Shown here: one piece after another, positions 1-64,000 of the stretch
Position numbering within the stretch: position 1 is the first letter of the stretch
Layout of the letters: every line of letters begins with the position of its first letter
IMG/VR virus record: IMGVR_UViG_3300034684_000299
Coordinates: 64,001 to 128,000 of that record
Direction: 5' to 3' (one strand)
Length of the DNA: 64,000 bases
Source: a virus
Translations under genes and position numbers: made by a program
The notes under the pieces: generated by a model
Told to the model about the DNA's origin: nothing
The model's database searches: none
Seen by the model: the letters and a program-made list of their open reading frames with translations, nothing else

Positions 1-1318
1 CTGCCATCTTAAAATCTCTTAACTTGATTTTTATTTTTGGTAGATCTGTAAGTTTACTTATTTTTTCTGTCAAGAAATTAAAAATCTTATTCAAGCTTTC
101 TCTATAATTTATAAAATGGTTTTCTAACATTCTCAAAGAAACACTACTTCCTGACCAAGATAACCCTCCAAACATGAATTCTCTGGGTACACCTAATCCT
201 GCTATAATTTCATTTATAACTGAATTAATCTCTTGAAACACCATCAATGCTTTCCCTTCCCCACCTATTTTACCTTCTATTACTGGCATAGGAAAAGTTT
301 GAATAGCATTAGGATTTTTATCCCATTGAGTAAGTGCTTGTTTCATTTGAGTTTTCCATTTTCCTAAATTTAACATTCCAGTGATTCCAGCAGGACCTTG
401 CGTACCTATAACTACTTCTGTAGGAGGAGCTATATATCTTTTCATCATAATATGATCTTCCGCAATCGCAGTTTGAGCTCTTCTCAACATATTTAAATAA
501 AATACTTGATTCAATATAGGTTGCATAGGAGGTAATCCCCACCCTGGATACTTTAAAGATACACTAGGATATTTTGTATGTAATACATTTTTTGTTGTTA
601 GTTTTAATTCACTGTAATTTTGAATAATAGCATCTAACATCCATTTAGGAGTATGTTTCAAAAAGTCTATTTCTCTTTTGATACTTTCTTTATCGCTCTT
701 TTCTATTTTATAATAATATACTCTTTCGTCTGTAAAAGTGTTATATGCTATACGAATATTTATTGGATTCCAAAAAATCATTTTAAATCCGCTTATATCC
801 TTTATAGCTTGTTGATGTATCTCAGCCGGAACCTTTCTATTATATTTTTCTGATATTATCCATAACTGTTGATCCCTTATTTCCCAGTTTGGAACTTCAC
901 GATTGTTCCCTTTTTGTTTAATGTATTTCAAATTCAATATATCATTGTTATCATCTTTATTCAAAAATATGTTTCTGAAAGGTGGTAAAATTGTAGTAAA
1001 AACATTCCCATATACATTATAATATAAACCATATTCTATTAGCTTTTCTTTGACACCCATTTCTTCAAATATTTCTTTATACTTCTCTTTTACCCTTTCA
1101 TCTTTTGTTTCAAATTGTAATTCAGTGATTGGATATTCAGACATCTTGTATACTATAGCTGATATTATATGATTAGTCATATAATAATATTGCGACATCT
1201 TCAATAACTCAGAGATGTCGTCAGGTACGTAAAAATTTAAAGGATCAAATATTTTTCTATATCTGTCTCTTAAATAATTATAATTATAAGTTAATGGAAT
1301 ACTGTTGATTGCTGGCAT
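1..1318 (-). CDS. Portal protein (3' end truncated by window edge)
   Basis: Manual translation from ATG at 1318 stays open to base 1: MPAINSIPL...GWGLPPMQPILNQVFYLNMLRRAQ...IIAGLGVPREFMFGGLSWSGSSVSLRMLENHF, a portal-like signature. Missed by the ORF track because no stop lies in the window. Confidence 0.8.
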   Translation of the reverse strand, partial: MPAINSIPLTYNYNYLRDRYRKIFDPLNFYVPDDISELLKMSQYYYMTNHIISAIVYKMSEYPITELQFETKDERVKEKYKEIFEEMGVKEKLIEYGLYYNVYGNVFTTILPPFRNIFLNKDDNNDILNLKYIKQKGNNREVPNWEIRDQQLWIISEKYNRKVPAEIHQQAIKDISGFKMIFWNPINIRIAYNTFTDERVYYYKIEKSDKESIKREIDFLKHTPKWMLDAIIQNYSELKLTTKNVLHTKYPSVSLKYPGWGLPPMQPILNQVFYLNMLRRAQTAIAEDHIMMKRYIAPPTEVVIGTQGPAGITGMLNLGKWKTQMKQALTQWDKNPNAIQTFPMPVIEGKIGGEGKALMVFQEINSVINEIIAGLGVPREFMFGGLSWSGSSVSLRMLENHFINYRESLNKIFNFLTEKISKLTDLPKIKIKLRDFKMA

Positions 1319-1331
1319 AAAAAACCCCTTT

Positions 1332-1976
1332 CTAGAGCCAAGTATCTTCTATAGAAAAATTAATGAATTGTTCCAAAGCCTTATCCAGAATATATCTTTT
1401 CTTTAATTGTATTTCATCGAATTCTTCAAATCCGCCATTGTTCAATACTTCTACTATATCTTGTCTACCTTTGATTTTTTCATATAAATCATCAAGCCTT
1501 TTATTTACGTTTGGTATCTCTATTTCAAAATGTTTTAACAATGGATGAGAAGTAACCAGTCCAAATTGTTTAGTCCAAGTCTGCACAATATATTTTTTTA
1601 CCTCTTCACTAAACTTTCCATCTGGTCTATGTTCTTTCAAAAGATGTAAAGTAATTATTAATTCAATATCTTCTATTGGTGATAAGATCCAAGCTTCACC
1701 AAGTCCATCTACTATAAAATTTGCTACATTATGAAAAACTTGCCATTGAGTAAATACTTGGTCTGAAGTCAATAGAGTCTTATATGCATTCAATTTATTT
1801 TTTAAACTTTCAGACATTCTAACTCCTAAATATTTAGCAATATAATATTCCAATGTCTCGACGGAATTATTTATAGTAATATCTATTCCTTTTGTCTTCA
1901 AAAATCTTTTCAAAACAGCAAAGATTTTCTCCAGATTTATAGAATTGGGCTCAGTAATCAATGATAAATTTGACAT
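1332..1976 (-). CDS. Hypothetical protein (virion module)
   Basis: 214-aa ORF co-oriented and tightly packed between structural genes. Confidence 0.6.
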   Translation of the reverse strand: MSNLSLITEPNSINLEKIFAVLKRFLKTKGIDITINNSVETLEYYIAKYLGVRMSESLKNKLNAYKTLLTSDQVFTQWQVFHNVANFIVDGLGEAWILSPIEDIELIITLHLLKEHRPDGKFSEEVKKYIVQTWTKQFGLVTSHPLLKHFEIEIPNVNKRLDDLYEKIKGRQDIVEVLNNGGFEEFDEIQLKKRYILDKALEQFINFSIEDTWL

Positions 1977-1980
1977 TGAA

Positions 1981-3057
1981 TTAGACTTCCTTTATCTTAT
2001 CTAAAATAAATTGTTGAATTTCGAATGGCAAATCAGGCCATACTATTTCTGGATTTTCTAACAAAGCTTCCACAGTATCTTTATCTAATATACCTTGTAA
2101 TTCATTTGCAACAGAATATAATTCTGTCAATGTAGGCATTATTAATGCATCTTTTTCATATTGATCCATCCAACTATTCATAACTTCTTCAGGAGTCCCA
2201 ATAATTGGATAATACTTATCTAAAGACGCAAGTTTATCCAATTGTCTTAACCTTTCAGTAAATTGTTGCGGTGTATAATAACTTGATATTTTATATAATT
2301 TTTTATATCCTTCTTTAATACTAGCTTCTTTTGTCATGTTAGCTCTTTTTTCTATAATTTCATGTAAGTTTTCAGGATAATATTTTACTTCCGCATACTT
2401 TTTTAATGGATTATCGTCCGATATTTCTATATTGTATTGCTTAGCTTTCGTTATAATATTCTTTGCTAATTTTGACCTTTGATCAGCCGGCATATCTTGG
2501 TAAACTTTACCATACATTTTTATCGCAGCTCTAACATGATTTTCGTCGGGCATAGGGAATTTTCTTATCTTTTTCCCATCTTGATTAATAACCAATCCAA
2601 AAGCTGAATCCGGTAAAGATTCTCTTTCTTGATAACTCAGTTTTGATGCGGTTTTCTTCATTAAAAAATCTCTTTGTGCCGGTACTTGTTCTTCTGTAAA
2701 ATAAATAACAGGATATTCTGGATTGTAATCTTTAGCCATGTTGGCATATTTTTGTATACTGTTAGATATAGATACCCCATATTTTTCTCCTGCATATGCT
2801 AGACGCTTAGCAACTTTATTTATGCAGGTAATAGGTAATTTTTCTGCAGTCTTTTTAAAATATTCTAAAGAGACTTTTGTATTTTCCTCAGAATCTATTG
2901 GATATTTTGGATATGAATTAAATTTATTATCTTTAATGATAATAGCATGATTGAACGCAGAAGGTCGTGACATTGAAGCGTACTTTTTAAATTCTTCCCC
3001 AATTTTTTCAAAACCATCATCAAACTGATCGTACACTTCTCCAATTAAGGTAAACAT
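1981..3057 (-). CDS. Putative internal head protein with DUF6582-like motif
   Basis: LSYQERESLPDSAFGL...RKFPMPDENHVRAAI resembles the DUF6582-type phage motif; at least 10 K-x-A sites. Confidence 0.55.
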   Translation of the reverse strand: MFTLIGEVYDQFDDGFEKIGEEFKKYASMSRPSAFNHAIIIKDNKFNSYPKYPIDSEENTKVSLEYFKKTAEKLPITCINKVAKRLAYAGEKYGVSISNSIQKYANMAKDYNPEYPVIYFTEEQVPAQRDFLMKKTASKLSYQERESLPDSAFGLVINQDGKKIRKFPMPDENHVRAAIKMYGKVYQDMPADQRSKLAKNIITKAKQYNIEISDDNPLKKYAEVKYYPENLHEIIEKRANMTKEASIKEGYKKLYKISSYYTPQQFTERLRQLDKLASLDKYYPIIGTPEEVMNSWMDQYEKDALIMPTLTELYSVANELQGILDKDTVEALLENPEIVWPDLPFEIQQFILDKIKEV

Positions 3058-3062
3058 TTAAA

Positions 3063-3734
3063 TCACCTCGCAGCTTCTTCATCAAAAGTAACAGGTTCAA
3101 TTCTTGAGAACACAAATTGCATGTTTTCTGCTATCATAACTGTATTAGCTGATACACTTAGAGAATAAGCGTTAAGTACACAATTTTTCAATTCAATTAT
3201 TCTATCTGGATATTCTATAGAATTGTATCCACCTATATTTTCAGCACCAGTCGCAGTATCGCCACTAATGTTCGTATCTAATGAAGTACCTTTTTTATAC
3301 ATCGCAATTAATAAAGATACTGGGTCTTCAAATATCTCGTGTAATATGCTAAATACAACTCTTCTTTTTTGTACAGGATAATTAAAATAGTAATCTTGAT
3401 TGTCTTTTACAAAATTAAAATATTTTAATAAATTGCCTGTATTCACTAACAATTTAGATATACCTAATGTACCATCTACACCGTTTTCAGCAAAATCTGA
3501 TACATTAGAACCTAACTCAAAGAATCTTTGCATTTGTTTCGTTTGATTCATGGTTAAATTTTGGACTTTACCTATTGGTAAAAGATCGGTTGCATCACTA
3601 AAATTGTTAACTATCTTGAAAGCATTCAAATCCTGTTTAATTGGCAACATGAACAATATATGATTACTTTTTACAAAGTCATTTGCAGTATACTGGTTAT
3701 CGTTGACTAATTGAGTTTTTGGGTCCCAAGCCAT
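3063..3734 (-). CDS. Tail tube-like protein 2
   Basis: PIGKVQNLTMNQTKQMQRFFELGS motif, paralogous to the adjacent ORF; downstream of sheath. Confidence 0.65.
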   Translation of the reverse strand: MAWDPKTQLVNDNQYTANDFVKSNHILFMLPIKQDLNAFKIVNNFSDATDLLPIGKVQNLTMNQTKQMQRFFELGSNVSDFAENGVDGTLGISKLLVNTGNLLKYFNFVKDNQDYYFNYPVQKRRVVFSILHEIFEDPVSLLIAMYKKGTSLDTNISGDTATGAENIGGYNSIEYPDRIIELKNCVLNAYSLSVSANTVMIAENMQFVFSRIEPVTFDEEAAR

Positions 3735-3749
3735 TCATTATTCCCCCCT

Positions 3750-4295
3750 TCAGGCTATATCTTCTATTTTTGTAAATAAAAAAGTAGCCGATTCTATTAC
3801 AACTGGTTGTCCAGCAGATACATTGAGACTTTTATCCTGTATTTTCGCCTTTTCTATTCTTGATTTACCTACTATTGAAGCACTGAATCCAGTTATATCG
3901 TTTAATAAATCTGCTTCTTTTGGATCAAAAGCAACGAGAATAAAGTTAGTAGTTTTTCCAAAAGTTTGTAAAAGATCCATCTCTAATTTAGATACGTCGT
4001 TATGTGTAGCAGCTATAATGCCTTCATTAAAAACGAGTACTTTATTTAGACTTATACTACCTTGAAAAGGACCTGGCAAATATATTGGTACCAAACTTCC
4101 AATTTCCTTTATAGGTTGCGTCATTCTATATTCTTGCAATGTAATATCTTGCAAAAGTCCCATTGGTATATATTCAACAGAACCATTGATAACTGATTCT
4201 CTATACAATGCAAATCTATAAGAGGCTAATAATTCCGAATCATTAGTTGAAATCATCTTTTCAACTTCTTGATCTAAATTCCATTCAGTTGCCAT
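3750..4295 (-). CDS. Tail tube-like protein 1
   Basis: PMGLLQDITLQEYRMTQPIKEIGS motif, first gene after sheath; start moved to the ATG at 4295 behind a G-rich SD. Confidence 0.7.
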   Translation of the reverse strand: MATEWNLDQEVEKMISTNDSELLASYRFALYRESVINGSVEYIPMGLLQDITLQEYRMTQPIKEIGSLVPIYLPGPFQGSISLNKVLVFNEGIIAATHNDVSKLEMDLLQTFGKTTNFILVAFDPKEADLLNDITGFSASIVGKSRIEKAKIQDKSLNVSAGQPVVIESATFLFTKIEDIA

Positions 4296-4329
4296 ATTTT
4301 GTTTTCCCCCCTTATCAATAAAAATGGGC

Positions 4330-4349
4330 AAAAGGGGATATTAATCCCC
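4330..4349 (-). terminator. Possible intrinsic terminator between sheath and tube genes
   Basis: GGGGAT-atta-ATCCCC hairpin followed by a short T run on the minus strand. Confidence 0.4.
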
Positions 4350-4355
4350 CGTTTT

Positions 4356-6380
4356 TTATCTGGTTCTAACTTTAAGAGTTATAATTCCACCTTTCATAGG
4401 TAATTCTGGGAAGTAATTAATTGTTAAATTAATATACTTTGGATTTTCCGGGTCTGCTCCATATTCACTTACTGTAACATCGTTTCCTATTAACCCCATA
4501 TTAGCATGTTCTTTCAACCTTGCATTCACTATATCAACTATCAACCTTATAGAACTCATTGTAAGTTGTTGCGTATTTTTAAGTTTGTTTTGTACTACAT
4601 TGTTTATATCTTTAGCCGACCAATCAACAGAACTTACAACTGAATGTTCACTACCTTTAGAATCCAACGTATCAGTAGTAACTTGATCGACTAATGTTGG
4701 AGCCCCTTCTACACCTTGCTCTAATACCATTAACCCTGCAGAAGAAAGAGTTTCTATTTGTAATTCATTAAAATAAAGTCTATTATCTAATGGATAATAA
4801 ATACCAATAATTTCAGGCAAAGATTGATACGTTAACTGATAATGAGGTGTAGATTCATTCATGTACTTTGTAGTTAACGCCATAACAGCACATGCACCAT
4901 AAATCCCAGGAACTGGATAATTTATTCCTTTATAATTAACTTTCAAAACTGGGTTGAATATTATATCTATTCTTTTTTCATTTATACTATCCATCTTTGA
5001 TATAATATCTTCAACAATAGCTTGTTTATCGTTTAGAGCAAAGTTGGTCGACGCATCATTGAACCCGTTGAAACCTAATGCAAATTTGACATAATCCAAT
5101 TTGCTTTCTCTTTCTTTGATATAAGCATTTATTTGAGGAAGTATTGAAAATCCTGATAAAACAGTATATGCGTATACTCCTCGTTCTCCCATATAATTTA
5201 GTTTATCTTGTATATCAACCATATCGTTAAGGTCAAATATAGAATCAAAATCGTTAGAACTAGAAGTTGACGCTATAGCATAAACGCCTTGACCGGAACC
5301 AGAAATATGTAAATAACAACCGTACGCAATTGGATTCAATGGATGTATAACGCCAAATTTAGTTTCAATATCTCCTATATTTTGTATATATTGTAAAGAA
5401 GAATAAATTGGATTATCTATGTTATATTCAACAGTTAATGTTTTATCCGTCATGTCGTATGTTGGATTTATATAAATTAATCCTTTCATTGGATCTACCC
5501 AATATTCCGGGTCCACAAAACCTGAATCAGAAAAATCTCTATCTTGTAAAAAATCTGGATAATAAACAAATTCTTCTTCCATTGGTGTTGCTGGCGTGGT
5601 TGAAGTATCCAACCAAGTTGCTTTTACTGTTAAATAAGATGTTGGATTGGTTTCAGAAAATTTTATAGGGTTGTCTCTCAACTCGAAAACAGTTTGATTT
5701 AAACTCATCGTTTGTGTAACCAAAGAGAAAGATTGTGAAGCACCTAAAGTTACTTTTTTCTGAGCCTTGTATTCTACAAGAATTGCAAAGCTTGAATTAG
5801 AATTACCTGTTCCATCTATTAGTATTGGTCTTGTTTCACCAGCCATGTTCACTGGAACTGGTGGTGTTCCTGCACCATCAACTAAAAATTTTGGAATAAC
5901 TATTTTATCAGCTGTTATACCACTTGGCACTGTATTACCAAAATCATCCATCCATTCATTTTCTTTAACTACCTTAGTTATATCTACATAAGATACATCT
6001 ATTTCAGGAACTTTCATAGGAGGAAATCCTCTGAAATATTCCCTTGAAAAATTTCTTATTCCTATATCAAAAGATACCGACCCTGGAATGAGATATACTT
6101 TGACAGAATTTAAATCCACTACATCGTATAATTCGTTTCTTTTTGGATAGCTAACAATAAAATTATCAACTTCTCCTGTCTTATACGTTATCCTTTGCCC
6201 CAATGAATCTACAACAAGGGCATCTTGTCCTTCTATTACAATGTTACTGGCACCAATTATTCCAGCTGGAAATCTTGGTATTTGTGTAGTTAATTGAGGT
6301 TCCAAAATATATTCTTGTTTGACTTTAAAGCCTGGTTTTCTGTATGCCATTTTATTTACCGTTATTTTATAACGGCTCAC
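4356..6380 (-). CDS. Tail sheath protein
   Basis: 674 aa; C-terminal INYFPELPMKGGIITLKV typical of contractile sheaths; lies between neck genes and tube genes. Confidence 0.8.
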   Translation of the reverse strand: MSRYKITVNKMAYRKPGFKVKQEYILEPQLTTQIPRFPAGIIGASNIVIEGQDALVVDSLGQRITYKTGEVDNFIVSYPKRNELYDVVDLNSVKVYLIPGSVSFDIGIRNFSREYFRGFPPMKVPEIDVSYVDITKVVKENEWMDDFGNTVPSGITADKIVIPKFLVDGAGTPPVPVNMAGETRPILIDGTGNSNSSFAILVEYKAQKKVTLGASQSFSLVTQTMSLNQTVFELRDNPIKFSETNPTSYLTVKATWLDTSTTPATPMEEEFVYYPDFLQDRDFSDSGFVDPEYWVDPMKGLIYINPTYDMTDKTLTVEYNIDNPIYSSLQYIQNIGDIETKFGVIHPLNPIAYGCYLHISGSGQGVYAIASTSSSNDFDSIFDLNDMVDIQDKLNYMGERGVYAYTVLSGFSILPQINAYIKERESKLDYVKFALGFNGFNDASTNFALNDKQAIVEDIISKMDSINEKRIDIIFNPVLKVNYKGINYPVPGIYGACAVMALTTKYMNESTPHYQLTYQSLPEIIGIYYPLDNRLYFNELQIETLSSAGLMVLEQGVEGAPTLVDQVTTDTLDSKGSEHSVVSSVDWSAKDINNVVQNKLKNTQQLTMSSIRLIVDIVNARLKEHANMGLIGNDVTVSEYGADPENPKYINLTINYFPELPMKGGIITLKVRTR

Positions 6381-6445
6381 CCCTCCTTCTTAAACTTTTC
6401 TTTCATTTAATTTTATCATCTTTGATTTTGATACTTAGTAAAATA

Positions 6446-7015
6446 CTATTCCTCATCTACCAGATTAGCAATTACTTTAACCTTTTCAAAAATACTTTCA
6501 ACTAATTTGTAATCTATTTCATAATTAAATAGAACATCAGCTTGAACGGGAATATTGTATAAAATTTTAGCATTATCCTGTATTATCATTGCAGACCCTA
6601 TTCCTGCCGGTTCTACTTCATGAAAGAATCTTTCAAACGTATTTTTATACTTTTTGAGTTGCATAAAATATTGTGTTGCTAATCTATATCCTTCAGTTTC
6701 ATTTGGAGTTATAAAATTTATTATTACATTTGTAGATAATAAAAAAGTATGTAACCCTTTAGTATATAAAGTTGAACCCGTTTCATTAGGAAAAAAATTA
6801 GTAGCATCACTAATTCCAGCAACATCAACTAAAACTATCAACCGTTTATTTCCTTTGTTATTGAATTCAACAGTATTGAATGCAAATCTCAAATCATAAT
6901 CTTCTTCATCTAAACTCATCACTTCTTTTAAAAAATAATCTAAGTGATCGATGAAAACCGCTCCAATAATTTCATGAAAAGACCAGTTATATCCCTCTGC
7001 AGTCTCCGTATCCAT
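6446..7015 (-). CDS. Putative tail completion/terminator protein
   Basis: Size and position immediately upstream of sheath. Confidence 0.45.
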   Translation of the reverse strand: MDTETAEGYNWSFHEIIGAVFIDHLDYFLKEVMSLDEEDYDLRFAFNTVEFNNKGNKRLIVLVDVAGISDATNFFPNETGSTLYTKGLHTFLLSTNVIINFITPNETEGYRLATQYFMQLKKYKNTFERFFHEVEPAGIGSAMIIQDNAKILYNIPVQADVLFNYEIDYKLVESIFEKVKVIANLVDEE

Positions 7016-7533
7016 GGTAATGCCTCCCCTAATGATTCTCTTGCTTCAGTTACTGCTTCTTCTATGCTGTTAACAACGGTATTTCTTAAATAATATCTCG
7101 GAGCTATTCCTGGATTCCACCATCCACCTTGTTCAAGAGAACGTTCAGATACATATCTTATAATAGTTGTCCCATCTTTCAATTTTATAGGTACTCGTTT
7201 GCCTCTTAAATATGTCATTTGTCGGGGACTTGTTCCTTGTTCTAAAAAGTTGAAGATTTTATTTGAAGAAATTATTCTAACACCACTAGCTTCTGGTGTT
7301 ACTTTGATTCCTTCTACAAATCTTTTAACAGCTCTATTTGATAATCTCTCATCGTTAAGTAAAGTCAACTTTATATTTTGCCTTATAGCTCTAGCAATAG
7401 CACGTGTTGATAACTGATTGATATCAGCCCACGTCAAAAGGTACGTAAGTTCGTTCCCCCGCCGTACTGTATTTAGTGTGAAACGATAGGAATCTACGTA
7501 AAATATCATATCTCTCCACCACTTCTCCAACAA
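6940..7533 (-). CDS. Putative neck/tail-completion protein (HK97 gp10-like)
   Basis: FLEQGTSPRQM...WWNPGIAPRYYL resembles the E-x-GT...PG..PR motif of this family; start uncertain. Confidence 0.5.
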   Translation of the reverse strand: MLEKWWRDMIFYVDSYRFTLNTVRRGNELTYLLTWADINQLSTRAIARAIRQNIKLTLLNDERLSNRAVKRFVEGIKVTPEASGVRIISSNKIFNFLEQGTSPRQMTYLRGKRVPIKLKDGTTIIRYVSERSLEQGGWWNPGIAPRYYLRNTVVNSIEEAVTEARESLGEALPWIRRLQRDITGLFMKLLERFSSIT

Positions 7534-8242
7534 TTGATTGGTACAATATTCTATTCAAATTGGATACAAATTTAGAACCAACTATTTTTACAACAAGATC
7601 TTGCGTATCAAAATATAAAAAATCACCTTCATAAGAAGGTATTTGTAAATCTGCTATAATAGATATACTTTGACTCGATATGATGGGTTTTTGATTAGTT
7701 CGTCTATATGGATCCATAGTATATATCCCATAGAACTCAGTACCGGGAACGTATCCTCCTACTATACCTGTACCAAAACATTTGGTACAGTTTGGATCAC
7801 CAGCTTTTTTTAGTGTGGGATTATAACATTCACAGATTTCCCCACCTCTTTTGAGCTTAAAAAGATACCCATGTACCCCCCCGCCAAGCTTCATCTTGAT
7901 ATTCAATTCTTCTCTCATTTTTTCAACAACAGGGTCTTCTTTCCAACTTATATATATCGGGTCTGTTTTGTATTCTGTATTAGTTTTAGTATCTACTAAT
8001 ACAAGTTGATATCCTATATATCTATTAAATAAATGTGAATCCTCTTTATACAAAACATCTCGATAAAATTCAACAAATTCAGGCAACTTTATTTTTTTTG
8101 TAATATTCTCAGGATTATCTAAAAATCGGTATAAGTACATATCCCATCTATTAACATCAAATACATGGGCTTTGTTGAACTTCCATACTAACATGTAACC
8201 TAATGGGTCTACATATACTTGAAAATCATCTATATATTTCAC
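7424..8242 (-). CDS. Putative head-closure/neck protein with Zn finger
   Basis: CEC...DPNCTKCFGTGIVGGY Cys motif; position in the neck cluster. Confidence 0.55.
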   Translation of the reverse strand: MKYIDDFQVYVDPLGYMLVWKFNKAHVFDVNRWDMYLYRFLDNPENITKKIKLPEFVEFYRDVLYKEDSHLFNRYIGYQLVLVDTKTNTEYKTDPIYISWKEDPVVEKMREELNIKMKLGGGVHGYLFKLKRGGEICECYNPTLKKAGDPNCTKCFGTGIVGGYVPGTEFYGIYTMDPYRRTNQKPIISSQSISIIADLQIPSYEGDFLYFDTQDLVVKIVGSKFVSNLNRILYQSIVGEVVERYDILRRFLSFHTKYSTAGERTYVPFDVG

Positions 8243-8270
8243 AATGAAAAAAGCCCCTTTTTATGAAACT

Positions 8271-8930
8271 TTAATATCCCCACCAATAGTCCCAATTTGT
8301 CAATGTTTCTGCTTCGTAAGAACCCCAAGCAGCATCCCAATTAGCTTGCCTTTTATATTCACCTAAATAGAATTGATATTTCGAATGAAACACATTGAAC
8401 CATTTCTCAAAATATGGAGATTTATCCAAATCGATAGTTACTTCTCCGCCTTGCCATGGTACATTGTTTCTACCCGCTACGTCGGATAATCTTCTGTATG
8501 CATGTGATAATGTGCCATAGATAATTATGGGGTCTATCTTACCGTATGCTTCTGGAATAGTTAGTTTTGCAGTTAATGGTGGAGTCATATTGAATTCTTG
8601 AAGTGTCAATTGAATTAATTCTATATATTGTCTATCACTGTAAAATGCTTTATTCATAAGTTTATTTACTTCAGGGTAATCGCCAATCAACGCCCTTATT
8701 GAGGATATCCAACTTTTATATATATTTATAAGTGAATCGTTTACTAAACTTTTAAAAATAATTTGTAAATAATTTTTTTGGGGTGTACCATCTATTAATT
8801 TGGTTAAATTACTAAAATTAATTTCATTAACAAAAAAATTGGCATGTATTAGATTTTCAAAAGAAATACTTTTTGCCATGTATACTTCATTATTAACTTC
8901 TATTTCAAAACTATTAATAGTAATTGGCAT
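8271..8930 (-). CDS. Putative head-tail adaptor
   Basis: Helical 219-aa protein between capsid and neck genes. Confidence 0.45.
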   Translation of the reverse strand: MPITINSFEIEVNNEVYMAKSISFENLIHANFFVNEINFSNLTKLIDGTPQKNYLQIIFKSLVNDSLINIYKSWISSIRALIGDYPEVNKLMNKAFYSDRQYIELIQLTLQEFNMTPPLTAKLTIPEAYGKIDPIIIYGTLSHAYRRLSDVAGRNNVPWQGGEVTIDLDKSPYFEKWFNVFHSKYQFYLGEYKRQANWDAAWGSYEAETLTNWDYWWGY

Positions 8931-8964
8931 AATTACGTCTCCTTATTGAGTTTACTAGGAGATA

Positions 8965-9393
8965 CTATTTATCTTGAGTTTTACCAAAAAAAGCATCTAA
9001 CTTTTCAATTATTTCTTTCTTAGTATCGCTTGAATTAATATCCACTCCATGTTTTTCAGCTAATGCAACTAAATCTGCTTTAGTCATATTATCTGAATAT
9101 TCAACCTGTTCAGATGGAGCTTTTTCTAAATTTTCTTCTCTTTCCTTTACCACTTCTGCTGGTTCCTCAATTGGTACAGGTGATTTTTCAGGAGCTACGA
9201 CGTCCTTAACTTCTTTCACTTCTTGATATTTGATATATCCTAAATTTTGTAATACTCTTAAATCATATAATGCTCTTTCTTCATTATCTTCTTCAACTAC
9301 ATAATCCACTTCTTTGCCAGCCGGAATAGCTTGAAATCTATACAATATTCTCACTGGAAATTTAGATACATTTTTTACTTTGAATGTTTTCAT
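8965..9393 (-). CDS. Protein with C-terminal HeH/SAP-like domain
   Basis: MTKADLVALAEKHGVDINSSDTKKEIIEKL helix-extension-helix motif; directly after the capsid genes. Confidence 0.6.
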   Translation of the reverse strand: MKTFKVKNVSKFPVRILYRFQAIPAGKEVDYVVEEDNEERALYDLRVLQNLGYIKYQEVKEVKDVVAPEKSPVPIEEPAEVVKEREENLEKAPSEQVEYSDNMTKADLVALAEKHGVDINSSDTKKEIIEKLDAFFGKTQDK

Positions 9394-9447
9394 GTTATTT
9401 TGATGCCATAATTAAAATAGCATCATTCCCTCCTTTCTTGTAATATG

Positions 9448-9798
9448 TTACATTCCACCTTTCAAAGCTTCTAATTTTTCTATAGTTATTTTTTTGTTAT
9501 CGATTTTGGGATTACCCGTTTTTTTCAAACTTTCTATATATTTTAAATTTTCTTCCTTTTTGGCTTTTAAATACTCTTCACCCTTCTTATAAAATTCCTT
9601 AAATTCCTTTTCAAATTTTTCTTTTTCAGCTTCTTCAAAACTAACCGGTTTTAAATATCCTAATTTTGTTAACTCTTCTAATTGTTCTAAAAGATCAGAA
9701 TCAGCTGTTAACAAATCTACATGTATATTACTATCAGGTTCATACAATTTTTTACCCCAAATTCTCACATGACCATTCTGTGTTTTAAATTTCGCCAT
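9448..9798 (-). CDS. Hypothetical protein
   Basis: 116-aa ORF with SD (GGAGG), downstream of major capsid. Confidence 0.6.
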   Translation of the reverse strand: MAKFKTQNGHVRIWGKKLYEPDSNIHVDLLTADSDLLEQLEELTKLGYLKPVSFEEAEKEKFEKEFKEFYKKGEEYLKAKKEENLKYIESLKKTGNPKIDNKKITIEKLEALKGGM

Positions 9799-9897
9799 TT
9801 TTTCCAGTACCTCCTTAACTTTTTTTGAAAAATGAAAGGGGATAGCCCTTTTTGTTTTTTTACAAATATTTCTATCCCCCTATTACCCATCAAAAAA

Positions 9898-10857
9898 TTA
9901 ATTTAATTCTAATTTTGCAACTGCTTTAGGATTGATTATGCTCATTCCAAGATTAGTCCATACTTGGAAAGAAGCTATGTTCTTTTCTACTTCGTGCCAA
10001 AATACCAATTCTTCCTCAAGATAATACATCTTACCTAAATAATCCTCTCCAGCAAATCCAAATACTTCATTTGTCGCTACTACATCTTTCTTATTTGTGG
10101 TAACAAACGGTCTGTTCATCAAAGTGTTGTATTCATAACCTTTAACAAAAGTTTCTTTAAACAATTCATCACCAAGTTCGGAAGCTGGTAAAGTTATTAA
10201 ATCATTGTACAATTTAACTGGGAATAACATCATTTCAGTTTTCAAAGGTTTGTCAGCAGTATCTATAAAATTGATCATATCCATCACAGCTTTTTTGAAT
10301 GAAAATCCAGTAGCAGCAAAAGTAGCTGTAGTTTGAAGCCCAGTTTTAGCAACAGCAGCTCTCACCATATCTATAAATTTTTTCTCAATAGCCTTTTCAA
10401 AGTTATAAGTCAATCTACTTTTTATAACTTCTGTGAATGGATATTTATAAGTCCATAATTCTTCCTTTACAAATTCGATCTCAGGAGAAGTAATTTTGTA
10501 GAAATATACAGGTGCCTTATCACCTTGTACCCTTTGTGTTTCAGCTTCCGCTAGGAAATCACCAAATACTACTTCGGTAGATAACTCTGGTTCAATTTCA
10601 ATATACAACATTAAACTTCTGCCAGCTGGATCTTGATCTAAATCTGCTGGTGAAATAGTTTTAGGTGTAATTATTTGAGGCAAAAACATTGCTTCTCTAA
10701 CTTCCGTTTTTATTAAATCATCGATAGTTTTTCCAATTTCTTCAGATTCTGCTGTTTTATTAAATAGAGCATCAGATATTAATTGATTAAATGCGTGAGC
10801 TCCCCCCACAGCTTTCAAAAGTTCCTCAACTTTCAAATTATTTTTCATGAAGTACAC
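9898..10857 (-). CDS. Major capsid protein (HK97 fold)
   Basis: About 319 aa, downstream of protease/scaffold/decoration genes; composition consistent with MCP; true start probably the ATG at 10848. Confidence 0.75.
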   Translation of the reverse strand: MYFMKNNLKVEELLKAVGGAHAFNQLISDALFNKTAESEEIGKTIDDLIKTEVREAMFLPQIITPKTISPADLDQDPAGRSLMLYIEIEPELSTEVVFGDFLAEAETQRVQGDKAPVYFYKITSPEIEFVKEELWTYKYPFTEVIKSRLTYNFEKAIEKKFIDMVRAAVAKTGLQTTATFAATGFSFKKAVMDMINFIDTADKPLKTEMMLFPVKLYNDLITLPASELGDELFKETFVKGYEYNTLMNRPFVTTNKKDVVATNEVFGFAGEDYLGKMYYLEEELVFWHEVEKNIASFQVWTNLGMSIINPKAVAKLELN

Positions 10858-10874
10858 CTCCCATTATTTTTTGA

Positions 10875-11372
10875 TTATAAAGTTTTGATTTTTAGTGCTA
10901 TAACGCTTCCGCCCTCTTCAACAACATCTTCAACAAGGGCAATAGGTTTTACACTTGGATTTGGAGTTGCTGCTCCCTCATTAGGATCTTTGTTGGTTAA
11001 TACAGTAGTATTGCCAACTTTCTTTGCATACAATGATTGTCCAGCAGCATATGCTACACCAGAATTTTCAAAAAAATCAACTATAACTCTTGTTTGGCCA
11101 AAAAATGCTGTTAATCCATTAGATTCTAAAACATCGTTAGCTACACCTGACCCATATACTTGCATATCCCTATTTATATCGGAAATAACCCAATAAACCA
11201 CAGGATATCCATCGAATGGGATTTGCTTATATTCATCACCCAATATAGCTACAGGAGTACCAATAGCGAACATTTCTCTTTTAACAGCTTCATCAGTTAT
11301 AGCTGAATCCATTTGTTTTGTCAGTCTTTGAACATCTTTCAGACTGTGCAAAAGTTCAAATCTTCTTGCCAT
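10875..11372 (-). CDS. Putative head decoration/cement protein
   Basis: 165-aa beta-rich protein immediately upstream of MCP. Confidence 0.5.
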   Translation of the reverse strand: MARRFELLHSLKDVQRLTKQMDSAITDEAVKREMFAIGTPVAILGDEYKQIPFDGYPVVYWVISDINRDMQVYGSGVANDVLESNGLTAFFGQTRVIVDFFENSGVAYAAGQSLYAKKVGNTTVLTNKDPNEGAATPNPSVKPIALVEDVVEEGGSVIALKIKTL

Positions 11373-11398
11373 TAAATTTCACCTCACCTTATTTTCTA

Positions 11399-12196
11399 TT
11401 AATTTATTGTTCTATATTCCAATAATTTATTCACCAATTCCACATATATATCTTCGGAAGTTCTTTGCCCATTTTCAGAAGTAGCTACTTTTCTATACGG
11501 TTCCGCTACATTCAATTCTTCATTCAAAATTTTAGAATTCCAATACTCTGATTCTTTTTCCAATTCTTCATCATTTTTTGCCTTCAAATCTTCTACTTCT
11601 TTGATAATATCTTTAACCTCATAACCTTCAAAATTCGCTTTTTTCTCTAAAATATCCGTTATTATTCTTTCACGTTCTTCTTCTGAATACATAGCCTTCT
11701 TTTGGATATTTTTTTCTTGTTTCTTACTTGAAATTTCAGATTTATTACTATTGTCTTGCTTTATGGATTCTACAGGTTGAGCAAAACTTTGTTCTATATC
11801 TCCAAGTAAAGATTGTAAATATGCATCAAATTCATCTACTGGTTGTGTAGTTGAAGCTGCAGCTACTTTAAATTCTCCTTGTGGCGCATAATTTTGATTT
11901 AACGGTACATTCTGTCCTGATAAAACAATATCTTGATAACGATTTTCTCTTGCTTGTTGATCCATAAGTTCCAACTGCATCTTAGCTAATTCTTCTTGAT
12001 TTTTTTGAAGTTCCTTTTGCCTCTTTAAATTGTTTAATGCCGTATATGCTAGTATTCCAGTAGAAACTGCTCCAGCTGCTCCTGAAGCTACCTGTGCAGC
12101 TCTAACTGCAGCATTTGTTACCTCTTTTACTTTAGTTTTTGCAGCTGTTTTTATTAAGTTATCTTTTATTAATATATATCCTACAGTCCCGTTCAT
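11399..12196 (-). CDS. Putative scaffold/internal head protein
   Basis: Coiled-coil and acidic, five K-x-A sites, N-terminal Ala/Gly-rich hydrophobic stretch. Confidence 0.5.
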   Translation of the reverse strand: MNGTVGYILIKDNLIKTAAKTKVKEVTNAAVRAAQVASGAAGAVSTGILAYTALNNLKRQKELQKNQEELAKMQLELMDQQARENRYQDIVLSGQNVPLNQNYAPQGEFKVAAASTTQPVDEFDAYLQSLLGDIEQSFAQPVESIKQDNSNKSEISSKKQEKNIQKKAMYSEEERERIITDILEKKANFEGYEVKDIIKEVEDLKAKNDEELEKESEYWNSKILNEELNVAEPYRKVATSENGQRTSEDIYVELVNKLLEYRTIN

Positions 12197-12284
12197 TCAT
12201 TCGGCGCAGGAAACCCCATCCTTTAAAGGGTGGAGAGGATGCACCTTCCCTCCTTTCCTGTTAAAATTGCAAAAATGACGCAAA

Positions 12285-12848
12285 TTACATCCCAGGAGCT
12301 GATGGAACATCACTCATCATTCTAGCTGGAACACTAGCTTGTTCAATTGTAGGTGTTGCTGTATTTGCATTCATTTGAGCACTGTTTAAAACAGCTTTAC
12401 CTTCTTCAAATTTTGTTGCTAATTCTGGATCGTTTTGAACAATAGGTTCTAATCCATTTTGAATAACGTATGCAGCAAATTCGCCGGGCAATAATTCATC
12501 TGATAATGTTTTTAATTCTTGGACTAGTTGAGCTCCTGTATCAATTTCTATTGTAGGCACTTGTGTAGGAGTTCCCGCATTAGGATCTACATTTTCTGTT
12601 GATATAGGTTGAGCATTGCTTGGCGTTGCTGATGGAATAGCCGCATCTGCTACTACTTGATCGGTTAATTCTTGAGCGGCCTTAACCATGCCTATTCTTT
12701 GCCCCATACCAAAAATTAAACCTTGTCTGAACATCTCTGCATCTTCAGCCGTTTTAACCAATCCGTTAGTTAATACTGAAGCTTCCTTAATAAACTCATT
12801 AGTCTCTGCTATTTTTTCAAGTTCTTCTACGTTCCATTTTCTTTCCAT
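12285..12848 (-). CDS. Putative internal head protein
   Basis: Four K-x-A sites in the first 60 aa, then a Pro/Thr/Ala-rich body. Confidence 0.5.
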   Translation of the reverse strand: MERKWNVEELEKIAETNEFIKEASVLTNGLVKTAEDAEMFRQGLIFGMGQRIGMVKAAQELTDQVVADAAIPSATPSNAQPISTENVDPNAGTPTQVPTIEIDTGAQLVQELKTLSDELLPGEFAAYVIQNGLEPIVQNDPELATKFEEGKAVLNSAQMNANTATPTIEQASVPARMMSDVPSAPGM

Positions 12849-14275
12849 TACATTTTGCCTCCTTTATTTTTTAAATATTTAACAACATAATCTCCATAAA
12901 TATTAATATTTTGATCAGACGCTGCCTTGTATATCATTTTATAATGTTGCTCATTTGGTGCCGCCGCATAATACGGCTGATTTTCTACACTCGATAAAAA
13001 TCTTTGTAATGCTTCTCTATTTGCTTGATCTGGTTCTTTGATTAAGTATCCAGCAAGCAACTGTTCCAAATCTTCTAAGTTTGTACTTCCTTGAACAAAC
13101 ATTTCTTGAAAAATTTCTCTTGTAACCTCACTTAACATATTTAATATTTGATCCGTATTTGTATACACCATCTTTGCAGCTACTTTAAGATATCCTTGAT
13201 ATCCTGGATCATCAAAATCAAATTGATTTGGATTATAATAATTACCTTCTTTATGCATTGGTATAAAAGGCGGGATAAAACTTCTCCTCTTAATCAATGA
13301 TAACATACCGTCTACTACATCAGGGTTAAACTGTCCGTTATCAATAAAATATTCGTAAGCTTTAGGATTATCTGTTATCATATACATTCCAGGACCTAAC
13401 AGCTGTCGTACTTCTATAGGTTTCAATGGAACTTTTAACATTATCAATGTTTTAATTACATCTTGAGCTGGATATTTTTCTAATATTTTATATTCTTCAT
13501 CTCTTATTGGTTCATCTTCTAAAAATTTGATATCTAAAAGTTCTTGAATCTTTTCTTCAGGTATTTCACCAATTGTTTTTCCTGGTATTTCTTTATCTAT
13601 ACTAGCTTGTTTCATATCAGAGGCAACCTTTGCAAAAACCTTAGCAGTCACATCGGCTCCTCGAGTTACCCAAGAGATATCAAAAAAATTGGGTTGTATA
13701 TTTATTGCATATACCTTTCTACCGTCTGGTAAAATCTCGTTCATATGGTATTTTAAATGATTACAATATTCACTTCTTTTTGTAGCCATATTGCCACAAA
13801 TAGAACAGACATCAAAAGGTACAGTACAACCCATAGATACATCTATTGTATTTCCTTCCTCTAGAAGTTTCATCATTTCTTGCCCTCTGTCATTCATCTC
13901 CACAGCTACAATTAATTCTACTCTATCCATTTCTTCGTTCCAGAATGCTTTTTTAATCCTTCCAAAAGCATCTTTAGGGTCTTTATTTTTATGATGCTCA
14001 AAAAGATAACCATTCTCAAATGTTTGATAATGCTTTATCAATTCTTCCCTTGGAAAATAATCCCCGTTTTTATTCGCACCCCATGTTTCACCAGCAGAAA
14101 CAGCAATTACAGCGATGTATCTATATTTATCGTCAAGTTGTATGGAATTTTTATACTCCAACAATCTAGGCGTCAATATATTCAACGCTGCTTTCTTTTC
14201 CAAAGGTTTATCTTCTTCTAATATAAAAACATTATCATCCAAAGTGAATTGAAATCCTTCTATTCTTTTATACAT
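12848..14275 (-). CDS. Prohead (maturation) protease
   Basis: FEHHKN, DVSMGC and FFDISWVTRGAD correspond to the His/Ser and EvSlV..pA motifs of HK97/herpes-type head proteases; internal CSICG...C..H Zn site. Confidence 0.75.
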   Translation of the reverse strand: MYKRIEGFQFTLDDNVFILEEDKPLEKKAALNILTPRLLEYKNSIQLDDKYRYIAVIAVSAGETWGANKNGDYFPREELIKHYQTFENGYLFEHHKNKDPKDAFGRIKKAFWNEEMDRVELIVAVEMNDRGQEMMKLLEEGNTIDVSMGCTVPFDVCSICGNMATKRSEYCNHLKYHMNEILPDGRKVYAINIQPNFFDISWVTRGADVTAKVFAKVASDMKQASIDKEIPGKTIGEIPEEKIQELLDIKFLEDEPIRDEEYKILEKYPAQDVIKTLIMLKVPLKPIEVRQLLGPGMYMITDNPKAYEYFIDNGQFNPDVVDGMLSLIKRRSFIPPFIPMHKEGNYYNPNQFDFDDPGYQGYLKVAAKMVYTNTDQILNMLSEVTREIFQEMFVQGSTNLEDLEQLLAGYLIKEPDQANREALQRFLSSVENQPYYAAAPNEQHYKMIYKAASDQNINIYGDYVVKYLKNKGGKM

Positions 14276-14279
14276 CTCG

Positions 14280-14675
14280 TCACAAACCTTTAGCCATTAA
14301 GTTAGAATACTGCATCAACATTAGCGGATCAATTCCACCATAATTAAATGCTTTTTTAATTATCTCTTCTACCGCATATGGAGACATGTACAAATTTGGT
14401 ACAAGTTGTGCAACTGTCAACAAATATTTTCTTAATTCTTTTTTATCCCATTGAGGATATTTTTGACTCAACAATCTCTCCATCTTTAATATATCGTCAG
14501 TTGTAACTTTGATTCTAGGAGAAGCTCGACCTTTAAGATTAAGTGTACCAGTTAATCCAGTTGCAAATCTATCGGCTCCTTCATATATTTGTTCTACAAA
14601 AGAAACATATGGGAACCCGCTAGAATCAACTTGCTCAGGAGGTGAAGGCGTATTTTGATTTGTATTTTCAGGCAT
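14280..14675 (-). CDS. Hypothetical head-module protein
   Basis: 131-aa ORF in the head cluster. Confidence 0.55.
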   Translation of the reverse strand: MPENTNQNTPSPPEQVDSSGFPYVSFVEQIYEGADRFATGLTGTLNLKGRASPRIKVTTDDILKMERLLSQKYPQWDKKELRKYLLTVAQLVPNLYMSPYAVEEIIKKAFNYGGIDPLMLMQYSNLMAKGL

Positions 14676-14732
14676 TTTTTTTAATAGATCTCAAAGGATT
14701 CAAGACCTATTGTTCTACCCTCCTTAATTGTA

Positions 14733-15233
14733 CTAGTATTTTATGTTCTTTCCAACAACGAGCATATCGTAGGCAGCTTCTTTAATTAACTCTTCTGGTG
14801 TTCCAAAAAGTTCAATATGAGCATGCAACCTACCTCTTTCACCTGTATATCCTTCTCTTTCCATATGTTCAGCAGCTGTTTTCTCCATTATGTCTATTGC
14901 ATTTGCTACTTCTTGTAATTCATAATCTTTCAAATTTTTTGCCAAATATTCAGCAACTTTAGTCAAATAACCAGTTTCCTCGTACATCTTTTTTGCATAT
15001 TCAGCATCTTTTTCCATCATATCTTGTAAATCTTCTGTGGTGTTTCTATAAGTTTTCAACATATCCAAAGCTGTTAAAACATTTACATATGCTATCTTGA
15101 GTAGATCTCTATCTGTGTATTTGTTCTTTTGTATCTCCTCATTTAAAGCTGCCGTCTTTTCTAAATGCTTATCCTCCACACCAAAATATCTTGGCATCTC
15201 TTCTGCTACCTTCAATAATCCATCTCTTACCAT
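14733..15233 (-). CDS. Putative internal head/scaffold protein
   Basis: Seven (L/M)-x-K-x-A sites in 166 aa. Confidence 0.55.
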   Translation of the reverse strand: MVRDGLLKVAEEMPRYFGVEDKHLEKTAALNEEIQKNKYTDRDLLKIAYVNVLTALDMLKTYRNTTEDLQDMMEKDAEYAKKMYEETGYLTKVAEYLAKNLKDYELQEVANAIDIMEKTAAEHMEREGYTGERGRLHAHIELFGTPEELIKEAAYDMLVVGKNIKY

Positions 15234-15248
15234 TTTCTTATAACCTCC

Positions 15249-16919
15249 TTATAATTCTTCTTTTTCGTAATAGTCTGGAATAAATGTTTCCGTTGATGCT
15301 CCTAATATACCTCCGATGATACTTGAAGTCGTTTTACCTTTACCAACTTTTTTCTTAACATCTTGATAAATATCTTCTTCTGTTATTTTACCACTGTTTA
15401 ATTTGTTTATAGTTCTATTACTTAACCCTGTAGTTCGTAACTCTTTTTGATATTTATTCAGTTTCGCTTGTGCCCCACCTGCAGCAATCAAGCCACCTCC
15501 TAACGCTCCTAAAGTTACATTCCTTGCTCTTGCACCTAGATACTGTTTTCTAACTTCTTTCAATCGCTGTTCTTGTTGCTCTTTAGTTATTTTCCCTTCT
15601 TCGTACATCTCGTTTATATTTCTAACTCTGTCTTTGTATGCCCTGTTTTCTTTACCGCCAGTAACAGCTGTCGAAGTCAAAGCACCAGCGGTTGCACCTT
15701 GTATTCCTACTTGCAACGGTATCTTCTTTGATTTAGCCATAAATTGATCTATAGAAAATTCTACAATTTTTTCGCCTGCTGTTGCAGCTATCTTTTCAAA
15801 GTATTTTTCATCCATTAATCCTTTGTCAACTGCGGTTTTTAACAACAATAATTTATTTTTAATTTCATCTGTAATAGATGCTACCTTCTCATAATTTTTC
15901 ACAACACTATGTACATTATATAATATGTCTTTTTGATCTTCGGTTATACTTGGCGTCTCCAACAACATCGCTATTTTTTCTTGTTGTTTTCTGACTTTTA
16001 ATTTTAATTCTGCATTTCTTATATCATTTTCTAACTTATCAGCATAATAATTAACATTTGCTATTTTAGTTAATGTTTCATATAAATTCTCTGACCCTAT
16101 ATTTTCTACTTCTTCTTCTAATGCTTTTTCATAAGCCAATTTTTTAAATCCTTCTGAAACGTTTATTCCTTCAATTATATATTTTAAATTTTCTTCGGAT
16201 ACTTCTTTTAAACTGGCCTCTTTTCTTATAAATGTTTTTTTAACTTTATCAATAAGTCTTCTAACTAAACTCTTCGCTTTCTTTTTATCTTCATATTTAA
16301 TATTTTCTTTTTCTATTTCATTCAATAAAATTTTTTCCAATTGTTCAGGAGGTATTTTCCCCATTATTTTCTTCATATTATTTTCTATTTCCATCAGTTT
16401 CATTCTCTGTTGCATATTGGTTACCCTTATTTCGTCTTCAGCTATCTTTAAAAATTCTACAGCAGAATCTACAGACTTTTTAGAAATAGAATCATAAAAA
16501 TAGTCTTTTGGTTCTTCTTTAGTAATATTCAAAGAAGCTAATTTTGTCTGTACGGGTTCTATCCATTCTTGGGATTTAGACCAATCTATATCATCCAACA
16601 ACCAATCCTCTGGATGTATACTGTTAGAAGAAACTTCGCTTTTAACTTCCTCTATTTCTATATTTTCTTGCATTTTTTTCAACCAATTTAATACATTTTC
16701 TAATCTTATTATTGGAAATTCAACCTTGTTTTGTTCAAACAATTTTAGTTGAATAAGTTGATTAGTTCTTTCTATCAAACGTTTAATTTCATTGTAATTC
16801 AAACCTCTTTCAATAGATATCTCAGCTACTATTAAATCCGGTGATTTGCTAGTATCAGCTAAATATATTTTTGCAACATTTGTAGCCAAAATATCGTTAC
16901 TCAACTTTGTCATATTCAA
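15249..16919 (-). CDS. Putative internal head/ejection protein
   Basis: At least nine K-x-A sites; C-terminal Gly/Ala-rich hydrophobic segments. Confidence 0.5.
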   Translation of the reverse strand: MNMTKLSNDILATNVAKIYLADTSKSPDLIVAEISIERGLNYNEIKRLIERTNQLIQLKLFEQNKVEFPIIRLENVLNWLKKMQENIEIEEVKSEVSSNSIHPEDWLLDDIDWSKSQEWIEPVQTKLASLNITKEEPKDYFYDSISKKSVDSAVEFLKIAEDEIRVTNMQQRMKLMEIENNMKKIMGKIPPEQLEKILLNEIEKENIKYEDKKKAKSLVRRLIDKVKKTFIRKEASLKEVSEENLKYIIEGINVSEGFKKLAYEKALEEEVENIGSENLYETLTKIANVNYYADKLENDIRNAELKLKVRKQQEKIAMLLETPSITEDQKDILYNVHSVVKNYEKVASITDEIKNKLLLLKTAVDKGLMDEKYFEKIAATAGEKIVEFSIDQFMAKSKKIPLQVGIQGATAGALTSTAVTGGKENRAYKDRVRNINEMYEEGKITKEQQEQRLKEVRKQYLGARARNVTLGALGGGLIAAGGAQAKLNKYQKELRTTGLSNRTINKLNSGKITEEDIYQDVKKKVGKGKTTSSIIGGILGASTETFIPDYYEKEEL

Positions 16920-16997
16920 TTTTCCCAGCCTCCTCTTTTCAATTATATCATTGTCAAAATTTTCATTGGTTCAATATGAATCCCACTAGTTAACTAT

Positions 16998-18623
16998 TTA
17001 TTCCAACTCGGAATCATTCACAGGTTCTTGTGTTATTCTAGCGTCATATGGATTGATCCTTCCAGTGCCTAAAGAAGCTGCAAGATAGCAAAAATTTAAA
17101 GCATGAAATGCATCATCAGGTTTACCTTTTTCATGAGTAAAATATATTTGTCTAAGATTCTCGTTGTAATCTTGATATATATTCAAAAAATCATTTGCAA
17201 ACTCTTTCCATACTTCGTATTTTGGAAATAATATTCTTCGCTCTTTTATACGCTGCATTGTATTACTCATAGATTGTGTTCTACTTACTATATACTTGTA
17301 ACCTTCCCTATCCCATTTGATCAATATTTTTAAATTTCCATTGAGGGAGAATTCCAACACAGGGTCCATATTTGATTGTTGTTTCAATAAATCTTTCCTC
17401 AACCTAGCATTTATTCCACCAGCACCTATACCCCAATCTACACCTATTAAACTTACTCTGAACTTTTGAGCTAACTTCAATATATCCTCATGTACATAAT
17501 TCATATCAGATTCCTTACCCTTGTACTTTTTCATATACACTACTCTAAATATCCCTTTTGGATCATATCCCCCTATAACCAAAACAGTATAAGAATCCAA
17601 TTGACTGTCTTTAGATGAATACGTTGCCCAATCTATACCCATGTACAAAGGTTTGCCATAAAAAATTTCTGAATTGTATCCAGTATCCATATCTCTATTT
17701 TCAGAAGCCAATCTTAACATCTCTTCGTTCATCGGCATGTTGGCATCTTCATACGGTAATCCCAACACTTCATTGTAAAACTTACCCTTTGGATAATTAC
17801 GTCTTCTGTAATTAATATCATCCCAATCTACCGTCGGAGATAAAACCTGTGGTATTCTCATCCCAATAAAATACTTATCTGTTGGATCTGCCATATTAAC
17901 CCATTCACCGTTTCTTGTATCAAGCTCTTTATTGCATGAAGGATTACTACATATCAATCCATTTGGGCCTAAATTATCCTCATCAATAATATTCCATTTT
18001 CCACAATGCGTACATTTGATTGCATATTCTGACATAGTACTTTCTTTCCATGTATCCTCAATAGGATTTTGAAATCTCTTTGGAGTTCCTGTATAAAAAC
18101 GATATTTGTATTCTGAACCTGATAATGTTTCGGATATAACTGGAATAGTATCCGTTAATAAATCTTGTATTTCATCTAATCCAATCATATCAGCAGCTAT
18201 ACCTCTTATATGGTCAGCAGTAAGGTAAGCACTTCTTAGTATTATCTGCGACCCTGTACTAAAATCTTTTTGAAATACATTGTCAACTGAAAATTTTGGA
18301 TTCATATAATATTTTTGTATATATGGTGAATACTGTATAAAATGCTTCAATTTTTGAGACGAGAAAACTTTAACTTGATTCATAGTAGGATTGACATGTA
18401 AAATTTTAAAAAACGGTTTGGTAGTAGCATCTACTACATATTTAGCCGCCAACGTTAAAGATTTTCCAACTTGCCTTCCACATTTTGCTAAAAATCTGGG
18501 ATGTTCTAAATCAAAAAAAGGTCTAAAATAATCACGCCCTTCCAATGTAAAAGGTTTGTTGTTATATTTCAAAATTGACTCGGCAAATTCCGACCTATAC
18601 ATTTCTAAAGTTTTTTTGGACAT
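16998..18623 (-). CDS. terL: Terminase large subunit
   Basis: Walker A-like KCGRQVGKS, Walker B IGLDEIQD, coupling motif TGTP, Zn finger CTHCG..C, nuclease YMGIDW and KPDDAFHA. Confidence 0.9.
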   Translation of the reverse strand: MSKKTLEMYRSEFAESILKYNNKPFTLEGRDYFRPFFDLEHPRFLAKCGRQVGKSLTLAAKYVVDATTKPFFKILHVNPTMNQVKVFSSQKLKHFIQYSPYIQKYYMNPKFSVDNVFQKDFSTGSQIILRSAYLTADHIRGIAADMIGLDEIQDLLTDTIPVISETLSGSEYKYRFYTGTPKRFQNPIEDTWKESTMSEYAIKCTHCGKWNIIDEDNLGPNGLICSNPSCNKELDTRNGEWVNMADPTDKYFIGMRIPQVLSPTVDWDDINYRRRNYPKGKFYNEVLGLPYEDANMPMNEEMLRLASENRDMDTGYNSEIFYGKPLYMGIDWATYSSKDSQLDSYTVLVIGGYDPKGIFRVVYMKKYKGKESDMNYVHEDILKLAQKFRVSLIGVDWGIGAGGINARLRKDLLKQQSNMDPVLEFSLNGNLKILIKWDREGYKYIVSRTQSMSNTMQRIKERRILFPKYEVWKEFANDFLNIYQDYNENLRQIYFTHEKGKPDDAFHALNFCYLAASLGTGRINPYDARITQEPVNDSELE

Positions 18624-18624
18624 C

Positions 18625-18813
18625 TTATACCCCTTTTTCTATCGCTAATTTACCGTCATCAGTAATTTTGCCTTCAGATGTAATATATCCATATTCTAAA
18701 AGTCTATTCTTGTATTTAATATGTTCTGGTAACAACATGCCGTTATTCTTTTCAAAAGCTTCTTTTAAAACCTGTACATATTCTTGACCTATGTCCCCAT
18801 GTTTTTCTAACAT
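18625..18813 (-). CDS. Small protein upstream of terL
   Basis: 62 aa with a winged-helix-like tail (LLEYGYITSEGKITDDG); function unknown. Confidence 0.5.
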   Translation of the reverse strand: MLEKHGDIGQEYVQVLKEAFEKNNGMLLPEHIKYKNRLLEYGYITSEGKITDDGKLAIEKGV

Positions 18814-18825
18814 AAAGAATGCCTC

Positions 18826-19215
18826 CTAGTAGACCCCTACCATTTTTCTTATACGTTTAACCAATTCCTCATCTTTTTTGTTAATAAAATCTCCTTCTAC
18901 AATGTCATATAATTCGTATTTTGACGAAAATAGATCAAAAAATCCTACTGTATACTCACTATCTTCTTCTTTTGAAAACAAATCTACTATATTCGTTCGC
19001 ATTAATATAGGTATTAAATATCCTTCATCTACTTCTATTTCACTTTGTTGCTTTGGATTCAATATTTTAAAAGATTTTTGGGTTATTTTAAAAATTATGT
19101 TTTTATGTTCTCCTTTCAATTCATAACTATCCGGTATTGAACCTACAAAATACTTTATATAATTACTGTTTGAGTTATTCTCTTCAACATTAATTGTGTA
19201 TTTCAAAGGTATCAT
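18826..19215 (-). CDS. Hypothetical protein
   Basis: 129-aa ORF in operon. Confidence 0.55.
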   Translation of the reverse strand: MIPLKYTINVEENNSNSNYIKYFVGSIPDSYELKGEHKNIIFKITQKSFKILNPKQQSEIEVDEGYLIPILMRTNIVDLFSKEEDSEYTVGFFDLFSSKYELYDIVEGDFINKKDEELVKRIRKMVGVY

Positions 19216-19226
19216 CTCCCTAAAAA

Positions 19227-20108
19227 TTATTTTTTGCCTTTTAATTTATATAAAATTTTTATCAATGAATCATAATTTAAACTTTCAACACCTTGTTCTT
19301 TTGCTAACTTCTGAATTTCATCTATCAATTCTTTATCTTCACCCAACATCTTACCTAAATCAGGCACCTTTATATTGATATGTTGTAACAACTCATTACT
19401 ATCTACATCCTTGTTTAATTGCCCTGCAACATTGAATATATTGTTTATAGAATTATCCGTACCAATACTAGTTAAACCTCCAAGTAAATTCTTTATCATA
19501 CTTGCCGTTTGATCTATACTTTGTGGATTTTCTATTAACCTGCCTATTTCTTCTTGTAATTTAGTTAGTGTTTCATCACTTCGCCCTTTCATATAGGAAT
19601 AATCAAATTCCTCCAAATGTCTTATCATAGCTTGTATAGTTGCTCTACCCCATTCATCGTTGTAAACTCTTATCTTAAAAAAATCTGGGCAATCTTTAAA
19701 TTCGCTGTATTTAATAACATATTTCAATTCACCAGTTGCATCAGTTTTAGTTTCTAACTCTTTTGTTTTATTAATATTTATGGTTACCTTTGCTTCTTTC
19801 CTTTCAGGTGCCTTTAAATACAACTGTGTATCTTGATTTTCATATACAGTCAATCTAGTCGGATACCTTTCCCAAGTTCTATAAAAAGCTCCATTTTTAA
19901 AAAATATATTATTTAATTGTGTTTCTATCTCTTTTTTAGGAGCATTAACAGCTACTACAACCGTAGCATCATCAGTTTCAGGAAAAGCGAGATTGTTAGA
20001 ATTCCATACTGAATATGGTTTTCCAGAATCTTTATTGACTAACACTAAACTATATACAGTATCAGGTTTTAATTGATCAACAGGAACTACATCGTATACT
20101 TTTATCAC
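19227..20108 (-). CDS. Hypothetical protein
   Basis: 293-aa ORF with SD, in operon with the fibre genes. Confidence 0.6.
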   Translation of the reverse strand: MIKVYDVVPVDQLKPDTVYSLVLVNKDSGKPYSVWNSNNLAFPETDDATVVVAVNAPKKEIETQLNNIFFKNGAFYRTWERYPTRLTVYENQDTQLYLKAPERKEAKVTININKTKELETKTDATGELKYVIKYSEFKDCPDFFKIRVYNDEWGRATIQAMIRHLEEFDYSYMKGRSDETLTKLQEEIGRLIENPQSIDQTASMIKNLLGGLTSIGTDNSINNIFNVAGQLNKDVDSNELLQHINIKVPDLGKMLGEDKELIDEIQKLAKEQGVESLNYDSLIKILYKLKGKK

Positions 20109-20121
20109 AATTATTACCTCC

Positions 20122-21273
20122 TCAATTCACGGCTACAAATATCAACAAATCTACATCAACAGCTGAACTTTGTGGAAAATCATATGCATACATTTTTATA
20201 TCGTATCCATTCCAAGCTACCATAACATAATTTGGAGGTGCATTTCTTTCAGTACCTACATTTATACCTATTAATTTTTGTTGAACCAGTATGCCTAAAA
20301 TATCACCAAAAGTTCTGTTGTTTTCTAACATAGAATTGTTTAAAGATAATGAAAATTGAACGTATCTACCTCTGCTAACAGAAGCATTTATTTTTACTAC
20401 TTTTGCTAATTGATTACTTCTTATCTTCTTAGTCGTTGCATTCATTGAAGAACCTGTTTTAAATCCGTTTATGTTATGTGGATACTGTAAATTCAGATAT
20501 GCTTCAGGTCTACCTACGTCTATCGTATTAGTCGCTTCTATATCGTAAACGTCTACATATATATAATTGGATAATGGTATAGGTTCTTCAAAGGTTAAAA
20601 ATTTTGATAAAGCTTCTTCTTTTGGATAATACAAATCATCATGGTTGTGTTCTTTTGGAGAAAAAGAACTCTGGGTATATATATTGCCATTAACATCTTT
20701 TAAAGCGGTTGTATCTTCTACAATGTCATTTTTTTTGTAATAATCAGAACCATGGTTATGTTGTTTAAAAGCTAGATCTTGTACCCTTACTCCATCAATC
20801 TCTACTGCATTAGGAACTATATCATCCTTTTTGTAATATTCAGGATGTTCATGTTCTTTTCTAGCAAAGGTAGAATAATCAACCCCTGATAGTTTTTCTG
20901 TAACAGTAATTACGTCATCTTGTTTAACATAATCATGTGTATGTTCTGCAGGTGCTAAATCAGTAGGTTTATAATTATTTACACCATCCGTTATTGTGTA
21001 TGCTCCGTCTATTACTTCACCTTTTACAACATATTCTGAATGTATATGGTCTTTCATTGCAAACTCTGATAATTCTTTATTCAATATTCTATATGTATAA
21101 TTAGAATACGGCACCATATATTTAGATACCGCTGGTAATAACATTTCTGTCACTTTAAAAGAATTTGCTACATTGATCACTTCCGACACATTCAATGCTG
21201 AATCCTTTGAAGCTTGAAGAATATAATTCAATATTTTAACTTTCTGTGCTTCCTCATTTATTAATCTTTTCAT
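20122..21273 (-). CDS. His-x-His repeat tail-fibre-like protein
   Basis: Five H-x-H motifs (DHIH, EHTH, EHEH, QHNH, EHNH) at regular spacing. Confidence 0.6.
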   Translation of the reverse strand: MKRLINEEAQKVKILNYILQASKDSALNVSEVINVANSFKVTEMLLPAVSKYMVPYSNYTYRILNKELSEFAMKDHIHSEYVVKGEVIDGAYTITDGVNNYKPTDLAPAEHTHDYVKQDDVITVTEKLSGVDYSTFARKEHEHPEYYKKDDIVPNAVEIDGVRVQDLAFKQHNHGSDYYKKNDIVEDTTALKDVNGNIYTQSSFSPKEHNHDDLYYPKEEALSKFLTFEEPIPLSNYIYVDVYDIEATNTIDVGRPEAYLNLQYPHNINGFKTGSSMNATTKKIRSNQLAKVVKINASVSRGRYVQFSLSLNNSMLENNRTFGDILGILVQQKLIGINVGTERNAPPNYVMVAWNGYDIKMYAYDFPQSSAVDVDLLIFVAVN

Positions 21274-21306
21274 AAAATTAAGTGCCTAAGCACTTTGCCT
21301 CCTTCC

Positions 21307-23565
21307 TCAATCTATTTCTTCTATGGAAATTAATGTAAAAGGTATTCCATAATTATTGACTACAAATTCTTGCCCTGAACTTTGTGCTGAAAATCCTATA
21401 TATTTCCAATCAACTTTATTTTTAGCTGATATTATCTTATAAGAAGATTCACCATTCTTCAATAGATGGGGACCAGTGTATTGCGGAACCCCAGTAGTAA
21501 TTGTCCAAGAATTCAAAATTTGTACATAATCCTTATTTAAATTAAAATTTCCAGATGGTTGTATAAAAACTACAGACGAATTAGGATTTTCTTTCATTAT
21601 TTTTAAAGTATTAATCATTTGATATGGAGTCTTAATCACAGGTGTATGCCCTATAAGCCTTCTCCATTCTGTATTGAATTTAGTTGATACTTCTTTGGAT
21701 AACAAAATAATATTTGTACCCATAGGATTAGTTGCTGCGAACTTTGCTATAGGTACTAAAGGCTTACGCATAACAAACTGTTTAAATAAACTTATTAAAC
21801 TCCAAGCTGGCATCCAATCTATTTTAAATAATGCTAAATCTATGTATAGATGCAACAACATAATAGGAGTTATCATACTGACTAACAAGTTATCAAATAA
21901 AGAAAATATATAATTGATCCCTAGACATAGAAAATAATCTATTGATAGCAAAAGTACCACGAACAAATCAAAGATCTTTTTAAAATAATTTTCAACGGTT
22001 AAACTTATAGATTCAGTTATATATTCAAACACATTTTCGGTTTCACCTAAATCTGGCTGAGCTGGTACATCATAATACCAATAATATTCGTTTTTGTTCA
22101 ATCCTCTTAAATATAGTATATCTGTGGCACTATACCAACTATATATCTCATCTCTTATCTTAGAAGCAGCATTACATCCTGATACTTTTTTCCCTGCAGT
22201 AGTTGTTTTGTTATATATCCAATTTTTAGTATTTTCTTTGTACTGTGTAGTTGACCATTCGGATGTTTTGGATCTACTAGTTGCATTATATAAATATTGA
22301 TTTGCTCCGGTTGTTTTTATACTTCCTTGTTTTTTACCAGATTCTGTAAAACTTTTATACATCGAAGTGTGAACGTCTACATCTACATATTGAGCATCTG
22401 GTGTATATTCAATTATAGGCTTAGGACCTATTTCATTAAGTTTCTTTTGAACAGCACTATTTGCAAATAATATTATAAACTGAGTAGACGCTGCATTACC
22501 ATATAAATCGTCTAAATTTACTCCATCCAAACTACCTTCATTCATAATCATGTTGGCTAATAAATAGGAAGTATTGTTATTTCCAGGAATAGATTTCATA
22601 CCAAATAAATTCGTCAAGCTCATCCCCAAATTTTTATTCAAATCTCCGGGAAAATCAGCCCAACCTTCAGGATTAACAATTTGATTTCTCCGCCAAGCAG
22701 AATGTAATTTGTCTTCTTCTATATAACCAAATATGCTACCTTTTTCTACTACCGCTATATTTTCCTCAAAATAATCTGTTGTTAAAATATTAGTATCAAA
22801 TGTTTCTACTTGCTTATTCACAGTCGTATCCGCAGGAATATATCTATATATTTTTATTTTATTTTTGTTTTCGCCATCATGATATCCACTTGCATAATCT
22901 ATTCTAAAATCTTTTGGCATAAATGTTCCGTCGGCTATTGATTTAGTTATATAAATGTCGTCATGTTTGTGCCCTCTTCCTGATATTTTATCTGGCTTCA
23001 ATATGTCAGTATACTGTATTATATTGTTTCCTTCTTTTTTATAACTGGTGGCATATAACCCTTCAGCTTGTTTGGCTTTAACTCCAAATTGTATTAAATT
23101 TGTATGTGTATGATCTTTATCAGAAAAATAAACTCTTGGTGCGATATAATTTCTACTGTTTTCATCGTATAATTTGCTTGCAGTTGAAAAATTAGTCTTA
23201 GTTTTCAATATGTATTGATTATGCTTGTGTGAAACTAGAGATAAATCTTCTTTAGAAACTCCATCAATATTTTCTTGATCTTTTTTTATATTTAAGGCTT
23301 CTTTTGTATATTGTTCATGCGTGTGGTCTTTAAGAGAAAACTGTTCAATTTCAGAACCACCAAGTTTTTCAGTAGATTCAGGTATTTGCTTTTTTTGCAA
23401 AAAGTTATGTGTGTGTGTTTTTGGAGAAAAACTCCCATCCTGATTTAAAATATTTTTTGTATTGTATGCAAATAACGTATTGAATTTTTTTAGTTTTGTT
23501 ACTATCTTGATGGTTTGATTTATTAATTTTTTGACAATATTATTAATCATTTTCCAGCTCCTCAA
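21307..23565 (-). CDS. His-x-His repeat fibre-like protein with hydrophobic segment
   Basis: Five H-x-H motifs; N- and C-terminal blocks shared with the neighbouring ORF. Confidence 0.6.
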   Translation of the reverse strand: MRSWKMINNIVKKLINQTIKIVTKLKKFNTLFAYNTKNILNQDGSFSPKTHTHNFLQKKQIPESTEKLGGSEIEQFSLKDHTHEQYTKEALNIKKDQENIDGVSKEDLSLVSHKHNQYILKTKTNFSTASKLYDENSRNYIAPRVYFSDKDHTHTNLIQFGVKAKQAEGLYATSYKKEGNNIIQYTDILKPDKISGRGHKHDDIYITKSIADGTFMPKDFRIDYASGYHDGENKNKIKIYRYIPADTTVNKQVETFDTNILTTDYFEENIAVVEKGSIFGYIEEDKLHSAWRRNQIVNPEGWADFPGDLNKNLGMSLTNLFGMKSIPGNNNTSYLLANMIMNEGSLDGVNLDDLYGNAASTQFIILFANSAVQKKLNEIGPKPIIEYTPDAQYVDVDVHTSMYKSFTESGKKQGSIKTTGANQYLYNATSRSKTSEWSTTQYKENTKNWIYNKTTTAGKKVSGCNAASKIRDEIYSWYSATDILYLRGLNKNEYYWYYDVPAQPDLGETENVFEYITESISLTVENYFKKIFDLFVVLLLSIDYFLCLGINYIFSLFDNLLVSMITPIMLLHLYIDLALFKIDWMPAWSLISLFKQFVMRKPLVPIAKFAATNPMGTNIILLSKEVSTKFNTEWRRLIGHTPVIKTPYQMINTLKIMKENPNSSVVFIQPSGNFNLNKDYVQILNSWTITTGVPQYTGPHLLKNGESSYKIISAKNKVDWKYIGFSAQSSGQEFVVNNYGIPFTLISIEEID

Positions 23566-26500
23566 AGCTAATTATAGTGAATGGTTCCCCATAATTACCA
23601 ATTGTTGTTTCTTGCCCTGATGTTACATTAAAGCCTAAATATTTATGATCTATAATTCTTTTGCCCTGTATAGTTCTAACTGAATTAGCAGGATTCGTAA
23701 TCTTTGAAGATTTGTAAAACTGTGCAACTGGAATTTTGTAAACCCAATATTTATGTGCACTAGCTACTTTGTCTGATTCTGCAAACGAATAATTTGCTGC
23801 ATTTGATATAAAATCTACTGCATCTTTCTTCTCAATTTTAACCTTGTTCAAAACTGTATACGGTGAATTGTATATTTTCTGTAAACCATAAATTCTTCTC
23901 CATTTATAATCAAATTTTGTAGTATATTCTTTAGAAAAAATTACTATATTATGCCCAATTGGATTACTAGATATAAACCTCGCAATTGGTACAAACGGTT
24001 TCCTGTGTATAACACTTGCTATAACAGGACGTAATAATCCTATAAATGGATACCATTTCCAATCTACTATTGTAATTGTCCACCATAATATAGGTACTTG
24101 TATCAAAATTCTAAAGACAAAAGTATAAAACGGCTTTAACGCATTTATTATAATATTATCAACTGTTGAGGTTATCCAATTAAATGCCCAACACAAAAAA
24201 TAATCTAAAAATAACAATGCCATAATCAATATATCACTTATTTTTTGTAGAAAATTATCCGCTAATGTAGCTACAGTTTGTGAAACCGCTTCTAACACGT
24301 TAGAAGTTTCTGTATATTCTGGTTCACTAGGAACAGAATAATACCAATAATATTGTTTTTTATCCATAGCTTTAAAAGTAATATGGGGTATTTGAATTTT
24401 TGTTTTATAATATTCATATTCTTCGTCTATTTGTTTATTAGAAACAGCCTCACTACTTTCAACACCACTTACTACATAAAAATGTATATCTGACAATGGT
24501 TTAACTAATGCAATATTATGTCCTACTGTATTCTTGAAGCTTAATGGTAAAGTTACATAACTACTTGACAAATGTTCAGCTTTCTTTTCTCCATCTATAT
24601 AAAGATTATAATTAGATAAATCGCTTGGTACATTTCTTAATTTAAAAGCCGCATTCGAAGAATTATTAAATATAGTATATTGTTTTACACTACCATTAAG
24701 TTTATACATATATAAGAAAACTCGTCCTTCTGGAAATCCTTCTTTATTCACACAAACACCTGCCATATTATTCCCATCTGAACATTCCTCTACAGTTGTT
24801 TCCCAATAGTACATTTTCTCAGGTGTTGGTACAAGAAAAACCAATGTATTGCCTATTGAAAAATCAGTTGCTCCTACCAACCTTATTTGATTTCTCCCTA
24901 CTTCTTCTAACCAAAAACCTCTTACTCCTACTGCAGATGTTTCGTTTAGATTAGTTATTTCATATTTACCATCTTCTACTTTATACGATTTTTCCCCTAA
25001 TTCTACTTCTCCACTTGAATAAACAATATTCTTATAATATCCATCTGGTGCATTTGTATATACATATTCCAAACTCATCAAATCATGCCAATCCACATTT
25101 TGTCTATTCGTATATGCATATTGAAAATCATAAGAAGGGTAACTATCTCTATCAAATTCTATTTTTTGTAAATCATCCCTATAACCGAAAAGAAATTTTT
25201 CTCCGTCTCCTTTTTGCACAGCTAGGGTAGTTCCTGTTAATGTACTCATAAAATTAACATCTAAAACTTTAGCCCTTGGTGTTGCATCATCATCAATTGC
25301 TACTTTATTAGGTTGAGAATAAGAACCAAAAATAAAAATATTATCTTCTAAAGGCTCGTAAGTTTCTCCAGAACTTCCAGAAGATACATCCTGTACTGCT
25401 CCAGTAAATGTACAAAAACTATAAGGTCCACCTACATTTGAATATACTGGCAACCCACATAACCAATCCCATATCTGTTGTTCTTTGTCGTATTCTACTT
25501 CAGAAAAATATCTATCAACCACATTGTTATTAGCAAAATCATATACATATTCATCCTTCGGATTTATTTTGATTTCTCCCAAATCGGGATTTGTTTCAGT
25601 ATCGTTCAACGCTAAATAAAAATTGTCATAAACAGGTACTTCCATATAAGAACCTTCTAAATCATATTCCACTAATGTTTTAGGACCTTCTTCTGAAAGT
25701 TTTTTGAAAACTGCATTGTTAAAAAATCCGATTAAAAACTTTGTTGAAGGCGAAGAACCCATTATATCATTATAAGAACTTCCTTCTACTTTTTTATCTG
25801 TATCCCACAGCATACTATTCATCATACCTGAAGTATTCTCATTTCCAGGAATAAAAGGTTTGTTATATAAATCCGTAATACTCAATTCTAACCCATCATT
25901 TAAATCACCATTAGAAGTTTTCATAAAATCTGTAATAGTATTTCTGTCATATCCGGCAGCAAATTTATCAGCATCCATATATCTAAAAACACTACCTTCA
26001 GGTTGAACTAAATATTCTCGTTCAAATTGTTTTGTTGACATAAAATCTATTGGAAATGTATCTACATTTTTCATGGTTTTTCTATTTAATGGCTTATATC
26101 TGTAAATTTTTACTCTGTACCGTTCAACATTCATATATCCACTAGCGGTATCTATATTAAATTCTTTAGGCATAAACACTTCATCGCATGTACTTTTAGT
26201 TATATATATGTCATCATGTTTATGAGTTCTATTTGAAATATCTTCAATGTTAAAATTTTTAGGATTAGCTTCAACAACACCATTGTTATTTATATATTCA
26301 ACATTATGTAATGCTTTAGCATATTTCACTTTTCGAGAATATTCAACAAATTCGCTATGAGTATGCTCTCTTGGTGATATTATTTTACGTACCGAATAAT
26401 AATCACCATTAAAAAGCTTACTGGATCTCGGAAAAATAGTTTTTGATTTAGATACGTATTGATTGTGAATATGATCTTTTTTAGAAATTTGCTGAGCTGT

Positions 26501-26812
26501 CACCCTATTCATTTCATTTTCATTCGTTTTTCTATTGAGATTATCTTTTGTATATTCTTCGTGAGTATGTTCTTTTAAACTGAAATCTCCCAAATTTTTG
26601 CCACGTAAATTTTTGGTACTATTAGATGTTTCTCCCTTTTTCAAAAAATTATGAGAATGAACATTAGAAGAAAAATTAGAAGAAGAAACATAACTCTCTT
26701 GTTTTTTAAGCCTATTAGTATTGAATGCTTTCAGAGAGCTGAATATATTAAGAGCTGTTTTTATTGTTATTTTATAGATTTCTAGTAATTTTCTTTCTAT
26801 TTTATCTAACAA
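23543..26812 (-). CDS. His-x-His repeat fibre-like protein, long form
   Basis: Paralog of 21307..23565 with about 340 extra central residues. Confidence 0.6.
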   Translation of the reverse strand: MLDKIERKLLEIYKITIKTALNIFSSLKAFNTNRLKKQESYVSSSNFSSNVHSHNFLKKGETSNSTKNLRGKNLGDFSLKEHTHEEYTKDNLNRKTNENEMNRVTAQQISKKDHIHNQYVSKSKTIFPRSSKLFNGDYYSVRKIISPREHTHSEFVEYSRKVKYAKALHNVEYINNNGVVEANPKNFNIEDISNRTHKHDDIYITKSTCDEVFMPKEFNIDTASGYMNVERYRVKIYRYKPLNRKTMKNVDTFPIDFMSTKQFEREYLVQPEGSVFRYMDADKFAAGYDRNTITDFMKTSNGDLNDGLELSITDLYNKPFIPGNENTSGMMNSMLWDTDKKVEGSSYNDIMGSSPSTKFLIGFFNNAVFKKLSEEGPKTLVEYDLEGSYMEVPVYDNFYLALNDTETNPDLGEIKINPKDEYVYDFANNNVVDRYFSEVEYDKEQQIWDWLCGLPVYSNVGGPYSFCTFTGAVQDVSSGSSGETYEPLEDNIFIFGSYSQPNKVAIDDDATPRAKVLDVNFMSTLTGTTLAVQKGDGEKFLFGYRDDLQKIEFDRDSYPSYDFQYAYTNRQNVDWHDLMSLEYVYTNAPDGYYKNIVYSSGEVELGEKSYKVEDGKYEITNLNETSAVGVRGFWLEEVGRNQIRLVGATDFSIGNTLVFLVPTPEKMYYWETTVEECSDGNNMAGVCVNKEGFPEGRVFLYMYKLNGSVKQYTIFNNSSNAAFKLRNVPSDLSNYNLYIDGEKKAEHLSSSYVTLPLSFKNTVGHNIALVKPLSDIHFYVVSGVESSEAVSNKQIDEEYEYYKTKIQIPHITFKAMDKKQYYWYYSVPSEPEYTETSNVLEAVSQTVATLADNFLQKISDILIMALLFLDYFLCWAFNWITSTVDNIIINALKPFYTFVFRILIQVPILWWTITIVDWKWYPFIGLLRPVIASVIHRKPFVPIARFISSNPIGHNIVIFSKEYTTKFDYKWRRIYGLQKIYNSPYTVLNKVKIEKKDAVDFISNAANYSFAESDKVASAHKYWVYKIPVAQFYKSSKITNPANSVRTIQGKRIIDHKYLGFNVTSGQETTIGNYGEPFTIISFEELEND

Positions 26813-26828
26813 TAAGTATTATCCCCCA

Positions 26829-27098
26829 TTAAAAATTGAAATTTTGATATTGTGCTGATTGACTATTGGTTGCGTTAGGTTCCACTGGAATCATCGGAAC
26901 TTCATACAATTGAGTAGGCATTGGCATTTGTTGCTGTAATTTTTTCTTTTCTTGATTTTCCTTTATCTTATCGTATAACAATTTTCCAGTGAAAGCCCCA
27001 CCAACTACGGCTACTGGAGCTACCCAGGAAGCTGTTTCACTTGTTTTTTCAAATTCTTTTTTAAGCATTCTTATCTCCTCTTTATTTTTTGCTTTCAA
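26829..27098 (-). CDS. Small virion-module protein with hydrophobic segment
   Basis: FEKTS followed by WVAPVAVVGGAFTGKLLY. Confidence 0.5.
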   Translation of the reverse strand: MKAKNKEEIRMLKKEFEKTSETASWVAPVAVVGGAFTGKLLYDKIKENQEKKKLQQQMPMPTQLYEVPMIPVEPNATNSQSAQYQNFNF

Positions 27099-27181
27099 AT
27101 ATATCTTATCATTTTAGGATTTGACGTTCGGTTCAGAAAACTATTGACGAAAAAACTTCCTGTTTTTCTCATATTTTTCAC

Positions 27182-27210
27182 TTGACTTTATTTTTTAAAA
27201 ATGGTAAAAT
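27182..27210 (+). promoter_or_regulatory. Sigma70-type promoter
   Basis: TTGACT-17 nt-TAAAAT with extended TG, upstream of the 27235 ORF. Confidence 0.7.
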
Positions 27211-27234
27211 TGAGATAATCCAGAAAGAAAAGGG

Positions 27235-27513
27235 GTGTTTTGTTTGAAAAACTTTTTTCAAAAATTAAGTGAAATAGCAAAAAAAGTTGGAAGATTTTTT
27301 AAGATACTAGGTATGTTATTAGGAGTATTATTGATTATTGGATATTTAACTGGTGCAGTTATTTACTTCATTTTCCCTTTATTTCATTTAGTTACCATTG
27401 AACCATTTTGGTTTATGATAATAGGTGTTATAGTGTTTGGATTTATCGTTAAAAGTCCTAAGAAAGGCAAATTTATCTCTTGGATTGTAAAAAAATTTCA
27501 ACCAAAAAAATAA
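27235..27513 (+). CDS. Small two-TM membrane protein
   Basis: Two hydrophobic helices and basic termini. Confidence 0.55.
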   Translation: MFCLKNFFQKLSEIAKKVGRFFKILGMLLGVLLIIGYLTGAVIYFIFPLFHLVTIEPFWFMIIGVIVFGFIVKSPKKGKFISWIVKKFQPKK

Positions 27514-27550
27514 TCGTTTAACGCTCCTTTTACTAAAAAAAATCAAAATT

Positions 27551-27566
27551 TTTTGGTATATATTAT
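27551..27566 (+). promoter_or_regulatory. Repeated TTTTGGTATATAT promoter motif
   Basis: One of eight intergenic copies, each upstream of a plus-strand gene. Confidence 0.65.
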
Positions 27567-27623
27567 GTAATTATACGAAGTGGGGATTATACCCCACTTT
27601 TAAATTTAAAAGGAGGAGTTAAG

Positions 27624-28694
27624 ATGACTTTAAAAGAGAGTATTAAACTCATACTAAAAAGTGGCTATGCACCATTATTGGTTGGACCAGCAGGGGTAGG
27701 AAAAACTGAGTTAGTGAAAGAAATAGCAAAAGAAGAAGGAAGAGATTGCATCATATTGAATCTCAGTGTTATGGAGCCAGGTGATTTATTAGGATTACCA
27801 AGTGATACCAACAAAGAAAAAACTGTTTATTTAAAACCAGAGTGGTTCCCTGAAAAGGAACATTCCATTGTATTCATAGATGAGATCAATAGAAGTAATC
27901 CATTGGTAAGAGCAGGCGTAATGCAATTGATTTTGGATAAAAGGATAATGAACAACATCTTACCAGCTGATACTTGGATAATTTCTGCTATGAATCCAAA
28001 TGAAGATGATCAAGGCGAATATGAAGTTGATGATTTTTCTGACCCAGCATTTCTTGATAGATTTGTACCGTTAAAATTTCAACCAACTCTCAGGGAATGG
28101 ACAGATTGGACAAAAAAGAACGAAATAAAATATATTCCCGATTTTATGAACCAAGAGATAACTCTATGGGAAATGACACAAAGAAATTTTGAGATGCCTA
28201 CAGTTCCCATTACTCCAAGAACACTTGAGAGGATGGATAAAATAACTCAAAAAGCATTCGTTGAATTTACAGATGTTGACCATGTTATAAAAGTTTTAGA
28301 GCCAATAACTATAAGCGTGTTTGGACCTAAAATTAGTCAAAAGTATTTGAATTATTTGAAAGAAAAACAGAAAGAAGTTATAACATTGGAAGATATATAT
28401 TCCGGAAAGTTCAAAACTATGAACGTAGCCGTAGCAGATAACTTATTAGAACTTGTAACTTCTATAACAACGACTTTCTTCAATGAAACCAAAGAATTTG
28501 TATATGACAAACTATCCAACGTAATAGATTTTTTGAAATTAGTTCCACCAGAAACCGCAGGAATATTTTACAGAGTAATATATGAAAGATATGAAGAACT
28601 ATCCAATAAATATCCACTCATGTTTGAAAATACGAAATTCTCTGTAGAAAGTTCCAGATTCTTGAGTGATACAAAAGAAACTCAAGAAAAATGA
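27624..28694 (+). CDS. MoxR-like AAA+ ATPase
   Basis: Walker A GPAGVGKT, Walker B FIDEINR, SAMNP sensor, DPAFLDRF arginine finger. Confidence 0.85.
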   Translation: MTLKESIKLILKSGYAPLLVGPAGVGKTELVKEIAKEEGRDCIILNLSVMEPGDLLGLPSDTNKEKTVYLKPEWFPEKEHSIVFIDEINRSNPLVRAGVMQLILDKRIMNNILPADTWIISAMNPNEDDQGEYEVDDFSDPAFLDRFVPLKFQPTLREWTDWTKKNEIKYIPDFMNQEITLWEMTQRNFEMPTVPITPRTLERMDKITQKAFVEFTDVDHVIKVLEPITISVFGPKISQKYLNYLKEKQKEVITLEDIYSGKFKTMNVAVADNLLELVTSITTTFFNETKEFVYDKLSNVIDFLKLVPPETAGIFYRVIYERYEELSNKYPLMFENTKFSVESSRFLSDTKETQEK

Positions 28695-28707
28695 AAGGAG
28701 GTACATT

Positions 28708-30303
28708 ATGGATCCTATTCAAAAGCTAAATGAAGCTTTTATAAAAGATTATGGAATAGATGTAGTTGCAACTTTTGACAGAGCAAGAGAATCTTCTATG
28801 ATAACTATTTTAGAAAGTTATGCTCTATCGCAATTCAATATAAGATTAGGATTTCTTGGTGAACAAAATTATATAGATTTCAATACAAAAGAAATATGTA
28901 TTGATGCTTTTTATTGGGCATTCTTGTTAGCTGCAACTAACGAATTAACTCAGGAAAATTTGAGAAAACAATTAATATTTGCAATCAAACATGAAATAAA
29001 TCACTTTCTTTTAAGACATTGGATAAAAAAAGGGCATGCAGAACTTCTCAACATAGCTCAAGACGCTGTAATGAACGATTTACCTAACCTTCAACAATTA
29101 TGTCTAACCAAAGTACATCCCGTTGATCTTGCATTAACAGGAAAATTTCCTACAGTAGAAGTTTCACCTGATGTTTTTGAAAAACCAGAAACTGGAAGAT
29201 TAGCTCAATTATTTTTTATACAAGGTTATCGTTATGGAGTAAAAGGTGCATCAGAACCTTTCAAAGCATATTATTTTAAAGATATACCTTTTACTTCTGA
29301 TAATCTATATGACATCTTGGAAAAACTAGTGGATAAACAAAGTGGTTCAAATGGCAATGAAGATAATAACTCTGATGCTAATGGAAATAATTCTAATCAA
29401 CAAAATCCTAATAACAAATCAAATCAAAATTCTCCAGATAATCAAAACAATTCTTCAAATAATAATAATTCTAATGGTACGACTAATCAAAACACTCCAG
29501 AAAATCAAGGTGAAAACTCTTCAAATAACAATGATGATCCTAAAAAGGATAATGAAGAAAATAAAAACAATCAAGGTAAGGATTCTAAGAACAGAAATAA
29601 GTCTAAGAATCCATTTTTAGAAAATTATCAACCAGACGTAAAAGGAGAAATTGACGAATATCAAAAAGAGTTTCTGGACGAATTATTAAAAGAAATTTTA
29701 GAAGATGCCAAGAAACTAGTTGGTTCTCTCCCAGGAGAATACGAAGGAGTCCTTGAATTAATCAAAAAGAAAAGACAGATCTCTTGGAGACAATTGCTCA
29801 GAACAGCTGCTATGGTTGGAACAAAAACAGAATTACATTATACAACCAAACGTCGTTCTAAAAGATTTCCAAATATGATCCCTGGACATGTAACAAAAAA
29901 GCGAGGTAACATGGATATTGGAATTGATACTTCACTTTCAATTTCCGATGAAGAACTTCAAATGTTTTTGAATGAAGTTCAGTTTCTCGCTAAAAATATG
30001 GATATAACTATTTATCTGTTTGACACAGAAATTCAAGACGTTTTAAAATCCAAAGATTTGAAGAAAAAGAAGATAAATGTAAAAGGCAGAGGAGGAACTG
30101 ACCCAAAAGATTTCTATTTAGAATTAGAAAGGAAAAAATCTAAATTATCAGTTATACTTACTGATGGATATTATTCTGTTGATGATAATCTTATTCCAAA
30201 AAATCATTATATGATATTAACACCAGACTATGCTAAAGAAACTAGACACCAATATGAGAATAAATTGGGCAAAAACCATGTAGCAATTCTAAAAAATATA
30301 TAG
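28708..30303 (+). CDS. vWA-domain protein with HExxH motif (DUF2201-like)
   Basis: KHEINH, Asn-rich linker, MIDAS IGIDTSLS, GRGGTD, ILTDGY; start at ATG 28708 after AAGGAGG. Confidence 0.8.
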   Translation: MDPIQKLNEAFIKDYGIDVVATFDRARESSMITILESYALSQFNIRLGFLGEQNYIDFNTKEICIDAFYWAFLLAATNELTQENLRKQLIFAIKHEINHFLLRHWIKKGHAELLNIAQDAVMNDLPNLQQLCLTKVHPVDLALTGKFPTVEVSPDVFEKPETGRLAQLFFIQGYRYGVKGASEPFKAYYFKDIPFTSDNLYDILEKLVDKQSGSNGNEDNNSDANGNNSNQQNPNNKSNQNSPDNQNNSSNNNNSNGTTNQNTPENQGENSSNNNDDPKKDNEENKNNQGKDSKNRNKSKNPFLENYQPDVKGEIDEYQKEFLDELLKEILEDAKKLVGSLPGEYEGVLELIKKKRQISWRQLLRTAAMVGTKTELHYTTKRRSKRFPNMIPGHVTKKRGNMDIGIDTSLSISDEELQMFLNEVQFLAKNMDITIYLFDTEIQDVLKSKDLKKKKINVKGRGGTDPKDFYLELERKKSKLSVILTDGYYSVDDNLIPKNHYMILTPDYAKETRHQYENKLGKNHVAILKNI

Positions 30304-30314
30304 GAGGGAAAAAT

Positions 30315-30860
30315 ATGCAGATAGTATTTTTAAGCAATTTGAATTTTGATGAGACAATTACTTTTAGTGATCTATATTCAAAAATAGCTTTTATAGAGAC
30401 TCAAAATGATGACATTGAATCTCCTGATGTACCAATTATAAGGACCAACGATTTCGCTTTATTTAAAATTTCAGATACCGATGTAACCGAAGGTGAGGTT
30501 ATTTACAATCATACTTCTAAAAACTCTGATTTCTTCAGTGAAATGTGGAAGACTTTAATAACCAAGAAGAATATACCAGAATTTATGCGTGAAGTTATAA
30601 AGAATGTTATGGAGCATTATGACCCCAAAATTATCCCTGAAGAAATTATAATCAAAACTCAAACTTTTCCCGCAAATTTTATGAAAGTAAAATTAAATAT
30701 TCCAGAATCCTTATCATCGAATGATATACCCGCATTCTTCACAAGATATCTAGATAAAGATTATAAATTTGCTGCAATTAATAATGTATTCCTACTAAAT
30801 AATGCTTCTTTCGAACAACTAAAAATAGAAGATATTCCAGATTATATAAAGGAAGAATGA
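30315..30860 (+). CDS. Hypothetical protein
   Basis: 181-aa ORF with SD. Confidence 0.6.
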   Translation: MQIVFLSNLNFDETITFSDLYSKIAFIETQNDDIESPDVPIIRTNDFALFKISDTDVTEGEVIYNHTSKNSDFFSEMWKTLITKKNIPEFMREVIKNVMEHYDPKIIPEEIIIKTQTFPANFMKVKLNIPESLSSNDIPAFFTRYLDKDYKFAAINNVFLLNNASFEQLKIEDIPDYIKEE

Positions 30861-31627
30861 CTATGCCTCAAGATACAATTAAAATCCCTAATAGGTTTAT
30901 AAACGTTCGAGATGAAGTTCTCGAACGCTTTCCTTTTTTTATGAAGTTAATAAAAAAAACCATTGAATCTAATAAAAATGTTTTCGATGATAAGAAATTA
31001 ATATATCTTATATTGATGAACAATATTGTGTATAGAGGTCTTGATCCTAATACGTGTATAACTTTTCTATTTTCTAAAGATGAAACAACTAAAAAATTAA
31101 AGTATCAAACAAATGGACCTGAATATCATTTTTATCCATACTCTTATTTTTGGAAAGCTTCTATTCCTTATTTAGTAGAGCAAGAAGATGAAGATGATGT
31201 TTATTATTTTTTTGAAAGACTTAATGAAAGAACTAAACATCTATACAACCCTTTAAACAAAAAAATAAGAACTATTTTTCTAAAATCCAGATTAGTGAAA
31301 TTTATTGATGAATTGAGAGATATATATGGTAAAATAATTGAAGAAGAAATAATCGATCATTTGGATGATTTTATTCCCAAAATAGATTTTATAGATAGAA
31401 ATACGTTTTACAATGTTCCTAGCTTTGGAGGTTTTAGTGTTGATTATTTTCTGCAAATAGAAAGAAAAATAAAAAATATCATTGAAAATACCCACATTTT
31501 CGACATTTCAAATAAAAACAAACTAATAGAAAAACTCATAAAGATTTCTGCTAATACTCAATCCAAAATTTCTGATTCTTTAGTCGATATTCCTGAAAAG
31601 TATATAATAGATCTAGCAAAACTTTGA
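30857..31627 (+). CDS. Paralog family B member (about 255 aa)
   Basis: IKIPNRFI...RFPFFMKL N-terminus and YIIDLAKL C-terminus, matching four ORFs at 58-63 kb. Confidence 0.7.
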   Translation: MTMPQDTIKIPNRFINVRDEVLERFPFFMKLIKKTIESNKNVFDDKKLIYLILMNNIVYRGLDPNTCITFLFSKDETTKKLKYQTNGPEYHFYPYSYFWKASIPYLVEQEDEDDVYYFFERLNERTKHLYNPLNKKIRTIFLKSRLVKFIDELRDIYGKIIEEEIIDHLDDFIPKIDFIDRNTFYNVPSFGGFSVDYFLQIERKIKNIIENTHIFDISNKNKLIEKLIKISANTQSKISDSLVDIPEKYIIDLAKL

Positions 31628-31649
31628 TAAAACCCCCTGCTATTTTTAT

Positions 31650-31902
31650 GAAAATTCAGCGAGAACACTCTCCAATTTATTGGAGAGATGAAAGCTGAAA
31701 ATACAAGGCGAATTTAAGGCAAAAATCGTTGTTAATTACTTACGAATGTGATATAATTGTATTGCAGTTAGTTCCTGCTTAAAAGAACTCTACCCCAGGA
31801 ACTGGGGGATGTTAAGCCTTTGGAGACTGTGTAAGACGGGCATTCATTGTCGCAACGGTCGATGAATTAGGAAGCTTACCTCTTTAGAGGTAAGTAGTTC
31901 AC
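31650..31902 (+). mobile_element. Non-autonomous IS200/IS605-type element (PATE-like), copy 1
   Basis: 253 bp, two substitutions versus the copy at 52531-52783; subterminal hairpins with TTTA loops; 5' flank TTAT, 3' end TCAC. Confidence 0.85.
31729..31757 (+). promoter_or_regulatory. Internal sigma70 promoter of the PATE
   Basis: TTGTTA-17 nt-TATAAT with extended TG. Confidence 0.75.
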
Positions 31903-31918
31903 GTATTCTGGGGCAAAA
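31764..31918 (+). ncRNA. Stand-alone TnpB-type guide RNA (reRNA) with flank-derived guide
   Basis: 27-nt identity (GTTAAGCCTTTGGAGACTGTGTAAGAC) plus further blocks shared with the right end of the tnpB element at 44.6-44.76 kb; boundaries estimated. Confidence 0.7.
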
Positions 31919-31945
31919 CGAGCTCATCGCTTTGCCCTTTTTTTT
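31911..31945 (+). terminator. Intrinsic terminator
   Basis: GGGCAAA...TTTGCCC followed by T8. Confidence 0.7.
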
Positions 31946-34109
31946 ACTCATTTTTTGGAATTAGAACAAATGCTGTAAAAGGTAACCCAAAGTTATAAAC
32001 AGAAAATCCATTATTTTCAAATTGTCCAAAAGAATAACCTAAATGGTTCAATTGTTCTTGGTTATATTCAAAAGAATATTTATATATTGCATCGCTAAAT
32101 GATTTAGTTCTATAAGAACCAATAGCTTTAAAAATTTCATCTTCATTCATTGTACCTATTGTAAATGAAGGAGATATGTATCCTTTACCATCTATATTAT
32201 AATCTGAATTGGATACATTTAATCTATTAACAACCATCTGCGATTTTATCGGTTCCATTAAAAATTGTATGTACAAATCCTTTTGCCCTGTAACTTGTTG
32301 TATTTTCTGCAAAATAAACGACTCAGGTATTATATATATAGACACATTTAAAGCTGATTGTGCCATACACGCTTCTATTTGTTGTCTTAACGAAGCATTT
32401 ATAGAAAATTTTAAAGGAACATTGTAATCGTATACTGTCGTATTGTAACCTACACCATTAACAGTAATATGTGATAAGTTAGGTAAATACATTTGCCCTT
32501 TAGTTTCTGATTTATATAAGTCTAAATTAAATACTGGGTTAACTACTTTATTGTATGCAGTTTTTATATTGTATCTGAAAATACCTAATTTATATTTTAA
32601 ATCGTGGTCTTGAATACCTCTTGCACTATCAATGGAAAAATTTTTTGGCACGAAAATATCATTGGCTATAATTTTATTTATATATAAATTTTCATGCATA
32701 TGATATCTTGGAGATATGTCTTTTGGTTCATATGTTTCATTATAAACGTCAGTTAATTTTGCCGAATATCTATGCTTCATACCCATTTGTGAATAATCTG
32801 GATGTTCATGAGTATACTCTGATATAACACTTGGTTGCATGGAACCTTCGAGATACGTTTTAGATTTTTCAAAAACATTTTCCATTTCAAATAATGTTTC
32901 TATAGCGGTTACTGAATTTATTGTATCTTTCAATACAGGTAATACTGCTTTACCTTCTTTGACATCATAATATTCACTATTTACTACTATATAACCATTT
33001 ACAAGATCTTTTATCTCATATTCACCTAATAAACTGCTTACATTACTTTGAACTATATAATAAATTTCTTCATCAGAATTTATCCCTCTTACACAAATTC
33101 CTTCATCTACATATTCAAACTTTTCTCTATCACTAACCAATTCTAATGTCTTTTTCTGACCTCTATCATTGAATACTTCCATTATATTTTTTACAAAAGA
33201 TTTTGGTAAATCTATCAACCAAATATCTCTACCTAAATATTCTTTTTGTATTTTAAAACCAATAGAAGATCCAGGTAAAATATTTCCTATATCTTTAGTT
33301 AGCAATAGATTCCCATTGTCATAAGTTAAATCTATAATTTCAGCCATTAAATCAACATTGTTCAAATACAATCTATACAAAGCATAATCTCTTTCAACAA
33401 AATTACCTAATATTTTTTTTAATTTCATCACTTCAGCATATTTAGTACTGTACAAATAATTGTATTTAACTTCTTGCACATGCAATGTCCTATAATAATT
33501 CCTATTAAAGAAAAATAAATTTTTATCAATAAATCCTGTGTACTCTTCCCCATTAACTTTTAATACATATTTATTGTTTGGATAATCTTTTATATTATTT
33601 ATAACTTTGTATCCAATTCCTTTGTTAGCTTCTAAATCTTCCTTTTCAAATAATATCTTTTGTTCTTTCAAGTAGTAATCATGTTTATGTTCCTTGCTTT
33701 CAGGAACAAACTCAACATAATTTGAATTTGTTAAATAATTCCTATCTACAACAGTTAAAACTTTTTGATTAATATATTTTGAATGATCATGTTTTACAGG
33801 AAGAAAATCAGTAGAAAAAAATTGTCTCCCAGATCTGTTAAGTAAACCTTTTGTAGTATAAGGAACTATATTTTTTGGCAAAAACATAGTATGTTTATGA
33901 TCTTCTAGACTAAATTTTGTATTACCCATATTAACATTTGATGTTTTAGTAGTTTTTAAATTCTTATCCACTACAAGGGATATCAATTGCATTATAAGAC
34001 TATGTGCTTTTTTTATTATCCATAAAAATCTTCCTACTATGGCGACCACCCCTTCTCTAGCAAAATTATACCAAAGACAGAAAAAAAAAGAAGTGAAGAG
34101 CACTACCAC
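31944..34109 (-). CDS. Displaced His-x-His repeat fibre-like paralog
   Basis: Five H-x-H motifs; FVPKNFSIDSARG and NFGLPFT blocks shared with the 21-27 kb proteins; start uncertain. Confidence 0.6.
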   Translation of the reverse strand: MVVLFTSFFFCLWYNFAREGVVAIVGRFLWIIKKAHSLIMQLISLVVDKNLKTTKTSNVNMGNTKFSLEDHKHTMFLPKNIVPYTTKGLLNRSGRQFFSTDFLPVKHDHSKYINQKVLTVVDRNYLTNSNYVEFVPESKEHKHDYYLKEQKILFEKEDLEANKGIGYKVINNIKDYPNNKYVLKVNGEEYTGFIDKNLFFFNRNYYRTLHVQEVKYNYLYSTKYAEVMKLKKILGNFVERDYALYRLYLNNVDLMAEIIDLTYDNGNLLLTKDIGNILPGSSIGFKIQKEYLGRDIWLIDLPKSFVKNIMEVFNDRGQKKTLELVSDREKFEYVDEGICVRGINSDEEIYYIVQSNVSSLLGEYEIKDLVNGYIVVNSEYYDVKEGKAVLPVLKDTINSVTAIETLFEMENVFEKSKTYLEGSMQPSVISEYTHEHPDYSQMGMKHRYSAKLTDVYNETYEPKDISPRYHMHENLYINKIIANDIFVPKNFSIDSARGIQDHDLKYKLGIFRYNIKTAYNKVVNPVFNLDLYKSETKGQMYLPNLSHITVNGVGYNTTVYDYNVPLKFSINASLRQQIEACMAQSALNVSIYIIPESFILQKIQQVTGQKDLYIQFLMEPIKSQMVVNRLNVSNSDYNIDGKGYISPSFTIGTMNEDEIFKAIGSYRTKSFSDAIYKYSFEYNQEQLNHLGYSFGQFENNGFSVYNFGLPFTAFVLIPKNE

Positions 34110-34135
34110 TCTTCACTTTAAGAAGAAAAAAGAGA

Positions 34136-37100
34136 TCACAAACACTTAGAATTGCCACAACTCAAGCAGGTTACACACCCCTCCGCATATTGTAAACTGT
34201 TTATTGCCCCACACACAGGGCATACTGAATTTCCTTCCTCATCAATATAAACATGATTTTTAGAATCATATTTCATATCTTTCATTTCTTCTTTTGTATA
34301 ATGTGTTTTCTTATTTACTTCTTTTTTGAAATATAATCTTGGTATATCTTTGATTATATTTTCCATTTCTTCTCCTATAGTTTTTGCATAAGTTCCTTTA
34401 GTCTTTTTTAGTTGTTTTATTATTTCGTCTGGGGACACACCAGCTCTTAAGGATATAGAAGCCAATCTACCAATGATCTCAGCAGTTTCATGACCATTGG
34501 ATAAAAAAATTTCTGATGGTGAGAAATTTTCTGGGTCTATTGTAATATTCATGTATGTCGTACCTTCTTGTGTTTTTACTTTTTTCGTTATACTTGGCAT
34601 AGTTTCTAATCTTGGTTTTGGTACAATTTTCTGTTTTTGATCCAAAAAGAAAGTAAATCCATCTACAGTATGTTTAGATTTTTTTGGTTCTTTACTTTTA
34701 GTAGTCAAAACTTGTGTTTGCAAACTACCATCTCTATAAATAGTAATACCTTTGACAAAATGTTTCATAGCTTGCAAATATATATCTTTAATATCTTCTA
34801 CTGTTGCTTCCTTTGGCATATTTATGGTTTTAGATACAGAAGCGTCTATATACTCTTGAAACGCTACTTGCATATATAAATGATCTATTGGTTTTATAGT
34901 TTGAGCAGTAACAAAAACCTTTTTCAGTTTTTCATCGATTTTATCTGAATACATAAGATTGTTCAAATCCATTATATCTTCTTCAAGTTTAGCTAGCTTA
35001 GGTACTTCTTTATAATTTTCAACTTTAGCAGCTTCACTTTGAAATTCTTCAACCTTATTCATTATTTCATTGTAATACTCTATATCTGTTTCTTTTAAAA
35101 ATGATTTTAATTCGTTGTTGATGTAAATTAGTGGTACTCTTTTGCCATCTTTATTAAGCATAAATCTGGTATATACCAAAGCAAAATTTGGTTCTAATCC
35201 AGAAGAGACATCAGCTAAATTAGATATAGACCCTGTTGGAGCTATTGTATTCAATTGAACATTCCTTTTATATTTTTTACCATCTGTTGAAAAATGTTCT
35301 ATTATTTTTTCGTTCAATCTTTTCAAATTATCAGTAAGGTCAGCTATCTCATCTGAATCTGTATGTAAAGGAAATGGAATATGTCCTTGCGGATATTTAG
35401 ACTTATCAAAATCAAGAAAATTACCTTTCTCTTTTGCTATTTCAGAACTTGCAACATGTGATAAATAAGATATAGCAGCTTGCATTTCCACCGCAATATT
35501 TCTAGCTTCTTTACTATCATATGGTATTCTTTTATTGTACAACATATCCGCAAATCCCATTATACCGAGTCCTAAAAATCTTTGTTCCCTAGCAGTTTTT
35601 TCTATTTCTTCTAAAGGATACACATTCATGGTAACAACGTCATCTAAAAACATAATGGTGTATCCTACTATTTCTTTAAATTTTTCAAAATCTGGAGTAC
35701 CTATTTTATAAAACTCTGGTAATTTCTCATTTATTATTTTCACATTCAAACTACCTAAATTACAAGATCCATGATTTGGTAATGGTTCTTCACCACAGTT
35801 GTGACATACCAATCCATTGACTACACCTGCATGTGTTTTTTCCATAGAAAAGTCATACACAGGTTCAATATCGTTCTGTACAATTTCAACCACTTTTGGT
35901 GAATTTTCTCTTATTGATTCTTTCACAGAATCTCTGTACTCTATATCAAAATAAGATTTGTATAAGATTTTTCTACCTAACATGTTACTAGCACTTTTCC
36001 AATTCAATGTCTCAGCATCATATACCTTATGGTCAGGAGTAACTCTTAATTCTTTGCCATTACTGAGCTTTAATGTTATTGTGTTCTTAGTTCCTGTTTT
36101 AAATACTTTTGATTTTACAAACTCTTTATCAAAAGGTGACCATACCATCACCGTTTGCCCGTCTAGTTCACCTATACTTATTTCACCTTTATCTGTTAAT
36201 AGTTTCTCATTATAAGCAAAACATGGATTTGTAGCAGTAACTGGAGTATTGTCTGAATTAGCATAATATTTGTTATGTCTGCCTAAGAACAATAAACCAG
36301 GATCACCAGTACCCCAAGCATTTTTTGAAATAATATCCAAAAATTCTCTTGCTGATACTTCTTTGTATTTTTGTCCATTAAAAACTAAGCTGAATTTATC
36401 ATCATGTTCATATTTATCTAAAAAGCTTTCTGGATCATCTATATTAACCGATATATTGAAATACGATAGTACACTATTACCATCGTTATTCTTTTTAGAG
36501 TTAATAAAATCCATAATATCGGGATGGTCATATCTCATTACAGCCATCTGTGCTGCTCGCCTTTTACCACCCTGTTGTATAGTAGAAGCGGTTGCATTGT
36601 ACACCTGCATAAAAGAAATAGGTCCTGAAGAATATCCAGAAGTACCATGTACTAATGCCCCTTTTGGTCTTAACACGCTGAAATCATACCCAACACCACC
36701 ACCATATTTCAATATAAGAGCTGCTTTTTTTGCATAATCAAATATACCTTCCATTGAATCGTCTTCAGTATAACTGACAAAACATGCCGATAACATATCG
36801 TGTCTATTGCGAGATTCATATATGAGCTCGTAATCCTTTAAACTCATCTCTTTTATATCTTTTTGGAACCATTCAATCGGCATAGCTTCTCCAGCATTAA
36901 ATAAAGTAGGAGAATTTGGAAGAAATATTCTTTTATTTATTAATTCATAATATATTTCTTCTTTTACCTTTATACGTTCCAAAAGTTCGTCATCTTCTAA
37001 TTCACTATCTACACCTTCTGCCGCCGCTATATATCTAGCCACTCTTCTTGCAACATCGCTCCATGTACTTTCAACATATTTGTCATTTCTCTTTGCAAAA

Positions 37101-37168
37101 TATCTGTCTTTTAAAATCTCTTGTGCATTTTCCGATACTAAATAATCATCAAATATATTTAACATCAA
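34136..37168 (-). CDS. nrdJ: Class II (B12-dependent) ribonucleotide reductase with intein
   Basis: PNSPTL, MLSAC, NP-C-GE active site split by an intein, TIAPTGSIS, GITIYRDGS, C-terminal Zn ribbon; no NrdB nearby. Confidence 0.9.
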   Translation of the reverse strand: MMLNIFDDYLVSENAQEILKDRYFAKRNDKYVESTWSDVARRVARYIAAAEGVDSELEDDELLERIKVKEEIYYELINKRIFLPNSPTLFNAGEAMPIEWFQKDIKEMSLKDYELIYESRNRHDMLSACFVSYTEDDSMEGIFDYAKKAALILKYGGGVGYDFSVLRPKGALVHGTSGYSSGPISFMQVYNATASTIQQGGKRRAAQMAVMRYDHPDIMDFINSKKNNDGNSVLSYFNISVNIDDPESFLDKYEHDDKFSLVFNGQKYKEVSAREFLDIISKNAWGTGDPGLLFLGRHNKYYANSDNTPVTATNPCFAYNEKLLTDKGEISIGELDGQTVMVWSPFDKEFVKSKVFKTGTKNTITLKLSNGKELRVTPDHKVYDAETLNWKSASNMLGRKILYKSYFDIEYRDSVKESIRENSPKVVEIVQNDIEPVYDFSMEKTHAGVVNGLVCHNCGEEPLPNHGSCNLGSLNVKIINEKLPEFYKIGTPDFEKFKEIVGYTIMFLDDVVTMNVYPLEEIEKTAREQRFLGLGIMGFADMLYNKRIPYDSKEARNIAVEMQAAISYLSHVASSEIAKEKGNFLDFDKSKYPQGHIPFPLHTDSDEIADLTDNLKRLNEKIIEHFSTDGKKYKRNVQLNTIAPTGSISNLADVSSGLEPNFALVYTRFMLNKDGKRVPLIYINNELKSFLKETDIEYYNEIMNKVEEFQSEAAKVENYKEVPKLAKLEEDIMDLNNLMYSDKIDEKLKKVFVTAQTIKPIDHLYMQVAFQEYIDASVSKTINMPKEATVEDIKDIYLQAMKHFVKGITIYRDGSLQTQVLTTKSKEPKKSKHTVDGFTFFLDQKQKIVPKPRLETMPSITKKVKTQEGTTYMNITIDPENFSPSEIFLSNGHETAEIIGRLASISLRAGVSPDEIIKQLKKTKGTYAKTIGEEMENIIKDIPRLYFKKEVNKKTHYTKEEMKDMKYDSKNHVYIDEEGNSVCPVCGAINSLQYAEGCVTCLSCGNSKCL
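35798..36223 (-). mobile_element. Mini-intein (142 aa) in NrdJ
   Basis: Starts CFAY, block B TPDH, ends VCHN followed by Cys+1; no endonuclease domain. Confidence 0.9.
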
Positions 37169-37198
37169 CTATAGCCTCCTTGTTTTTAGATAAAAAAA

Positions 37199-37789
37199 TT
37201 AGAATCCTAATATTTCTCTTGCTTTAAAAATTAATTTTTCAATTGGTTCTTCACCATTAAGAAAGTAGAAAATGCGTGAAGGAAAGATTTTCGGAAGTTG
37301 CCTGTAGTATTTAAGTAATTCCGAAAGCTCTGCTTCTTTGAAGTCTTTTTCTATCATATCAAATTCCTTTCTATGATTCATCCTAGATATAACTGTTTCT
37401 AAAGAAACATCAACAATAAAGGTTAATTGCGGAATTAAAAAAATATCTTCACCTAACATCATTACTTTATCAACACCAAATTCATCCTTTAATCCTTGAT
37501 ATACCACAGTAGAATCTATATATCTATCCATAATAACTATTTTATCTTCTCTTTCTTGTTTTAGTATTTCACGTTTTAGAGATGCTTTTACAGCTAATAT
37601 GGAATATAACCTTTCCTCTTTTGTGGTTTCATTTTCTTTCAAATATTTTCTGAGATATTCTCCTAATTTAGTAGTACCTGGATCTCTCAATACAACCGCA
37701 TTGACACCTGAATTATTTAAAGAATCACACAACTTGTTCGATAACAAAGTTTTACCTGCAGCTTCGACTCCTTCTATGCTTATCAACAT
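37199..37789 (-). CDS. tmk: Thymidylate kinase
   Basis: IEGVEAAGKT P-loop, RDPG, MDRYIDSTVVYQG. Confidence 0.9.
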   Translation of the reverse strand: MLISIEGVEAAGKTLLSNKLCDSLNNSGVNAVVLRDPGTTKLGEYLRKYLKENETTKEERLYSILAVKASLKREILKQEREDKIVIMDRYIDSTVVYQGLKDEFGVDKVMMLGEDIFLIPQLTFIVDVSLETVISRMNHRKEFDMIEKDFKEAELSELLKYYRQLPKIFPSRIFYFLNGEEPIEKLIFKAREILGF

Positions 37790-38024
37790 TTTGTTCCTCC
37801 TACTTCAAATAAAAAATAAGTTAGCGTTTTAATTATATCAATCCAGATTGTAATCTTTAGATTTTTAAGAATTTAAATTACCCTTTTAAAAATTGACTTT
37901 TTTATGATATAATTATACTATGTTTTTCTAAAAAAAGCAAGATTATTCTCTGTTAATGCATGAAATCTTCTTTAACTTTTTTTATCTTTTTGCTATTTGT
38001 CTTTAACTTTGAAATTTCATTATT

Positions 38025-38040
38025 TTTTGGTATATATATT
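38025..38040 (+). promoter_or_regulatory. Repeated TTTTGGTATATAT promoter motif
   Basis: Upstream of the 38094 ORF. Confidence 0.65.
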
Positions 38041-38093
38041 TTAATTTAGAAGGGGTTTATTATTCAAAAACAAATATAAGGAGGTAAGCAAGT

Positions 38094-38957
38094 ATGATAA
38101 TAAGATTATTTGATGGGAAAGCAAGAGTAGGAATTTCTGGTGAATATTTAGTATATCAATCCGATTTTGCTGATCACATGGTAATTTCTGCAAAATATGG
38201 TAAGCCGAAAGGGTTGATGTGGGACCCAAACGATAAGGCATGGAAAATAGGTTTAGACAACACAGTAGCTTTGATGGATTTCATCAATTGGCTAGAACAG
38301 AGTCAGCAAGACGCATTCGCTGTGCAAGAGTTGATAGAAAATGCACAGAATAAAAAGTTCAATAGTAAAAAATCAAGCTTTTTAGATCTAATCTGGAGAA
38401 ATCCAAAAGTGAAAGAGAGATTTAAACAGTTAAATTCGTTTGAATCTTTTATGAATTATATTGATACAGCTTCCATAATAACAGGCGAATTCTTTGTGTT
38501 TTATGAAAATTATAAGACTTTCTTCGTTTTAGAAATAGTAGCAGAAGAAGGTAAAGTATTAATTTTCAAGCATGAACTTATAGACAATGCTTCTGTAGTT
38601 CTATCTGTTTCTACACAAATATTACCTGTAAGTGGAAGTATAAATTTTGTAGCTTCTTATGTCTTGAAAAATTATTCCGACATCTATTTTGATACTAGCA
38701 TAGTTGTTTATAGGTTCCCAAAACCCGAAGTAACAGATGCTATGGTGTTAGAAGACTTACAATTGACTAACCAAGGAAAAACTGAACTGGCAACCACTGA
38801 AACAGAAAATGAAAATGAAAGTAAGGTAAGTAACTCTGAAGTAAGTAACTCTGAAGTAAGTAAAAATGAAAAAAATATAATAACTCAAAATGCACTTCAA
38901 GAAAAAACTAAATGGTATCAACCACAAGATGAGGAAATGAGAGTTGAATATGAGTGA
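38094..38957 (+). CDS. Hypothetical protein
   Basis: 287-aa ORF with AAGGAGG SD. Confidence 0.65.
   Translation: MIIRLFDGKARVGISGEYLVYQSDFADHMVISAKYGKPKGLMWDPNDKAWKIGLDNTVALMDFINWLEQSQQDAFAVQELIENAQNKKFNSKKSSFLDLIWRNPKVKERFKQLNSFESFMNYIDTASIITGEFFVFYENYKTFFVLEIVAEEGKVLIFKHELIDNASVVLSVSTQILPVSGSINFVASYVLKNYSDIYFDTSIVVYRFPKPEVTDAMVLEDLQLTNQGKTELATTETENENESKVSNSEVSNSEVSKNEKNIITQNALQEKTKWYQPQDEEMRVEYE
38826..38863 (+). repeat. In-frame 15-bp tandem repeat (about 2.5 copies)
   Basis: GTAAGTAACTCTGAA x2 plus GTAAGTAA, encoding VSNSE repeats. Confidence 0.8.
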
Positions 38958-38989
38958 TTTTCTGCCCTTTTTGGGCAGATTCTCTTTTT

Positions 38990-39270
38990 TCAAACAAGGA
39001 GGTAAGTCAACTACCCCACCCTATAGAGGGTGGAGCTTGTGATTAACAAGCTCAGTTGATTAGCCTCAGCCAGGGGGTATTAACCCTATCGGGCTACGTT
39101 ATATGGGAATATATAGTCACCATAGGATGCTCCACAAGTCCTATGCTCTGAGGGCAGTGGTTAAACATATCTGAGGGTAGGAGAAGTGCTGCTGCCATAC
39201 AAAACCCCATATAACATTGGCGATGTGGACTTACCACTACTTTGTAGTGAGTTATTACTCTTTAAGGAGG
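38990..39270 (+). ncRNA. omegaRNA of IscB (5' guide from the flank)
   Basis: Structured non-coding leader of about 260 nt with CTACGTTA and TAACATTGGCGATG blocks typical of IscB leaders. Confidence 0.7.
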
Positions 39271-40634
39271 GTTAATGTGGTATTTGTAATATCTAAAGAA
39301 GGTAAACCTTTAATGCCTACTAAAAATCATGCTAAAGTTAGAATACTACTAAAACACAAGAAAGCTAAAGTTATTAGAAGAAAACCATTTACTATTCAGC
39401 TTCTATATGAAACCACTACCTATACACAGCCTATTATACTTGGAATAGATAGTGGCTACAGTTATATTGGTTTTTCTGCTATTACTGAAAAGGAAGAACT
39501 AATATGTGGCGAAGTTAAACTAAGAAATGATATATCTGAGCTTCTTAAAGAAAGACGGATGTATCGTAGAATTAGGCGCAATAGACTTAGATATAGGAAA
39601 CCTAGATTTGATAACAGAATTTCATCTAAGAAAGAAGGTTGGTTAGCGCCCTCTATTAAACACAAGTTAGATTCTCATGTTAGGTTTATTAATTATCTTA
39701 AAAAGATATTGCCTATAGCTAACATAGTTGTAGAAGTGGCAAATTTTGATACTCATAAACTTAAAAACCCAAACGTAGTTGGTAAAGGTTATCAACAAGG
39801 TGAACAACAAGATTTTTGGAATGTAAGAGAATACGTTCTGTATAGAGATAATTATACCTGCCAGCTATGTGGCAAGAAAAACACCATACTTGAGGTACAT
39901 CATATAGGCTATTGGAAACAAGATAGAACAGATAGACCAGGCAATCTAATAACATTATGCACCAAATGCCACAATCCTAATAATCATAAAGAGGGAGGTA
40001 AATTGTATGGAATGAAGCCTGTTCAAAAACCATTAAAAGACGCAACATTTATGTCTACTATAAGATGGAAATTGGTCAATGCGCTGATGTGTGACTACAC
40101 TTACGGTTATATTACAAAATCCAAAAGAGTAAGTCTTGGTTTGGAAAAGACACATTATAACGATGCATTTTGCATAGCAGGTGGAATTAATCAACAGAGA
40201 ATAGAGCCTATCTATTTTGAGCAAATTAGGAGAAACAATCGTTCACTCGAAAAGTTCTATGATGCAAAATATGTTGATATAAGAGATAAGTCTATTAAAC
40301 CAGGACAAGAGCTTTTCTGTGGTAGAAGGACACGGAACAAAAACTTAAATGAAGAAAATCTTCATAAGTATCGTGGAGCTAAAAAATCAAAAGGCAGAAG
40401 AAATATTCGTAAGCAAAGATACGCTTATCAGCCTAAAGATATCGTTATCTTTAAGGGCAAAAAATATTCAGTTCAAGGTGTACAGAACAAAGGTAAATAT
40501 ATTAAGCTAATGGAAATGTCTAAGCCAGTCAAAACAGATTTAGTTAAGCCCTATATGTTTAGGAAAGGATTTAGTATGTTTTATAACTGCAATTCATCCC
40601 CCACTTACAGAAGTGGGAGTCTTCTTGCAGGAAA
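39006..40634 (+). mobile_element. IscB-encoding IS200/605-superfamily element
   Basis: Starts GTCAACTACCCC with a hairpin; right-end hairpin CCCACTT-acag-AAGTGGG; right boundary approximate. Confidence 0.8.
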
Positions 40635-40638
40635 ATGA
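39277..40638 (+). CDS. iscB: IscB RNA-guided endonuclease (RuvC + HNH)
   Basis: PLMP motif, RuvC-I GIDSG, Arg-rich RRMYRRIRRNRLRYRKPRF helix, HNH CQLCG..EVHH..LCTKCH; GTG start after AAGGAGG. Confidence 0.9.
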   Translation: MVFVISKEGKPLMPTKNHAKVRILLKHKKAKVIRRKPFTIQLLYETTTYTQPIILGIDSGYSYIGFSAITEKEELICGEVKLRNDISELLKERRMYRRIRRNRLRYRKPRFDNRISSKKEGWLAPSIKHKLDSHVRFINYLKKILPIANIVVEVANFDTHKLKNPNVVGKGYQQGEQQDFWNVREYVLYRDNYTCQLCGKKNTILEVHHIGYWKQDRTDRPGNLITLCTKCHNPNNHKEGGKLYGMKPVQKPLKDATFMSTIRWKLVNALMCDYTYGYITKSKRVSLGLEKTHYNDAFCIAGGINQQRIEPIYFEQIRRNNRSLEKFYDAKYVDIRDKSIKPGQELFCGRRTRNKNLNEENLHKYRGAKKSKGRRNIRKQRYAYQPKDIVIFKGKKYSVQGVQNKGKYIKLMEMSKPVKTDLVKPYMFRKGFSMFYNCNSSPTYRSGSLLAGK

Positions 40639-40657
40639 AAAAAAAGGAGATGTTTTT

Positions 40658-41143
40658 ATGACTGCAAAGGAAGTTGCCAATCAATTACACAAGTCTATAT
40701 TAGTAGTTGATCAGCCTCTTGTTAAAAAATATCCTGATTTATCATCTTTTATTGATATTTTCTTTAATACAAAAATGAACAAATTTGGTAAGAGAAATCT
40801 TATTCAAAAAATCATCGTTCAAAATCTCGACAAAAATGATCCTTTCAAAATAGCTTATTTTGCCCTTCAATTCTATACAAGTACTACTGAAATTCCAATT
40901 TTCGAAATTGGTAAAGAAGAACCTGAAAATTCAGCAACAGATATCACAATCGAATACAAAATAATTGGGCCTATTTTCTACCAATATCCTTTTGACCAAT
41001 TTGCTCACCTATCTGTGTTAATTTCTCCTCCAAAAAACAAGCAACTATTTATTCTTAGTTTGTTTTCTAAAGAAAAAGAACTTTTCAAAATTGGAGGTAA
41101 TCCTGATGGCAAGGATAATTGTAAAAGATGGAATAGAATTTAA
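40658..41143 (+). CDS. Hypothetical protein (tandem paralog 1)
   Basis: Shares Y...GP.F..YPFD.F with the next ORF. Confidence 0.6.
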   Translation: MTAKEVANQLHKSILVVDQPLVKKYPDLSSFIDIFFNTKMNKFGKRNLIQKIIVQNLDKNDPFKIAYFALQFYTSTTEIPIFEIGKEEPENSATDITIEYKIIGPIFYQYPFDQFAHLSVLISPPKNKQLFILSLFSKEKELFKIGGNPDGKDNCKRWNRI

Positions 41144-41540
41144 AGATTTAAAGATAACAAGACATATTTTTTCTGAACATCGTATCTTTTTATCTTTATT
41201 TGGTGAAGTAGTATGGTATTTAGAAACACAATCTAAAGAATATGATTATCCGTTGTTATCAATAATTTTATATGAAAATATTCTTAGTAATCCTTTTGAT
41301 AATGATTATTATTTTATCATGTCTTTTGACATAAGTTCTAGTTTGCACGATTTTTCACTACTATATCAACTAAAAGGGCCTTTCTTTAAAAAGTATCCAT
41401 TTGACAAATTTCGAATTGCCACACCGTTTTTAGAAATGGCAACACAAGAAGAAAAAGAACTAAAAGAAGTTTTAACTTCTAAAAATCTAGAATTCTTGGG
41501 AGATGAGAATAATGGTTATATTTACAGCCATAACACATAA
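41106..41540 (+). CDS. Hypothetical protein (tandem paralog 2)
   Basis: YQLKGPFFKKYPFDKF; ATG 41106 after GGAGG. Confidence 0.6.
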   Translation: MARIIVKDGIEFKDLKITRHIFSEHRIFLSLFGEVVWYLETQSKEYDYPLLSIILYENILSNPFDNDYYFIMSFDISSSLHDFSLLYQLKGPFFKKYPFDKFRIATPFLEMATQEEKELKEVLTSKNLEFLGDENNGYIYSHNT

Positions 41541-41630
41541 TAGATATTAATTCTAAACATAAAAAGATTTACAACACTAGTTCCCATAACTCAATTGCCC
41601 TATGAATTTTAAACTTAGAAAAAATTTATT

Positions 41631-41646
41631 TTTTGGTATATATAAT
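41631..41646 (+). promoter_or_regulatory. Repeated TTTTGGTATATATAAT promoter motif
   Basis: Upstream of the transglycosylase gene. Confidence 0.65.
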
Positions 41647-41689
41647 TTAGATAGTTTATATCACTCAAAAATTATAAGGGGGTAACAAC

Positions 41690-42247
41690 GTGAAAAAAGT
41701 ATTTGTCATAATATTTTTTATTTTAGTTACTGCAATGTATTTTGCATCAGATTCAGATTTAGAAATCTTCCTTAAAAATTATATGGAAGATTTTTATAAT
41801 GTAGAACCAAAAATGGCTTCTACATTATCTGAAACCATTGTAAAAGAAGCTGGTAAATATGGGATAGATCCTTTGATTGTAGTTGCTGTTATACAACAGG
41901 AAAGTAGTTTCAGAAATGTTGTTGGTGATAACGGCGAAGCGATAGGATTTGCACAATTACATCAGGGAGCAGTGTTTTATGTTTGCTCATTTTTCCCTGA
42001 TGTTGCAGAAAAAGTTAGGAAGATAGGGGCACATAAAAACTTGTTGTATTATCCAGTTCTACAGATACAGATAGCGGTGAGATATCTGTTTTTATTACAG
42101 ATTAACTTTGATATAGATATTATCACAGCAATAGGGCGGTACAATGGGCAAACAAGTTATTACAATACATACACCACAAAAGTGTTGAACAATTATGCCT
42201 TCATTTTATCGACTTTCAACGAATATTTGTTGGTTCAAAAAAAATAA
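41690..42247 (+). CDS. Lytic transglycosylase (SLT domain) with N-terminal signal/anchor
   Basis: IDPLIVVAVIQQESSF catalytic Glu, GFAQL, AIGRYNG. Confidence 0.85.
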   Translation: MKKVFVIIFFILVTAMYFASDSDLEIFLKNYMEDFYNVEPKMASTLSETIVKEAGKYGIDPLIVVAVIQQESSFRNVVGDNGEAIGFAQLHQGAVFYVCSFFPDVAEKVRKIGAHKNLLYYPVLQIQIAVRYLFLLQINFDIDIITAIGRYNGQTSYYNTYTTKVLNNYAFILSTFNEYLLVQKK

Positions 42248-42266
42248 AAAGGAGGTGTTTAAAGTT

Positions 42267-42424
42267 ATGCCATTACCTAAACCGAAAGAAGGTGAAAAAA
42301 AGAACGATTTTATCAGCCGTTTCATGAACAATGAGAATGCAAAAAAGAATTTGAAAGCAATAGTCAAAGGTTAGCTGTTGCTTATTCCATATGGGATAGA
42401 GAAACAAAAAAGAACAAAAAATAA
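42267..42424 (+). pseudogene. Small phage protein split by a -1 frameshift
   Basis: Frame 0 MPLPKPKEGEKKNDFISRFM stops at 42374; the -1 frame continues KEFESNSQRLAVAYSIW. Confidence 0.6.
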
Positions 42425-42439
42425 AAGGAGGAGAATATT

Positions 42440-42877
42440 ATGAAAAAGGTTTTAGTGGTAGTTTTATTAGTTGTATTGGGTAGTTTAAGTTTATTTGCTT
42501 CTAAAGCTATGAGAGAAGAACTATTATACTACTGGGATATGAAAAACATTGAAACTCGTGTGAATTCTGGACATGGTGTAATGGTCACACCTTCAGGAAA
42601 CATTATAGTAGCATTGCCGGACAATTCTGAATCGGTAGTATTTGCTTTTAACCTCTATTCAGAAACAGAAGATTTTGAGTATTTTTTGAAAGATAGAACA
42701 ATGTTACCATATAATTCAGAATTTAGATTAGACTTTCTGAAAAAATTATCTGATTTTATGGATTATCAAATTGATCATGGTTACTTTCCTGGTGGAAAAT
42801 ATGTATGGTTGGATACATATTACGTATTAATGCAGGTAACCATGGATACTAAATATATTTATGTTCAACTATACTAA
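42440..42877 (+). CDS. Secreted hypothetical protein
   Basis: Signal peptide MKKVLVVVLLVVLGSLSLFA. Confidence 0.65.
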   Translation: MKKVLVVVLLVVLGSLSLFASKAMREELLYYWDMKNIETRVNSGHGVMVTPSGNIIVALPDNSESVVFAFNLYSETEDFEYFLKDRTMLPYNSEFRLDFLKKLSDFMDYQIDHGYFPGGKYVWLDTYYVLMQVTMDTKYIYVQLY

Positions 42878-42900
42878 AAAAGGGGGGTTCCCCTTTTTTT
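42878..42900. terminator. Bidirectional intrinsic terminator
   Basis: A-run, G/C hairpin, T-run. Confidence 0.55.
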
Positions 42901-43051
42901 TACAAAGATTTCGTGAAGAAAGCCCTTGCCTTTAGGCTTGGGATGAATTCACGTTTTATTTAATTTAAATTTAATATTTTATTAATTTTAATAATATAAT
43001 TATATATTATAATAATCATATTATAATTATTATATAATAGGAGTTGATATA

Positions 43052-43468
43052 GTGGAAATAATAGGTAAAGATGGAAATTATTTAACAAATAATACTACAG
43101 TTCATAAATGCATTTATCATATAATATGGACTACTAAATATCGAAGACCAGTATTAACTAATGAAATGCAAGAATATTTAAAAAATTTATTATTAAAATA
43201 TTCAAATGAAAATGAAAAATTTAATATTATTGAATTAGAAATTATGCCAGATCATGTTCATTGTTTAATACAAATAGATCCAGATTTTCCAATTTCATCT
43301 ACTTTAAATATTTTAAAAGGAAAAAGTTCTCATGATATGATTGAACATTTTCCTGAACTTAAAAAGAGACTTCCAACATTATGGACTAGATCTAAATTTA
43401 TTGCAAGTGTTGGGTCTGTATCATTAAAAACTGTTAAAGAATATCTTGAAAATCAGAAAAATAAGTGA
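43052..43468 (+). CDS. tnpA: Y1 HUH transposase
   Basis: YHIIWTTKYRR, DHVH HUH motif, C-terminal Y in EYLENQK. Confidence 0.9.
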   Translation: MEIIGKDGNYLTNNTTVHKCIYHIIWTTKYRRPVLTNEMQEYLKNLLLKYSNENEKFNIIELEIMPDHVHCLIQIDPDFPISSTLNILKGKSSHDMIEHFPELKKRLPTLWTRSKFIASVGSVSLKTVKEYLENQKNK

Positions 43469-43479
43469 GATGATTTATA

Positions 43480-44640
43480 ATGTTAAAAACTTATAAATTT
43501 AGATTATACCCAAACGAAGATCAAAAAGTTTTAATTGAAAAACATATTGGTGCTTATAGATTTATATATAATTTTTTCTTAGAATATTCTACTAAAGCTT
43601 ATAAAAACACCAAAACCTCTACCAATGTATATAATTGGATGAAAGAATTAACTAAATTAAAAAAGACTAAAAAATATTCTTGGTTAAATGAAATAAATAG
43701 TCAAAGCCTTCAAGATAGTTTGTTTAATTTGGATAGAGCTTATCAAAGATTTTATAAAAAACAAACTGGTTATCCTAAATTTAAAAAGAAAAATAAAGTT
43801 AAATGGTCTTTTAGTGTTCCCCAATATATTAAATTAGAATATTCTACTAATAATATTAAATTTGGATATTTGTTTATACCTAAATTTAAAAAAGATCCTA
43901 TTAAAGTTCGTATTCATAGAATATTACCAAATGAATATAAAATTAAAACTGCAACCATTGTTAAAACTAAAAGTAATAAATATTATGTTTCATTAGTTAT
44001 AGAATACCAACCGCAAGAAAAAAATATTTCTTTTGTAAAAGTAATACCAGATGGAATTGGTATTGATGTTGGTATAAAAGATACTATTGTTTTAAGTAAT
44101 GGTGAAAAATATAATTATCCTATTAATTCTAAAAAATATGATAAAAAACTTAAACATCTTCATAAATCATTATCACGAAAATATAAATCTGATCAACCAA
44201 GATCAAAAAATTTTGAAAAAGATCGTATAAAACTTGCTAAAACTTATGAAAAAATTAATAATATAAAAGAAAACTGGATTCATCAAATTACCAAGAAATT
44301 AGTTGCTGAGAACCAAGGTAGCTATTTTTTCTTGGAAGATTTGAATATCCGAGGTATGTTTAAAAATCATAAATTAGCAAAAGAAATACAATTTCAATCT
44401 TGGTATAAATTTAAAGAAGTATTAACATATAAATCCATTTGGAATGGCAAACAAGTTATCTCTATCAATAGATATGAACCAAGTACTAAAACATGTTCTA
44501 AATGTGGTTATATAAATAATAATTTAACTTTAGATGATAGAAGTTGGACATGTCCAAATTGTAATTCATATCATGATAGAGATATCAATGCAGCCATAAA
44601 TATTAAAAATTTTGGTATCAACCAGCTGGTAGCTGGATAA
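43480..44640 (+). CDS. tnpB: TnpB RNA-guided endonuclease
   Basis: N-terminal HTH, RuvC GIDVG / LEDL / DRDINAA all intact, CSKC..CPNC Zn finger. Confidence 0.92.
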   Translation: MLKTYKFRLYPNEDQKVLIEKHIGAYRFIYNFFLEYSTKAYKNTKTSTNVYNWMKELTKLKKTKKYSWLNEINSQSLQDSLFNLDRAYQRFYKKQTGYPKFKKKNKVKWSFSVPQYIKLEYSTNNIKFGYLFIPKFKKDPIKVRIHRILPNEYKIKTATIVKTKSNKYYVSLVIEYQPQEKNISFVKVIPDGIGIDVGIKDTIVLSNGEKYNYPINSKKYDKKLKHLHKSLSRKYKSDQPRSKNFEKDRIKLAKTYEKINNIKENWIHQITKKLVAENQGSYFFLEDLNIRGMFKNHKLAKEIQFQSWYKFKEVLTYKSIWNGKQVISINRYEPSTKTCSKCGYINNNLTLDDRSWTCPNCNSYHDRDINAAINIKNFGINQLVAG

Positions 44641-44776
44641 ACTACCCTACCGTAGGAACTACGGGAAGTTAAGCCTTTGGAGACTGTGTAAGACTTGCTA
44701 TCATAGAAGCAACGGTCTATGAATTAGGAAGCCAAGCCCTTTAGGGTTTGTGTAGTTCACCCTATCAATGAAAACA
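44620..44776 (+). ncRNA. reRNA of resident TnpB
   Basis: Right-end structured region plus about 16 nt of flank (CCTATCAATGAAAACA); boundaries estimated. Confidence 0.65.
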
Positions 44777-45136
44777 AGGAGTGATAAAATGAGCAACATT
44801 ATTGTACATTTTAAAAACATTTCCGAATGCCCAAATATCATTAGATTTCCTAAGAAATGTGACGGTATTGAAAATCAATTCACTTACATAAGAAATTCAA
44901 AAGATTATATAGAATTTATCTCAAACAATCCCTTTGAAAAAAAAGTGAATATTTTAGACAACAAAAAAGCTGTTATGCTAGAAATTCACCATAAAAATCC
45001 TAATACAATTGAATATACTTTTTTTATAGGTAATGAACCAGATAAACAGTGGATAAATAAATATATTACTTGGATTAAATCAGATATCAATTCTGAAATT
45101 ATTTTCGATAATTCAATGAATTTATTTGATATATAA
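44768..45136 (+). CDS. Hypothetical protein
   Basis: 122-aa ORF; AAGGAG SD suggests the start may be about 7 codons in. Confidence 0.55.
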   Translation: MKTRSDKMSNIIVHFKNISECPNIIRFPKKCDGIENQFTYIRNSKDYIEFISNNPFEKKVNILDNKKAVMLEIHHKNPNTIEYTFFIGNEPDKQWINKYITWIKSDINSEIIFDNSMNLFDI

Positions 45137-45198
45137 GGAATTATTTCGCCATATTGAAAAAACCCCCACATCTTTTGATGTGGGGTCAGGGGGCGAGG

Positions 45199-45474
45199 CT
45201 ATCTGTTCAGTTCATCTTTTAGCTTGTCACTAGGACGGAATCTTGGTTTCATTTTAGCGGGAATTTCGATATATTCTTTTGTTTGAGGATTTACACCTCT
45301 TCTACTGTTCATATGAATCGCATCAAATGCACCAAATTCTCTCAAAACGACTTTATCTCCATCTCTCATAGCTTCTTTAACCGTATCTATAAAAGCGTCT
45401 AAAAACTTTTTAGACATCTTCTGAGTAGTATTAGTTTTAGAAGCTATCTTCTCAATGGTTTCTTTAGTATTCAT
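45199..45474 (-). CDS. hup: HU/IHF family DNA-binding protein
   Basis: MNTKETIEKIA..., FGAF, RRGVNPQTKEYIEIPA, PRFRPSDKLK. Confidence 0.92.
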   Translation of the reverse strand: MNTKETIEKIASKTNTTQKMSKKFLDAFIDTVKEAMRDGDKVVLREFGAFDAIHMNSRRGVNPQTKEYIEIPAKMKPRFRPSDKLKDELNR

Positions 45475-45709
45475 TGTTTCCCCTCCTTTTCAAAAAATCT
45501 CTTTCAATCAACGTTAATTAATTATACCATGTAAAAAAACAATTGTCAACTAATTTCTTCAATTTTTATGGGGAAAATACAAATTTATTTGGTTAAACCA
45601 CCGCCAAAATTGCAGTGTGCTATAATTAGATTGAAATCTATAATTCAAGGGGGTTTTAAGCATTTTCACTAAAGTATTTGATTACGAATTTGACAAAACA
45701 ACGGATATA

Positions 45710-46468
45710 TTGCTTATTGGAGATGTTCATTATGGAGTAGCTGGTAGCTTGTTGCCAGAATTGGATAATTACCTAACCAAAAAAGACAAAGAGAGTAAAA
45801 TACTTATACTAGGAGATATGGTTGACAATGCATTAGTTGCATCTGTAGGAGACGTATATGAGCAAGTTAAAAACCCTAATAAATCATTCGAACAAATAGA
45901 AAGTTTCTTAAAAAAATACAAAGATAGAATATTAGTTGTTATTTCAGGTAACCATGAGCATAGAACAAGAAGAGTCGCAGGAATAGACATATTAGAAATG
46001 ATTATGAGAAATTTAGAAATTCCTTATACTCCAAACAGTGCAATAGTAGATGTGAGTGTAAAAACAAATCATGGTTATGGTTCAAGACACAGATACAATT
46101 ATGTATTTGCTTTGCATCATGGTGTAGCTGGTGGAAGATACCCAGAAAAATCAACTCGTCAAGGAAGATGGTTCCAAGATAAACTTGTTGGAGTAGACGC
46201 TTATATAATGGGACATACTCATTCAGGTAATGTTACTCCATTAGCTCAAGAAATATATGATAGAAGAAATAAAAGCGTTTATAAAAGAACTCTATACTAT
46301 ATAACTATCAGTTCCTTTGTTGAAGATGAATATGCCGAAAGAAAATTACTACGTCCACCCGCATACAATTTATTCAAGATAAGATGTTATGGAGACGATA
46401 GAAGAAAACTTGAAGTATCTACGGAAGAGTTTATAGTCAATCTACCTGAAAAAGAGATTGAAAAGTAG
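45710..46468 (+). CDS. Calcineurin-like metallophosphoesterase
   Basis: GDVH, GDMVD, GNHE, HHG, GHTH motifs; start may lie upstream. Confidence 0.85.
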   Translation: MLIGDVHYGVAGSLLPELDNYLTKKDKESKILILGDMVDNALVASVGDVYEQVKNPNKSFEQIESFLKKYKDRILVVISGNHEHRTRRVAGIDILEMIMRNLEIPYTPNSAIVDVSVKTNHGYGSRHRYNYVFALHHGVAGGRYPEKSTRQGRWFQDKLVGVDAYIMGHTHSGNVTPLAQEIYDRRNKSVYKRTLYYITISSFVEDEYAERKLLRPPAYNLFKIRCYGDDRRKLEVSTEEFIVNLPEKEIEK

Positions 46469-46572
46469 AAAAAGCTGTAACAAAAAAATAACAATAAAAA
46501 ATGTATAAATTGATATAATAGAAGAGAAAATTCTCTTTATATCAAACAATTATCGAGAAAGGAGTTGAACAC

Positions 46573-48333
46573 ATGATAAAAAACAAAAAAAATGATAAAG
46601 ATGTTGCTGTGCAGAACTCAGATTCTAAGAAGAAAAAGAAAGATAGTAAAAAGACCGAACCTAAAGCACCACCATTAGATCCATCCCAAAGAGAATTAAA
46701 CAAAATTTTTTTCCAATTACTTGAATATTCGAGAAACGACATTTTTATTGATGGTAATACCTTTTTTATTGACGGTTCTACAGACAAGCATGATCAACAA
46801 TCTATTCAAACAAAAAGGGACATTTATGTTGATTTAGACCCTCTTGATGAACATGCTAGTTATGACCAACCTGAAGTTATTGAAAAAATTGTTGCAATAG
46901 CCTCAGAAACCAATGCGTTTGGAGCTGTGTTCACAGGCAGAGGTTATCATATACATTATCTCCTGAACAAAAATATTCCTATTTTTTATATAAAAGATAT
47001 TTATATTCATATGGCTATGTATTTTCAAAATATAATAAAAGAAAAGATCAAAGAGTATGAATTAAATAAAATATTCAAAGTTGACCCTGCTTCTAAAAGC
47101 TATACTCAATTAAGCAGGACCCCTGGAAGTATAAATCCCAAAAATGGTAAACTCGTAAGATGGGTATATCAAAATGTAGATAGTTTTATAGACTATGAAA
47201 AATTATTAAACGTGCTCATACTTACAAAAGATGATATAAAAGAGCCAATATTGGACAGCGTAATAGCAGAATTTCCAGAATTTAACAATGCTCATATTGA
47301 TTCTATTGAAGATTTTTTCAGTACAGAATGGATGGAAAAGATTGTCAATCATATATCTTTAAAAGTTTATGGTGAAGAACAAAACGTAAGGAAAGGATTC
47401 AATTGTGTTTTACATGAAGAGAAACATCCTTCCGCATATATAATGAAAAGAAACGAAAAAGCTTCTTACAGTGATTTTCATTTAGAATCCAGACAGGACC
47501 CTATTATTCCAAATATCCTTGGAATGTATAAGAATATATTTGAAGTAATGTTATCTTATGTCCTCGGTAAGAACGTATTAATGACAAAAAAAGCAACAAA
47601 TGAATTTATTCGTGTATTGATAGACAAAGCTAACATCTATAATCATACATTTGAATCAGAAAAAGCAAAAGTTATGGATGATATTGATAATTTAATGGCT
47701 GAACTTAATATGAAAGGATTAAAAAATATAAAACTCTATCGATCACTAATGGTTATTCGAGATACAATAATTTATAAACTAAATTATGGACAAGATAAGT
47801 TTATTATGACACAGAAATGGCTTGCAGAACTAAGCAGAACTTCTCCAGCTGATGCCAGTAAAATTCTTTCTTTGCTCACAGCTTCAGGACTCTTAAAGAG
47901 AACAAGTATTTATTTAATGAATGCTAAAAATGAAACTAATGATAGATATCGATTCACAGAAATATCTTATGATACCTATTTAGAAGAGTATCAAGGGAAA
48001 TACAGCACTTATGCATATCAATATAATTTCAATGCCGATATCCATAAGATCGCTGATGATATTTACAATTTCTTCAAAAAATTTAGTTTTAAAGATATTA
48101 AATACAAAGTCTTAATCGCATTCTTCCCAATAAGAAACCTATTGATAATTCCTTCAAACAAAAGGAAAAAAGGTAATACTCCTTCTAAACCGCAAAAACA
48201 TCCTGATAGAAATCGCCAAGAGAATTTGACAGAAAGTCTTTTTCATCATATGCTAAAAGAACTTCCTAAATTGCTACATCCTTCTGTCTTTTTCTCAAGT
48301 CCACCAGAACTGGAGTTTGTCAAGCAAACTTAG
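46573..48333 (+). CDS. AEP-superfamily primase/replication protein
   Basis: Motif I VDLD, motif II FTGRGYHIH, motif III RTPGSINPK, then C..H.E..PS Zn-binding-like site. Confidence 0.7.
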   Translation: MIKNKKNDKDVAVQNSDSKKKKKDSKKTEPKAPPLDPSQRELNKIFFQLLEYSRNDIFIDGNTFFIDGSTDKHDQQSIQTKRDIYVDLDPLDEHASYDQPEVIEKIVAIASETNAFGAVFTGRGYHIHYLLNKNIPIFYIKDIYIHMAMYFQNIIKEKIKEYELNKIFKVDPASKSYTQLSRTPGSINPKNGKLVRWVYQNVDSFIDYEKLLNVLILTKDDIKEPILDSVIAEFPEFNNAHIDSIEDFFSTEWMEKIVNHISLKVYGEEQNVRKGFNCVLHEEKHPSAYIMKRNEKASYSDFHLESRQDPIIPNILGMYKNIFEVMLSYVLGKNVLMTKKATNEFIRVLIDKANIYNHTFESEKAKVMDDIDNLMAELNMKGLKNIKLYRSLMVIRDTIIYKLNYGQDKFIMTQKWLAELSRTSPADASKILSLLTASGLLKRTSIYLMNAKNETNDRYRFTEISYDTYLEEYQGKYSTYAYQYNFNADIHKIADDIYNFFKKFSFKDIKYKVLIAFFPIRNLLIIPSNKRKKGNTPSKPQKHPDRNRQENLTESLFHHMLKELPKLLHPSVFFSSPPELEFVKQT

Positions 48334-48906
48334 TTTGACTCCAATCAATGTGTGAAAGTAAAAAAGTTCGTCAGTTGAATGCATTCAAATATGCATTAAT
48401 TCTTCATTCCAAGTTTTTGAGTTTTCCAAATTCGCCAGCCATTCTTTTCTCATTCTTTCCAGTGTGTAATGTTATTTGTTAACTAAAGTTTTATATTTCA
48501 CTTGTAACTCTTAAAGTATAATCCTGGTTTGTTAATCTTATTCTTCTTTAGTTAATATATCTTAGATTCTTCTTATAACCATACATTACTAAGAGAAGCA
48601 TTTAGATTCTTCTTAGTACTATATGGTTTTACTGAAAAAAACAAAAACTGGATTTTTTTTTAAAGGCCAACTTTCTTTTTTTTGGTAATTGAGTTAGGCA
48701 AATCTACCAACTTTACAAACAGTTATTAACTAGAAGAAATCCATGACTATGCAAAAAAAGAAAGAAAGAATTGTGAGTGAACAGAGTAAGCGTTAGAAGA
48801 AAACTAGAAACTCACAATTCTTTGAAGTGAACACATTATTTTTCATTATTTCAAACTAATAAAAAAGCTGTGAGAACAAAATCCCACAGCTGATATTGAA
48901 AACAAT
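48334..48906. other. Large intergenic region, possible replication origin
   Basis: About 570 bp with no ORF between convergent genes; 13-bp direct repeat TAGATTCTTCTTA; 14-bp perfect inverted repeat AAAGAATTGTGAGT/ACTCACAATTCTTT. Confidence 0.35.
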
Positions 48907-49941
48907 TCACTTTTTCTTATTCTTGTTTTTAAACTTTTTTTCTAGCTCTTCATCAGGATCAGGGTCAAGCTCGTTGTATGGAACGCGGGGCATATCGTCC
49001 TGATAACGATCAAGCCAATTTGTTATTTTCATTAATGCTTTAATGAACTCAATGAATTTTGGAGTAAACAACACCATAGTGTGATTAAATTCGTATTCTA
49101 ATTTAAACGGTTTTATTGTGAACTTATCAGAAGCTTTTCTATTATCCATTGAGAAAGTAAAAGTTCCATCTGGTTTAACTACGACTTCTAAGTGGTCTTT
49201 GTAGGTTGATTTATATCTAGCAAATGACACTTCCTTTCTCCAACCAACATATCTTTCAGTGCAGTACAAAGAATGATCAGATAAAACAGTATCGATATAA
49301 TTGAAAACTTCTGCTAATGTTGTATGAATACCATCAGCATCTCCGTCGATGAATGCAAATGGTTCTAAAAATGAAAGGAAATATCCTGCTTCTAACTTAA
49401 CGTCATTTTCTTCATTTTCAAGCGTATTTTCATAAAACTCGTTTACTGCTGGGTGATTAAATTCAAAAGATTGTGGAATCATTTCTTCTAGATTCGAATC
49501 AGGTGCAAAAGCGGTTTCAAGAGCTGAAGGTTCTATATTAAAATCTTCTTTTGAAAGATCTTCAACTGGAATCTTCTTGGCATTTTGTAAAATAACATAT
49601 TTTTCCCCATTGAGATCTTCTTCTTGTTTTAAATAATCGTCTATTTTAACAAATTTTGATAGAACAAATCTGAACCCAGACAAAGGTTGATCTTTAAGAA
49701 CATAAACTTTTATGGGGCCTTGGTTAGTATTTAATTCTAATGCATCGTTGATATATATCTTCTCGTCTTTATCTGTTTTGATATGAATGTATTTTTGAAA
49801 ATCAATATCGTCTAAATTTAGTTCTATAGGTACATTGTCTTCACTAGCAACTACTACTTTGTTGCTTAACTTATCCACCTTATAAATATTCTCGTAGGTT
49901 TTCTTCCAGACTTTGTCGTAAACTCTGTAATCTTCAAGCAT
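48907..49941 (-). CDS. Acidic protein with YopX-like N-terminus
   Basis: YRVYDK...FQKYIHIKTDKDEKIYIND resembles the YopX pattern; ATG 49941 after AGGAGG. Confidence 0.5.
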   Translation of the reverse strand: MLEDYRVYDKVWKKTYENIYKVDKLSNKVVVASEDNVPIELNLDDIDFQKYIHIKTDKDEKIYINDALELNTNQGPIKVYVLKDQPLSGFRFVLSKFVKIDDYLKQEEDLNGEKYVILQNAKKIPVEDLSKEDFNIEPSALETAFAPDSNLEEMIPQSFEFNHPAVNEFYENTLENEENDVKLEAGYFLSFLEPFAFIDGDADGIHTTLAEVFNYIDTVLSDHSLYCTERYVGWRKEVSFARYKSTYKDHLEVVVKPDGTFTFSMDNRKASDKFTIKPFKLEYEFNHTMVLFTPKFIEFIKALMKITNWLDRYQDDMPRVPYNELDPDPDEELEKKFKNKNKKK

Positions 49942-49952
49942 GTGGTCCCCTC

Positions 49953-51005
49953 CTATAATAATTTTGGTCTTTCTGGTTTCCAAGCTTTTTGCAATTTGTC
50001 CACTGACGTTGAAAGTATTTGAGTTTCTGGTGGTACTTCAATTGTTTTATGTGTTGGTTCGCCTTTGTATTTCAAATATATTTTATATGTTCCAGTAATA
50101 TCTTTGGGTAATTTGAGTCTAACTTTTGCTCCATAATAATCAAGTATTTCATGAGGGATTATTGTACCGTCTTCTAATTGAAATTCAAAATTGTCTAAGA
50201 TTTCTTGAGCAGAAGAACCTACTGATATTTGATATGGTTCTTCTGTTAATCCTTGATTTAACAAATGCCAATTTGGATGAAGATTCGGATAATAAGGTCC
50301 GCCATAAATTCCTATATTACATCTAGTACCGTCTGGATTGAGAATAGTAGGATCTCCTGTATGCAACCATGCTCCACCTGATACTATATTGTATGCTTGA
50401 TCAAAAGTGATATTATTATAATTAAGATTGTATCCAGAACCTCCGGGATACACACAGTTTTTGAATTCCATTGAGCCACCATATAGAGTTGGAGTATATG
50501 TGAATATTGTATTGTAAAAGTGTGCATTTAAATTATCAAAAGTAGAATAACCTCGAACAAATTTATTAAAAATGCAATTATAGATATTAATATTTATTAT
50601 GTCTGGCCAAGATCCAAAAAGATATGAAGCTCCAGCCGCCGCATCGTTTTGTTGAATAGTTAATCCTATAAGGTTAACGTTATTTAAAAAAAGAAATCCA
50701 CGATCCCAATCATGTGTGTTAGCTGTAGAAATAATAGTATTTAAAGGATTAGTTCCTATTAAGCTAGGAAAAAATATAGAATCTCCACGAGTATGAACGT
50801 AAACATAAGTTCCAGGCGAGAAAAATACAGCATGGGTATTATCTACTGTACCTAATGATATAGCTACAGATACAAATCCTTGAATAGTTTTAAATGGTTT
50901 ATTCTTACTCCCATCCCCAGTAGTATCTGAACCATTGTTTGCGTCTAAATACCAAATCTTACTGAACGTCAAGACTTCATTATTAATTTGAATACTTTCC
51001 GACAT
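49953..51005 (-). CDS. Right-handed beta-helix (DUF1565/pectin-lyase-like) protein
   Basis: WYLDANNGSDTTGDGSKNKPFKTIQ start, Asn-rich repeats, PDGTRCNIGIYGGP end. Confidence 0.7.
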   Translation of the reverse strand: MSESIQINNEVLTFSKIWYLDANNGSDTTGDGSKNKPFKTIQGFVSVAISLGTVDNTHAVFFSPGTYVYVHTRGDSIFFPSLIGTNPLNTIISTANTHDWDRGFLFLNNVNLIGLTIQQNDAAAGASYLFGSWPDIININIYNCIFNKFVRGYSTFDNLNAHFYNTIFTYTPTLYGGSMEFKNCVYPGGSGYNLNYNNITFDQAYNIVSGGAWLHTGDPTILNPDGTRCNIGIYGGPYYPNLHPNWHLLNQGLTEEPYQISVGSSAQEILDNFEFQLEDGTIIPHEILDYYGAKVRLKLPKDITGTYKIYLKYKGEPTHKTIEVPPETQILSTSVDKLQKAWKPERPKLL

Positions 51006-51164
51006 TGTGTATCCCTCGCTAATATAATTTCTTTCAGTTATTCCCTTGCTTCAATTATATCATACAATCAAAAATAAGTCCGCTCAAGATGAGGATTAAG
51101 TTGGAATGGGAAGAAATAAATAGTCCAAAAACTGCCTTATAATAACTTGAAAAAAATGGGTTTA

Positions 51165-51180
51165 TTTTGGTATATATAAT
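51165..51180 (+). promoter_or_regulatory. Repeated TTTTGGTATATATAAT promoter motif
   Basis: Preceded by TTGAAA; upstream of a small membrane gene. Confidence 0.7.
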
Positions 51181-51220
51181 GTAGAGGAAAAGAAACATAA
51201 ATTATTAGGAGGTAGAAACA

Positions 51221-51364
51221 ATGATCATTGATTTATTGATTTTAATATGGTTTTTCATAGCATTTTTGCCTGCTTCTATATATTTCGGAGCAGGAATGGT
51301 AATTGTTCAAATAGCTCTGTTTACTGCTACTATTGTAGCAGTAATCATAGCTGAAAGAGACTGA
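51221..51364 (+). CDS. 47-aa two-TM membrane peptide
   Basis: Manual call; AGGAGG SD; MIIDLLILIWFFIAFLPASIYFGAGMVIVQIALFTATIVAVIIAERD. Confidence 0.7.
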   Translation: MIIDLLILIWFFIAFLPASIYFGAGMVIVQIALFTATIVAVIIAERD

Positions 51365-51416
51365 ACATGCGTCTCTTTTTTTTGGAAAATTATATCATGA
51401 AAAAGGAGGTGAAAAT

Positions 51417-51596
51417 ATGCAGAAATTATTTAATATAGTGGTTTTAACAATAGCCACTATACTTAGTATTGGAGTAATAATACATTTTGAAAAGAAAGAA
51501 GAATCAGTTGCAAGAGAAAGATTTTATCAGGAATTCGGGATGACTCCCGAGGAATACATGGAGAGTCGTCCTGATTGGGGATTTGAAGAGAGGTGA
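51417..51596 (+). CDS. 59-aa single-TM protein
   Basis: Manual call; AAGGAGGTG SD; own terminator hairpin at 51590-51612. Confidence 0.7.
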   Translation: MQKLFNIVVLTIATILSIGVIIHFEKKEESVARERFYQEFGMTPEEYMESRPDWGFEER

Positions 51597-51648
51597 GAAA
51601 TCACCTCTTTTTTAGTAATAAAATTTTTTTAGAGAAGGAGGTTTTAAT

Positions 51649-52158
51649 ATGGTTATGGTTCGTACTACGTTCAGAGAAAGTATCCCGTTGGAAAACGGGA
51701 AGTATCTTTCTCGAGAAAAATGGATGGGATTAGTTGTAGTGGCGTCAGAACCACTAAGAAGAACGGTTCCAAGATCTGGATTTGAAGGGATAGGGGTGCC
51801 AGACCCCCTAGAATCTATCTTAATAAGTGGAGAGGAAAAAGAGGTTGGAAAGAAATTATTTAAAGGAGATACTGTAGAAGTATTTCCCGGGGAATATAGG
51901 ATTTCTAAAAAAGGTAATCCTGTATTTGAGTTCAAAAAGGATGGGTCTCATAGGTTCGTAGCAGTCAATTGGATGGTAACTTATGGAACAAACGGGGAAT
52001 TAAATTACCCAGTTGATCCAAAAATAGTAATTCACAAAAGAAAAGAAAGATCTGGTAGTGGCAAAACAGGCACTACCTATTATGTTCTTAATACTCCGTT
52101 GACTGAGGACCTCATCAACGGGGTATTTAGTGAGGATGATTTCACATTAGAGGAATGA
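51649..52158 (+). CDS. Hypothetical protein
   Basis: 169-aa ORF with AAGGAGG SD. Confidence 0.7.
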   Translation: MVMVRTTFRESIPLENGKYLSREKWMGLVVVASEPLRRTVPRSGFEGIGVPDPLESILISGEEKEVGKKLFKGDTVEVFPGEYRISKKGNPVFEFKKDGSHRFVAVNWMVTYGTNGELNYPVDPKIVIHKRKERSGSGKTGTTYYVLNTPLTEDLINGVFSEDDFTLEE

Positions 52159-52181
52159 ACACGCTTCCTCTTTTTTTTACT
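52149..52181 (+). repeat. 33-bp direct repeat/terminator, copy 1
   Basis: AGAGGAATGAACACGCTTCCTCTTTTTTTTACT, identical to 52496-52528. Confidence 0.9.
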
Positions 52182-52218
52182 TTGACTTCCAAAGAGGAAG
52201 TCTAAAAAACCTTATAAA

Positions 52219-52234
52219 TTTTGGTATATATAAT
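52219..52234 (+). promoter_or_regulatory. Repeated TTTTGGTATATATAAT promoter motif
   Basis: Upstream of the 52277 ORF. Confidence 0.7.
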
Positions 52235-52276
52235 TTAGAGAAGAAAGAATATTAATATTATAGGAGGTGGAGCATA

Positions 52277-52492
52277 ATGTTTAAATTGTTTTGTAACAAC
52301 TTTGTGCCTGAAGAGGCACGCAAAGGGGCGAAATTAGTTCTGCCCCTTAACACAGGGTTTTTAAGAGACCAGGATGAGGTGTATTTACTAGAGGATTGTA
52401 CATATACCATTAACAAACCAGAAGTACCATTTGTGACAATTAAAATAACCGAAAAAGACCGAGAACTCAACAGAGTTCTCGTCATCTATTAA
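52277..52492 (+). CDS. Hypothetical protein
   Basis: 71-aa ORF with AGGAGGTG SD. Confidence 0.65.
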   Translation: MFKLFCNNFVPEEARKGAKLVLPLNTGFLRDQDEVYLLEDCTYTINKPEVPFVTIKITEKDRELNRVLVIY

Positions 52493-52495
52493 AAA

Positions 52496-52528
52496 AGAGG
52501 AATGAACACGCTTCCTCTTTTTTTTACT
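52496..52528 (+). repeat. 33-bp direct repeat/terminator, copy 2
   Basis: Identical to 52149-52181. Confidence 0.9.
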
Positions 52529-52530
52529 AT

Positions 52531-52783
52531 GTGAACTACTTACCTCTAAAGAGGTAAGCTTCCTAATTCATCGACCGTTGCGACAATGAATGCCCGTCTT
52601 ACACAGTCTCCAAAGGCTTAACATCCCCCAGTTCCTGGGGTAGAGTTCTTTTAAGTAGGAACTAACTGCAATACAATTATATCACATTCGTAAGTAATTA
52701 ACAACGATTTTTGCCTTAAATTAGCCTTGTATTTTCAGCTTTCATCTCTCCAATAAATTGGAGAGTGTTCTCGCTGAATTTTC
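52531..52783 (-). mobile_element. Non-autonomous IS200/IS605-type element (PATE-like), copy 2
   Basis: Reverse complement of 31650-31902 with two substitutions; TTAT 5' flank, TCAC end. Confidence 0.85.
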
Positions 52784-52807
52784 ATAATATTAAAAAAATC
52801 TTTAAAA

Positions 52808-52823
52808 TATTGGTATATATAAT
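52808..52823 (+). promoter_or_regulatory. Repeated TTGGTATATATAAT promoter motif
   Basis: Upstream of the 52845 ORF. Confidence 0.65.
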
Positions 52824-52844
52824 ATAGGAGGTGAAGAAAGAAAA

Positions 52845-53246
52845 ATGGATAAAATGAAAGTAGTAAGGAGAAAGAAAAAAGTATTGCTGTTAAACGAATT
52901 AGGTCACGACGTAGCCTCCTGGAGATTTAAAAGTCTCCAGAAGGCAGAAAAAGCAAAAAAGGAAATGAAAAAACAAAACTTAGAAGAGATTTACATGAAA
53001 GTAAAACAAAGGTGGGAACACAAGGAAGTCGAAGTACCACCTTGTGATTTACACGACCTTATAGTGTCGAGAAAAAAAAGGTTGGAAAAATGGGAGCGTT
53101 TGAGGAAAGTCAAATTGGCACATCCAGAAATATTTGAGCATTTAGAATTTGTTGAAGAAGAACCAAGTGTGCTTAACATTTGGTTCTATAGGGGCATAGA
53201 AAATAAGAGAACCGGTCACGATATAAAGTTTTTCTGGGAAGAGTAA
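52845..53246 (+). CDS. Hypothetical basic protein
   Basis: 133-aa ORF with AGGAGGTG SD and a downstream hairpin. Confidence 0.65.
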   Translation: MDKMKVVRRKKKVLLLNELGHDVASWRFKSLQKAEKAKKEMKKQNLEEIYMKVKQRWEHKEVEVPPCDLHDLIVSRKKRLEKWERLRKVKLAHPEIFEHLEFVEEEPSVLNIWFYRGIENKRTGHDIKFFWEE

Positions 53247-53300
53247 GGAGAGTGTCAATACTCTCCTTACTCTCCTTTTTTTAAAAAGGAGGTATAAGGA

Positions 53301-53591
53301 ATGACATATTTGGGTAATGCTTTCTCCCTTCAAATGTTGGCGGAGATTCCGTCAACTTTGAAAGTGGAAGAGGTTTCTTGGGGAGAAATTCCCGCGGGAG
53401 TTGTTTCAGTTGTCGGACACCAAGACACGGCCCGTGTCTTGGGTGTTCCGTTTAATAGAGTATCTATAACGTTGGAAAAGGGTGACATTTTATATGTTGC
53501 CCAGCTCCAAGGAGGACGTCTCCCAGAGGGGGCTACCACGCTCCCCGAGGGATTTAGTTTTAAATATTTGAAAGTCGAGATTGTTGATTAA
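53301..53591 (+). CDS. acrIII-1: AcrIII-1-like viral ring nuclease (DUF1874/B116 family)
   Basis: YLGNAFSLQML, VGHQDTA (catalytic His), NRVSITLEKGD and RLPEG motifs match the DUF1874 family as recalled. Confidence 0.8.
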   Translation: MTYLGNAFSLQMLAEIPSTLKVEEVSWGEIPAGVVSVVGHQDTARVLGVPFNRVSITLEKGDILYVAQLQGGRLPEGATTLPEGFSFKYLKVEIVD

Positions 53592-53605
53592 TCTCGACTT
53601 TCCTC

Positions 53606-53793
53606 CAACTAAGCACATTTTCCGTTCAGCTTAGTTGAAGTATGAACGAACGGATAGGTTTGCAGGCGTTGCCCCGCTACGTCTGCAAAACCGAAAACTA
53701 ATGCGGGGCTGCATTTCAAACCTAGCAGAATAAACTGTTGGGTTTGAAATGCAGAATTCTCACCTCGCTTCATAGAATCACTCCTCACCTCCT
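53606..53793 (+). ncRNA. Uncharacterised structured RNA (two H-type pseudoknots plus a long hairpin)
   Basis: Stems 53606-14/53629-37 with 53621-27/53648-54; 53659-69/53679-89 with 53671-77/53703-09; 19-bp hairpin 53710-53753; G:U pairs favour the plus strand. Confidence 0.6.
53609..53773 (-). CDS. Possible 54-aa antisense sORF
   Basis: AGGAGGTGAGGAG SD 7 nt before ATG; MKRGENSAFQTQQFILLGLKCSPALVFGF...; may be a by-product of an anti-SD tract. Confidence 0.25.
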   Translation of the reverse strand: MKRGENSAFQTQQFILLGLKCSPALVFGFADVAGQRLQTYPFVHTSTKLNGKCA

Positions 53794-53813
53794 AAACACA
53801 TGTTTATTTATTG

Positions 53814-53870
53814 GGAACGTGCGTACAGGCAGGCGTACGTTCCATCTTTTTTTTATTTTTTTTATTTTTT
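53814..53870 (+). terminator. Intrinsic terminator
   Basis: GGAACGTGCG/CGTACGTTCC stem followed by long T runs. Confidence 0.7.
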
Positions 53871-53875
53871 ATTTT

Positions 53876-53948
53876 GGGGACGAATGGGATTGACAAGGAT
53901 ACTGGTGCACATCCTTGGATGCGGGTTCGATTCCCGCCGTCTCCACCA
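53876..53948 (+). ncRNA. Mini-tmRNA: tRNA-like domain only
   Basis: Acceptor GGGGACG/CGTCTCC with G3:U70, A discriminator, encoded CCA, stemless D-loop ending GAC, T arm GCGGG-TTCGATT-CCCGC; helix 2 closed by a 10-nt loop. Confidence 0.8.
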
Positions 53949-53986
53949 GTTAGCTTCAAAAATTTAATTAGAAAGGAGGGAAGAAT

Positions 53987-54190
53987 ATGTTAACAGACAA
54001 AGAAATCTTTCAAGAAGTTTTAGATGTTATTGAAGGGAGGAAAAAAATAGAAGAAGTAGATGATATAGTCAGATGGGAATATGAAAGATGGATCAGATAC
54101 ATCAACGGTGGTATTCCCATTGAGACAGTTCTGAGAGAGTTGAAACACAGGTTGGAAACAGGAAACTTCCATCCTGAGTATGAAGAATAA
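53987..54190 (+). CDS. Small acidic hypothetical protein
   Basis: 67 aa, AAGGAGG SD. Confidence 0.65.
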   Translation: MLTDKEIFQEVLDVIEGRKKIEEVDDIVRWEYERWIRYINGGIPIETVLRELKHRLETGNFHPEYEE

Positions 54191-54208
54191 TTTTTTTGCA
54201 AAAAAAGA

Positions 54209-54237
54209 TTGACAAAAAGAGAAAAAAGTAGTATCAT
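54209..54237 (+). promoter_or_regulatory. Sigma70 promoter for the Y RNA/tRNA/Ro60 operon
   Basis: TTGACA-17 nt-TATCAT, about 8 nt before the first Y RNA. Confidence 0.8.
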
Positions 54238-54245
54238 AAATATAT

Positions 54246-54304
54246 GGGGTGGTGTGTGAAACGGTTACTTCGGTTGAGAATAATACCGTTTCCAGTTGTT
54301 CCCC
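54246..54304 (+). ncRNA. Short Y RNA-like RNA (no tRNA domain)
   Basis: Shares TGGTG..TGAA, TACTTCG and TGTTCC motifs with the two longer copies; GGGG/CCCC closing stem. Confidence 0.65.
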
Positions 54305-54323
54305 TCATTTTATAGAAAAAAGT

Positions 54324-54460
54324 ACTACGTTGGTGTAGTGAAGAGTTACTTCGCCTATTAAGCGGGAGGTCGCAGGTTCAAATCCTGCCTGTATGCTTCG
54401 GCATACAGTAGCTCAGCGGTAGAGCGCCATAAATTACTCTTCACGCCTGTTCCACGTAGT
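54324..54460 (+). ncRNA. yrlA: YrlA-type Y RNA with permuted tRNA-like domain
   Basis: Closing stem ACTACGT/ACGTAGT, T arm GCAGG-TTCAAAT-CCTGC, acceptor stem capped by TTCG, D arm GCTC-AGCGGTA-GAGC; upstream of Ro60. Confidence 0.85.
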
Positions 54461-54467
54461 ATTTCAT

Positions 54468-54612
54468 AGCTGTGTTGGTGTAATGAAGAGATACTTCGCT
54501 TGTTAAGCCGGTAATGCTGGTTCAACTCCAGCCTGAAGTATTCCATTGGAATACTCAGTCGTCTAACGGGTAGGACGCCGTAAATTTCTCTTCATGCTTG
54601 TTCCACACAGCT
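54468..54612 (+). ncRNA. yrlA: YrlA-type Y RNA with permuted tRNA-like domain
   Basis: Closing stem AGCTGTGT/ACACAGCT, T arm GCTGG-TTCAACT-CCAGC, capped acceptor stem, D arm GTC-TAACGGGTA-GGAC. Confidence 0.85.
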
Positions 54613-54633
54613 TTTCTTTTTTTATCATTTTTT

Positions 54634-54708
54634 TCTGGGTTAGCTCAAAGGAAGAGCAAGTGGCTGTTAACCACTTTGTTGGGGGTTCGAATCCCTCACC
54701 CAGAGCCA
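54634..54708 (+). tRNA. tRNA-Asn (GTT)
   Basis: Acceptor TCTGGGT/ACCCAGA, anticodon arm AGTGG-CTGTTAA-CCACT, TTCGAAT loop, G discriminator, encoded CCA. Confidence 0.93.
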
Positions 54709-54746
54709 TATTACTGGTTCCAAAAAAATAAAAAGGTGGTGGTAAA

Positions 54747-56069
54747 ATGAGTAAAGTAAATGTGAAGAAAAGTTCCCCTTTAAAAACCCATGAAGGAGGG
54801 CCAGCAAGAGAAATAAACGCTTTGTGGAAGTTAAAACGTTCTCTCATGGCCTGTTTGCTCTGGGAAGATACCTTCTACGAAGAAGGTGTTGACATTGCCC
54901 AGAGAATAGAAACATTAGTGAGTGAAGTAAAACCCGAAGAAGCAAAAAATCTAGCAATTGAAGCTAGAGAGAATATGAAGATTAGGCATGCACCTCTTTG
55001 GGTAGTTCGTGCTATGGCACGATTACCTGAACACAAAAGACTAGTGTCTGAGACGCTGGAAAGAGTGATTCAGCGTCCAGATGAATTAACAGAATTTTTA
55101 GCTCTTTACTGGTTAGATGGGAAACAACCTCTATCTAACCAAGTAAAGAAAGGATTGGCGAAGGCGTTTACAAAATTTGACGCCTATCAACTCGCCAAGT
55201 ACAACAGGGATGGGCAAGTGAAACTGAGAGACGTTATGTTTCTCACCCATCCAAAACCGTTAAACTTAGAACAGGAAGAAATATGGAAACAACTCGTGGA
55301 TGGTACTTTACCTTCTCCAGAAACATGGGAGGTAGAATTATCTGCGGGGAAAGATAAAAAAGAAACATGGGAAAGATTACTTTCCCAGAATAAATTAGGA
55401 GCTCTAGCTTTATTAAGGAATTTGAGAAACATGGAAGAAGTCGGAGTGAATAGAAAATTAATTATTGAAGCACTCCGACGTATGAAAACTGAAAAAGTTC
55501 TTCCATTTAGGTTTATTGCTGCTGCGAGATATGCTCCTTCACTAGAACCATACCTTGAGGAAGCAATGTTTAAATGTATTCCTCAAGAGAAAATAATTCA
55601 AGGTAAAACAATTCTATTAATTGATGTCTCTGGTTCGATGGAAAGGGCTCTGTCTGAAAAATCAGATATGACAAGAATGGATGCAGCAGCAGGACTTGCC
55701 ATCTTAGCTAGAGAAATGTGTGAAGAAGTAAATGTATATACGTTTTCAGATAATGAAAAATTAGTACCACCTCGAAGGGGATTTGCTCTTCGAGATGCAA
55801 TAGTTAATAGTCAGTCTCACAATGGCACTTATCTTGGTAGGTCAATAAGTGCTATAAATCAAAAAGAACAATATGATAGAATAATAGTATTTACAGACGA
55901 GCAATCTGCAGATTCAGTACCTGCTCCGGAATCTAGAGGTTACATGATCAATGTAGCCAATTACGAGAATGGAGTAGGCTACGGATCTTGGACACACATT
56001 GATGGTTTTTCAGAAGCTGTCATAGATTATATATTGGAATATGAAAAATTGATTAATAATAATTATTAG
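54747..56069 (+). CDS. rsr: Ro60/Rsr TROVE-domain RNA-binding protein
   Basis: THEGG, LLWEDTFYEEG, QRPDELTEFL, YQLAKY, ALLRNLRNM; vWA MIDAS IDVSGSM and FTDEQ. Confidence 0.92.
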   Translation: MSKVNVKKSSPLKTHEGGPAREINALWKLKRSLMACLLWEDTFYEEGVDIAQRIETLVSEVKPEEAKNLAIEARENMKIRHAPLWVVRAMARLPEHKRLVSETLERVIQRPDELTEFLALYWLDGKQPLSNQVKKGLAKAFTKFDAYQLAKYNRDGQVKLRDVMFLTHPKPLNLEQEEIWKQLVDGTLPSPETWEVELSAGKDKKETWERLLSQNKLGALALLRNLRNMEEVGVNRKLIIEALRRMKTEKVLPFRFIAAARYAPSLEPYLEEAMFKCIPQEKIIQGKTILLIDVSGSMERALSEKSDMTRMDAAAGLAILAREMCEEVNVYTFSDNEKLVPPRRGFALRDAIVNSQSHNGTYLGRSISAINQKEQYDRIIVFTDEQSADSVPAPESRGYMINVANYENGVGYGSWTHIDGFSEAVIDYILEYEKLINNNY

Positions 56070-56084
56070 CAATTTTTCAAAAAG

Positions 56085-56109
56085 AAGAGGCTTTTTAAGC
56101 CTCTTTTTT
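56085..56109 (+). terminator. Intrinsic terminator
   Basis: AAGAGGCTT/AAGCCTCTT followed by a T run. Confidence 0.7.
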
Positions 56110-56132
56110 AATTTTTAATAGGAGGGGTTAGT

Positions 56133-56426
56133 ATGAGAAAAGAAGTCTTTGAAGGTTTAGAGATTTTGACAAAAGAAGCAAATTTTGGAAAATTACAATC
56201 AAAAGAGGTTTATTTTATAGTAAAAAGTGCTTTGGAAGAAGCAATATACCAAAGCACTAAAAAAAAAATACAAGTTGGAGACGATTTGGAAATACCAGAG
56301 GATTGTAGAAGCTATGTGATTAAGGAACAATTTCAAAGAATTCTCAGAAAAAAGTTAGAGAAGAAAGATCCGAGGATGGTATTAGTATCCATAGAAGGAG
56401 GAGATAAATATGGAAGAGGAAAATAA
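56133..56426 (+). CDS. Hypothetical protein
   Basis: 97 aa, AGGAGG SD. Confidence 0.6.
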   Translation: MRKEVFEGLEILTKEANFGKLQSKEVYFIVKSALEEAIYQSTKKKIQVGDDLEIPEDCRSYVIKEQFQRILRKKLEKKDPRMVLVSIEGGDKYGRGK

Positions 56427-56550
56427 GGAACTTGAACAAGAAATACAAGAGATTTGGAAAAAGATGGCAAATTTGAGTTTAGAAGTTGCCAGCATAAAAG
56501 CTGATATAAAGTTATTGTTTGAAAAAGTTTTAGAAGACGAGCCTGATTAA
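56410..56550 (+). CDS. 46-aa coiled-coil peptide
   Basis: Manual call; AAGGAGG SD. Confidence 0.55.
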   Translation: MEEENKELEQEIQEIWKKMANLSLEVASIKADIKLLFEKVLEDEPD

Positions 56551-56627
56551 CCTCCTAATCTTCTGCACCAAAGTAAACAAAATTGTTCACTTTGGTGTAT
56601 AAAAATGAGAAGAAAGGAGGTGACATT

Positions 56628-56744
56628 ATGGCTAAAAGTAGTAAAAACGAAATTAAAGTCGCTTCCCATGATTTTTTGACTCCAATCATGGAAGTGATAG
56701 AAGAATCGTTCGAAAATTCGAAACCGAATTCAAATAAAAAATAA
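56628..56744 (+). CDS. 38-aa peptide
   Basis: Manual call; AAGGAGGTG SD; followed by a terminator (GGAGGCG/CGCCTCC plus T run). Confidence 0.55.
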   Translation: MAKSSKNEIKVASHDFLTPIMEVIEESFENSKPNSNKK

Positions 56745-56813
56745 TCCCATGACATATCAGGAGGCGTAAATCTCGCCTCCTTTTTTTTTACTTTTCTAAT
56801 AAAAAAAGATTTT

Positions 56814-56829
56814 TTTTGGTATATATTAT
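56814..56829 (+). promoter_or_regulatory. Repeated TTTTGGTATATAT promoter motif
   Basis: Upstream of the 56876 gene. Confidence 0.65.
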
Positions 56830-56875
56830 TTGTTATCATAAAGAAGAGTTCTTACTCAAACAAGGAGGGGAAAAT

Positions 56876-57124
56876 ATGGTATTAGAAATTTATGCATTAA
56901 TAGCTATTTTAACAGCAACAGTAATGTACACCATGTTGGATGTTGTCCCTAAATTTAGGCACCACAAAACATTTTTTCAAGCCTTAAAAGAAGGTATTGA
57001 AAAAGAAAGACCAGATGTTGGAAAAGTTAAAATCTATTTCATATATTTAGGGACTATAGCAATTTTCAGTTTGGTGTGGTTTGTAACAATCCCAGCTAGT
57101 ATAATCAAAATATTAAAAAACTAA
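56876..57124 (+). CDS. Two-TM membrane protein
   Basis: ATG after AAGGAGG; two hydrophobic helices. Confidence 0.6.
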   Translation: MVLEIYALIAILTATVMYTMLDVVPKFRHHKTFFQALKEGIEKERPDVGKVKIYFIYLGTIAIFSLVWFVTIPASIIKILKN

Positions 57125-57139
57125 AAAGGAGGATTATTT

Positions 57140-58294
57140 GTGGGAAAAACTCTAAAATATTTTTATGTTCCAGTGATTCAAAATGCGATTCAATTTGCTG
57201 ATGAAACGTTTGATGTCCTTATTACAGGTTTGGACATTATCCCATTTTATAAAGAGCAAAATTATGATCAGGAAACACGATTAAAAATATCGAGAGTTCT
57301 AACAATGTTTAATTTAATAGAGTTAATAAACGACGAAGAACTAAAAGACTCTCTAATTCAAATGAAGGTTGATGAATTCTATCAACTTTTGCTTGACTAT
57401 GTTTTACGAGGTGATGAGAAAATATTTGAAGTTAAGCAATTACGAGAGTTTAAGGAATGGTACGACAAACAAAACATAAAATACCAAATATTTGATGTAG
57501 AAGATGACACATATGATTCAAAAGGAATAGAAATATGGAAATTAGAAGATATGGTAGATATGTATGAAATCTTTACTAAACCCCAAAAGAAAAATCAAAG
57601 CTTTAATGTGAAATTGATTTTGACACCCGATAGAACATATCCATATCTAAAAGAAGGTGCAAAAAGATTTTTGATTATATCAAAAGATTATGGAGGAGTA
57701 TCAATACAATCAAAATGTATTATATATTATTTGCTGGGTGAGAATCAATTGTTGAATGCAACAGTAGAATTAGAAGTGGATTATAAACCGTCGGAAGTTT
57801 ATCTGAAGTTTGATGTAGATGGTAGAGAAGAAAGCATGTTATGGAAGGAATACGATAATAGAGTTATGTATGCAAGAAATAATTACACTATAGATCTGAC
57901 TAATTATTTACCAGAAAAATTTTTAAAAGAAAATTATCAAATTATTGTTGATGAGATGAAGAAATTAAGAGAAAAATATCCATATTTCAACACAATACTA
58001 AATTATGATTACAACCATATTGGTATAGAAAAAGGTGAATTTATAGTTTATGATAAAGTAATTGTAAAAATAACTCAAAAATTAATTAATGAGATAATGA
58101 AAGTAAGAGGTATGTTTACGATTAGAAACAGTGACTTTTATAATGATTTTGTAAAAGCTATTGGGCATGAATTAGTTAGAGGCACAATAGATGACGAGAT
58201 AAGAATAGAAAAATTAATATTGAATCAAGATTTTGTGAATTTTTCAAAAGATTTATATATGATTTTGGTAAAACTATCTGAAAAGGAGGAATAA
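57140..58294 (+). CDS. Paralog family A member 1
   Basis: YVPVIQNAIQF...IPFYKEQ...LTMFNLIE, shared with 59109..60458. Confidence 0.7.
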   Translation: MGKTLKYFYVPVIQNAIQFADETFDVLITGLDIIPFYKEQNYDQETRLKISRVLTMFNLIELINDEELKDSLIQMKVDEFYQLLLDYVLRGDEKIFEVKQLREFKEWYDKQNIKYQIFDVEDDTYDSKGIEIWKLEDMVDMYEIFTKPQKKNQSFNVKLILTPDRTYPYLKEGAKRFLIISKDYGGVSIQSKCIIYYLLGENQLLNATVELEVDYKPSEVYLKFDVDGREESMLWKEYDNRVMYARNNYTIDLTNYLPEKFLKENYQIIVDEMKKLREKYPYFNTILNYDYNHIGIEKGEFIVYDKVIVKITQKLINEIMKVRGMFTIRNSDFYNDFVKAIGHELVRGTIDDEIRIEKLILNQDFVNFSKDLYMILVKLSEKEE

Positions 58295-58295
58295 A

Positions 58296-59096
58296 ATGAA
58301 AATTCCTTGGAGTGATATGAATATTCCCAAAAGGGTTATCTTTGTAGATGCAAATGTTATTGATAGGTTTCCAGTATTTTGGAAACTAGTGAAAGATAAA
58401 TTAAAAAAAGAAAAAGTTAGAGGAACAATGGAAAAGATTTTATTGCAGAATATAGCATCGATAGGATTGTTTGAAAAAGAAAAATTATTATTTAAATTCC
58501 AAGACGATGGATATTATGAGCGAATCAAGAATTATCATTTGAATTATAGATATACTATTAATATCCCTAATTTTATGAATAAAGAAGATGCAGATGATAT
58601 AAATTACAAAACCTTGAATGATAAATATTACAAATTGAAAGTAGGCAGTATTTATCGAGTATTACAAGGAAAAACAGCAGAGCAATTGTTGAGTTTTTTC
58701 ATGAGATTAAACAAAAAGACGGAGAATTTGTACACATTATTGAATATGGGAATAGCGGATAAAATTATGAATTCGGAGTTCAACAAATATTTAGATGAAA
58801 ATGATTTGAAAAAATATTTGGAGTTTAGTGATTTTACAGCGTATTTCCCAACAATAGATTTTATAGATTACAATGATTTCGATGAAAATGGGAAAATCAT
58901 CTATTATCCATACGAAGAATTCTATAACCTCATGGTTGAATTAGAGAATAAGTCTTATTCAGCCAATGAGGATTTTAAAGACAGAGTAAAAAGATATAGA
59001 TATATGGAAGAATTAATTTTAGATTTAGAAAAACAAATAAAAGTTATATTGGAAAATGTACCAGATAAATATATCATTGATTTATCAAAAATATAA
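58296..59096 (+). CDS. Paralog family B member
   Basis: MKIPWSDMNIPKR...RFPVFWKL; YIIDLSKI. Confidence 0.7.
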   Translation: MKIPWSDMNIPKRVIFVDANVIDRFPVFWKLVKDKLKKEKVRGTMEKILLQNIASIGLFEKEKLLFKFQDDGYYERIKNYHLNYRYTINIPNFMNKEDADDINYKTLNDKYYKLKVGSIYRVLQGKTAEQLLSFFMRLNKKTENLYTLLNMGIADKIMNSEFNKYLDENDLKKYLEFSDFTAYFPTIDFIDYNDFDENGKIIYYPYEEFYNLMVELENKSYSANEDFKDRVKRYRYMEELILDLEKQIKVILENVPDKYIIDLSKI

Positions 59097-59108
59097 GGAG
59101 GGGCTAAC

Positions 59109-60458
59109 ATGGATGAGAAATTATTTGAAGTGAATAATAGTGTAGAAAGAACATTGCGATGGGTGTATGTGCCTATTATAAAAAATGCTTTTGAGTTTGA
59201 TAATGAAAGATTTGACGTTATGCTTGAAAATTATGTGGATTATATTCCTTTTTATGAAGAACAAAAGTTTGATGAAGATAATAGATATAAAGTAGCAAAA
59301 CTCTTAAATATGTTTAATTTAGCTGAATATTTTGGTGTGATTGACGATTATGATATTGAAGATCTGGACAAAGAAGAGTTATACCTTCTTATAAACCAAG
59401 AAGCGAGGAGTAATACAAAAGAATATACTTCCACTAATCTTATTAAAAATAAAATATTCGAGGACTTTGTAGAATGGTATAACAAACAAAACATTGATTT
59501 TATCCAATTAGATATGAAAGATAAGGAATATACAATAACAGGTTGGAATTTTTCAGAATACGTTAATACAGAACAAATATTCAAAGATGAAGATCAATGG
59601 AAATTTGATGTTAAACCCTGGCTAATTTTAAAACCAAATCATGACTATTCTTATTTAAAAGATGATGCTATTGAACACTTTAATTTATATTATGAACTAG
59701 CCAATTATGATATAACGGTTTCTTCCGTTATTCTTAAATATTATTTGTTAGGAGTACATCAAATGTTCAATTCATTAGCTGAAGTTGATGGGAAAGATTT
59801 TAAACCTTCTTGGGATTTTGATATAGAATTCGAAGTGGACGGGGAAAAGCAAAAGCTTCATTGGGAACCATATAGAGACACAAACGCTCCTGACAATTAT
59901 TGTATAAATGTAAAAGGATTGTATTTAGACCTTGTGGCACCATACGACGATTTAGACAATGAATATGGTGAAGTTGATTATGAATATATAAATAACTTAT
60001 ACAACAAAATTATAGAAGACCATATAAGATCTTTGGAAGGAGATTTTGATTTTCATCCATTGGTTCTAGGCAGAAGTGGTGGATATTTCGGATTTCAAAA
60101 AGAAGATTTTAAGATCTTTGATACCATTATTATTAAAGTAAATAACGAATTAATTGAAGAAGTAATCTCAGGTGGAGCTAACTTTTCAATTCAAGATTTT
60201 AGAGGAAGTTTTCTAAAAGAAATAGAAGATATGGTATCTGACATGTTTGCTTCAAACACTGATGTAGAAATGATTGAAATAGAAGATTTTGAATTTGATG
60301 ATGAATTCATTGAATTCAATCAATCTGTATACAAAGCTATAAAAGCATTAAGTTCTGGTCCAGAGTTGAGAAACTGGGAAGAATATGAGTTTTGGTTGGA
60401 GAATGATTATGATAATTCCAAGTTGGAGGAGTTTAGAAAAAAGAAACTTTCAGAATAA
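59109..60458 (+). CDS. Paralog family A member 2
   Basis: YVPIIKNAFEF...IPFYEEQ...LNMFNLAE; highly acidic. Confidence 0.7.
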   Translation: MDEKLFEVNNSVERTLRWVYVPIIKNAFEFDNERFDVMLENYVDYIPFYEEQKFDEDNRYKVAKLLNMFNLAEYFGVIDDYDIEDLDKEELYLLINQEARSNTKEYTSTNLIKNKIFEDFVEWYNKQNIDFIQLDMKDKEYTITGWNFSEYVNTEQIFKDEDQWKFDVKPWLILKPNHDYSYLKDDAIEHFNLYYELANYDITVSSVILKYYLLGVHQMFNSLAEVDGKDFKPSWDFDIEFEVDGEKQKLHWEPYRDTNAPDNYCINVKGLYLDLVAPYDDLDNEYGEVDYEYINNLYNKIIEDHIRSLEGDFDFHPLVLGRSGGYFGFQKEDFKIFDTIIIKVNNELIEEVISGGANFSIQDFRGSFLKEIEDMVSDMFASNTDVEMIEIEDFEFDDEFIEFNQSVYKAIKALSSGPELRNWEEYEFWLENDYDNSKLEEFRKKKLSE

Positions 60459-60497
60459 AGAGGCTATATGCCTCTTTTTTTTCTAAAAAGCAAAGTT

Positions 60498-60513
60498 TTT
60501 TGGTATATATCAA
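60498..60513 (+). promoter_or_regulatory. Repeated TTTTGGTATATAT promoter motif
   Basis: Follows a terminator hairpin; upstream of the family B trio. Confidence 0.6.
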
Positions 60514-60538
60514 TTATATTTGATAAGGAGGTGTTTCT

Positions 60539-61303
60539 ATGCAAATACCATGGCAAGATATCAAAGTTCCAAAAAGATATATTACAGTTAACAAAAAAAT
60601 GACTGAGAAATTTCCTATATTATGGAAGTTATTTGAATATGGAGCTGATGATATTATAGCGGCACAAAAACGATTCAACAAATTATTAATAAAAAATATT
60701 TTTGAAATAGGATTAACTGAAGATATGAAATTAGAATTTAATTTTAGAGTTGGAGAAGATTTTCTACCACAAAAACTTATGTATTTTGTTAAACCAATAT
60801 TGAGAAAAAAACCCCTTAAGGATTTCATTGGTGGAAAATATACTTTAAATACTGTAAAACCAGAAGATGAAGCAAATGTATTTGAATTTTTTCAAAAATT
60901 AAATAGCAAAATTGGTACTAGATATCAACCTTATCAGAATCAAATAAATGAAATAGTTCAAAATTCTGAATTAGCCAAATTTCTAAAACAATTTCCGAAT
61001 ATTATAAGAATGTATAAATTACAACACAGCGAAATCATTAAATATGCTCCTGAGATTGAATTTGTTCAAGATGAGGATTTTTATAGTAATAGTAGAATTT
61101 TGAGATTTTATTTTACAGGTTCCATTAATATCCTTAGTGGCGAAATTAGACATGAGTTGGATGAAAATAAAGACCTTAACGATAGTGAAAGAGAGAAGTA
61201 TAAAGAACAAGTAAGCAATTGGTGTGATGAAATGGAACGAAAAATAACAAAATTGTTGGAAAATATAAAAGAAAGTGATATATTAGATTTATCTGAACTT
61301 TAA
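60539..61303 (+). CDS. Paralog family B member
   Basis: MQIPWQDIKVPKRYI...KFPILWKLF; ILDLSEL. Confidence 0.7.
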   Translation: MQIPWQDIKVPKRYITVNKKMTEKFPILWKLFEYGADDIIAAQKRFNKLLIKNIFEIGLTEDMKLEFNFRVGEDFLPQKLMYFVKPILRKKPLKDFIGGKYTLNTVKPEDEANVFEFFQKLNSKIGTRYQPYQNQINEIVQNSELAKFLKQFPNIIRMYKLQHSEIIKYAPEIEFVQDEDFYSNSRILRFYFTGSINILSGEIRHELDENKDLNDSEREKYKEQVSNWCDEMERKITKLLENIKESDILDLSEL

Positions 61304-61329
61304 AACAACTGATAAAAAGGAGGAATATT

Positions 61330-62094
61330 ATGCGAATACCTTGGAGAGATATCAAAATACCAAAAAGATATATAAGAATAGATTATAAAACTATCAAGAA
61401 ATTTCCTGTATTTTGGAAGTTGTTTGCGGATCAAGCTTATGATATATTTCTTGATAAAAGAATAATAAACAAATTAATGATGAAAAATTTATTGGAAACT
61501 GGTCCAAATGAAAATACAAAGTTAGATTTTGCTTTCAAAATAGATGAAGGTATTACTCCAATAAGACTTGAATTTGAAATGCGTTTACATCCAGAAGATT
61601 TAAATTTTCCTTATGTGGATTCACTTCTAGATATTCAAGGAGTTATTTATGATCCTGACGATGAAATGGAATTGTTTGAATTTTTTAAAAAATTGAACAG
61701 CAAAATTAATTCAATGCATCCTTCTTACATTGATAAGATAAATGATATATTAAAAAATTCAAAGTTGCAACATTTTATCAAACAAGACGAGAAAATAAAT
61801 AAACTTCCTGAATTTCAGGATGAAGATTTAACAAAATTTGCTCCAAAAATAGAATTTATACAGAAAGGGGATTTTGATGAAAACGGAGAAATGACTTTTT
61901 ATGCAACGGATTCAATTAATTTACTTAGTGCCAAAATAAGAGGAAGATTCATAAACAATTCTAGTTTTTCTAAAGAAGAAGAAGAAAAATATACAGATAT
62001 AGTTAAAGAAGGATTCGAAGATATAGAGGAACAAATAAAGGAAATGTTGGAGAAAATAGATGAAAAAGATATGATAGATTTATCTGAACTTTGA
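61330..62094 (+). CDS. Paralog family B member
   Basis: MRIPWRDIKIPKRYI...KFPVFWKLF; MIDLSEL. Confidence 0.7.
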   Translation: MRIPWRDIKIPKRYIRIDYKTIKKFPVFWKLFADQAYDIFLDKRIINKLMMKNLLETGPNENTKLDFAFKIDEGITPIRLEFEMRLHPEDLNFPYVDSLLDIQGVIYDPDDEMELFEFFKKLNSKINSMHPSYIDKINDILKNSKLQHFIKQDEKINKLPEFQDEDLTKFAPKIEFIQKGDFDENGEMTFYATDSINLLSAKIRGRFINNSSFSKEEEEKYTDIVKEGFEDIEEQIKEMLEKIDEKDMIDLSEL

Positions 62095-62122
62095 AAAAAA
62101 GTTAATAAAAAGGAGAGATATT

Positions 62123-62893
62123 ATGTCAGTTTTGTGGGGAAATGTAAGAGTACCTAAACGGTATATAAGAATAAATCATCAAACCATCAAAAAGTTTCCT
62201 ATATTTTGGGAATTGTTTCTGAGCTATATAGACGATACATTCCAGAACCAAAACAGACAAAATCAAATATTGCTCAGAAATATGATGGAAATAGGTTTGA
62301 CAAAGGAAACCAATTTAGACGTTATGTTTGAAAAAGATTCAGAAACCTTTTCTTCGAGAGAATTATTTCCAGAGTCAATTAGATATGGAATAGAACCAAT
62401 AAATGCAAACATACCTTTTGAAGATTTGCCCATCCATACTATGAAATATATGATTGACCACAGAAAAGAGCTAGCTATTCTTGATTTCTTAGAAAAATTA
62501 AGTAGAAAAATTGATTCAATAAATGCTATATATCCATCAAAGATACAAGGTGTTATATGGAATTCAAATTTGTATAGTATTTTGTCAAAAGTTCCAGAGG
62601 ACAATTATGAATTGCAAGAAGAAGATATAATGAGATATGCACCTGAAATAGAGTTTATTCAGATTGATGATTTTGATGAAGAAGGAAATTTAATATTTAG
62701 TTTTAGGAATTTTATTGATGAATTTAATTTAAAATTAGACGAGTTTATAGAAAGAAATAATAAATTGACAGAATATGAGAAGAGCAATTATAGAATGCAA
62801 ATAAGAAAGGAATGTCTTAAGATTGAAAAAGAAATAAAACATATATTAGAAAGATTGGATAAAAATGAAATTATAGATTTATCACAATTGTAG
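62123..62893 (+). CDS. Paralog family B member
   Basis: MSVLWGNVRVPKRYI...KFPIFWELF; IIDLSQL. Confidence 0.7.
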   Translation: MSVLWGNVRVPKRYIRINHQTIKKFPIFWELFLSYIDDTFQNQNRQNQILLRNMMEIGLTKETNLDVMFEKDSETFSSRELFPESIRYGIEPINANIPFEDLPIHTMKYMIDHRKELAILDFLEKLSRKIDSINAIYPSKIQGVIWNSNLYSILSKVPEDNYELQEEDIMRYAPEIEFIQIDDFDEEGNLIFSFRNFIDEFNLKLDEFIERNNKLTEYEKSNYRMQIRKECLKIEKEIKHILERLDKNEIIDLSQL

Positions 62894-62908
62894 AAAGGAG
62901 GAAGAAAG

Positions 62909-63259
62909 ATGAAAAAGGAAGAATTTAAAAAAATAGTTGAAAAGAAAGCTGGAGATTTGCGATTTGTAAAAGTTGAAATAGAATTAGACAAGCTAAAGGA
63001 AATTGATAATGCAGAGTATCAACGATGGATTCAAAGAATTAGTGAGTTCAAACAGTTGGAAGATTCAGGAGAAGAGTTCAAGAAAAATGGAAAAGTTATG
63101 TATGAGTTTAATCTGAATGCTTCATCTATTGAGAGTTGTTTGACTTATTATCAGCGAATGATTCAAAGTGGTGGCATAAAATTTTGGAATTATTTGGATG
63201 ATGGAGAATTGGATATGTACGCACAAATTCTCAATCAAACAGAAAATTTATATAACTAA
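62909..63259 (+). CDS. Hypothetical protein
   Basis: 116 aa, AAGGAGG SD. Confidence 0.6.
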   Translation: MKKEEFKKIVEKKAGDLRFVKVEIELDKLKEIDNAEYQRWIQRISEFKQLEDSGEEFKKNGKVMYEFNLNASSIESCLTYYQRMIQSGGIKFWNYLDDGELDMYAQILNQTENLYN

Positions 63260-63271
63260 GGAGGAATTAGT

Positions 63272-64000
63272 ATGATGCAAGAATATCAGATTTTTGTGAA
63301 GGATGTAGAATATAAAGATTTAAAAGGTGATTTGTATGTAGGGAGTATTTTGGAAGGCGATTGGTTTGAAACTCCACAAGATACATTGGAGCAAAGAGCT
63401 ATTATGTTAATTCCAGAGTTGAAAGACAAAAAATTCGAGATTATAGTTGGAGAACCTATCTCATTGTTAGCAGAAAAGAATTTAAGAACCGACAAATTAT
63501 ATATAAGTATATACGAAACGAGTTACGATATGGAATACAAACCATATGATTCATTAATATATGCATTATATCATCCACATATTGAACTAATAAATAATGC
63601 AAATAAAAGTTATACTGAGTTTGATTCGTGGGAAAAGTATCGAAATTATTTAATCACAGAATATGACCCTCATGTTATATTCCCAGTAAAGTATCCTGGA
63701 GGTTCAGCTTTTGGATTGCAATTACAGAAAGAAATTCCAAATAAACATATGGTAGGTTTTATGCTTATGACAAAGGAGTTTGCAAGTGCAAACCTCATTT
63801 CACAATATGAAGCAAAAATAATCATAGAAGAAGCTTTAGAGGAATATAGCTATTATCTTTCAGATGAAGTATACAAAGTAGTTGCTTATGATCTACTCAA
63901 GCTGTATAAACATAATGAAATAGAGCCCATACTCGAAGAAGTTATCTTGGGATATGATAATGCATTAGCTTTTGTCGAAGAACTAAATGATGCTTTGCCA
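63272..64000 (+). CDS. Hypothetical protein (truncated by window edge)
   Basis: Manual call: ATG after AAGGAGG, open for 243 codons to the end (MMQEYQIFVKDVEYKDLKG...). Confidence 0.7.
   Translation, partial: MMQEYQIFVKDVEYKDLKGDLYVGSILEGDWFETPQDTLEQRAIMLIPELKDKKFEIIVGEPISLLAEKNLRTDKLYISIYETSYDMEYKPYDSLIYALYHPHIELINNANKSYTEFDSWEKYRNYLITEYDPHVIFPVKYPGGSAFGLQLQKEIPNKHMVGFMLMTKEFASANLISQYEAKIIIEEALEEYSYYLSDEVYKVVAYDLLKLYKHNEIEPILEEVILGYDNALAFVEELNDALP

What the first reader, a model, noticed from the sequence alone, without database searches (positions are those of the whole stretch)
31650..31945. Protein-free mobile element that encodes only a promoter and a TnpB guide RNA (copy 1)
Seen: a 253-bp element with IS200/605 hairpin ends, an internal TTGTTA-17-TGnTATAAT promoter, and about 140 nt homologous to the reRNA region of the tnpB element at 44.6 kb. 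It ends at TCAC so that the flank (GTATTCTGGGGCAAAA) becomes the guide, and a terminator follows at once. Established: TnpB reRNA takes its guide from the right flank and cuts the empty donor site. Inference: a minimal parasite that borrows TnpA and TnpB in trans, giving one nuclease several guides and letting the element home against co-infecting phages lacking the insertion.
Basis: partly seen in the sequence, partly recalled or inferred. Interest (0 to 1): 0.76.

Follow-up and report, generated by a model that had tools for sequence, protein, structure and literature searches.

The report
Gene-less TnpB guide-RNA mini-transposon in phage
A 253-base protein-free miniature of an IS200/IS605 jumping gene sits between two genes of a 185-kb oil-field phage; it keeps only its two ends, the parent element's promoter and a complete TnpB guide-RNA scaffold. 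Sister phages still carry the exact empty site, so it is real and recently mobile, but this kind of element is already described.

Summary
Observation confirmed. Window 31650-31902 (+) is a 253-bp protein-free IS200/IS605 derivative. It lies directly 3' of TTAT and ends in ...GTAGTTCAC. A second copy at 52531-52783 (-) is 99% identical.

It holds a left-end hairpin, a TTGTTA-17-TGaTATAAT promoter and a 139-nt TnpB omegaRNA scaffold. The scaffold has 34 pairs, 11 of them with compensatory changes in 16 relatives.

Their left flank is 99.9% identical to the window. Six other contigs carry an empty site with TTGT in place of the TAM.

Three corrections:
- The closest nuclease partner is not the tnpB at 44.6 kb (omegaRNA 81% identical). 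It is a tnpB-only element outside the window (G000 151571-153003, omegaRNA 97%).
- The promoter is the parental tnpB promoter. One deletion of about 1.2 kb fused it to the first scaffold helix.
- The terminator was there before the insertion and belongs to the phage.

Transcription and TnpB loading are not shown. Stand-alone, trans-acting omegaRNAs and PATE-like elements are published (Altae-Tran 2021 as cited in PMC10691335; Meers 2023). This scan has found the same kind in at least 36 other genomes. Verdict: a well-documented new member of a known kind.

The parts
31646..31649 (+). TTAT target and cleavage site (C_L), which is also the predicted TnpB TAM. It is not part of the element.
   Evidence: Both mini copies, the tnpB-only relative, the HEARO-only mini, L082 and L088 all follow TTAT. 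The empty alleles L109 and L110 keep TTAT joined to the right flank.
31650..31902 (+). Mini-element copy 1, 253 bp, protein-free
   Evidence: Its boundaries are fixed by the copy 1 versus copy 2 alignment and by the empty-site alleles.
31650..31707 (+). Left end. An 18-nt leader ends in the DNA guide G_L AACA (31664-31667); the hairpin CTCTCCAA-TTTA-TTGGAGAG lies at 31668-31687.
   Evidence: Read from the sequence. It is 94-96% identical to the left ends at G000 151573 and 131677. The geometry matches IS608, where C_L lies 19 nt 5' of the hairpin foot and G_L is the 4 nt 5' of the foot (PMC3201880).
31729..31757 (+). Sigma-70-type promoter TTGTTA-17-TG-A-TATAAT, with predicted +1 near G31764
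   Evidence: It is colinear with the left-end-proximal promoter of the tnpB-bearing element L082 (TTGTTA-17-TGGTACAAT) up to 5 nt past the -10 box.
31764..31902 (+). TnpB omegaRNA (reRNA) scaffold. It includes the right-end hairpin (31875-31894), G_R GAAG (31871-31874) and C_R TCAC (31899-31902).
   Evidence: Alignment A3: 34 pairs, 96.3% of cells paired against 31-41% in slid controls, 11 pairs with compensatory changes. Covariance model R1 scores it at 173 bits.
31903..31922 (+). Predicted guide, taken from the right flank: GTATTCTGGGGCAAAACGAG
   Evidence: This is its position relative to the right end. The same 20 nt follow TTAT in the empty alleles L109 and L110.
31911..31945 (+). Pre-existing phage intrinsic terminator (GGGCAAA...TTTGCCC plus T8). 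It overlaps guide positions 9 onward.
   Evidence: It appears in the RNA fold and is present, unchanged, in all empty alleles.
52531..52783 (-). Mini-element copy 2, 253 bp and 99% identical to copy 1. It follows TTAT (plus-strand ATAA, 52784-52787). Its guide is ATAGTAAAAAAAAGAGGAAG (reverse complement of 52511-52530), which runs into a bidirectional terminator.
42904..44760 (+). Full IS200/IS605 element after TTAC, with tnpA (43052-43468, the only Y1 transposase in the genome), tnpB-1 (43480-44640) and an omegaRNA/right end at 44609-44760

Best explanation
Window 31650-31902 is a non-autonomous, protein-free IS200/IS605 element: a PATE-like, stand-alone omegaRNA cassette.

Shown:
- It arose from a tnpB-only (IS1341-type) element by one internal deletion of about 1.2 kb. 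The deletion removed the 5'UTR and nearly all of tnpB.
- As a result the parental tnpB promoter now sits 7 nt upstream of the first helix of the omegaRNA scaffold.
- It inserted by the IS200/IS605 single-strand route, 3' of TTAT and without target duplication, between the stop codon of a phage gene and that gene's terminator.
- It is polymorphic among closely related phages.

Inferred:
- It is moved in trans by a Y1 TnpA, either the single phage copy at 43052-43468 or a host copy. Target choice (TTAT against TTAC) would be set in cis by the 4-nt DNA guide at the foot of the left-end hairpin.
- Its promoter makes an RNA of about 180 nt: scaffold, then flank-derived guide, ending at the phage terminator.
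- That RNA is loaded in trans by the intact TnpB encoded at G000 151721-152884, whose own omegaRNA is 97% identical.
- The complex cuts any TTAT+GTATTCTG... empty allele, whether made by excision or brought in by a co-infecting phage. Recombinational repair from an occupied genome then restores or spreads the element.
For: Identity and boundaries:
- Two copies are 99% identical at unrelated sites and share exact ends.
- Exact empty alleles exist in L109 (NCBI assembly GCA_029972165.1) and L110. Their left flank is 99.9% identical to the occupied window. Occupied alleles are found in L100, L101 and L102.
- No ORF of 20 aa or more lies wholly inside the element.

Origin:
- The left end plus promoter segment is colinear with the tnpB-bearing element L082 up to 5 nt past the -10 box. 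L082 then continues into the RBS and tnpB, while the mini jumps to TGCAG at the start of the scaffold.
- A tnpB-only element in the same genome has a left end 94% identical and an omegaRNA 97% identical.

RNA:
- The scaffold structure is supported by covariation: 11 of 34 pairs have compensatory changes, 96.3% of cells are paired against 31-41% in slid controls, and the covariation score is 0.292 against 0.108 in shuffles.
- Copy 1 keeps every pair.
- The scaffold retained (139 nt) is far longer than the 32 nt from G_R to C_R (31871-31902) that TnpA needs at a right end.
- Independent mini lineages (L088, L078/L093 and the Simkaniaceae family L113-L117) also keep the whole scaffold.

Promoter: it is near-consensus with an extended -10, and such sites are rare in this genome (9 in 371 kb).

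Nuclease: TnpB-2 aligns over its full length to ISDra2 TnpB (E 6e-64), with the D, E, D motifs and the zinc finger present.

Transposase logic: G_L/C_L are AAAG/TTAC in the full IS and AACA/TTAT in the mini, 18-19 nt apart. G_R/C_R are GAAG/TCAC in both. This fits the IS608 rule (PMC3201880).

Precedent: stand-alone omegaRNAs work in trans with compatible effectors (PMC10691335), and PATEs often encode omegaRNAs (PMC10055086).
Against: - There is no direct evidence of a transcript, of its 5' end, or of loading into TnpB.
- The guide's positions 9 onward form the 5' arm of the terminator hairpin in both copies. That could hinder guide use.
- Copy 2 has a G-to-A change that breaks one pair of helix 1.
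- The resident TnpA belongs to an element with different hairpin stems and a different target (TTAC), so cross-mobilisation is unproven. A host transposase may be responsible instead.
- The empty TTAT alleles could be never-occupied sites or products of precise excision. Neither proves homing.
- At least one mini lineage (L078/L093) keeps the scaffold but no promoter, so a promoter is not a universal feature.
Confidence: 0.72

Rival explanations
1. Neutral decaying relic. The element is a PATE that TnpA can still move, but its omegaRNA is not used by any TnpB. Scaffold and promoter survive only because the deletion is recent.
For: The two copies differ at only 2 positions, so the element is young and selection has had little time to act. 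Copy 2 already carries a helix-breaking change. The guide is partly locked in a terminator hairpin. There is no expression evidence.
Against: Four separate mini lineages keep the entire scaffold, although TnpA needs only the right-end hairpin region. The -10 box is closer to consensus (TATAAT) than in the tnpB-bearing relatives (TACAAT, TACATT). The deletion endpoint puts the predicted +1 on the first base of helix 1. An intact, closely matched TnpB is present in the same genome.
Confidence: 0.18
2. Phage-level weapon. The cassettes are kept by selection on the phage because TnpB programmed with them destroys or converts co-infecting relatives that carry the empty TTAT allele. The TTGT alleles are escape variants.
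For: Natural empty alleles with an intact TAM and an identical protospacer exist in near-identical phages. Between the two empty alleles, differences are clustered in the few bases just 5' of the joint, where the TAM lies: ACCTTGT against TTTTAT. Occupied alleles occur in backgrounds 4.3% apart. TnpB-driven spread to empty replicons without TnpA has been argued for plasmids (PMC13565253).
Against: This is inference only. The same pattern is expected from ordinary selfish homing or from old polymorphism plus recombination. There are no co-infection data. The TAM requirement of this TnpB is unknown.
Confidence: 0.08
3. Not a mobile element at all: a chance repeat, or a segment duplicated along with its neighbourhood.
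For: None found.
Against: The two copies have unrelated flanks and share sharp ends. Exact empty sites exist. The ends are typical of IS200/IS605.
Confidence: 0.01

Closest known systems
PATE-like minimal IS200/IS605 elements of Geobacillus stearothermophilus (Meers et al. 2023; preprint PMC10055086)
   Same: They have no protein-coding gene and keep the left and right ends of a resident TnpB/IscB element family. They often encode an omegaRNA that must be used in trans by a TnpB encoded elsewhere, and they are mobilised in trans by one TnpA.
   Different: This one lives in a phage genome. Its origin can be traced to a single deletion that fuses the parental tnpB promoter to the scaffold. Natural empty alleles, with and without the TAM, are documented.
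Stand-alone omegaRNAs of OMEGA systems (Altae-Tran et al. 2021, as summarised in PMC10691335)
   Same: They are mobilised omegaRNA loci without an effector or transposase, in genomes that also hold effector-containing loci. They were reported to work in trans with compatible effectors and so give extra target sites.
   Different: Function was tested there and not here.
IS1341-type tnpB-only elements, such as the resident one at G000 151571-153003 and L082
   Same: Same left end, same TTAT target, same promoter position, same omegaRNA and right end.
   Different: The mini lacks the 5'UTR and the whole tnpB ORF except its last 8 codons and stop, which belong to the scaffold.
Free-standing homing endonucleases of T-even phages (intronless homing, marker exclusion; reviewed in PMC13565253)
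   Same: The predicted outcome is the same: a co-infecting genome lacking the insertion is cut and converted.
   Different: Recognition here would be RNA-guided and supplied by a separate gene-less cassette. This is an analogy in how it may work, not membership of that family.

Membership tests
IS200/IS605 non-autonomous element (PATE) | Subterminal hairpins at both ends and no terminal inverted repeats | tested here: met
   The left-end hairpin is at 31668-31687 and the right-end hairpin at 31875-31894. The ends GAAAATTC... and ...GTAGTTCAC are not inverted repeats.
IS200/IS605 non-autonomous element (PATE) | Insertion 3' of a fixed tetranucleotide without target-site duplication | tested here: met
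   All copies follow TTAT. The empty alleles L109 and L110 read TTAT|GTATTCTG with nothing duplicated or lost.
IS200/IS605 non-autonomous element (PATE) | No protein-coding capacity | tested here: met
   No ORF of 20 aa or more lies wholly inside the 253 bp. Three ORFs of 24-36 aa only straddle the borders.
IS200/IS605 non-autonomous element (PATE) | DNA guide (4 nt 5' of the hairpin foot) matched to the cleavage site, as in IS608 | tested here: met
   AACA pairs with TTAT in the mini and AAAG with TTAC in the full IS, at 18-19 nt spacing. GAAG pairs with TCAC at both right ends. The IS608 rule was read in PMC3201880. The pairing is inferred by analogy.
IS200/IS605 non-autonomous element (PATE) | Mobilised in trans by a Y1 TnpA | not testable with these tools
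   One Y1 TnpA is in the genome. Insertion polymorphism shows recent movement. Which transposase acted is unknown.
TnpB omegaRNA (reRNA) | Scaffold homologous to the 3' end and right end of a tnpB element, ending at the right-end boundary with the guide in the flank | tested here: met
   It is 97% identical to the resident tnpB-only element and 81% to the full IS. It ends at TCAC.
TnpB omegaRNA (reRNA) | Conserved secondary structure with covariation | tested here: met
   34 pairs, 11 with compensatory changes. Helices 1, 2 and 4 lie outside the DNA hairpin that TnpA uses.
TnpB omegaRNA (reRNA) | Transcribed and bound by a TnpB, directing TAM-dependent cleavage | not testable with these tools
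   No run with both RNA and the occupied allele was available. An intact TnpB is present in the genome.
Rfam-curated RNA family | Match at the gathering score | tested here: not met
   No family reaches its gathering score on the element. The best sub-threshold match is RAGATH-18, 21 bits against a cut-off of 44.9. I did not check whether Rfam holds a model for this omegaRNA lineage.

The most novel reading that the evidence does not exclude
The gene-less cassettes act as extra spacers for a phage-borne TnpB in conflicts between co-infecting phages. Each cassette marks its own locus, TnpB cuts rivals that carry the empty TTAT allele, and the TTGT allele seen in six contigs is a natural TAM-escape variant. 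That would be an RNA-guided gene-drive arms race among phages.
Probability: 0.15. Interest if true: 0.65.

Novelty: new member of a known kind. Interest (0 to 1): 0.36.

Why it matters
The case shows in one step how a stand-alone guide-RNA gene can arise from a transposon: a single deletion joins the tnpB promoter to the omegaRNA scaffold. It also supplies all three natural alleles of one locus (occupied, empty with TAM, empty with altered TAM) in closely related environmental phages. These are ready-made substrates for testing TnpB-driven homing between phage genomes. It adds nothing new in kind: trans-acting stand-alone omegaRNAs and PATEs are published, and this scan has met the same architecture in many other genomes.

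Tried and rejected
- **Close relatives in phage and IMG/VR collections:** none found. The tries were BLAST of the element, exact core patterns (the two hits are chance matches inside coding genes), the flanking protein and the predicted copy-2 empty joint. TnpB-2 relatives in IMG/VR are at most 49% identical.
- **Rfam:** no family at gathering score. Sub-threshold hits are noise.
- **Expression:** the two RNA libraries that share words with the stretch (X11, X13; oligo-dT, contigs only) carry the phage with the empty TTGT allele at this site. They therefore cannot show whether the cassette is transcribed. Their cover over the left end and scaffold comes from other family members.
- **Circle or excision joint:** none seen in the DNA run X1.
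- **Empty site of copy 2:** not found.
- **Host identification through the omegaRNA core in species genomes:** the scan returned only a Simkaniaceae MAG with a different mini family.
- **De novo promoter:** I considered that the promoter had been created by deletion junctions, based on an alignment with L088. I rejected this once L082 showed the whole segment to be the parental tnpB promoter region.

Full report
**1. What is there**

The window is bases 64001-128000 of a 185,437-bp IMG/VR virus record, 31% G+C and estimated 91% complete. Between the stop codon of a 256-aa ORF (30857-31627, +) and the end of a converging 721-aa ORF (31944-34109, -) lies a 253-bp segment, 31650-31902. A second copy sits at 52531-52783 on the minus strand. 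The two differ at two positions, and similarity stops sharply at both ends. Both copies start directly 3' of TTAT and end in ...GTAGTTCAC. No ORF of 20 aa or more lies wholly inside.

**2. Anatomy**

- Left end: an 18-nt leader, then the perfect hairpin CTCTCCAA-TTTA-TTGGAGAG (31668-31687).
- Middle: TTGTTA, 17 nt, TG-A-TATAAT (31729-31757).
- Right part: 139 nt that align with the 3' end and right end of tnpB elements, closing with the hairpin CTTACCTC-TTTA-GAGGTAAG and TAGTTCAC.

Promoters of this quality (TGnTATAAT with at least 4 of 6 in the -35 box) occur only 9 times in both strands of the genome. Two of those are the two mini copies, and Markov-1 random genomes give 3.5.

**3. It is an omegaRNA scaffold**

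One metagenome scan with a 24-nt core of the scaffold returned 22 contigs. I aligned 16 non-redundant right ends, both tnpB-linked and gene-less. The consensus fold has 34 pairs and 11 of them carry compensatory changes. Of all cells, 96.3% are paired, against 31-41% when partners are slid by 1-3 columns. The covariation score is 0.292 against 0.108 in shuffles. Helices 1, 2 and 4 lie outside the DNA hairpin that TnpA would use, so they point to selection at the RNA level. A covariance model built from this alignment finds exactly four scaffolds in the phage: the two minis, the full IS at 44.6 kb and a tnpB-only element. Helix 1 starts at G31764, seven bases after the -10 hexamer, which is the predicted +1.

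**4. Where it came from**

The genome has one Y1 transposase gene (window 43052-43468), two tnpB genes and six HEARO (IscB-type) RNAs. The tnpB at 43480-44640 belongs to a full IS inserted after TTAC. Its omegaRNA is 81% identical to the mini.

Outside the window, G000 151571-153003 is a tnpB-only element after TTAT. Its left end is 94% and its omegaRNA 97% identical to the mini. Its TnpB aligns over its full length with ISDra2 TnpB (E 6e-64) and keeps the RuvC D, E, D motifs and the zinc finger. It is 53% identical to the other TnpB.

The 64-nt promoter segment has no other copy in the phage. It is, however, colinear with the left-end-proximal region of a tnpB-bearing metagenomic element, L082 (Ga0209409_1000797). 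L082 has the same -35 box TTGTTA, a 17-nt spacer and TGGTACAAT, and then the shared TGTAT. After that, L082 runs into its RBS and tnpB, while the mini jumps to TGCAGTTAG, the start of the scaffold. So the mini is a single-deletion derivative, and its promoter is the parental tnpB promoter. A related mini, L088, has the same left end and the same scaffold boundary but keeps a tnpB fragment.

**5. Mobility: the empty site**

The 256-aa flanking protein has a 9-member cluster. Contigs encoding its members show three alleles.

| Allele | Contigs | Sequence at the site |
|---|---|---|
| Occupied | L100, L101, L102 (each assembly breaks 25 nt into the left end) | element present after TTAT |
| Empty, TAM intact | L109 (NCBI GCA_029972165.1), L110 | ...CTGCTATTTTTAT\|GTATTCTGGGGCAAAACGAGC... 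|
| Empty, TAM altered | L103-L106, L108 (L107 ends inside the patch, before the joint) | ...GCTATACCTTGT\|GTATTCTGG... |

In the third, TTGT replaces TTAT.

The terminator hairpin and T-run are present in all empty alleles. They therefore belong to the phage, not to the element.

Over 1.5 kb of left flank, the empty-TTAT alleles are 99.9% identical to the occupied window. Another occupied pair (L100, L101) is only 95.7% identical. Gain or precise loss is therefore very recent. Occupancy also spans diverged backgrounds, as expected for an active element, for homing, or for recombination. These cannot be told apart here.

**6. Transposase logic**

In IS608 the cleavage site is read by a 4-nt DNA guide just 5' of the hairpin foot, and C_L lies 19 nt 5' of the foot (PMC3201880).

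| Element | G_L | C_L (target) | Spacing | G_R | C_R |
|---|---|---|---|---|---|
| Full IS | AAAG | TTAC | 19 nt | GAAG | TCAC |
| Mini family | AACA | TTAT | 18 nt | GAAG | TCAC |

The full IS values at the left end are the same as in IS608. The change at the fourth position fits the rule. It means target choice is encoded in cis, so a single TnpA could serve both families. That remains an inference.

**7. Likely mechanism**

The steps below are inferred unless marked otherwise.

1. The retained promoter fires at about 31764. For copy 1, read-through from the upstream gene is a second route, because no terminator lies between that gene and the element.
2. The transcript carries the scaffold and then the flank as guide, and it stops at the phage terminator.
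3. TnpB-2, or less likely TnpB-1, binds it in trans.
4. The complex cuts TTAT+guide sites. These are the donor joint after excision, or an empty allele on a co-infecting genome.
5. Recombination with an occupied copy restores or spreads the element.

Precedent is published. Stand-alone omegaRNAs function in trans (PMC10691335). PATEs of G. stearothermophilus often encode omegaRNAs that need a TnpB from another element (PMC10055086). Non-restorative homing between replicons has also been discussed (PMC13565253).

Three weak points remain. There are no RNA data. The guide from position 9 onward is the 5' arm of the terminator hairpin in both copies. Copy 2 has one broken pair in helix 1.

**8. 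Expression test**

The best DNA run (X1) holds the element at twice the depth of its flanks, consistent with two copies, and shows no empty joint. The only RNA libraries sharing words with the stretch hold the TTGT empty allele at this site, so they say nothing about transcription of the cassette.

**9. Novelty**

The kind is known from the papers above. This scan has reported the same architecture in at least 36 other genomes, several of them phages. Three things are specific here:
- the traceable one-step origin, a fusion of the tnpB promoter to the scaffold;
- the three natural alleles at one locus, including one with altered TAM bases;
- a phage that also carries an IscB-type gene-less element using the same left end.

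I rate it a new member of a known kind, of moderate-to-low interest.

Noticed in passing
G000 131324-131680 (3.3 kb beyond the window's end; locus L010): A protein-free IscB-type element of 357 bp. A full HEARO omegaRNA (153 bits) is bounded on the other side by a left end 96% identical to that of the TnpB-type mini, after TTAT. The 5' end of the HEARO RNA is the reverse complement of a right end that finishes in ...GGGGGTAGTTGAC. So TnpB-type and IscB-type cassettes share one left end in this phage.
   Followed up: partly
window 39006-40638: A HEARO RNA (Rfam RF02033, 146 bits) followed by an iscB-like ORF (39217-40638 as listed; GTG at 39277, N-terminus VVFVISKEGKPLMP...). The genome holds six HEARO RNAs in all (G000 441, 11969, 20240, 103006, 131324, 151340).
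   Followed up: partly
G000 151340-151571 (outside the window; locus L007): A stand-alone HEARO RNA ends 21 nt before the TTAT and left end of the tnpB-only element. The insertion falls at what looks like the RBS and ATG of a lost iscB, so one OMEGA element may have landed in another.
   Followed up: no
L103-L106 and L108 against L109/L110, at the position of window 31640-31649: The two kinds of empty allele are identical over most of the intergenic region. They differ in a patch just 5' of the joint, where the TAM lies (ACCTTGT against TTTTAT). This could be TAM escape or a repair scar.
   Followed up: partly
L113-L117 (Simkaniaceae MAG JBBDIZ01); also L084, L090 and L097: At least five copies of a different gene-less omegaRNA element, after TTAT and ending in ...GGATGTCAA. 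A TGnTAAACT box lies between the left end and the scaffold. L086, L091 and L099 carry the same scaffold without a left-end hairpin, next to a divergent ORF.
   Followed up: partly
L078 1650-1910 and L093 7080-7336: Gene-less derivatives of the other family (TTAC target). The left-end hairpin is joined through an AATTCA microhomology to the 3' end of tnpB and the omegaRNA, so this mini keeps the scaffold but no promoter region. L093 lies just downstream of a tRNA-like sequence.
   Followed up: no
window 52149-52184, 52496-52531, 53825-53860; also 27527, 38001, 41616, 51150, 52204, 52793, 56790, 60474: A terminator module (AGAGGAATGAACACGCTTCCTC plus a T-run) occurs three times. A promoter-like box, TTTTTTGGTATATATAAT, recurs before many small genes. 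Copy 2 sits exactly between one such terminator and one such promoter.
   Followed up: no
window 53876-53948 and 54634-54705: A 73-nt tmRNA-like tRNA-like domain without a message part, and a tRNA gene (Rfam).
   Followed up: no

What the first reader, a model, noticed from the sequence alone, without database searches (positions are those of the whole stretch)
51165..56426. RNA-centred counter-defence island
Seen: within about 5 kb lie small membrane peptides, several individually promoted unknown genes, AcrIII-1, a pseudoknotted RNA, a mini-tmRNA, three Y RNAs, tRNA-Asn and Ro60. Established: type III CRISPR effectors and anticodon nucleases create broken mRNA and tRNA and stalled ribosomes. 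Inference: a coordinated module that removes the cA4 signal, protects or replaces tRNA and reroutes ribosome rescue. I am not aware of this combination having been described.
Basis: inference. Interest (0 to 1): 0.8.

Follow-up and report, generated by a model that had tools for sequence, protein, structure and literature searches.

The report
Mosaic phage RNA and anti-CRISPR genes
In an uncultured 185-kb phage, a known anti-CRISPR enzyme lies beside a tag-less tmRNA and a Ro60/Y-RNA/tRNA operon; each part is real and of a known kind, but other phages carry them separately, so this looks like a patchwork rather than one coordinated counter-defence system.

Summary
Observation confirmed. Every listed part is present: two small membrane peptides, unknown ORFs behind a repeated promoter-like motif, an AcrIII-1 ring nuclease, a strongly folding RNA with pseudoknot potential, a 73-nt TLD-only tmRNA, three Y RNAs, tRNA-Asn and Ro60.

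The interpretation as one coordinated module is not supported.
- The stretch has at least five promoter/terminator-bounded units and also holds a transposon-derived miniature element.
- It is the first 5 kb of a roughly 45-kb variable accessory region.
- None of 11 viral contigs with AcrIII-1 homologues, 13 with mini-tmRNAs, about 14 distinct contigs with Ro60 or 13 cultured Ro60 phage lineages combines AcrIII-1 with Ro60.
- The nearest relative has a full tmRNA elsewhere and no Ro60 or AcrIII-1. Its contig breaks exactly at the island position, so this test is weak.

The RNA core does recur. YrlA-type Y RNAs and tRNAs flank Ro60 in many phages. Streptomyces phage BRock (mini-tmRNA) and Bacillus phage G (tmRNA) carry these within 5 kb of Ro60. 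This scan had already found similar Ro60/mini-tmRNA patchworks on other DNA. Only the AcrIII-1 adjacency and the unexplained pseudoknot RNA are new. The phage also encodes RtcB and an RNA ligase 14-26 kb downstream, so a looser RNA-damage theme remains plausible. Moderate-low interest.

The parts
51153..51182 (+). Promoter-like motif TTTGGTATATATAAT (copy 1), at the strand-switch after the minus-strand tail genes
   Evidence: one of 12 such + strand intergenic sites genome-wide
51221..51364 (+). 47-aa hydrophobic peptide (two predicted membrane segments), SD AGGAGG; followed by terminator-like hairpin
   Evidence: KD19 max 2.6; no family hit
51417..51596 (+). 59-aa peptide with N-terminal membrane segment and acidic tail; terminator-like hairpin after it
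51649..52158 (+). 169-aa protein of unknown function; terminator 52149-52178
   Evidence: no significant family or atlas match
52207..52236 (+). Promoter-like motif (copy 2)
52277..52492 (+). 71-aa protein of unknown function; duplicated terminator 52496-52525
52528..52787 (-). About 260-nt miniature IS200/IS605-derived element (left end plus tnpB-3'/omega-RNA-like right end, no tnpB), not part of any counter-defence function
   Evidence: 98.8% inverted twin at window 31646-31905; partial matches flank both tnpB genes (window 44644-44760; G000:152863-153003, 151568-151619); tnpB identified
52793..52827 (+). Promoter-like motif (copy 3)
52845..53246 (+). 133-aa basic/acidic protein of unknown function; terminator 53240-53273
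53301..53591 (+). AcrIII-1 (DUF1874/B116-like) cA4 ring nuclease
53606..53793 (+). GC-enriched structured RNA with two possible H-type pseudoknots and a 19-bp hairpin, then anti-SD-like CCUCC tracts; function unknown
   Evidence: no Rfam family, no homologue
53814..53870 (+). Intrinsic-terminator-like hairpin and long T-rich tract
53876..53948 (+). TLD-only mini-tmRNA (no tag frame, no pseudoknots), encoded CCA
53987..54190 (+). 67-aa protein of unknown function with strong SD
54209..54237 (+). Sigma-70 consensus promoter TTGACA-17-TATCAT for the Y RNA/tRNA/Ro60 operon
   Evidence: 11 of 12 matches
54244..54308 (+). Y1: short stem-only Y RNA-like hairpin (YrlB-like)
   Evidence: shares stem-end motifs with Y2 and Y3 and has a compensatory GAAACGG/CCGUUUC stem
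54320..54466 (+). Y2: YrlA-type Y RNA (long stem, T arm, capped acceptor-like stem, D arm)
54467..54613 (+). Y3: second YrlA-type Y RNA
54634..54708 (+). tRNA-Asn(GTT), canonical anticodon loop; only tRNA of the genome
54747..56069 (+). Ro60/Rsr orthologue (TROVE ring plus vWA); terminator 56081-56109
56133..56426 (+). 97-aa protein of unknown function (arbitrary right edge of the finding)

Best explanation
This stretch is the leading 5 kb of a roughly 45-kb, plus-strand, hypervariable accessory region in an uncultured 185-kb tailed phage. It is a patchwork of independently acquired modules of individually known kinds. It is not one co-evolved system.

The modules:
1. Small membrane peptides and unknown ORFs, driven by the phage's general TTTGGTATATAT-type promoters.
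2. A miniature IS200/IS605 derivative that has jumped in.
3. An AcrIII-1 ring nuclease. It cleaves cyclic tetra-adenylate and so switches off cA4-activated type III CRISPR effectors. This is inferred from the family, the conserved catalytic His and the fold.
4. A structured RNA of unknown role, either the 3' UTR of the AcrIII-1 gene or a separate RNA.
5. A TLD-only tmRNA. It should be alanylated and bind SmpB but cannot tag, so it most likely titrates SmpB and damps host trans-translation, as reported for the DS6A mini-tmRNA.
6. A sigma-70-driven operon of three Y RNAs, tRNA-Asn and Ro60. Here the Y RNAs tether Ro60 to host partners such as PNPase for handling misfolded or damaged structured RNA, and the tRNA supplies a heavily used codon family or replaces a cleaved tRNA.

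Any synergy among the modules is at the level of overall phage fitness.
For: Components were identified.

Separate transcription units:
- Three copies of a promoter motif that also occurs nine more times on the plus strand elsewhere in the genome.
- A different sigma-70 consensus promoter before the Y RNAs, and 13 terminator-like hairpins against 4.5 expected.

Mosaic signs:
- A transposon-derived insert lies in the middle.
- GC rises to 0.40-0.46 over AcrIII-1, the RNAs and Ro60, against 0.31 for the genome.

No co-occurrence of AcrIII-1 with the rest:
- None of the 11 AcrIII-1 loci has Ro60 or any other island protein in its flanks, none of the five whole AcrIII-1-bearing records searched has Ro60, and none of the six loci scanned with Rfam has a tmRNA.
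- None of the 13 mini-tmRNA loci has Ro60 or AcrIII-1.
- None of the 16 fetched Ro60 loci (two pairs come from the same contig, so about 14 distinct) has AcrIII-1 or a tmRNA.
- None of the 13 cultured Ro60 phage lineages has PF08960.
- The GenBank lists of AcrIII-1 phages (17 records) and Ro60 phages (92 records) share no organism names among those shown.
- Ro60 has 90-93% relatives on contigs of about 10 kb, whereas the nearest non-identical AcrIII-1 is 80% on another contig.

Genome comparison:
- Comparison with relative G001 shows a collinear core and an unrelated variable region.
- G001 has a full tmRNA plus tRNA-Ser about 22 kb into that region and no Ro60, AcrIII-1, RtcB or Rnl.

Known precedents for each module:
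- PMC4201824: YrlA near Ro60 in 22 phages.
- PMC4131195 and PMC11915505: the TLD-only tmRNA of phage DS6A inhibits tmRNA.
- 10.1101/778746: the THSA-485A DUF1874 protein is an anti-CRISPR against cA4 signalling.
Against: - The three headline modules (AcrIII-1, mini-tmRNA, Ro60 operon) lie within 2.8 kb of a 45-kb region. That is unlikely if positions were random, roughly 1-3% by a crude post hoc estimate.
- All are on the same strand with no convincing promoter between ORF133 and the mini-tmRNA, so read-through co-transcription is possible.
- Ro60 and a tmRNA or mini-tmRNA lie within 5 kb of each other in two unrelated cultured phages, so part of the cluster is non-random.
- The closest relative's contig ends about 190 bp beyond the homologue of the island's left flank, so its apparent lack of the island is inconclusive.
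- The literature links type III CRISPR to t(m)RNA fragments, PNPase and RNase R (PMC11662646), which would make cooperation biologically plausible.
Confidence: 0.65

Rival explanations
1. The RNA core is one functional suite against RNA-targeting defences or RNA damage. It comprises the mini-tmRNA, the Y RNAs, tRNA-Asn and Ro60, working with RtcB and the Rnl-type ligase further downstream. In this reading Ro60 and the Y RNAs handle broken structured RNAs, the ligases reseal tRNA, tRNA-Asn replaces a cleaved species, and the mini-tmRNA modulates ribosome rescue. AcrIII-1 is merely a neighbour.
For: - Ro60 lies in or beside tRNA arrays in 9 of the 13 cultured lineages inspected.
- A TLD-only tmRNA lies 4.5 kb from Ro60 in Streptomyces phage BRock, and a tmRNA 3 kb from Ro60 in Bacillus phage G.
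- RtcB lies 2-5 kb from Ro60 in two distinct viral contigs.
- This phage has both RtcB and an RNA ligase.
- The bacterial rsr-yrlBA-rtcBA operon is a known RNA-repair unit (PMC7790460, PMC4201824).
Against: - 13 mini-tmRNA contigs lack Ro60 nearby.
- None of the 16 fetched Ro60 loci (about 14 distinct contigs) has a tmRNA, and 11 of the 13 cultured Ro60 lineages have no tmRNA above threshold.
- RtcB and Rnl lie 14-26 kb away here, in different units.
- Co-location may only reflect the general clustering of RNA genes in the accessory regions of large phages.
- The tRNA-Asn anticodon loop is canonical, and Asn is 7% of codons, so plain codon supply is enough to explain the tRNA.
Confidence: 0.2
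2. One reading: the whole 5 kb, AcrIII-1 included, is a coordinated counter-defence module. It removes cA4, supplies decoy or spare RNAs (pseudoknot RNA, TLD, Y RNAs, tRNA-Asn) and reroutes ribosome rescue after cleavage by type III effectors.
For: - Tight same-strand adjacency.
- No strong promoter between 52810 and the mini-tmRNA.
- AcrIII-1 homologues in 5 of 6 large contigs have tRNA genes within 6 kb, and in three of them within about 1 kb.
- There is precedent for an anti-type-III protein that works with t(m)RNA fragments, and for type III systems recruiting PNPase and RNase R (PMC11662646).
Against: - No other record examined combines AcrIII-1 with Ro60, and none of those checked for a tmRNA combines it with a mini-tmRNA.
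- The nearest relative shares none of the island proteins.
- Terminators separate the units.
- A transposable element sits inside the stretch.
- The host and its defences are unknown.
Confidence: 0.1
3. The RNA parts serve host takeover and translation economy rather than defence evasion. tRNA-Asn feeds AAT/AAC-rich phage genes. The mini-tmRNA blocks SmpB so that phage nascent chains are not tagged. Ro60 and the Y RNAs direct PNPase to degrade host structured RNA for nucleotides.
For: - Asn is the fifth most used amino acid (7.0%; AAT 2647, AAC 892).
- The genome has its own nucleotide-metabolism genes, for example ribonucleotide reductase.
- The DS6A-type TLD inhibits tmRNA (PMC4131195).
- Deinococcus Y RNA tethers Ro60 to PNPase for structured RNA decay (PMC4201824).
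Against: - It does not explain AcrIII-1, RtcB or the RNA ligase, which point to defence and repair.
- There is no direct evidence on timing or targets.
Confidence: 0.05

Closest known systems
Ro60/Rsr with YrlA-type Y RNAs in bacteria and phages (Chen et al. 2014, PMC4201824; Rfam RF02553)
   Same: - The TROVE+vWA protein has tRNA-like Y RNAs encoded within 4 kb on the same strand.
- The best YrlA match in the genome is beside Ro60.
- The T arm, D arm and long closing stem are supported by compensatory changes.
- tRNAs are adjacent, as in many Ro60 phages.
   Different: - There are three tandem Y RNAs, including a stem-only one.
- Scores are below Rfam's gathering threshold (33.6 and 19 bits against 69).
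- The 5' motif is GGUGUAGUG rather than GNCGAA.
- RtcB is not adjacent but 25 kb away.
TLD-only ('no CDS') tmRNA of mycobacteriophage DS6A (PMC4131195, PMC11915505), and the unannotated 81-nt form in Streptomyces phage BRock found here
   Same: - A tmRNA reduced to the acceptor stem with G3:U70, the D-loop analogue and the T arm.
- No tag frame or pseudoknots.
- Phage-encoded.
- In BRock it also lies within 5 kb of Ro60 and tRNAs.
   Different: - Different sequence lineage.
- The CCA is encoded here.
- The acceptor stem is identical to the full-length tmRNA of relative G001, which suggests derivation by internal deletion.
- A pseudoknot-rich RNA of unknown origin sits just upstream.
AcrIII-1 / DUF1874 ring nucleases (SIRV1 gp29, PDB 6scf; THSA-485A homologue; Athukoralage et al., 10.1101/778746)
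   Same: - Same fold (TM 0.67-0.80).
- The His47 equivalent and the RLxEG loop residues are conserved.
- Small stand-alone viral protein.
- 49.5% identical to the experimentally validated THSA-485A protein.
   Different: - It sits in a 185-kb bacteriophage next to RNA genes.
- Its activity has not been tested.
- The Pfam score is just under the curated cut-off (23.9 against 26 bits).
tRNA/tmRNA/Ro-like gene blocks of large actinophages (cluster BE Streptomyces phages, PMC13191466; cluster C mycobacteriophages, PMC9583779) and Bacillus phage G
   Same: Large virulent phages whose accessory regions combine tRNAs, a tmRNA form and a Ro-like protein.
   Different: This phage has only one tRNA, and it adds an AcrIII-1 gene and an unexplained structured RNA. 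No AcrIII-1 was found in the 13 cultured Ro60 lineages tested.

Membership tests
AcrIII-1 / DUF1874 ring nuclease | Sequence membership in DUF1874/STIV_B116-like | tested here: met
   - phmmer to 2x4i and 6scf: E 9e-7 and 3e-5.
- phrog_5063: 7.7e-13.
- PF08960: 23.9 bits, just under the cut-off of 26; precomputed PF08960 on the identical database entry.
AcrIII-1 / DUF1874 ring nuclease | Absolutely conserved catalytic His (His47 of SIRV1 gp29) and cA4-binding loop residues | tested here: met
   GH aligns with G46-H47, and RLPEG aligns with R85-L-E-E88-G. H40, R73 and E76 are invariant in 12 homologues.
AcrIII-1 / DUF1874 ring nuclease | DUF1874 fold | tested here: met
   AlphaFold2 model pLDDT 95.4. 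Foldseek's top hits are 6scf, 2x4i, 2j85, 2j6b and Csx1-Crn2, probability 1.0, TM 0.67-0.80.
AcrIII-1 / DUF1874 ring nuclease | cA4 cleavage and inhibition of type III CRISPR | not testable with these tools
   Needs a biochemical or plasmid-challenge assay.
tmRNA, TLD-only form | 7-bp acceptor stem with G3:U70, discriminator A, 3' CCA | tested here: met
   GGGGACG pairs with CGUCUCC, followed by ACCA, read directly. The Rfam alignment covers both ends.
tmRNA, TLD-only form | D-loop analogue ending GAC, and a canonical T arm | tested here: met
   GAAUGGGAUUGAC and GCGGGUUCGAUUCCCGC align to the model consensus, 65.4 bits against a gathering score of 47.
tmRNA, TLD-only form | Absence of the mRNA-like domain and pseudoknots | tested here: met
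   310 model positions are replaced by a 10-nt loop closed by a 6-bp helix. ARAGORN finds no tag.
tmRNA, TLD-only form | Alanylation and SmpB binding | not testable with these tools
   The phage encodes no SmpB, so the RNA would rely on the host protein.
Ro60/Rsr | TROVE (HEAT-repeat ring) plus vWA domain | tested here: met
   PF05731 1.5e-22, PF13519 and PF25045. 40-54% identity to annotated phage TROVE proteins over 96-99% of the length.
YrlA-type Y RNA | Encoded within 4 kb of Ro60 on the same strand, and the best match in the genome (criteria of Chen et al. 2014) | tested here: met
YrlA-type Y RNA | Reaches the Rfam RF02553 gathering score | tested here: not met
   33.6 and 19 bits against 69. 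Ro60-adjacent RNAs in other viral contigs score similarly, 35-43 bits.
YrlA-type Y RNA | Long closing stem plus a tRNA-like module (T arm, capped stem, D arm), supported by covariation | tested here: met
   17 of 25 consensus pairs show compensatory changes across six sequences.
YrlA-type Y RNA | Binding to Ro60 | not testable with these tools
   Needs immunoprecipitation or in vitro binding.
Co-evolved counter-defence island (operon-like system) | Components co-occur in relatives or in other genomes | tested here: not met
   No record combines AcrIII-1 with Ro60 among the 11 AcrIII-1 loci, 13 mini-tmRNA loci, 16 fetched Ro60 loci (about 14 distinct contigs) and 13 cultured lineages, and the nearest relative lacks both genes. 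Caveats: the relative's contig breaks at the island position, and the closest Ro60 contigs could not be fetched.
Co-evolved counter-defence island (operon-like system) | Single transcription unit or shared regulation | tested here: inconclusive
   There are several promoter-like and terminator-like sites and two promoter classes. These are predictions only, and read-through from 52810 to 53948 is possible.

The most novel reading that the evidence does not exclude
The AcrIII-1 gene, the tandem-pseudoknot RNA and the TLD-only tmRNA are made as one early transcript and act together against type III CRISPR. The ring nuclease removes cA4. The structured RNAs act as decoys or inhibitors of cA4-activated RNases, or of the host nucleases and partners that type III systems recruit (PNPase, RNase R, SmpB). 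The neighbouring Ro60/Y-RNA particle captures PNPase. This would be a protein-plus-RNA anti-CRISPR suite analogous to, but independent of, AcrIIIA1 with its t(m)RNA fragments.
Probability: 0.1. Interest if true: 0.8.

Novelty: new member of a known kind. Interest (0 to 1): 0.35.

Why it matters
If the parts did cooperate, this would be a natural example of a phage pairing second-messenger destruction with RNA decoys and RNA surveillance. It would also give a function to phage Ro60, Y RNAs and tag-less tmRNAs, whose roles remain unknown.

As the evidence stands, the value is more modest:
- The locus adds a well-resolved example to the recurring phage set of Ro60, Y RNA, tRNA and a tmRNA or mini-tmRNA.
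- The relative's full tmRNA has an identical acceptor stem. This suggests that mini-tmRNAs can arise from full-length phage tmRNAs in the same lineage.
- TLD-only tmRNAs turn out to be more common in viral contigs than the single published case suggests: 13 further contigs plus phage BRock.
- One unexplained, strongly structured RNA is flagged for experimental follow-up.

Tried and rejected
- **Homology of the pseudoknot RNA to the tmRNA interior.** I compared the pseudoknot RNA with the interior of the relative's full tmRNA. Only the TLD ends match, so the idea of a displaced or permuted tmRNA body was rejected.
- **Rfam scan of the island.** A scan at E up to 10 finds no family for 53606-53793 or for the 260-nt element.
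- **Host identification.**
  - The tmRNA 3' end is too conserved: it gave 120+ hits across phyla.
  - The relative's tmRNA matches 151 Thermotogota genomes only over the 35-nt T arm and acceptor.
  - This gives no support for, or against, a Thermotogota host.
  - The closest Ro60 protein is binned in a Thermoanaerobacterium MAG, and the closest cultured AcrIII-1 is from a Thermoanaerobacterium phage. This is a hint only.
- **Unknown ORFs.** Pfam, PHROGs, PADLOC, NCBIfam and the ESM Atlas gave nothing usable for the 47, 59, 169, 71, 133, 67 and 97-aa proteins.
- **Neighbourhoods of the 90-93% Ro60 relatives.** The metagenome scan found only relatives at 61% identity or less.
- **CcrColossus 'mini-tmRNA'.** The 39-bit candidate is an ordinary tRNA-Ala-like gene on inspection and was discarded.
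- **attP remnant of an ssrA-integrating element.** Rejected for the mini-tmRNA, because both halves of the TLD are present and neatly closed.

Full report
**Context.** The window is bases 64001-128000 of a 185,437-bp IMG/VR virus record. The record is linear, estimated 91% complete, and 31% GC. Large terminase, tail genes, ribonucleotide reductase, an IscB with its HEARO RNA, and IS200/IS605 tnpA/tnpB genes mark it as a large tailed phage. The finding starts at a strand switch. Minus-strand tail-like genes end at 51005, and from 51153 onward almost everything is on the plus strand.

**Are the parts there?** Yes.
- ARAGORN and Rfam find tRNA-Asn(GTT) at 54634-54708. It is the only tRNA in the genome.
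- Rfam's tmRNA model matches 53876-53948 end to end at 65.4 bits (gathering score 47). The 310 internal model positions are replaced by a 10-nt loop. Read directly, the RNA has:
  - a 7-bp acceptor stem with G3:U70, discriminator A and an encoded CCA;
  - a D-loop analogue ending in GAC;
  - a canonical T arm and a 6-bp closing helix.
  It has no tag frame.
- The 440-aa ORF at 54747-56069 is a TROVE plus vWA protein (PF05731 1.5e-22; phrog_850 5e-49). It is 40-54% identical over nearly its full length to annotated phage Ro-like proteins.
- Upstream, three RNAs fold independently.
  - Y2 matches Rfam YrlA at 33.6 bits and Y3 at 19 bits. Both are below the gathering score of 69.
  - Y2 is nevertheless the best YrlA match in the whole genome.
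  - Y2 and Y3 align with the RNAs found next to Ro60 homologues in four other contigs, and 17 of 25 consensus pairs show compensatory changes.
  - Y1 is a short stem-only form. It shares the stem-end motifs and has a compensated stem.
- The 96-aa ORF at 53301-53591 is an AcrIII-1.
  - phmmer E is 9e-7 to SIRV1 gp29, with His47, Arg85 and Glu88 aligned and conserved.
  - These residues are invariant in 12 homologues.
  - The protein is 49.5% identical to the DUF1874 protein of Thermoanaerobacterium phage THSA-485A. That protein was shown to abolish cA4-dependent type III immunity (10.1101/778746).
  - The model has pLDDT 95.4, and its best structural matches are 6scf, 2x4i, 2j85 and the Crn2 domain.
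- The stretch 53606-53793 folds far better than shuffles on the plus strand: z -7.8, against -4.0 on the minus strand. The two proposed 7-nt loop-to-downstream pairings are individually unlikely, p about 0.02 and 0.007. It has no Rfam family and no detectable homologue anywhere, so its structure is unsupported by covariation and its role is unknown.
- The two small ORFs at 51221 and 51417 have strong ribosome-binding sites and hydrophobic segments.
- The 169, 71, 133, 67 and 97-aa ORFs have no informative match in any library or in the protein atlas.

**Anatomy and transcription.**
- A conserved motif, TTTGGTATATAT(A/T)AT, occurs 12 times on the plus strand of the genome, always in intergenic positions before SD-ATG. 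Three of the 12 lie in the island, at 51167, 52221 and 52810. This looks like the phage's general promoter type for plus-strand genes, not a signature of the island.
- The Y RNA/tRNA/Ro60 operon has a different, near-consensus sigma-70 promoter at 54209-54237 and a terminator at 56081-56109.
- Terminator-like hairpins are about three times more frequent than in shuffles (13 against 4.5) and separate most ORFs.
- No convincing promoter precedes AcrIII-1, the structured RNA or the mini-tmRNA. These may be reached by read-through from 52810.
- Between ORF71 and ORF133 sits a roughly 260-nt element (52528-52787). It has a 98.8% inverted twin at 31646-31905, and partial copies flank both tnpB genes of the genome. 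It is a miniature IS200/IS605 derivative carrying the left end and the omega-RNA-like right end. This is direct evidence that the stretch is open to insertions.
- GC is 0.40-0.46 over AcrIII-1, the RNAs and Ro60, against 0.31 genome-wide. This would fit foreign origin of these modules, though structured RNA genes are GC-enriched for structural reasons in any case.

- *The only close relative in IMG/VR.* It is G001, 183.5 kb, with 74% terminase identity.
  - Its structural and replication genes are collinear with this genome at 45-80% amino-acid identity.
  - G000 115-160 kb has essentially no counterpart in it.
  - G001 has no Ro60, AcrIII-1, RtcB or Rnl.
  - It does have a full-length 431-nt tmRNA (112.8 bits) followed by tRNA-Ser, about 22 kb into its variable region.
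  - That tmRNA's acceptor stem is identical to the mini-tmRNA's.
  - Caveat: the G001 contig ends about 190 bp beyond the homologue of the island's left flank, and G001 is only 82% complete. Its lack of the island is therefore not conclusive.
- *AcrIII-1 homologues.* Homologues at 57-67% identity occur in 11 other viral contigs.
  - None has Ro60 or any other island protein within 8 kb.
  - None of the five whole records tested has Ro60.
  - tRNA genes are often nearby.
- *Mini-tmRNAs.* A pattern search found 13 more viral contigs with TLD-only mini-tmRNAs, of about seven sequence types. None has Ro60 or AcrIII-1 in the fetched flanks, and some lie in tRNA arrays.
- *Ro60 loci.* Sixteen loci were fetched from viral and metagenomic contigs at 40-61% identity. 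Two pairs come from the same contig, so about 14 are distinct.
  - None has AcrIII-1 or a tmRNA.
  - Four have a YrlA-like RNA directly adjacent.
  - Two distinct contigs have RtcB within 2-5 kb.
- *Cultured Ro60 phages.* In 13 lineages from GenBank, none has a DUF1874 gene, and 9 have tRNAs within 3-4 kb of Ro60. Two have a tmRNA above threshold, and both lie close to Ro60:
  - Bacillus phage G: tmRNA 412060-412371, 3 kb from Ro60.
  - Streptomyces phage BRock: an unannotated 81-nt TLD-only form with G3:U70, 4.5 kb from Ro60 inside a tRNA array.
- *Protein database.* Ro60 has 90-93% relatives on contigs of about 10 kb. One is binned as Thermoanaerobacterium. The nearest non-identical AcrIII-1 is only 80% identical and on an unrelated 946-bp contig. 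This argues weakly against co-inheritance.

**What this means.**
- The Y RNA/tRNA/Ro60 operon is a member of a described module. YrlA-type RNAs lie beside Ro60 in more than 250 bacteria and 22 phages (PMC4201824).
- The mini-tmRNA belongs to the TLD-only class known from mycobacteriophage DS6A. That form is reported to inhibit tmRNA, probably by titrating SmpB (PMC4131195, PMC11915505). The class is evidently more widespread in viral contigs than the literature suggests. The phage encodes no SmpB.
- Proximity of Ro60 to a tmRNA form and to tRNAs recurs in unrelated large phages. It is implicit in the published descriptions of cluster BE and cluster C actinophages (PMC13191466, PMC9583779).
- Earlier follow-ups in this scan reached the same picture on other DNA: Ro60, Y RNAs and tag-less tmRNAs occurring as patchworks rather than fixed units (e1-4045746, e1-5355272). 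I tested that lead here through the BRock and phage G searches.
- The only part of the combination that seems undescribed is the AcrIII-1 gene immediately upstream. All comparative evidence available says this adjacency is particular to this genome.

**Mechanism, with confidence.**
- *Shown by sequence or structure:* AcrIII-1 family membership with intact catalytic residues; an intact TLD; the Ro60 domain set; the Y RNA architecture.
- *Inferred from the families:*
  - AcrIII-1 degrades cA4 and disarms cA4-activated effectors.
  - The TLD is alanylated and binds host SmpB without being able to tag, and so damps trans-translation.
  - The Y RNAs tether Ro60 to host partners such as PNPase.
  - tRNA-Asn supplies AAT/AAC decoding. 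Asn is 7.0% of codons and the anticodon loop is canonical.
- *Not shown:* any interaction among these parts.

I put about 0.65 on independent modules in a mosaic accessory region. I put 0.2 on a functional RNA-damage suite limited to the RNA core plus the distant RtcB (G000:144799-145947, Pfam 5e-64) and RNA ligase (G000:132410-133501).

The last reading is not absurd. Type III-A systems recruit PNPase and RNase R, and AcrIIIA1 acts with t(m)RNA fragments (PMC11662646). But nothing here tests it.

**Verdict.** This is a new member of a known kind of phage RNA-accessory cluster, with an incidental-looking AcrIII-1 neighbour and one unexplained structured RNA. Interest is moderate-low.

Noticed in passing
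window 52528-52787 (twin at 31646-31905; partial copies at 44644-44760 and G000:152863-153003, 151568-151619, 131631-131682): A roughly 260-nt miniature IS200/IS605-derived element without tnpB. It carries the left end and the tnpB-3'/omega-RNA-like right end of the phage's own tnpA/tnpB insertion sequences. A TG-extended promoter-like site lies on its minus strand (52704-52676). Relative G001 has a copy next to its tnpB.
   Followed up: partly
window 39006-40638: A HEARO RNA (146 bits) lies directly upstream of a 473-aa HNH-domain protein (phrog_119, IscB-like), so the phage carries an IscB/omega-RNA unit as well as two TnpB genes.
   Followed up: no
G000:144799-145947 and G000:132410-133501 (outside the window): An RtcB RNA ligase (Pfam 5e-64) and an Rnl-type RNA ligase with an OB domain (PF09414 plus PF21189) lie 14-26 kb downstream of the island. 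RtcB lies 2-5 kb from Ro60 in two other viral contigs (L002, L004).
   Followed up: partly
G001 (L017) 22112-22635, minus strand: The closest relative encodes a full-length 431-nt tmRNA followed immediately by tRNA-Ser(GCT). By eye the tag frame probably ends ...PMPMAA; ARAGORN's own tag call differs. The acceptor stem is identical to this phage's mini-tmRNA, which suggests the mini form arose by internal deletion.
   Followed up: partly
KX925554.1 (Streptomyces phage BRock) 97140-97220, minus strand; locus L208: An unannotated 81-nt TLD-only tmRNA (64.5 bits, G3:U70, no encoded CCA) lies 4.5 kb from the Ro-like gene inside the tRNA array of a cultured phage.
   Followed up: partly
L045-L057 (13 IMG/VR contigs): TLD-only mini-tmRNAs of 69-72 nt, in about seven sequence types. 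Some are embedded in tRNA arrays (for example L053, with 18 tRNAs). This suggests the class is widespread in uncultured phages.
   Followed up: partly
window 53758-53793: Two CCUCC-containing tracts, one identical to the 16S rRNA 3' tail (UCACCUCCU), follow the structured RNA. On the minus strand the same bases give an SD before a 54-59-aa antisense ORF (53609-53788) that has no support as a gene.
   Followed up: no
window 57140-64000: Downstream of the island lie several paralogous gene pairs or families: 57140-58294 with 59109-60458; 58296-59096 with 60539-61303 and others. They match single genes in G001, typical of an expanding accessory region.
   Followed up: no
L006 7291-7359 and L013 7406-7478: In two unrelated viral contigs a tRNA gene sits about 500-650 bp upstream of the AcrIII-1 homologue. 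The one in L006 has an anticodon ARAGORN could not assign. In L014 a 7-tRNA array starts 1 kb downstream. AcrIII-1 genes in large phages seem to lie near tRNA genes.
   Followed up: no

Follow-up and report, generated by a model that had tools for sequence, protein, structure and literature searches.

A conserved tandem-pseudoknot RNA domain upstream of a TLD-only mini-tmRNA in a 185-kb oil-field phage

What is the GC-rich stretch that separates a B116/AcrIII-1-like gene from a TLD-only mini-tmRNA in a 185-kb oil-field phage, and does the mini-tmRNA depend on it? We analyzed a window of 64,000 nucleotides (positions 64,001 to 128,000 of IMG/VR record IMGVR_UViG_3300034684_000299). The original prediction on this locus described two pseudoknots, a 19-bp hairpin and an intrinsic terminator. 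It took them for a discrete non-coding RNA, possibly the missing part of tmRNA supplied in trans. Our analysis indicates that the element, located at 53603-53753 on the plus strand, is a real, conserved RNA domain, structured and non-coding, in which two H-type pseudoknots (H1/PK1 and H2/PK2) follow each other and the second stacks on the 19-bp hairpin H3. The mini-tmRNA neither includes the element nor depends on it, and the element looks like part of the 3' UTR of the B116-like gene or of an intercistronic stretch.

All of the predicted structures are present in the sequence (Table 1). In the transcript, the element lies between the stop codon of the B116/AcrIII-1-like gene and the intrinsic terminator. 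H3 is followed by a G-poor, C-rich tail, the terminator and the 73-nt TLD-only tmRNA, in that order. The conserved block starts at ~53553, about 15 nt upstream of the stop-codon hairpin. The G+C content is 0.455-0.48 in the bins covering the element and mostly 0.30-0.40 in the flanking protein-coding sequence, in agreement with the predicted enrichment in AT-rich surroundings. In each pseudoknot the loop of a hairpin base-pairs with single-stranded sequence further downstream, and the lengths of the groove-crossing loops were judged from textbook rules. PK1 has an S1 of 9-12 bp, an S2 of 7 bp, an L1 of 6-7 nt, an L2 of 1 nt and an L3 of 8-11 nt; its H1 stem can be extended to 12 positions (53603-53614/53629-53640). 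PK2 has an S1 of 13 bp, an S2 of 7 bp, an L1 of 1 nt, an L2 of 1 nt and an L3 of 10 nt. For this pseudoknot the 7-bp loop pairing was predicted correctly, and the stem predicted at 11 bp is in fact 13 bp with one bulged A. The downstream strand of PK2 has an alternative partner, as 53703-53708 can also form a nested helix with 53763-53768, in competition with PK2 (-8.6 kcal/mol versus -15.0 kcal/mol for the PK2 stem).

Table 1. Positions of the element and of its neighbors, in window coordinates.
Feature	Position	Strand	Description
Stop-codon hairpin, 12 bp	53570-53602	+	Spans the stop codon of the B116/AcrIII-1-like gene (53589-53591); kept in 6/6 variants
H1, stem 1 of PK1	53603-53640	+	9-bp core 53606-53614/53629-53637; 14-15-nt loop
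PK1 second stem	53621-53654	+	Loop 7-mer 53621-53627 perfectly complementary to 53648-53654
H2, stem 1 of PK2	53657-53692	+	53657-53669/53679-53692, 13 bp, one bulged A, 9-nt loop
PK2 second stem	53671-53709	+	H2-loop 7-mer 53671-53677 perfectly complementary to 53703-53709; abuts H3
H3 hairpin, 19 bp	53710-53753	+	53710-53728/53735-53753; 6-nt loop 53729-53734, loop not conserved
3' end of the 163-nt block	53754-53771	+	Carries the first anti-SD-like motif
C-rich, G-poor tail	53772-53797	+	Predicted single-stranded; 9-nt copy of the 16S rRNA 3' end (anti-SD) at 53785-53793
Intrinsic terminator	53814-53875	+	11-bp hairpin 53814-53843; long T-run reaching the first base of the mini-tmRNA
TLD-only mini-tmRNA	53876-53948	+	Neighbor; RF00023 match
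Antisense 54-codon ORF	53609-53773	-	Behind a strong SD; rejected as a gene

Both statistics and natural variation support the fold. The nested fold of the module has a predicted energy of -70.8 kcal/mol on the plus strand (z = -8.8) and -61.9 kcal/mol on the minus strand (z = -5.3). Among 3000 dinucleotide shuffles, 8 contained one 7-bp loop-to-downstream complement and 0 contained two. The shuffle script scored one native pseudoknot, as the MFE fold adds two spurious pairs in the H2 loop, and PK2 was verified separately. Four further variants of the element were recovered from oil-field and subsurface assemblies, giving a comparative set of five distinct, closely related variants with few independent substitutions. 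Across this set 95.8% of the paired cells are retained. Five pairs changed on both sides in the five variants, compared with 0-1 when the partners were slid.

The compensatory changes are located in H1, H2 and PK2. Two events fall in H1: three variants have U-A in place of C-G, and L048 has G-C in place of A-U. In H2, U-A is replaced by C-G and C-G by U-A, and an indel in the 5' strand (L040 and L048) is absorbed by a shifted bulge. Both partners of a PK2 pair changed in L048/L049, from G-C to A-U. All 14 columns of the PK1 pairing are invariant, and the 5' part of the loop and the intervening linker vary. Overall, 2 of the 28 columns in the pseudoknot strands are variable (both in PK2), compared with 17 of the 38 other unpaired columns (p = 0.0009). 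The H3 stem is retained, with U:G becoming U-A in two variants; three variants have one C.A mismatch near its base and an opened closing pair. Changes in the terminator of the relatives stay paired through G:U or U:G on the plus strand only, and in the stop-codon hairpin one A-to-G change turns U-A into U:G on that strand. This covariation, together with the decay of both candidate reading frames described below, leads us to read the element as a structured non-coding RNA.

The three G:U pairs that had been taken to favor the plus strand are present (one in H2, two in H3), but they support this strand less than proposed: in L045 and L048 the folds of the two strands are of about the same quality, and two positions that are C.A mismatches on the plus strand become G:U on the minus strand. 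The main reasons for assigning the element to the plus strand are the T-run, present on one side only, the neighboring genes, all of which are on the plus strand, and the G:U-type changes in the stop-codon hairpin and the terminator. No promoter-like site was found on the plus strand in 52808-54209, suggesting that the element is made as the 3' UTR of the B116-like gene. The original prediction was thus right about a structured non-coding RNA, and the word discrete goes further than the sequence shows. Another 'terminator', at 53240-53273, immediately precedes the B116 SD. For two runs labeled RNA, the contigs of the locus are as deep as those in the DNA runs from the corresponding samples. 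In one RNA run contigs are missing over 53798-53880, a stretch that contains the low-complexity T-run where assemblies break. We also considered stimulation of frameshifting or read-through in the B116-like gene and rejected it on inspection, as there is no in-frame slippery heptamer and the next in-frame stop is 6 codons on.

The element could alternatively reflect a gene on the opposite strand. A 54-codon ORF with a strong SD 7 nt before its ATG covers the whole block, is annotated by gene callers in some contigs, and could encode a type I toxin with the plus-strand RNA as its antitoxin. In L043/44, moreover, the missing block (53609-53771) matches the ORF to the base, from the G of the ATG to the stop, a coincidence that is unexplained. 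Natural variation argues strongly against a gene. Counted from the ATG, the length of the ORF across the five variants is 54, 47, 72, 11 and 11 codons. Codon 12 is a nonsense codon in L045 and L048/49 (three contigs), and L038 and L040 have frameshifts that lead to divergent C-termini (47 and 72 codons), so that the ORF is broken or frameshifted in four of the five variants. Almost all changes are non-synonymous (4-16, versus 0-3 synonymous); between the window and L045 there are 0 synonymous, 5 non-synonymous and 1 nonsense changes. Selection on the antisense peptide, which would have overturned the non-coding reading, is therefore absent. The nearest promoter-like site on the minus strand (54013-53984) is ~210 nt upstream of the SD and no minus-strand terminator was found. 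The peptide has no clean membrane helix and no match in Pfam, and its database relatives are all from the same locus. We therefore rejected the ORF as a gene and regard a toxin-antitoxin locus as very unlikely. In Ibs/Sib-type loci, a small toxin ORF is fully antisense to a structured sRNA. The arrangement here is similar in that a small ORF with a strong SD lies wholly antisense to a structured RNA ending in a terminator, but it differs in the broken or frameshifted ORF and in the lack of purifying selection, a nearby promoter and a clear membrane helix.

A signal at the DNA level, such as a cruciform, an origin, or a packaging or recombination site, is hardly credible. Inverted repeats are strand-symmetric and the variants have the block either whole or not at all, as such a signal would allow, but loop-to-downstream complementarity with a compensatory change is meaningful in a single strand only. 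The G:T positions are retained, a terminator follows directly downstream, and the block has neither terminal inverted repeats nor a target duplication. For the same lack of terminal repeats and duplication, and because it is too short and has the wrong terminal nucleotides on the plus strand, the 163-nt block was also rejected on inspection as a group I or II intron or a MITE.

According to the original proposal, the TLD-only tmRNA would obtain its pseudoknot and mRNA-like body in trans from the element, and the tag frame would end in the H3 loop. This idea has some attractive features. Strings of H-type pseudoknots are a hallmark of tmRNA, the mini-tmRNA adjoins the element in every element-bearing variant, and in the window the stop of one frame falls in the H3 loop. 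The variants contradict it. Indels in L038, L040 and L048, three of the four other variants, shift the frame ending in NLAE, and loop changes that remove the TAA abolish its stop in three of the five (L040, L045 and L048). This frame runs inside the H2, PK2 and H3 stems and not in single-stranded RNA, as a conserved tag frame in an mRNA-like domain would. In L043/44 the tail, the terminator and the mini-tmRNA are kept and the 163-nt block is absent; in L043 only ~14 nt separate the terminator hairpin from the TLD. The element itself is located ~120 nt upstream of the TLD, on the far side of the terminator.

The mini-tmRNA scores 65.4 bits against Rfam RF00023 (gathering score 47), and its P2 helix carries compensatory changes among the relatives. 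A 10-nt loop takes the place of the 310-position tmRNA body, giving a closed hairpin in one piece; no body is inserted between the TLD halves, as in a one-piece tmRNA, and the TLD is unsplit and does not pair with the element, as the parts of a two-piece tmRNA would. It thus has no free strand for docking a second piece, and predicted duplexes between the element and the TLD were not significant compared with shuffles (z = +0.9). The permuted-tmRNA model RF04321 (gathering score 47) reached just 25.3 bits and covered the T-arm/acceptor only. A cmscan search of 53200-54800 with E up to 10 reported tmRNA at 53876-53948 only, and cmscan assigned the element to no Rfam family, with noise-level matches only (at the gathering threshold and at E up to 10). 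BLAST of the element against 80 bacterial tmRNA bodies, and against 151 genomes from one candidate host phylum, showed no similarity, and such a neighbor is absent at seven unrelated phage TLD-only tmRNA loci. A tmRNA body in trans is therefore extremely unlikely, and the mini-tmRNA is best read as a stand-alone molecule of the DS6A type.

The element does resemble PK2-PK4 and helix 5 of bacterial tmRNA (RF00023) in its consecutive H-type pseudoknots with GC-rich second stems, in adjoining a TLD and, in the window, in having a stop codon in a hairpin loop. It differs in being neither joined nor paired to the TLD, in having no conserved tag frame or resume context, and in its much longer stems (9-13 bp). 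TLD-only (CDS-less) tmRNAs of the mycobacteriophage DS6A type have been reported to inhibit host tmRNA when expressed in E. coli (PMC4131195, PMC11915505). The neighboring 73-nt gene is of the same type, but the portions of these reports drawn on here describe no pseudoknot domain upstream of the DS6A TLD-only tmRNA (PMC4131195, PMC11915505).

The C-rich tail between H3 and the terminator is identical at 26 of 26 positions in the four other element-bearing variants and at 24 of 26 in L043, which has no structured block, and it is unpaired in the predicted fold of every variant. Its 9-mer is an exact match to the universal 3'-terminal sequence of 16S rRNA and occurs once in the 185-kb genome; two further partial anti-SD copies are present. 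Duplex prediction between the tail and the start regions of the phage genes gave a best value of -24.9 kcal/mol, compared with a mean best of -25.9 kcal/mol for shuffled tails. As L043/44 have the tail and the terminator but not the block, the role of the tail, whatever it is, does not require the block.

We tentatively propose a 3'-UTR RNA that ends at the terminator, with the element as its nuclease-resistant body and the invariant anti-SD-like tail as its working surface. The element, the C-rich tail and the terminator would form the last ~270 nt of the RNA of the B116-like gene, and this 3' part would most likely accumulate as a stable 3'-UTR-derived RNA. The compact pseudoknotted body may block 5'-to-3' decay and serve as a scaffold, a nuclease resistance that we purely infer, and the terminator hairpin would block 3'-to-5' decay. 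The tail, exposed between the body and the terminator, could be an interaction surface. Through its resemblance to the anti-SD it may bind purine-rich SD-like RNA or a protein recognizing the 16S 3' end. The pattern of conservation supports the proposal: the tail is almost invariant and unpaired, and the module is 84-96% identical to that of the relatives, compared with only 69-75% for the upstream coding sequence.

A purely cis-acting role in RNA stability or processing, with no function in trans, is a somewhat less likely explanation. The element could insulate the anti-CRISPR-like mRNA, or set the cutting of a polycistronic RNA where RNase P would release the mini-tmRNA. It is positioned exactly at the boundary between an mRNA and a tRNA-like RNA, and the 'terminator' upstream of the B116 SD likewise directly precedes a gene. 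No promoter-like site was found for the mini-tmRNA, which begins right where the T-run ends; together with the ~14-nt gap in L043, this suggests that the mini-tmRNA is made by read-through and processing. However, the terminator hairpin alone would already protect the 3' end, L043 does without the block, and the perfectly conserved tail would be left unaccounted for. The read-through into the mini-tmRNA also raises the idea of an attenuator, in which an aptamer sensing a factor or ligand sets the efficiency of the terminator (53814-53843) and thereby the read-through into the mini-tmRNA and a 67-aa gene. The element is upstream of a terminator whose read-through seems to be needed, and the conserved alternative partner of the PK2 3' strand (53763-53768) makes a two-state switch conceivable. 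We nevertheless consider an attenuator quite improbable. No anti-terminator pairing was found by inspection, and the H1 loop is complementary to at most 5-6 nt of the terminator 5' arm. Between the domain and the terminator lie ~60 nt of unstructured spacer, in which a 10-nt indel occurs. No Rfam riboswitch family matched, and L043 has no such domain.

The tail may point in yet another direction. The double-pseudoknot fold could be a nuclease-proof scaffold that displays copies of the 16S rRNA 3' end, namely the tail and a motif at 53760-53767, as a stable decoy. Such an RNA would act alongside the tag-less mini-tmRNA, the Y-RNA mimics and Rsr, either sponging SD-led host mRNAs during take-over or diverting a host defense factor, a nuclease or another protein, directed at the anti-SD tail of ribosomes. 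Toxins with such a cleavage site exist, for example MazF-mt3. The invariance of the tail, the exact 9-nt match unique in the genome with its two partial copies, and the abundance of RNA mimics nearby (the TLD-only tmRNA, YrlA-like RNAs and Rsr) are consistent with this idea. On the other hand, the reverse complement of any strong SD looks alike, and the tail may therefore be a relic. L043, moreover, has the tail without the scaffold. We regard a decoy as improbable.

Several known systems help to place the 3'-UTR RNA that we propose. Enterobacterial 3'-UTR sRNAs such as CpxQ and DapZ share the terminator of their mRNA and are most conserved just upstream of it, and in the Firmicute sRNAs RoxS and RsaE, C-rich single strands act against SD regions. 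The locus shares the terminator of the upstream mRNA and has a conserved single-stranded stretch just 5' of it. By analogy, this C-rich, G-poor, SD-complementary segment, more conserved than the coding sequence, could act in a similar way. Those sRNAs have no 150-nt double-pseudoknot body, however, and target prediction in the phage gave nothing here. In tobamovirus and tymovirus RNAs, the coding region is followed by a run of H-type pseudoknots and an aminoacylatable tRNA-like structure at the 3' end. The order on the phage RNA is the same, a resemblance only: here a strong terminator and ~120 nt lie between the pseudoknots and the tRNA-like domain, which as a tmRNA TLD would be removed by RNase P, and the host is a bacterium. 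The xrRNAs of flaviviruses and plant viruses have a defined ring-like fold at a three-way junction. The element may be analogous as a compact pseudoknotted 3'-UTR fold that could leave a stable downstream fragment, but the ring-like fold is not evident in it.

So far, no homolog has been found outside this phage lineage in the sets searched. None was detected at 11 viral loci with B116-like genes of 57-67% identity, at 3 viral Rsr loci, by BLAST of 5 whole related phage records, or in IMG/VR using back-translated patterns of the antisense ORF. The covariance model R1 found no further copy in the phage's own genome and four of the five related records. A PK2+H3 pattern retrieved only the already known L041 contig from JGI metagenomes and had 0 matches in 185,579 species genomes. 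No homolog was found by BLAST and R1 in 151 genomes of the phylum of a Thermotogota-titled MAG, one candidate host phylum, tmRNA genes included; one weak match there is an SD on the opposite strand. The 3' end of the TLD is common to very diverse bacteria and thus points to no one host. Around the element, the AcrIII-1-like gene, the TLD-only tmRNA, YrlA-like RNAs, tRNA-Asn and Rsr form a cluster of RNA mimicry and repair. No significant duplex was predicted between the element and the Y-RNA region, tRNA-Asn or the start regions of the B116-like and 67-aa genes, and the 67-aa neighbor gave no lead in Pfam, PHROG or the Atlas.

The element represents a new family of structured RNAs that has support from comparison of variants and matches nothing in Rfam. 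So far the family is confined to a single lineage of large phages, sampled in oil fields and the subsurface. The negative result on tmRNA is important for the neighboring gene, as the mini-tmRNA is to be read as a stand-alone molecule of the DS6A type. If the tail truly acts as an anti-SD mimic or decoy, it would provide phages with a new route to interfere with host translation or with RNA-targeting defense.

In the window (positions 64001-128000 within an IMG/VR virus record 185 kb long), a structured RNA element lies between a gene of the AcrIII-1 (B116) type and a 'mini-tmRNA' gene that encodes only the tRNA-like domain (TLD) of tmRNA. The 96-aa product of the former scores 23.9 bits against Pfam PF08960, slightly below the cut-off of 26, and matches phrog_5063 (E = 8e-13), PDB 2x4i (E = 1e-6, with its GH motif aligned) and PDB 6scf (E = 3e-5). 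In the mini-tmRNA, 10 nt replace the tmRNA body, which occupies 310 positions in the Rfam model. Downstream are a 67-aa gene without known family, YrlA-like RNAs, tRNA-Asn and a Rsr/TROVE protein. The two YrlA (Y RNA-like) matches (54330-54452 and 54475-54609; 33.6 and 19 bits, below the Rfam gathering score of 69) are preceded by a near-consensus promoter (54209-54237) and followed by the tRNA-Asn (54634-54708) and Rsr/TROVE (54747-56069) genes. Elsewhere, a full-length HEARO (IscB omega-type) RNA is found at 39006-39234 (146 bits, far over the gathering score). The stretch at 52490-52850, 350 nt without any ORF of at least 30 aa, has negative GC skew, a terminator at its start, several internal hairpins and a fold z of -3.0, and could hold a second non-coding RNA.

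Features of the element and its immediate surroundings (window coordinates)
Feature	Position	Strand	Remarks
B116/AcrIII-1-like gene, 96 aa	stop codon 53589-53591	+	STIV B116/AcrIII-1 family match
Stop-codon hairpin	53570-53602	+	12 bp
Hairpin H1	53603-53640	+	
Pseudoknot PK1	53621-53627 with 53648-53654	+	H1 loop 7-mer, exactly complementary
Hairpin H2	53657-53692	+	13 bp with one bulge, 9-nt loop
Pseudoknot PK2	53671-53677 with 53703-53709	+	nearly whole H2 loop, exactly complementary
Hairpin H3	53710-53753	+	19 bp, immediately against PK2
C-rich tail	3' of H3	+	~45 nt, almost G-free, predicted unpaired
16S-like segment	53785-53793	+	9-nt copy of 16S rRNA 3' end, inside C-rich tail
Terminator	hairpin 53814-53843	+	11 bp, then long T-run
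Mini-tmRNA	53876-53948	+	73-nt TLD, no gap after T-run; Rfam 65.4 bits
Antisense ORF	53609-53773	-	excellent SD; does not behave as a gene

The fold described originally is real, and it exceeds chance expectation by three measures. For the 169-nt module the folding energy is -70.8 kcal/mol (z = -8.8), against -61.9 kcal/mol (z = -5.3) for the reverse strand. Among 3000 dinucleotide shuffles, just 8 contained a hairpin loop with a 7-mer fully complementary to a site no more than 30 nt farther 3', and none contained two. The loop lengths of PK1 (L1 6-7, L2 1, L3 8-11 nt) and PK2 (L1 1, L2 1, L3 10 nt) are within what textbook sterics allow for an H-type pseudoknot. The element is a genuine and novel structured RNA of a phage, with a narrow distribution.

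Ordinary homolog searches for the element returned no relatives; these were reached through two protein-database searches, one starting from the antisense ORF, a frame that is often annotated by gene callers, and the other from the 67-aa neighbor. Their contigs come from oil-field, hydrocarbon, bioreactor and subsurface assemblies and have identical gene order. Five distinct versions of the element were obtained (the window, L038/39, L040/41, L045 and L048/49). The sixth relative, L043/44 (L043:2268-2504, L044:810-1046), lacks 163 nt equivalent to 53609-53771. It retains the tail, identical at 24/26 positions, together with the stop hairpin, terminator and mini-tmRNA. In sequencing runs from two oil-field samples (X5 and X7), DNA contigs link 53619 and 53691 across a run of unknown letters, probably representing a more divergent L048-type PK1/H2 rather than a deletion.

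In the five-sequence alignment, 95.8% of cells hold standard pairs, and both sides change at five pairs; shifting the 3' partners by 1-3 columns as a control leaves 0-1 such pairs. The compensatory events are C-G to U-A and A-U to G-C in H1, U-A to C-G and C-G to U-A in H2, and G-C to A-U in PK2 of L048/49; a 1-nt deletion in the H2 5' strand is accommodated by a shifted bulge. Only 2 of 28 pseudoknot-strand columns vary, both from the PK2 double change, whereas 17 of the remaining 38 unpaired columns in the structured part do (Fisher p = 0.0009). The PK1 strands are invariant while the 5' part of the H1 loop and the linker change, so support for PK1 comes from conservation pattern, not covariation. 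C.A mismatches occur in the H1 extension (window and L045) and close to the H3 base (three variants), and an opened H3 closing pair is also seen. Because the five sequences are closely related, the changes amount to about five independent events; the covariation supports the fold, short of formal proof.

Three G:U pairs had been taken to favor the plus strand. The pairs exist, but read on the minus strand both C.A mismatches become G:U, and in L045 and L048 both strands fold equally well. The plus strand is favored chiefly on other grounds: a one-sided terminator, the placement of every neighboring gene on that strand, substitutions in the stop hairpin and terminator that remain paired only as plus-strand G:U, and a minus strand on which neither a promoter-like site near the SD of the antisense ORF nor a terminator was found.

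The antisense ORF spans 54, 47, 72, 11 and 11 codons in the five variants and is frameshifted in L038 and L040. A G-to-A change at 53740 (L045, L048/49) improves an H3 pair and creates an antisense stop at codon 12. Its changes are overwhelmingly non-synonymous (window versus L045: 0 synonymous, 5 non-synonymous, 1 nonsense). Length variation, nonsense codon, frameshifts and non-synonymous excess argue against the ORF being a gene; selection on an antisense peptide, which would have undermined the RNA interpretation, was not found, and the ORF decays among the variants. That the element is an antisense gene is very improbable. The gap in L043/44 nevertheless coincides to the base with this ORF, from the G of its ATG to its stop: of the start codon, AT comes from the junction and G is the final base of the missing block, while the stop is the first three bases of that block, whose boundary also splits the H1 5' strand. 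We estimate a chance origin at a probability of order 1e-3, and every proposed model leaves the coincidence unaccounted for.

The suggestion that the element supplies the tmRNA body in trans is not supported, and we regard it as extremely improbable. The stop codon placed in the H3 loop, as in tmRNA, is present only in the window and L038, and this loop is the least conserved portion of H3. The proposed tag frame is as unstable as the antisense ORF and passes through stems, whereas genuine tmRNA tag frames are mostly single-stranded. The TLD is a closed single-piece molecule; the permuted-tmRNA model stays below threshold and matches only the T-arm. Shuffled TLDs are predicted to pair with the element as well as the native one does. 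Comparison with 80 bacterial tmRNAs that share the 3' end showed no similarity to their bodies, and 151 genomes from a single candidate host phylum likewise yielded nothing similar. L043/44 keeps the TLD without the block, and the sequence upstream of TLD-only tmRNA-like genes in seven further viral contigs is protein-coding or unrelated.

A precedent for TLD-only tmRNAs exists in mycobacteriophage DS6A, where they are reported to act as inhibitors of host tmRNA (PMC4131195, PMC11915505). The mini-tmRNA is explicable without a partner. Its P2 helix carries two compensatory changes among the window, L040, L043 and L048, indicating that the TLD itself is under structural selection; two positions of the 10-nt loop also vary. 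The genes in the seven IMG/VR contigs (L015-L021), which are unrelated, measure 68-69 nt between pattern ends, represent two or three sequence types and mostly lie directly 3' of a protein-coding gene. Such mini-tmRNAs recur among phages.

Neither the element nor the mini-tmRNA has a promoter-like site ahead of it, and the terminator hairpin of L043 ends a mere ~14 nt before the TLD, suggesting one transcript with leaky hairpin/T-run punctuation. The element looks like a 3'-UTR or intercistronic RNA. Farther upstream, a 133-aa gene ends in a terminator-like hairpin and T-run (53240-53300), with the SD of the B116-like gene within ~15 nt and no promoter-like site between; the local 'terminators' may act as leaky punctuation within a single long transcript. 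Identity between variants rises from 69-75% in the B116-like coding sequence (53301-53560 versus L038, L040, L045 and L048) to 84-96% in the module and 100% in the tail of element-bearing variants; the non-coding block and the downstream 67-aa gene together are 84-100% identical. The step lies ~35 nt ahead of the B116-like stop codon, which points to a recombination (mosaic) boundary.

Several roles can be weighed against this background. A purely cis role in stability or processing is rather unlikely, and a decoy or sponge function of the 16S-like tail is improbable. Attenuation, in which the PK2 3' strand would use its conserved alternative partner (53763-53768), is quite improbable, and inspection revealed no anti-terminator; a DNA signal is scarcely conceivable. 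The absence of a promoter-like site, the inverted conservation and the tail, which is G-poor, single-stranded in all folds and just 5' of the terminator, lead us to a tentative proposal, although no target of the tail was found in the phage and L043 has the tail without the body. The element is possibly a 3'-UTR-derived RNA, in which the pseudoknotted body would form a stable, probably nuclease-resistant 5' domain and the C-rich tail upstream of the terminator would act as the seed.

Follow-up and report, generated by a model that had tools for sequence, protein, structure and literature searches.

A predicted 73-nt tmRNA gene limited to the tRNA-like domain in an uncultured phage, and its relatives in other phages

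The analysed window, a 64,000-nt stretch covering positions 64,001 to 128,000 of IMG/VR virus record IMGVR_UViG_3300034684_000299, carries at positions 53876-53948 (+) a 73-nt gene that is very likely a real and functional RNA gene. It encodes a mini-tmRNA consisting of the tRNA-like domain (TLD) only, in a less common short form, and was assigned on the basis of a match to Rfam family RF00023, its fold, its conservation in sister contigs and compensated base pairs in contig L374. Its sequence and coordinates were exactly those given in the initial annotation, and the identification as a TLD-only tmRNA made there was upheld, as RF00023 matches from end to end and no coding region is present. 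The match (65.4 bits against a gathering score of 47, E 3e-23) spans model positions 1-374, with approximately 310 central positions swapped for 10 nt. PK1-4, the resume codon, the tag frame and H5 are all absent.

The acceptor stem is formed by RNA positions 1-7 and 63-69 (7 bp) and includes a G3:U70-type wobble. It is followed by a stemless D-loop of 12 nt (positions 8-19) of the GG...GAC type, with GAC at its end. Helix 2a (20-25/36-41, plus C19-G42) is closed by a 10-nt loop at positions 26-35, and after a GGA linker the canonical T arm at positions 46-62 leads to the discriminator A and an encoded CCA. The minimum-energy fold is exactly this TLD structure, in which the pairs of the acceptor have probabilities of about 1.0, those of helix 2a about 0.8 and those of the T stem 0.44. 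Compared to shuffled sequences the folding energy is not exceptional (z -1.33), and the structural support comes from the model match and covariation rather than from folding energy.

ARAGORN called neither a tRNA nor a tmRNA at 53876-53948, even with a relaxed score, and over the whole window it called tRNA-Asn alone. Together with the 12 nt between the stems, the lack of a D stem and the 10-nt loop, this led to the rejection of a canonical tRNA-Ala. Decoding of GCN codons by the UGC in the loop, as by a tRNA-Ala lacking its D arm, is hardly tenable either. The loop does end in UGCAC, which resembles the anticodon loop of tRNA-Ala(UGC), and this end is kept in L374. However, the loop has 10 nt and not 7, and UGC is preceded by G instead of U. 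The D-loop and linker have the motifs of tmRNA, the loop shows no conservation in the family described below, and GTGCA is also found in helix 2 of a full tmRNA (L417) and of longer mini-tmRNAs. The loop palindrome GTGCAC is likewise kept in L374. A kissing-loop dimer formed through it was discarded as not distinctive, as 6-nt palindromes occur in nine of 51 short-form loops, some of them inside internal stems. A permuted two-piece tmRNA (RF04321) was rejected because the gene has the standard order and gave only a partial 25.3-bit match to that model, under the gathering score of 47.

The mini-tmRNA is identical in contigs L298-L300, L401 and L403, with the neighbouring sequence varying; in the sister contigs with an unchanged copy, Ro60 is 92-93% identical. 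The more distant but syntenic contig L374 differs at seven of the 73 positions. Two helix 2a pairs are changed on both sides (21/40 from A-U to G-C and 23/38 from G-C to A-U), the remaining changes are unpaired (27 and 29 in the loop, 45 in the linker), and the acceptor stem, D-loop and T arm are unchanged. The covariation check on related phages set beforehand in the initial annotation thus returned two compensated pairs, from a small sample. On account of these pairs and the invariant acceptor, D-loop and T arm, comparison of the sister sequences indicates that the gene is under purifying selection and is not a decayed copy.

The opposite reading, a non-functional relic of a captured ssrA or an attachment-site remnant, is very unlikely. 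It would fit the lack of a direct promoter, the terminator-like hairpin upstream and the missing internal loop of the common form of the family, but not the changes in L374, which are either compensated or confined to unpaired positions, nor the similar simple-hairpin forms that recur across many lineages. An attP remnant of ssrA in particular was rejected, as already argued in the initial annotation from the two intact gene ends; in addition, no tyrosine integrase (PF00589) is encoded in the phage genome.

Pattern searches place the 73-nt RNA in a large, mostly phage-borne family of TLD-only tmRNAs. A scan for the TLD-only pattern with a middle of 10-40 nt matched at least 119 viral stretches, and 32 further matches have a middle of 41-71 nt; by pattern, 68 matches were obtained in GTDB genomes and 84 of the short form in metagenomes. 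A middle of 26-32 nt is present in 89 of the 133 members of the size-unbiased viral set. The common form, 80-83 nt long, extends beyond helix 2a with an A-rich internal loop and a further short hairpin, a motif shared by 152 of 161 members with a middle of 26-34 nt. With its plain 10-nt loop and neither of these elements, the 73-nt copy falls outside the common subtype, and its size class comprises only 19 viral contigs. Shorter forms, down to 62 nt, exist, so that several lineages do without the extension. The GG-to-GAC spacing of the 73-nt copy recurs in other members, and CCA is encoded in 85 of 291. Longer tag-less tmRNAs of 92-123 nt, with an extended helix 2 or extra hairpins, were seen in viral contigs L127-L158, and one contig bearing a mini-tmRNA also contains a Pistol ribozyme (L005:5883-5946).

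Base pairing was examined in 234 distinct family sequences at positions left free by the pattern and compared with column shuffles, kinship being ignored. The T stem is paired at 0.996-1.0 (0.40-0.66 shuffled) and helix 2 positions 1-6 at 0.98-0.75 (0.40-0.46 shuffled). A second search pattern that left the acceptor stem unspecified gave 55 new sequences with intact stems. All 55 of these relatives, found without requiring it, have G3:U70, which suggests that alanylation is selected in the family.

TLD-only genes were also observed in cellular genomes. Poribacteria have a conserved chromosomal copy of 85-86 nt (L159, L161, L163, L178, L186, L191, L196, L202, L206, L218 and other loci), which adjoins a gene for a PLP-dependent decarboxylase in six of six loci checked. 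A full-length tmRNA is present beside it in the four genomes checked, and one genome has two copies. This poribacterial gene looks vertically inherited and cellular. In a Saccharibacteria MAG, a 73-nt TLD-only gene (L173:3324-3396) lies approximately 0.9 kb from smpB, directly behind a terminator-like hairpin, and is the only tmRNA found in the incomplete 0.5-Mb assembly; other Patescibacteria carry TLD-only copies of 65-90 nt beside a full tmRNA.

A TLD-only RNA is not a novel kind of RNA, as both the form present in mycobacteriophage DS6A and the idea of SmpB titration have been published. DS6A is listed as having a 'TLD only' tmRNA by Hudson, Lau & Williams 2014 (PMC4131195), a statement repeated by Nawrocki et al. 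2025 (PMC11915505), who add mitochondrial and plastid forms without a CDS. The literature search returned no description of a wide phage family of such RNAs, with most subscription papers outside its scope. Like the 73-nt copy, the DS6A RNA (JN698994, approximately 28478-28560) is phage-encoded and has a TLD in standard order with G3:U70, a stemless D-loop ending in GAC, helix 2a, a T arm and an A discriminator, and no pseudoknots or tag frame. It differs in belonging to the common 80-83 nt form, with A-rich internal loop and second short hairpin, and in not encoding CCA, whereas the 73-nt copy has a plain 10-nt loop and an encoded CCA, comes from an unrelated phage and adjoins AcrIII-1-like, Y RNA and Ro60 genes. 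Both termini, the alanine identity elements, the D-loop and the T arm are also those of standard one-piece tmRNA (SsrA, RF00023), but this has the mRNA-like domain and pseudoknot ring, i.e. the roughly 310 model positions missing here. CDS-less organellar tmRNAs (mitochondrial RF02544 and the plastid form of about 65 nt in Mallomonadaceae; PMC11915505) are similar in size and also combine a TLD with the absence of a tag frame. They are, however, the native tmRNA of the organelle, in mitochondria together with an SmpB encoded in the nucleus, while the mini-tmRNA is viral and would coexist with the full tmRNA of the host.

The phage record is 185,437 bp long, derives from an uncultured phage and is estimated to be 91% complete. 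Neither SmpB nor a full or second tmRNA was found in it, and Pth and Pth2 are not encoded; RtcB and an RNA ligase are encoded elsewhere in the genome. Compared with cultured phages, the terminase reaches no more than 31% identity. Among named TnpB homologues, those of Petrotoga and Kosmotoga are nearest, at only 50-52%, and one sister contig was binned in a Thermoanaerobacterium MAG; as to the host, sequence similarity offers a weak hint of Thermotogota. The genome further contains, at 39006-40638 (+), a HEARO RNA (146 bits) and behind it a gene of the RRXRR/HNH (IscB-like) type, an IS605 TnpB gene at 43480-44640 and, at 34136-37168 (-), a ribonucleotide reductase gene that probably contains an intein (Intein_splicing in Pfam, E 2.5e-8, narrowly missing the cut-off).

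Upstream of the mini-tmRNA, the order is a promoter-like motif, an ORF, a terminator-like hairpin, an AcrIII-1-like gene, a pseudoknot RNA and a hairpin with U tract. The motif TGGTATATATAAT occurs four times in the genome (41634, 51168, 52222 and 52811, all on the + strand), heading short gene cassettes; its nearest upstream copy is at 52811-52823 (+), and in L374 it stands directly before the AcrIII-1-like gene. The latter, a B116/DUF1874-like gene at 53301-53591 (+), was recognised by Pfam PF08960 (E 4.6e-5, a match that falls short of the curated cut-off) and by PDB entries 2x4i (E 9e-7) and 6scf (E 3e-5) with the GH motif aligned, and its product is probably an AcrIII-1 ring nuclease. Its stop codon sits in a 12-bp hairpin, which is kept in L374. 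Just 5' of the mini-tmRNA, a terminator-like hairpin with a U-rich tract (53814-53875, +), conserved in the sister phages, would form the 5' leader of a read-through precursor. As no promoter-like site was found directly upstream of the mini-tmRNA, its expression would need such read-through. This is plausible, since tRNA-Asn is likewise preceded by a stem and U tract.

Downstream follow a 67-aa ORF (53987-54190, +; no Pfam or PHROG hit, 91% identical in L374) and a region (54209-54708, +) with a sigma70-type promoter matching at 11 of 12 positions, three Y RNA-like RNAs recognised by their folds and the tRNA-Asn(GUU) called by ARAGORN. The Y RNA-like RNAs are arranged in tandem at 54246-54612 (+), and paired changes were seen in the second of them in contigs L401, L403 and L374; a match to the YrlA model at 54330-54452 (E 1.6e-4) stays below the gathering score. 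The next gene, at 54747-56069 (+), encodes a Ro60/TROVE protein (Pfam PF05731, E 1.5e-22). The mini-tmRNA is surrounded by probable counter-defence and RNA-handling genes, namely AcrIII-1-like, Y RNAs, tRNA-Asn and Ro60. YrlA-like RNAs directly upstream of Ro60 are a feature shared with phage Ro60/YrlA loci reported by Chen et al. 2014 (PMC4201824); in the available part of that paper a mini-tmRNA alongside is not described, and the pairing is rare in the mini-tmRNA family. Ro60 was found near only two other of the 291 family loci, and RtcB and RNA ligase each near one of 235; SmpB was near none of the 235 non-GTDB loci, which average about 8 kb. No general link of the family to Ro60, RtcB or phage SmpB was seen at loci of this size, and by the Ro60 and SmpB counts such surroundings are specific to the phage group under study. 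With no SmpB in the phage and none near the 235 loci, the mini-tmRNA would rely on SmpB of the host.

The structured RNA between the AcrIII-1-like gene and the mini-tmRNA (53604-53760, +; fold z -6.8) consists of two H-type pseudoknots and a hairpin of 19-20 bp. Both pseudoknots are kept in L374, with three compensated pairs (two such pairs arose in one of 40 shuffles). Rfam, phages and plasmids gave no match, and a scan of viral contigs with its motif gave chance matches only. Two anti-Shine-Dalgarno-like tracts at 53758-53793 are invariant in the sister phages; the antisense ORF of about 54 aa that they could serve is frameshifted in L374 and L401, which makes a protein product unlikely.

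The mini-tmRNA could be one half of a split tmRNA, for which the pseudoknot RNA (53571-53760) would provide an H5-PK2-PK3-like body in trans. The two RNAs are adjacent and conserved together, the two H-type pseudoknots with a short linker are similar in architecture, and the stop codon of the AcrIII-1-like gene lies within a hairpin. The comparisons made with tmRNA bodies nevertheless render this highly improbable. RF00023 did not match 53571-53760 at E values up to 10, and a profile of 30 tmRNA bodies, with no Thermotogota among them, gave z 0.46, while left-out true bodies exceeded z 4 in six of eight cases. The best pairwise alignment with tmRNA bodies among 30 comparisons reached z 3.3, BLAST against 201 Bacillota genomes matched the T arm and U tract only, and by inspection no conserved complement to the loop or helix of the mini-tmRNA was present.

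The initial annotation had proposed that the RNA acts either as a decoy that blocks trans-translation or as a tag-free rescue RNA. These remain the two leading readings. The best explanation, which we regard as moderately likely, is that the RNA, once alanylated, competes for host SmpB and EF-Tu and so dampens SsrA tagging. The RNA would be transcribed by read-through from an upstream phage promoter, cut by host RNase P at G1 and trimmed at the encoded CCA; RNase P processing and recognition of G3:U70 by AlaRS are established for tmRNA (PMC3968760, PMC8363625). Charging with alanine would proceed through G3:U70 and the A discriminator, and host SmpB could bind at the D-loop elbow, along with EF-Tu, all of these determinants being present. 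SmpB is known to bind the TLD elbow, and the TLD-SmpB-EF-Tu complex binds stalled ribosomes (PMC3968760). Having no tag frame, the RNA may then compete with host tmRNA for SmpB and stalled ribosomes, so that fewer proteins from broken or non-stop phage mRNAs would be SsrA-tagged and degraded.

Such competition would match the inhibition published for a DS6A-type RNA in E. coli: as summarised in PMC4131195 and PMC11915505, citing Mao 2009, a TLD-like molecule is a strong inhibitor of tmRNA whether or not it can be charged, and may act by titrating SmpB. The competitor reading is favoured by the presence of all TLD elements with no coding region, the purifying selection, the family-wide pairing, G3:U70 in 55 of 55 relatives, the reliance on host SmpB and neighbours that fit a counter-defence setting. 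The lack of a promoter-like site directly upstream and the terminator-like hairpin preceding the gene weigh against it, as does the question of what a phage would gain from blocking rescue. A pure sponge also does not explain the invariant G3:U70, since the inhibition so summarised needed no alanylation, and the chromosomal copy that Poribacteria keep beside a full tmRNA indicates that such an RNA does not act against the cell in every case.

The last two observations keep the main rival alive, although we consider it rather unlikely. Here the alanylated TLD with SmpB and EF-Tu would enter the empty A site and accept the nascent chain, and the ribosome would be recycled, through drop-off and hydrolysis or repeated addition of alanine, with no degradation tag of the host being added. 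Invariant G3:U70, unneeded for titration, points to ribosome engagement, and the poribacterial copies coexist with full tmRNA; moreover, tag-less tmRNAs are kept with SmpB in mitochondria and some plastids (PMC11915505), and a truncated tmRNA-SmpB-EF-Tu complex binds stalled ribosomes (PMC3968760, PMC8363625). On the other hand, the RNA offers no stop codon at which the chain could be released, neither Pth nor Pth2 is encoded by the phage, and the one experiment reported (PMC11915505) showed inhibition. That the mini-tmRNA and the phage family would be an active rescue factor and not a passive SmpB sponge is likewise rather doubtful; the alanylated RNA with host SmpB would in that case take over nascent chains from ribosomes stalled on cut phage mRNA and free them with no SsrA tag, as an early counter-defence beside AcrIII-1 and Ro60/Y RNA. 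If so, helix 2 could be cut back to seven base pairs without loss of this activity, as the 73-nt form would demonstrate.

It is improbable that the RNA acts instead as a decoy, or as a spare substrate, against host defences whose proteins sense or cleave tmRNA or tRNA-like RNA, in concert with the Y RNA/Ro60, tRNA-Asn, RtcB and RNA ligase genes. Its clustering with AcrIII-1-like, Y RNA and Ro60 genes would agree with such a role, as would the RtcB and RNA ligase genes elsewhere in the genome and the CoCoNuT systems, for whose SmpB-like domains tmRNA binding has been predicted (PMC11090510). Against it speak the predicted nature of the CoCoNuT link and the low counts of Ro60, RtcB and ligase at family loci given above.

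The TLD-only RNA has been described from one phage, and the literature found does not call the type widespread. The hundreds of copies, and an alanine identity pair that does not vary, suggest that phages commonly act on trans-translation through this RNA. To this the 73-nt copy contributes a natural variant that is compact, a sister allele with compensated changes and a counter-defence neighbourhood. It would be a convenient construct with which to tell SmpB titration from tag-free rescue.
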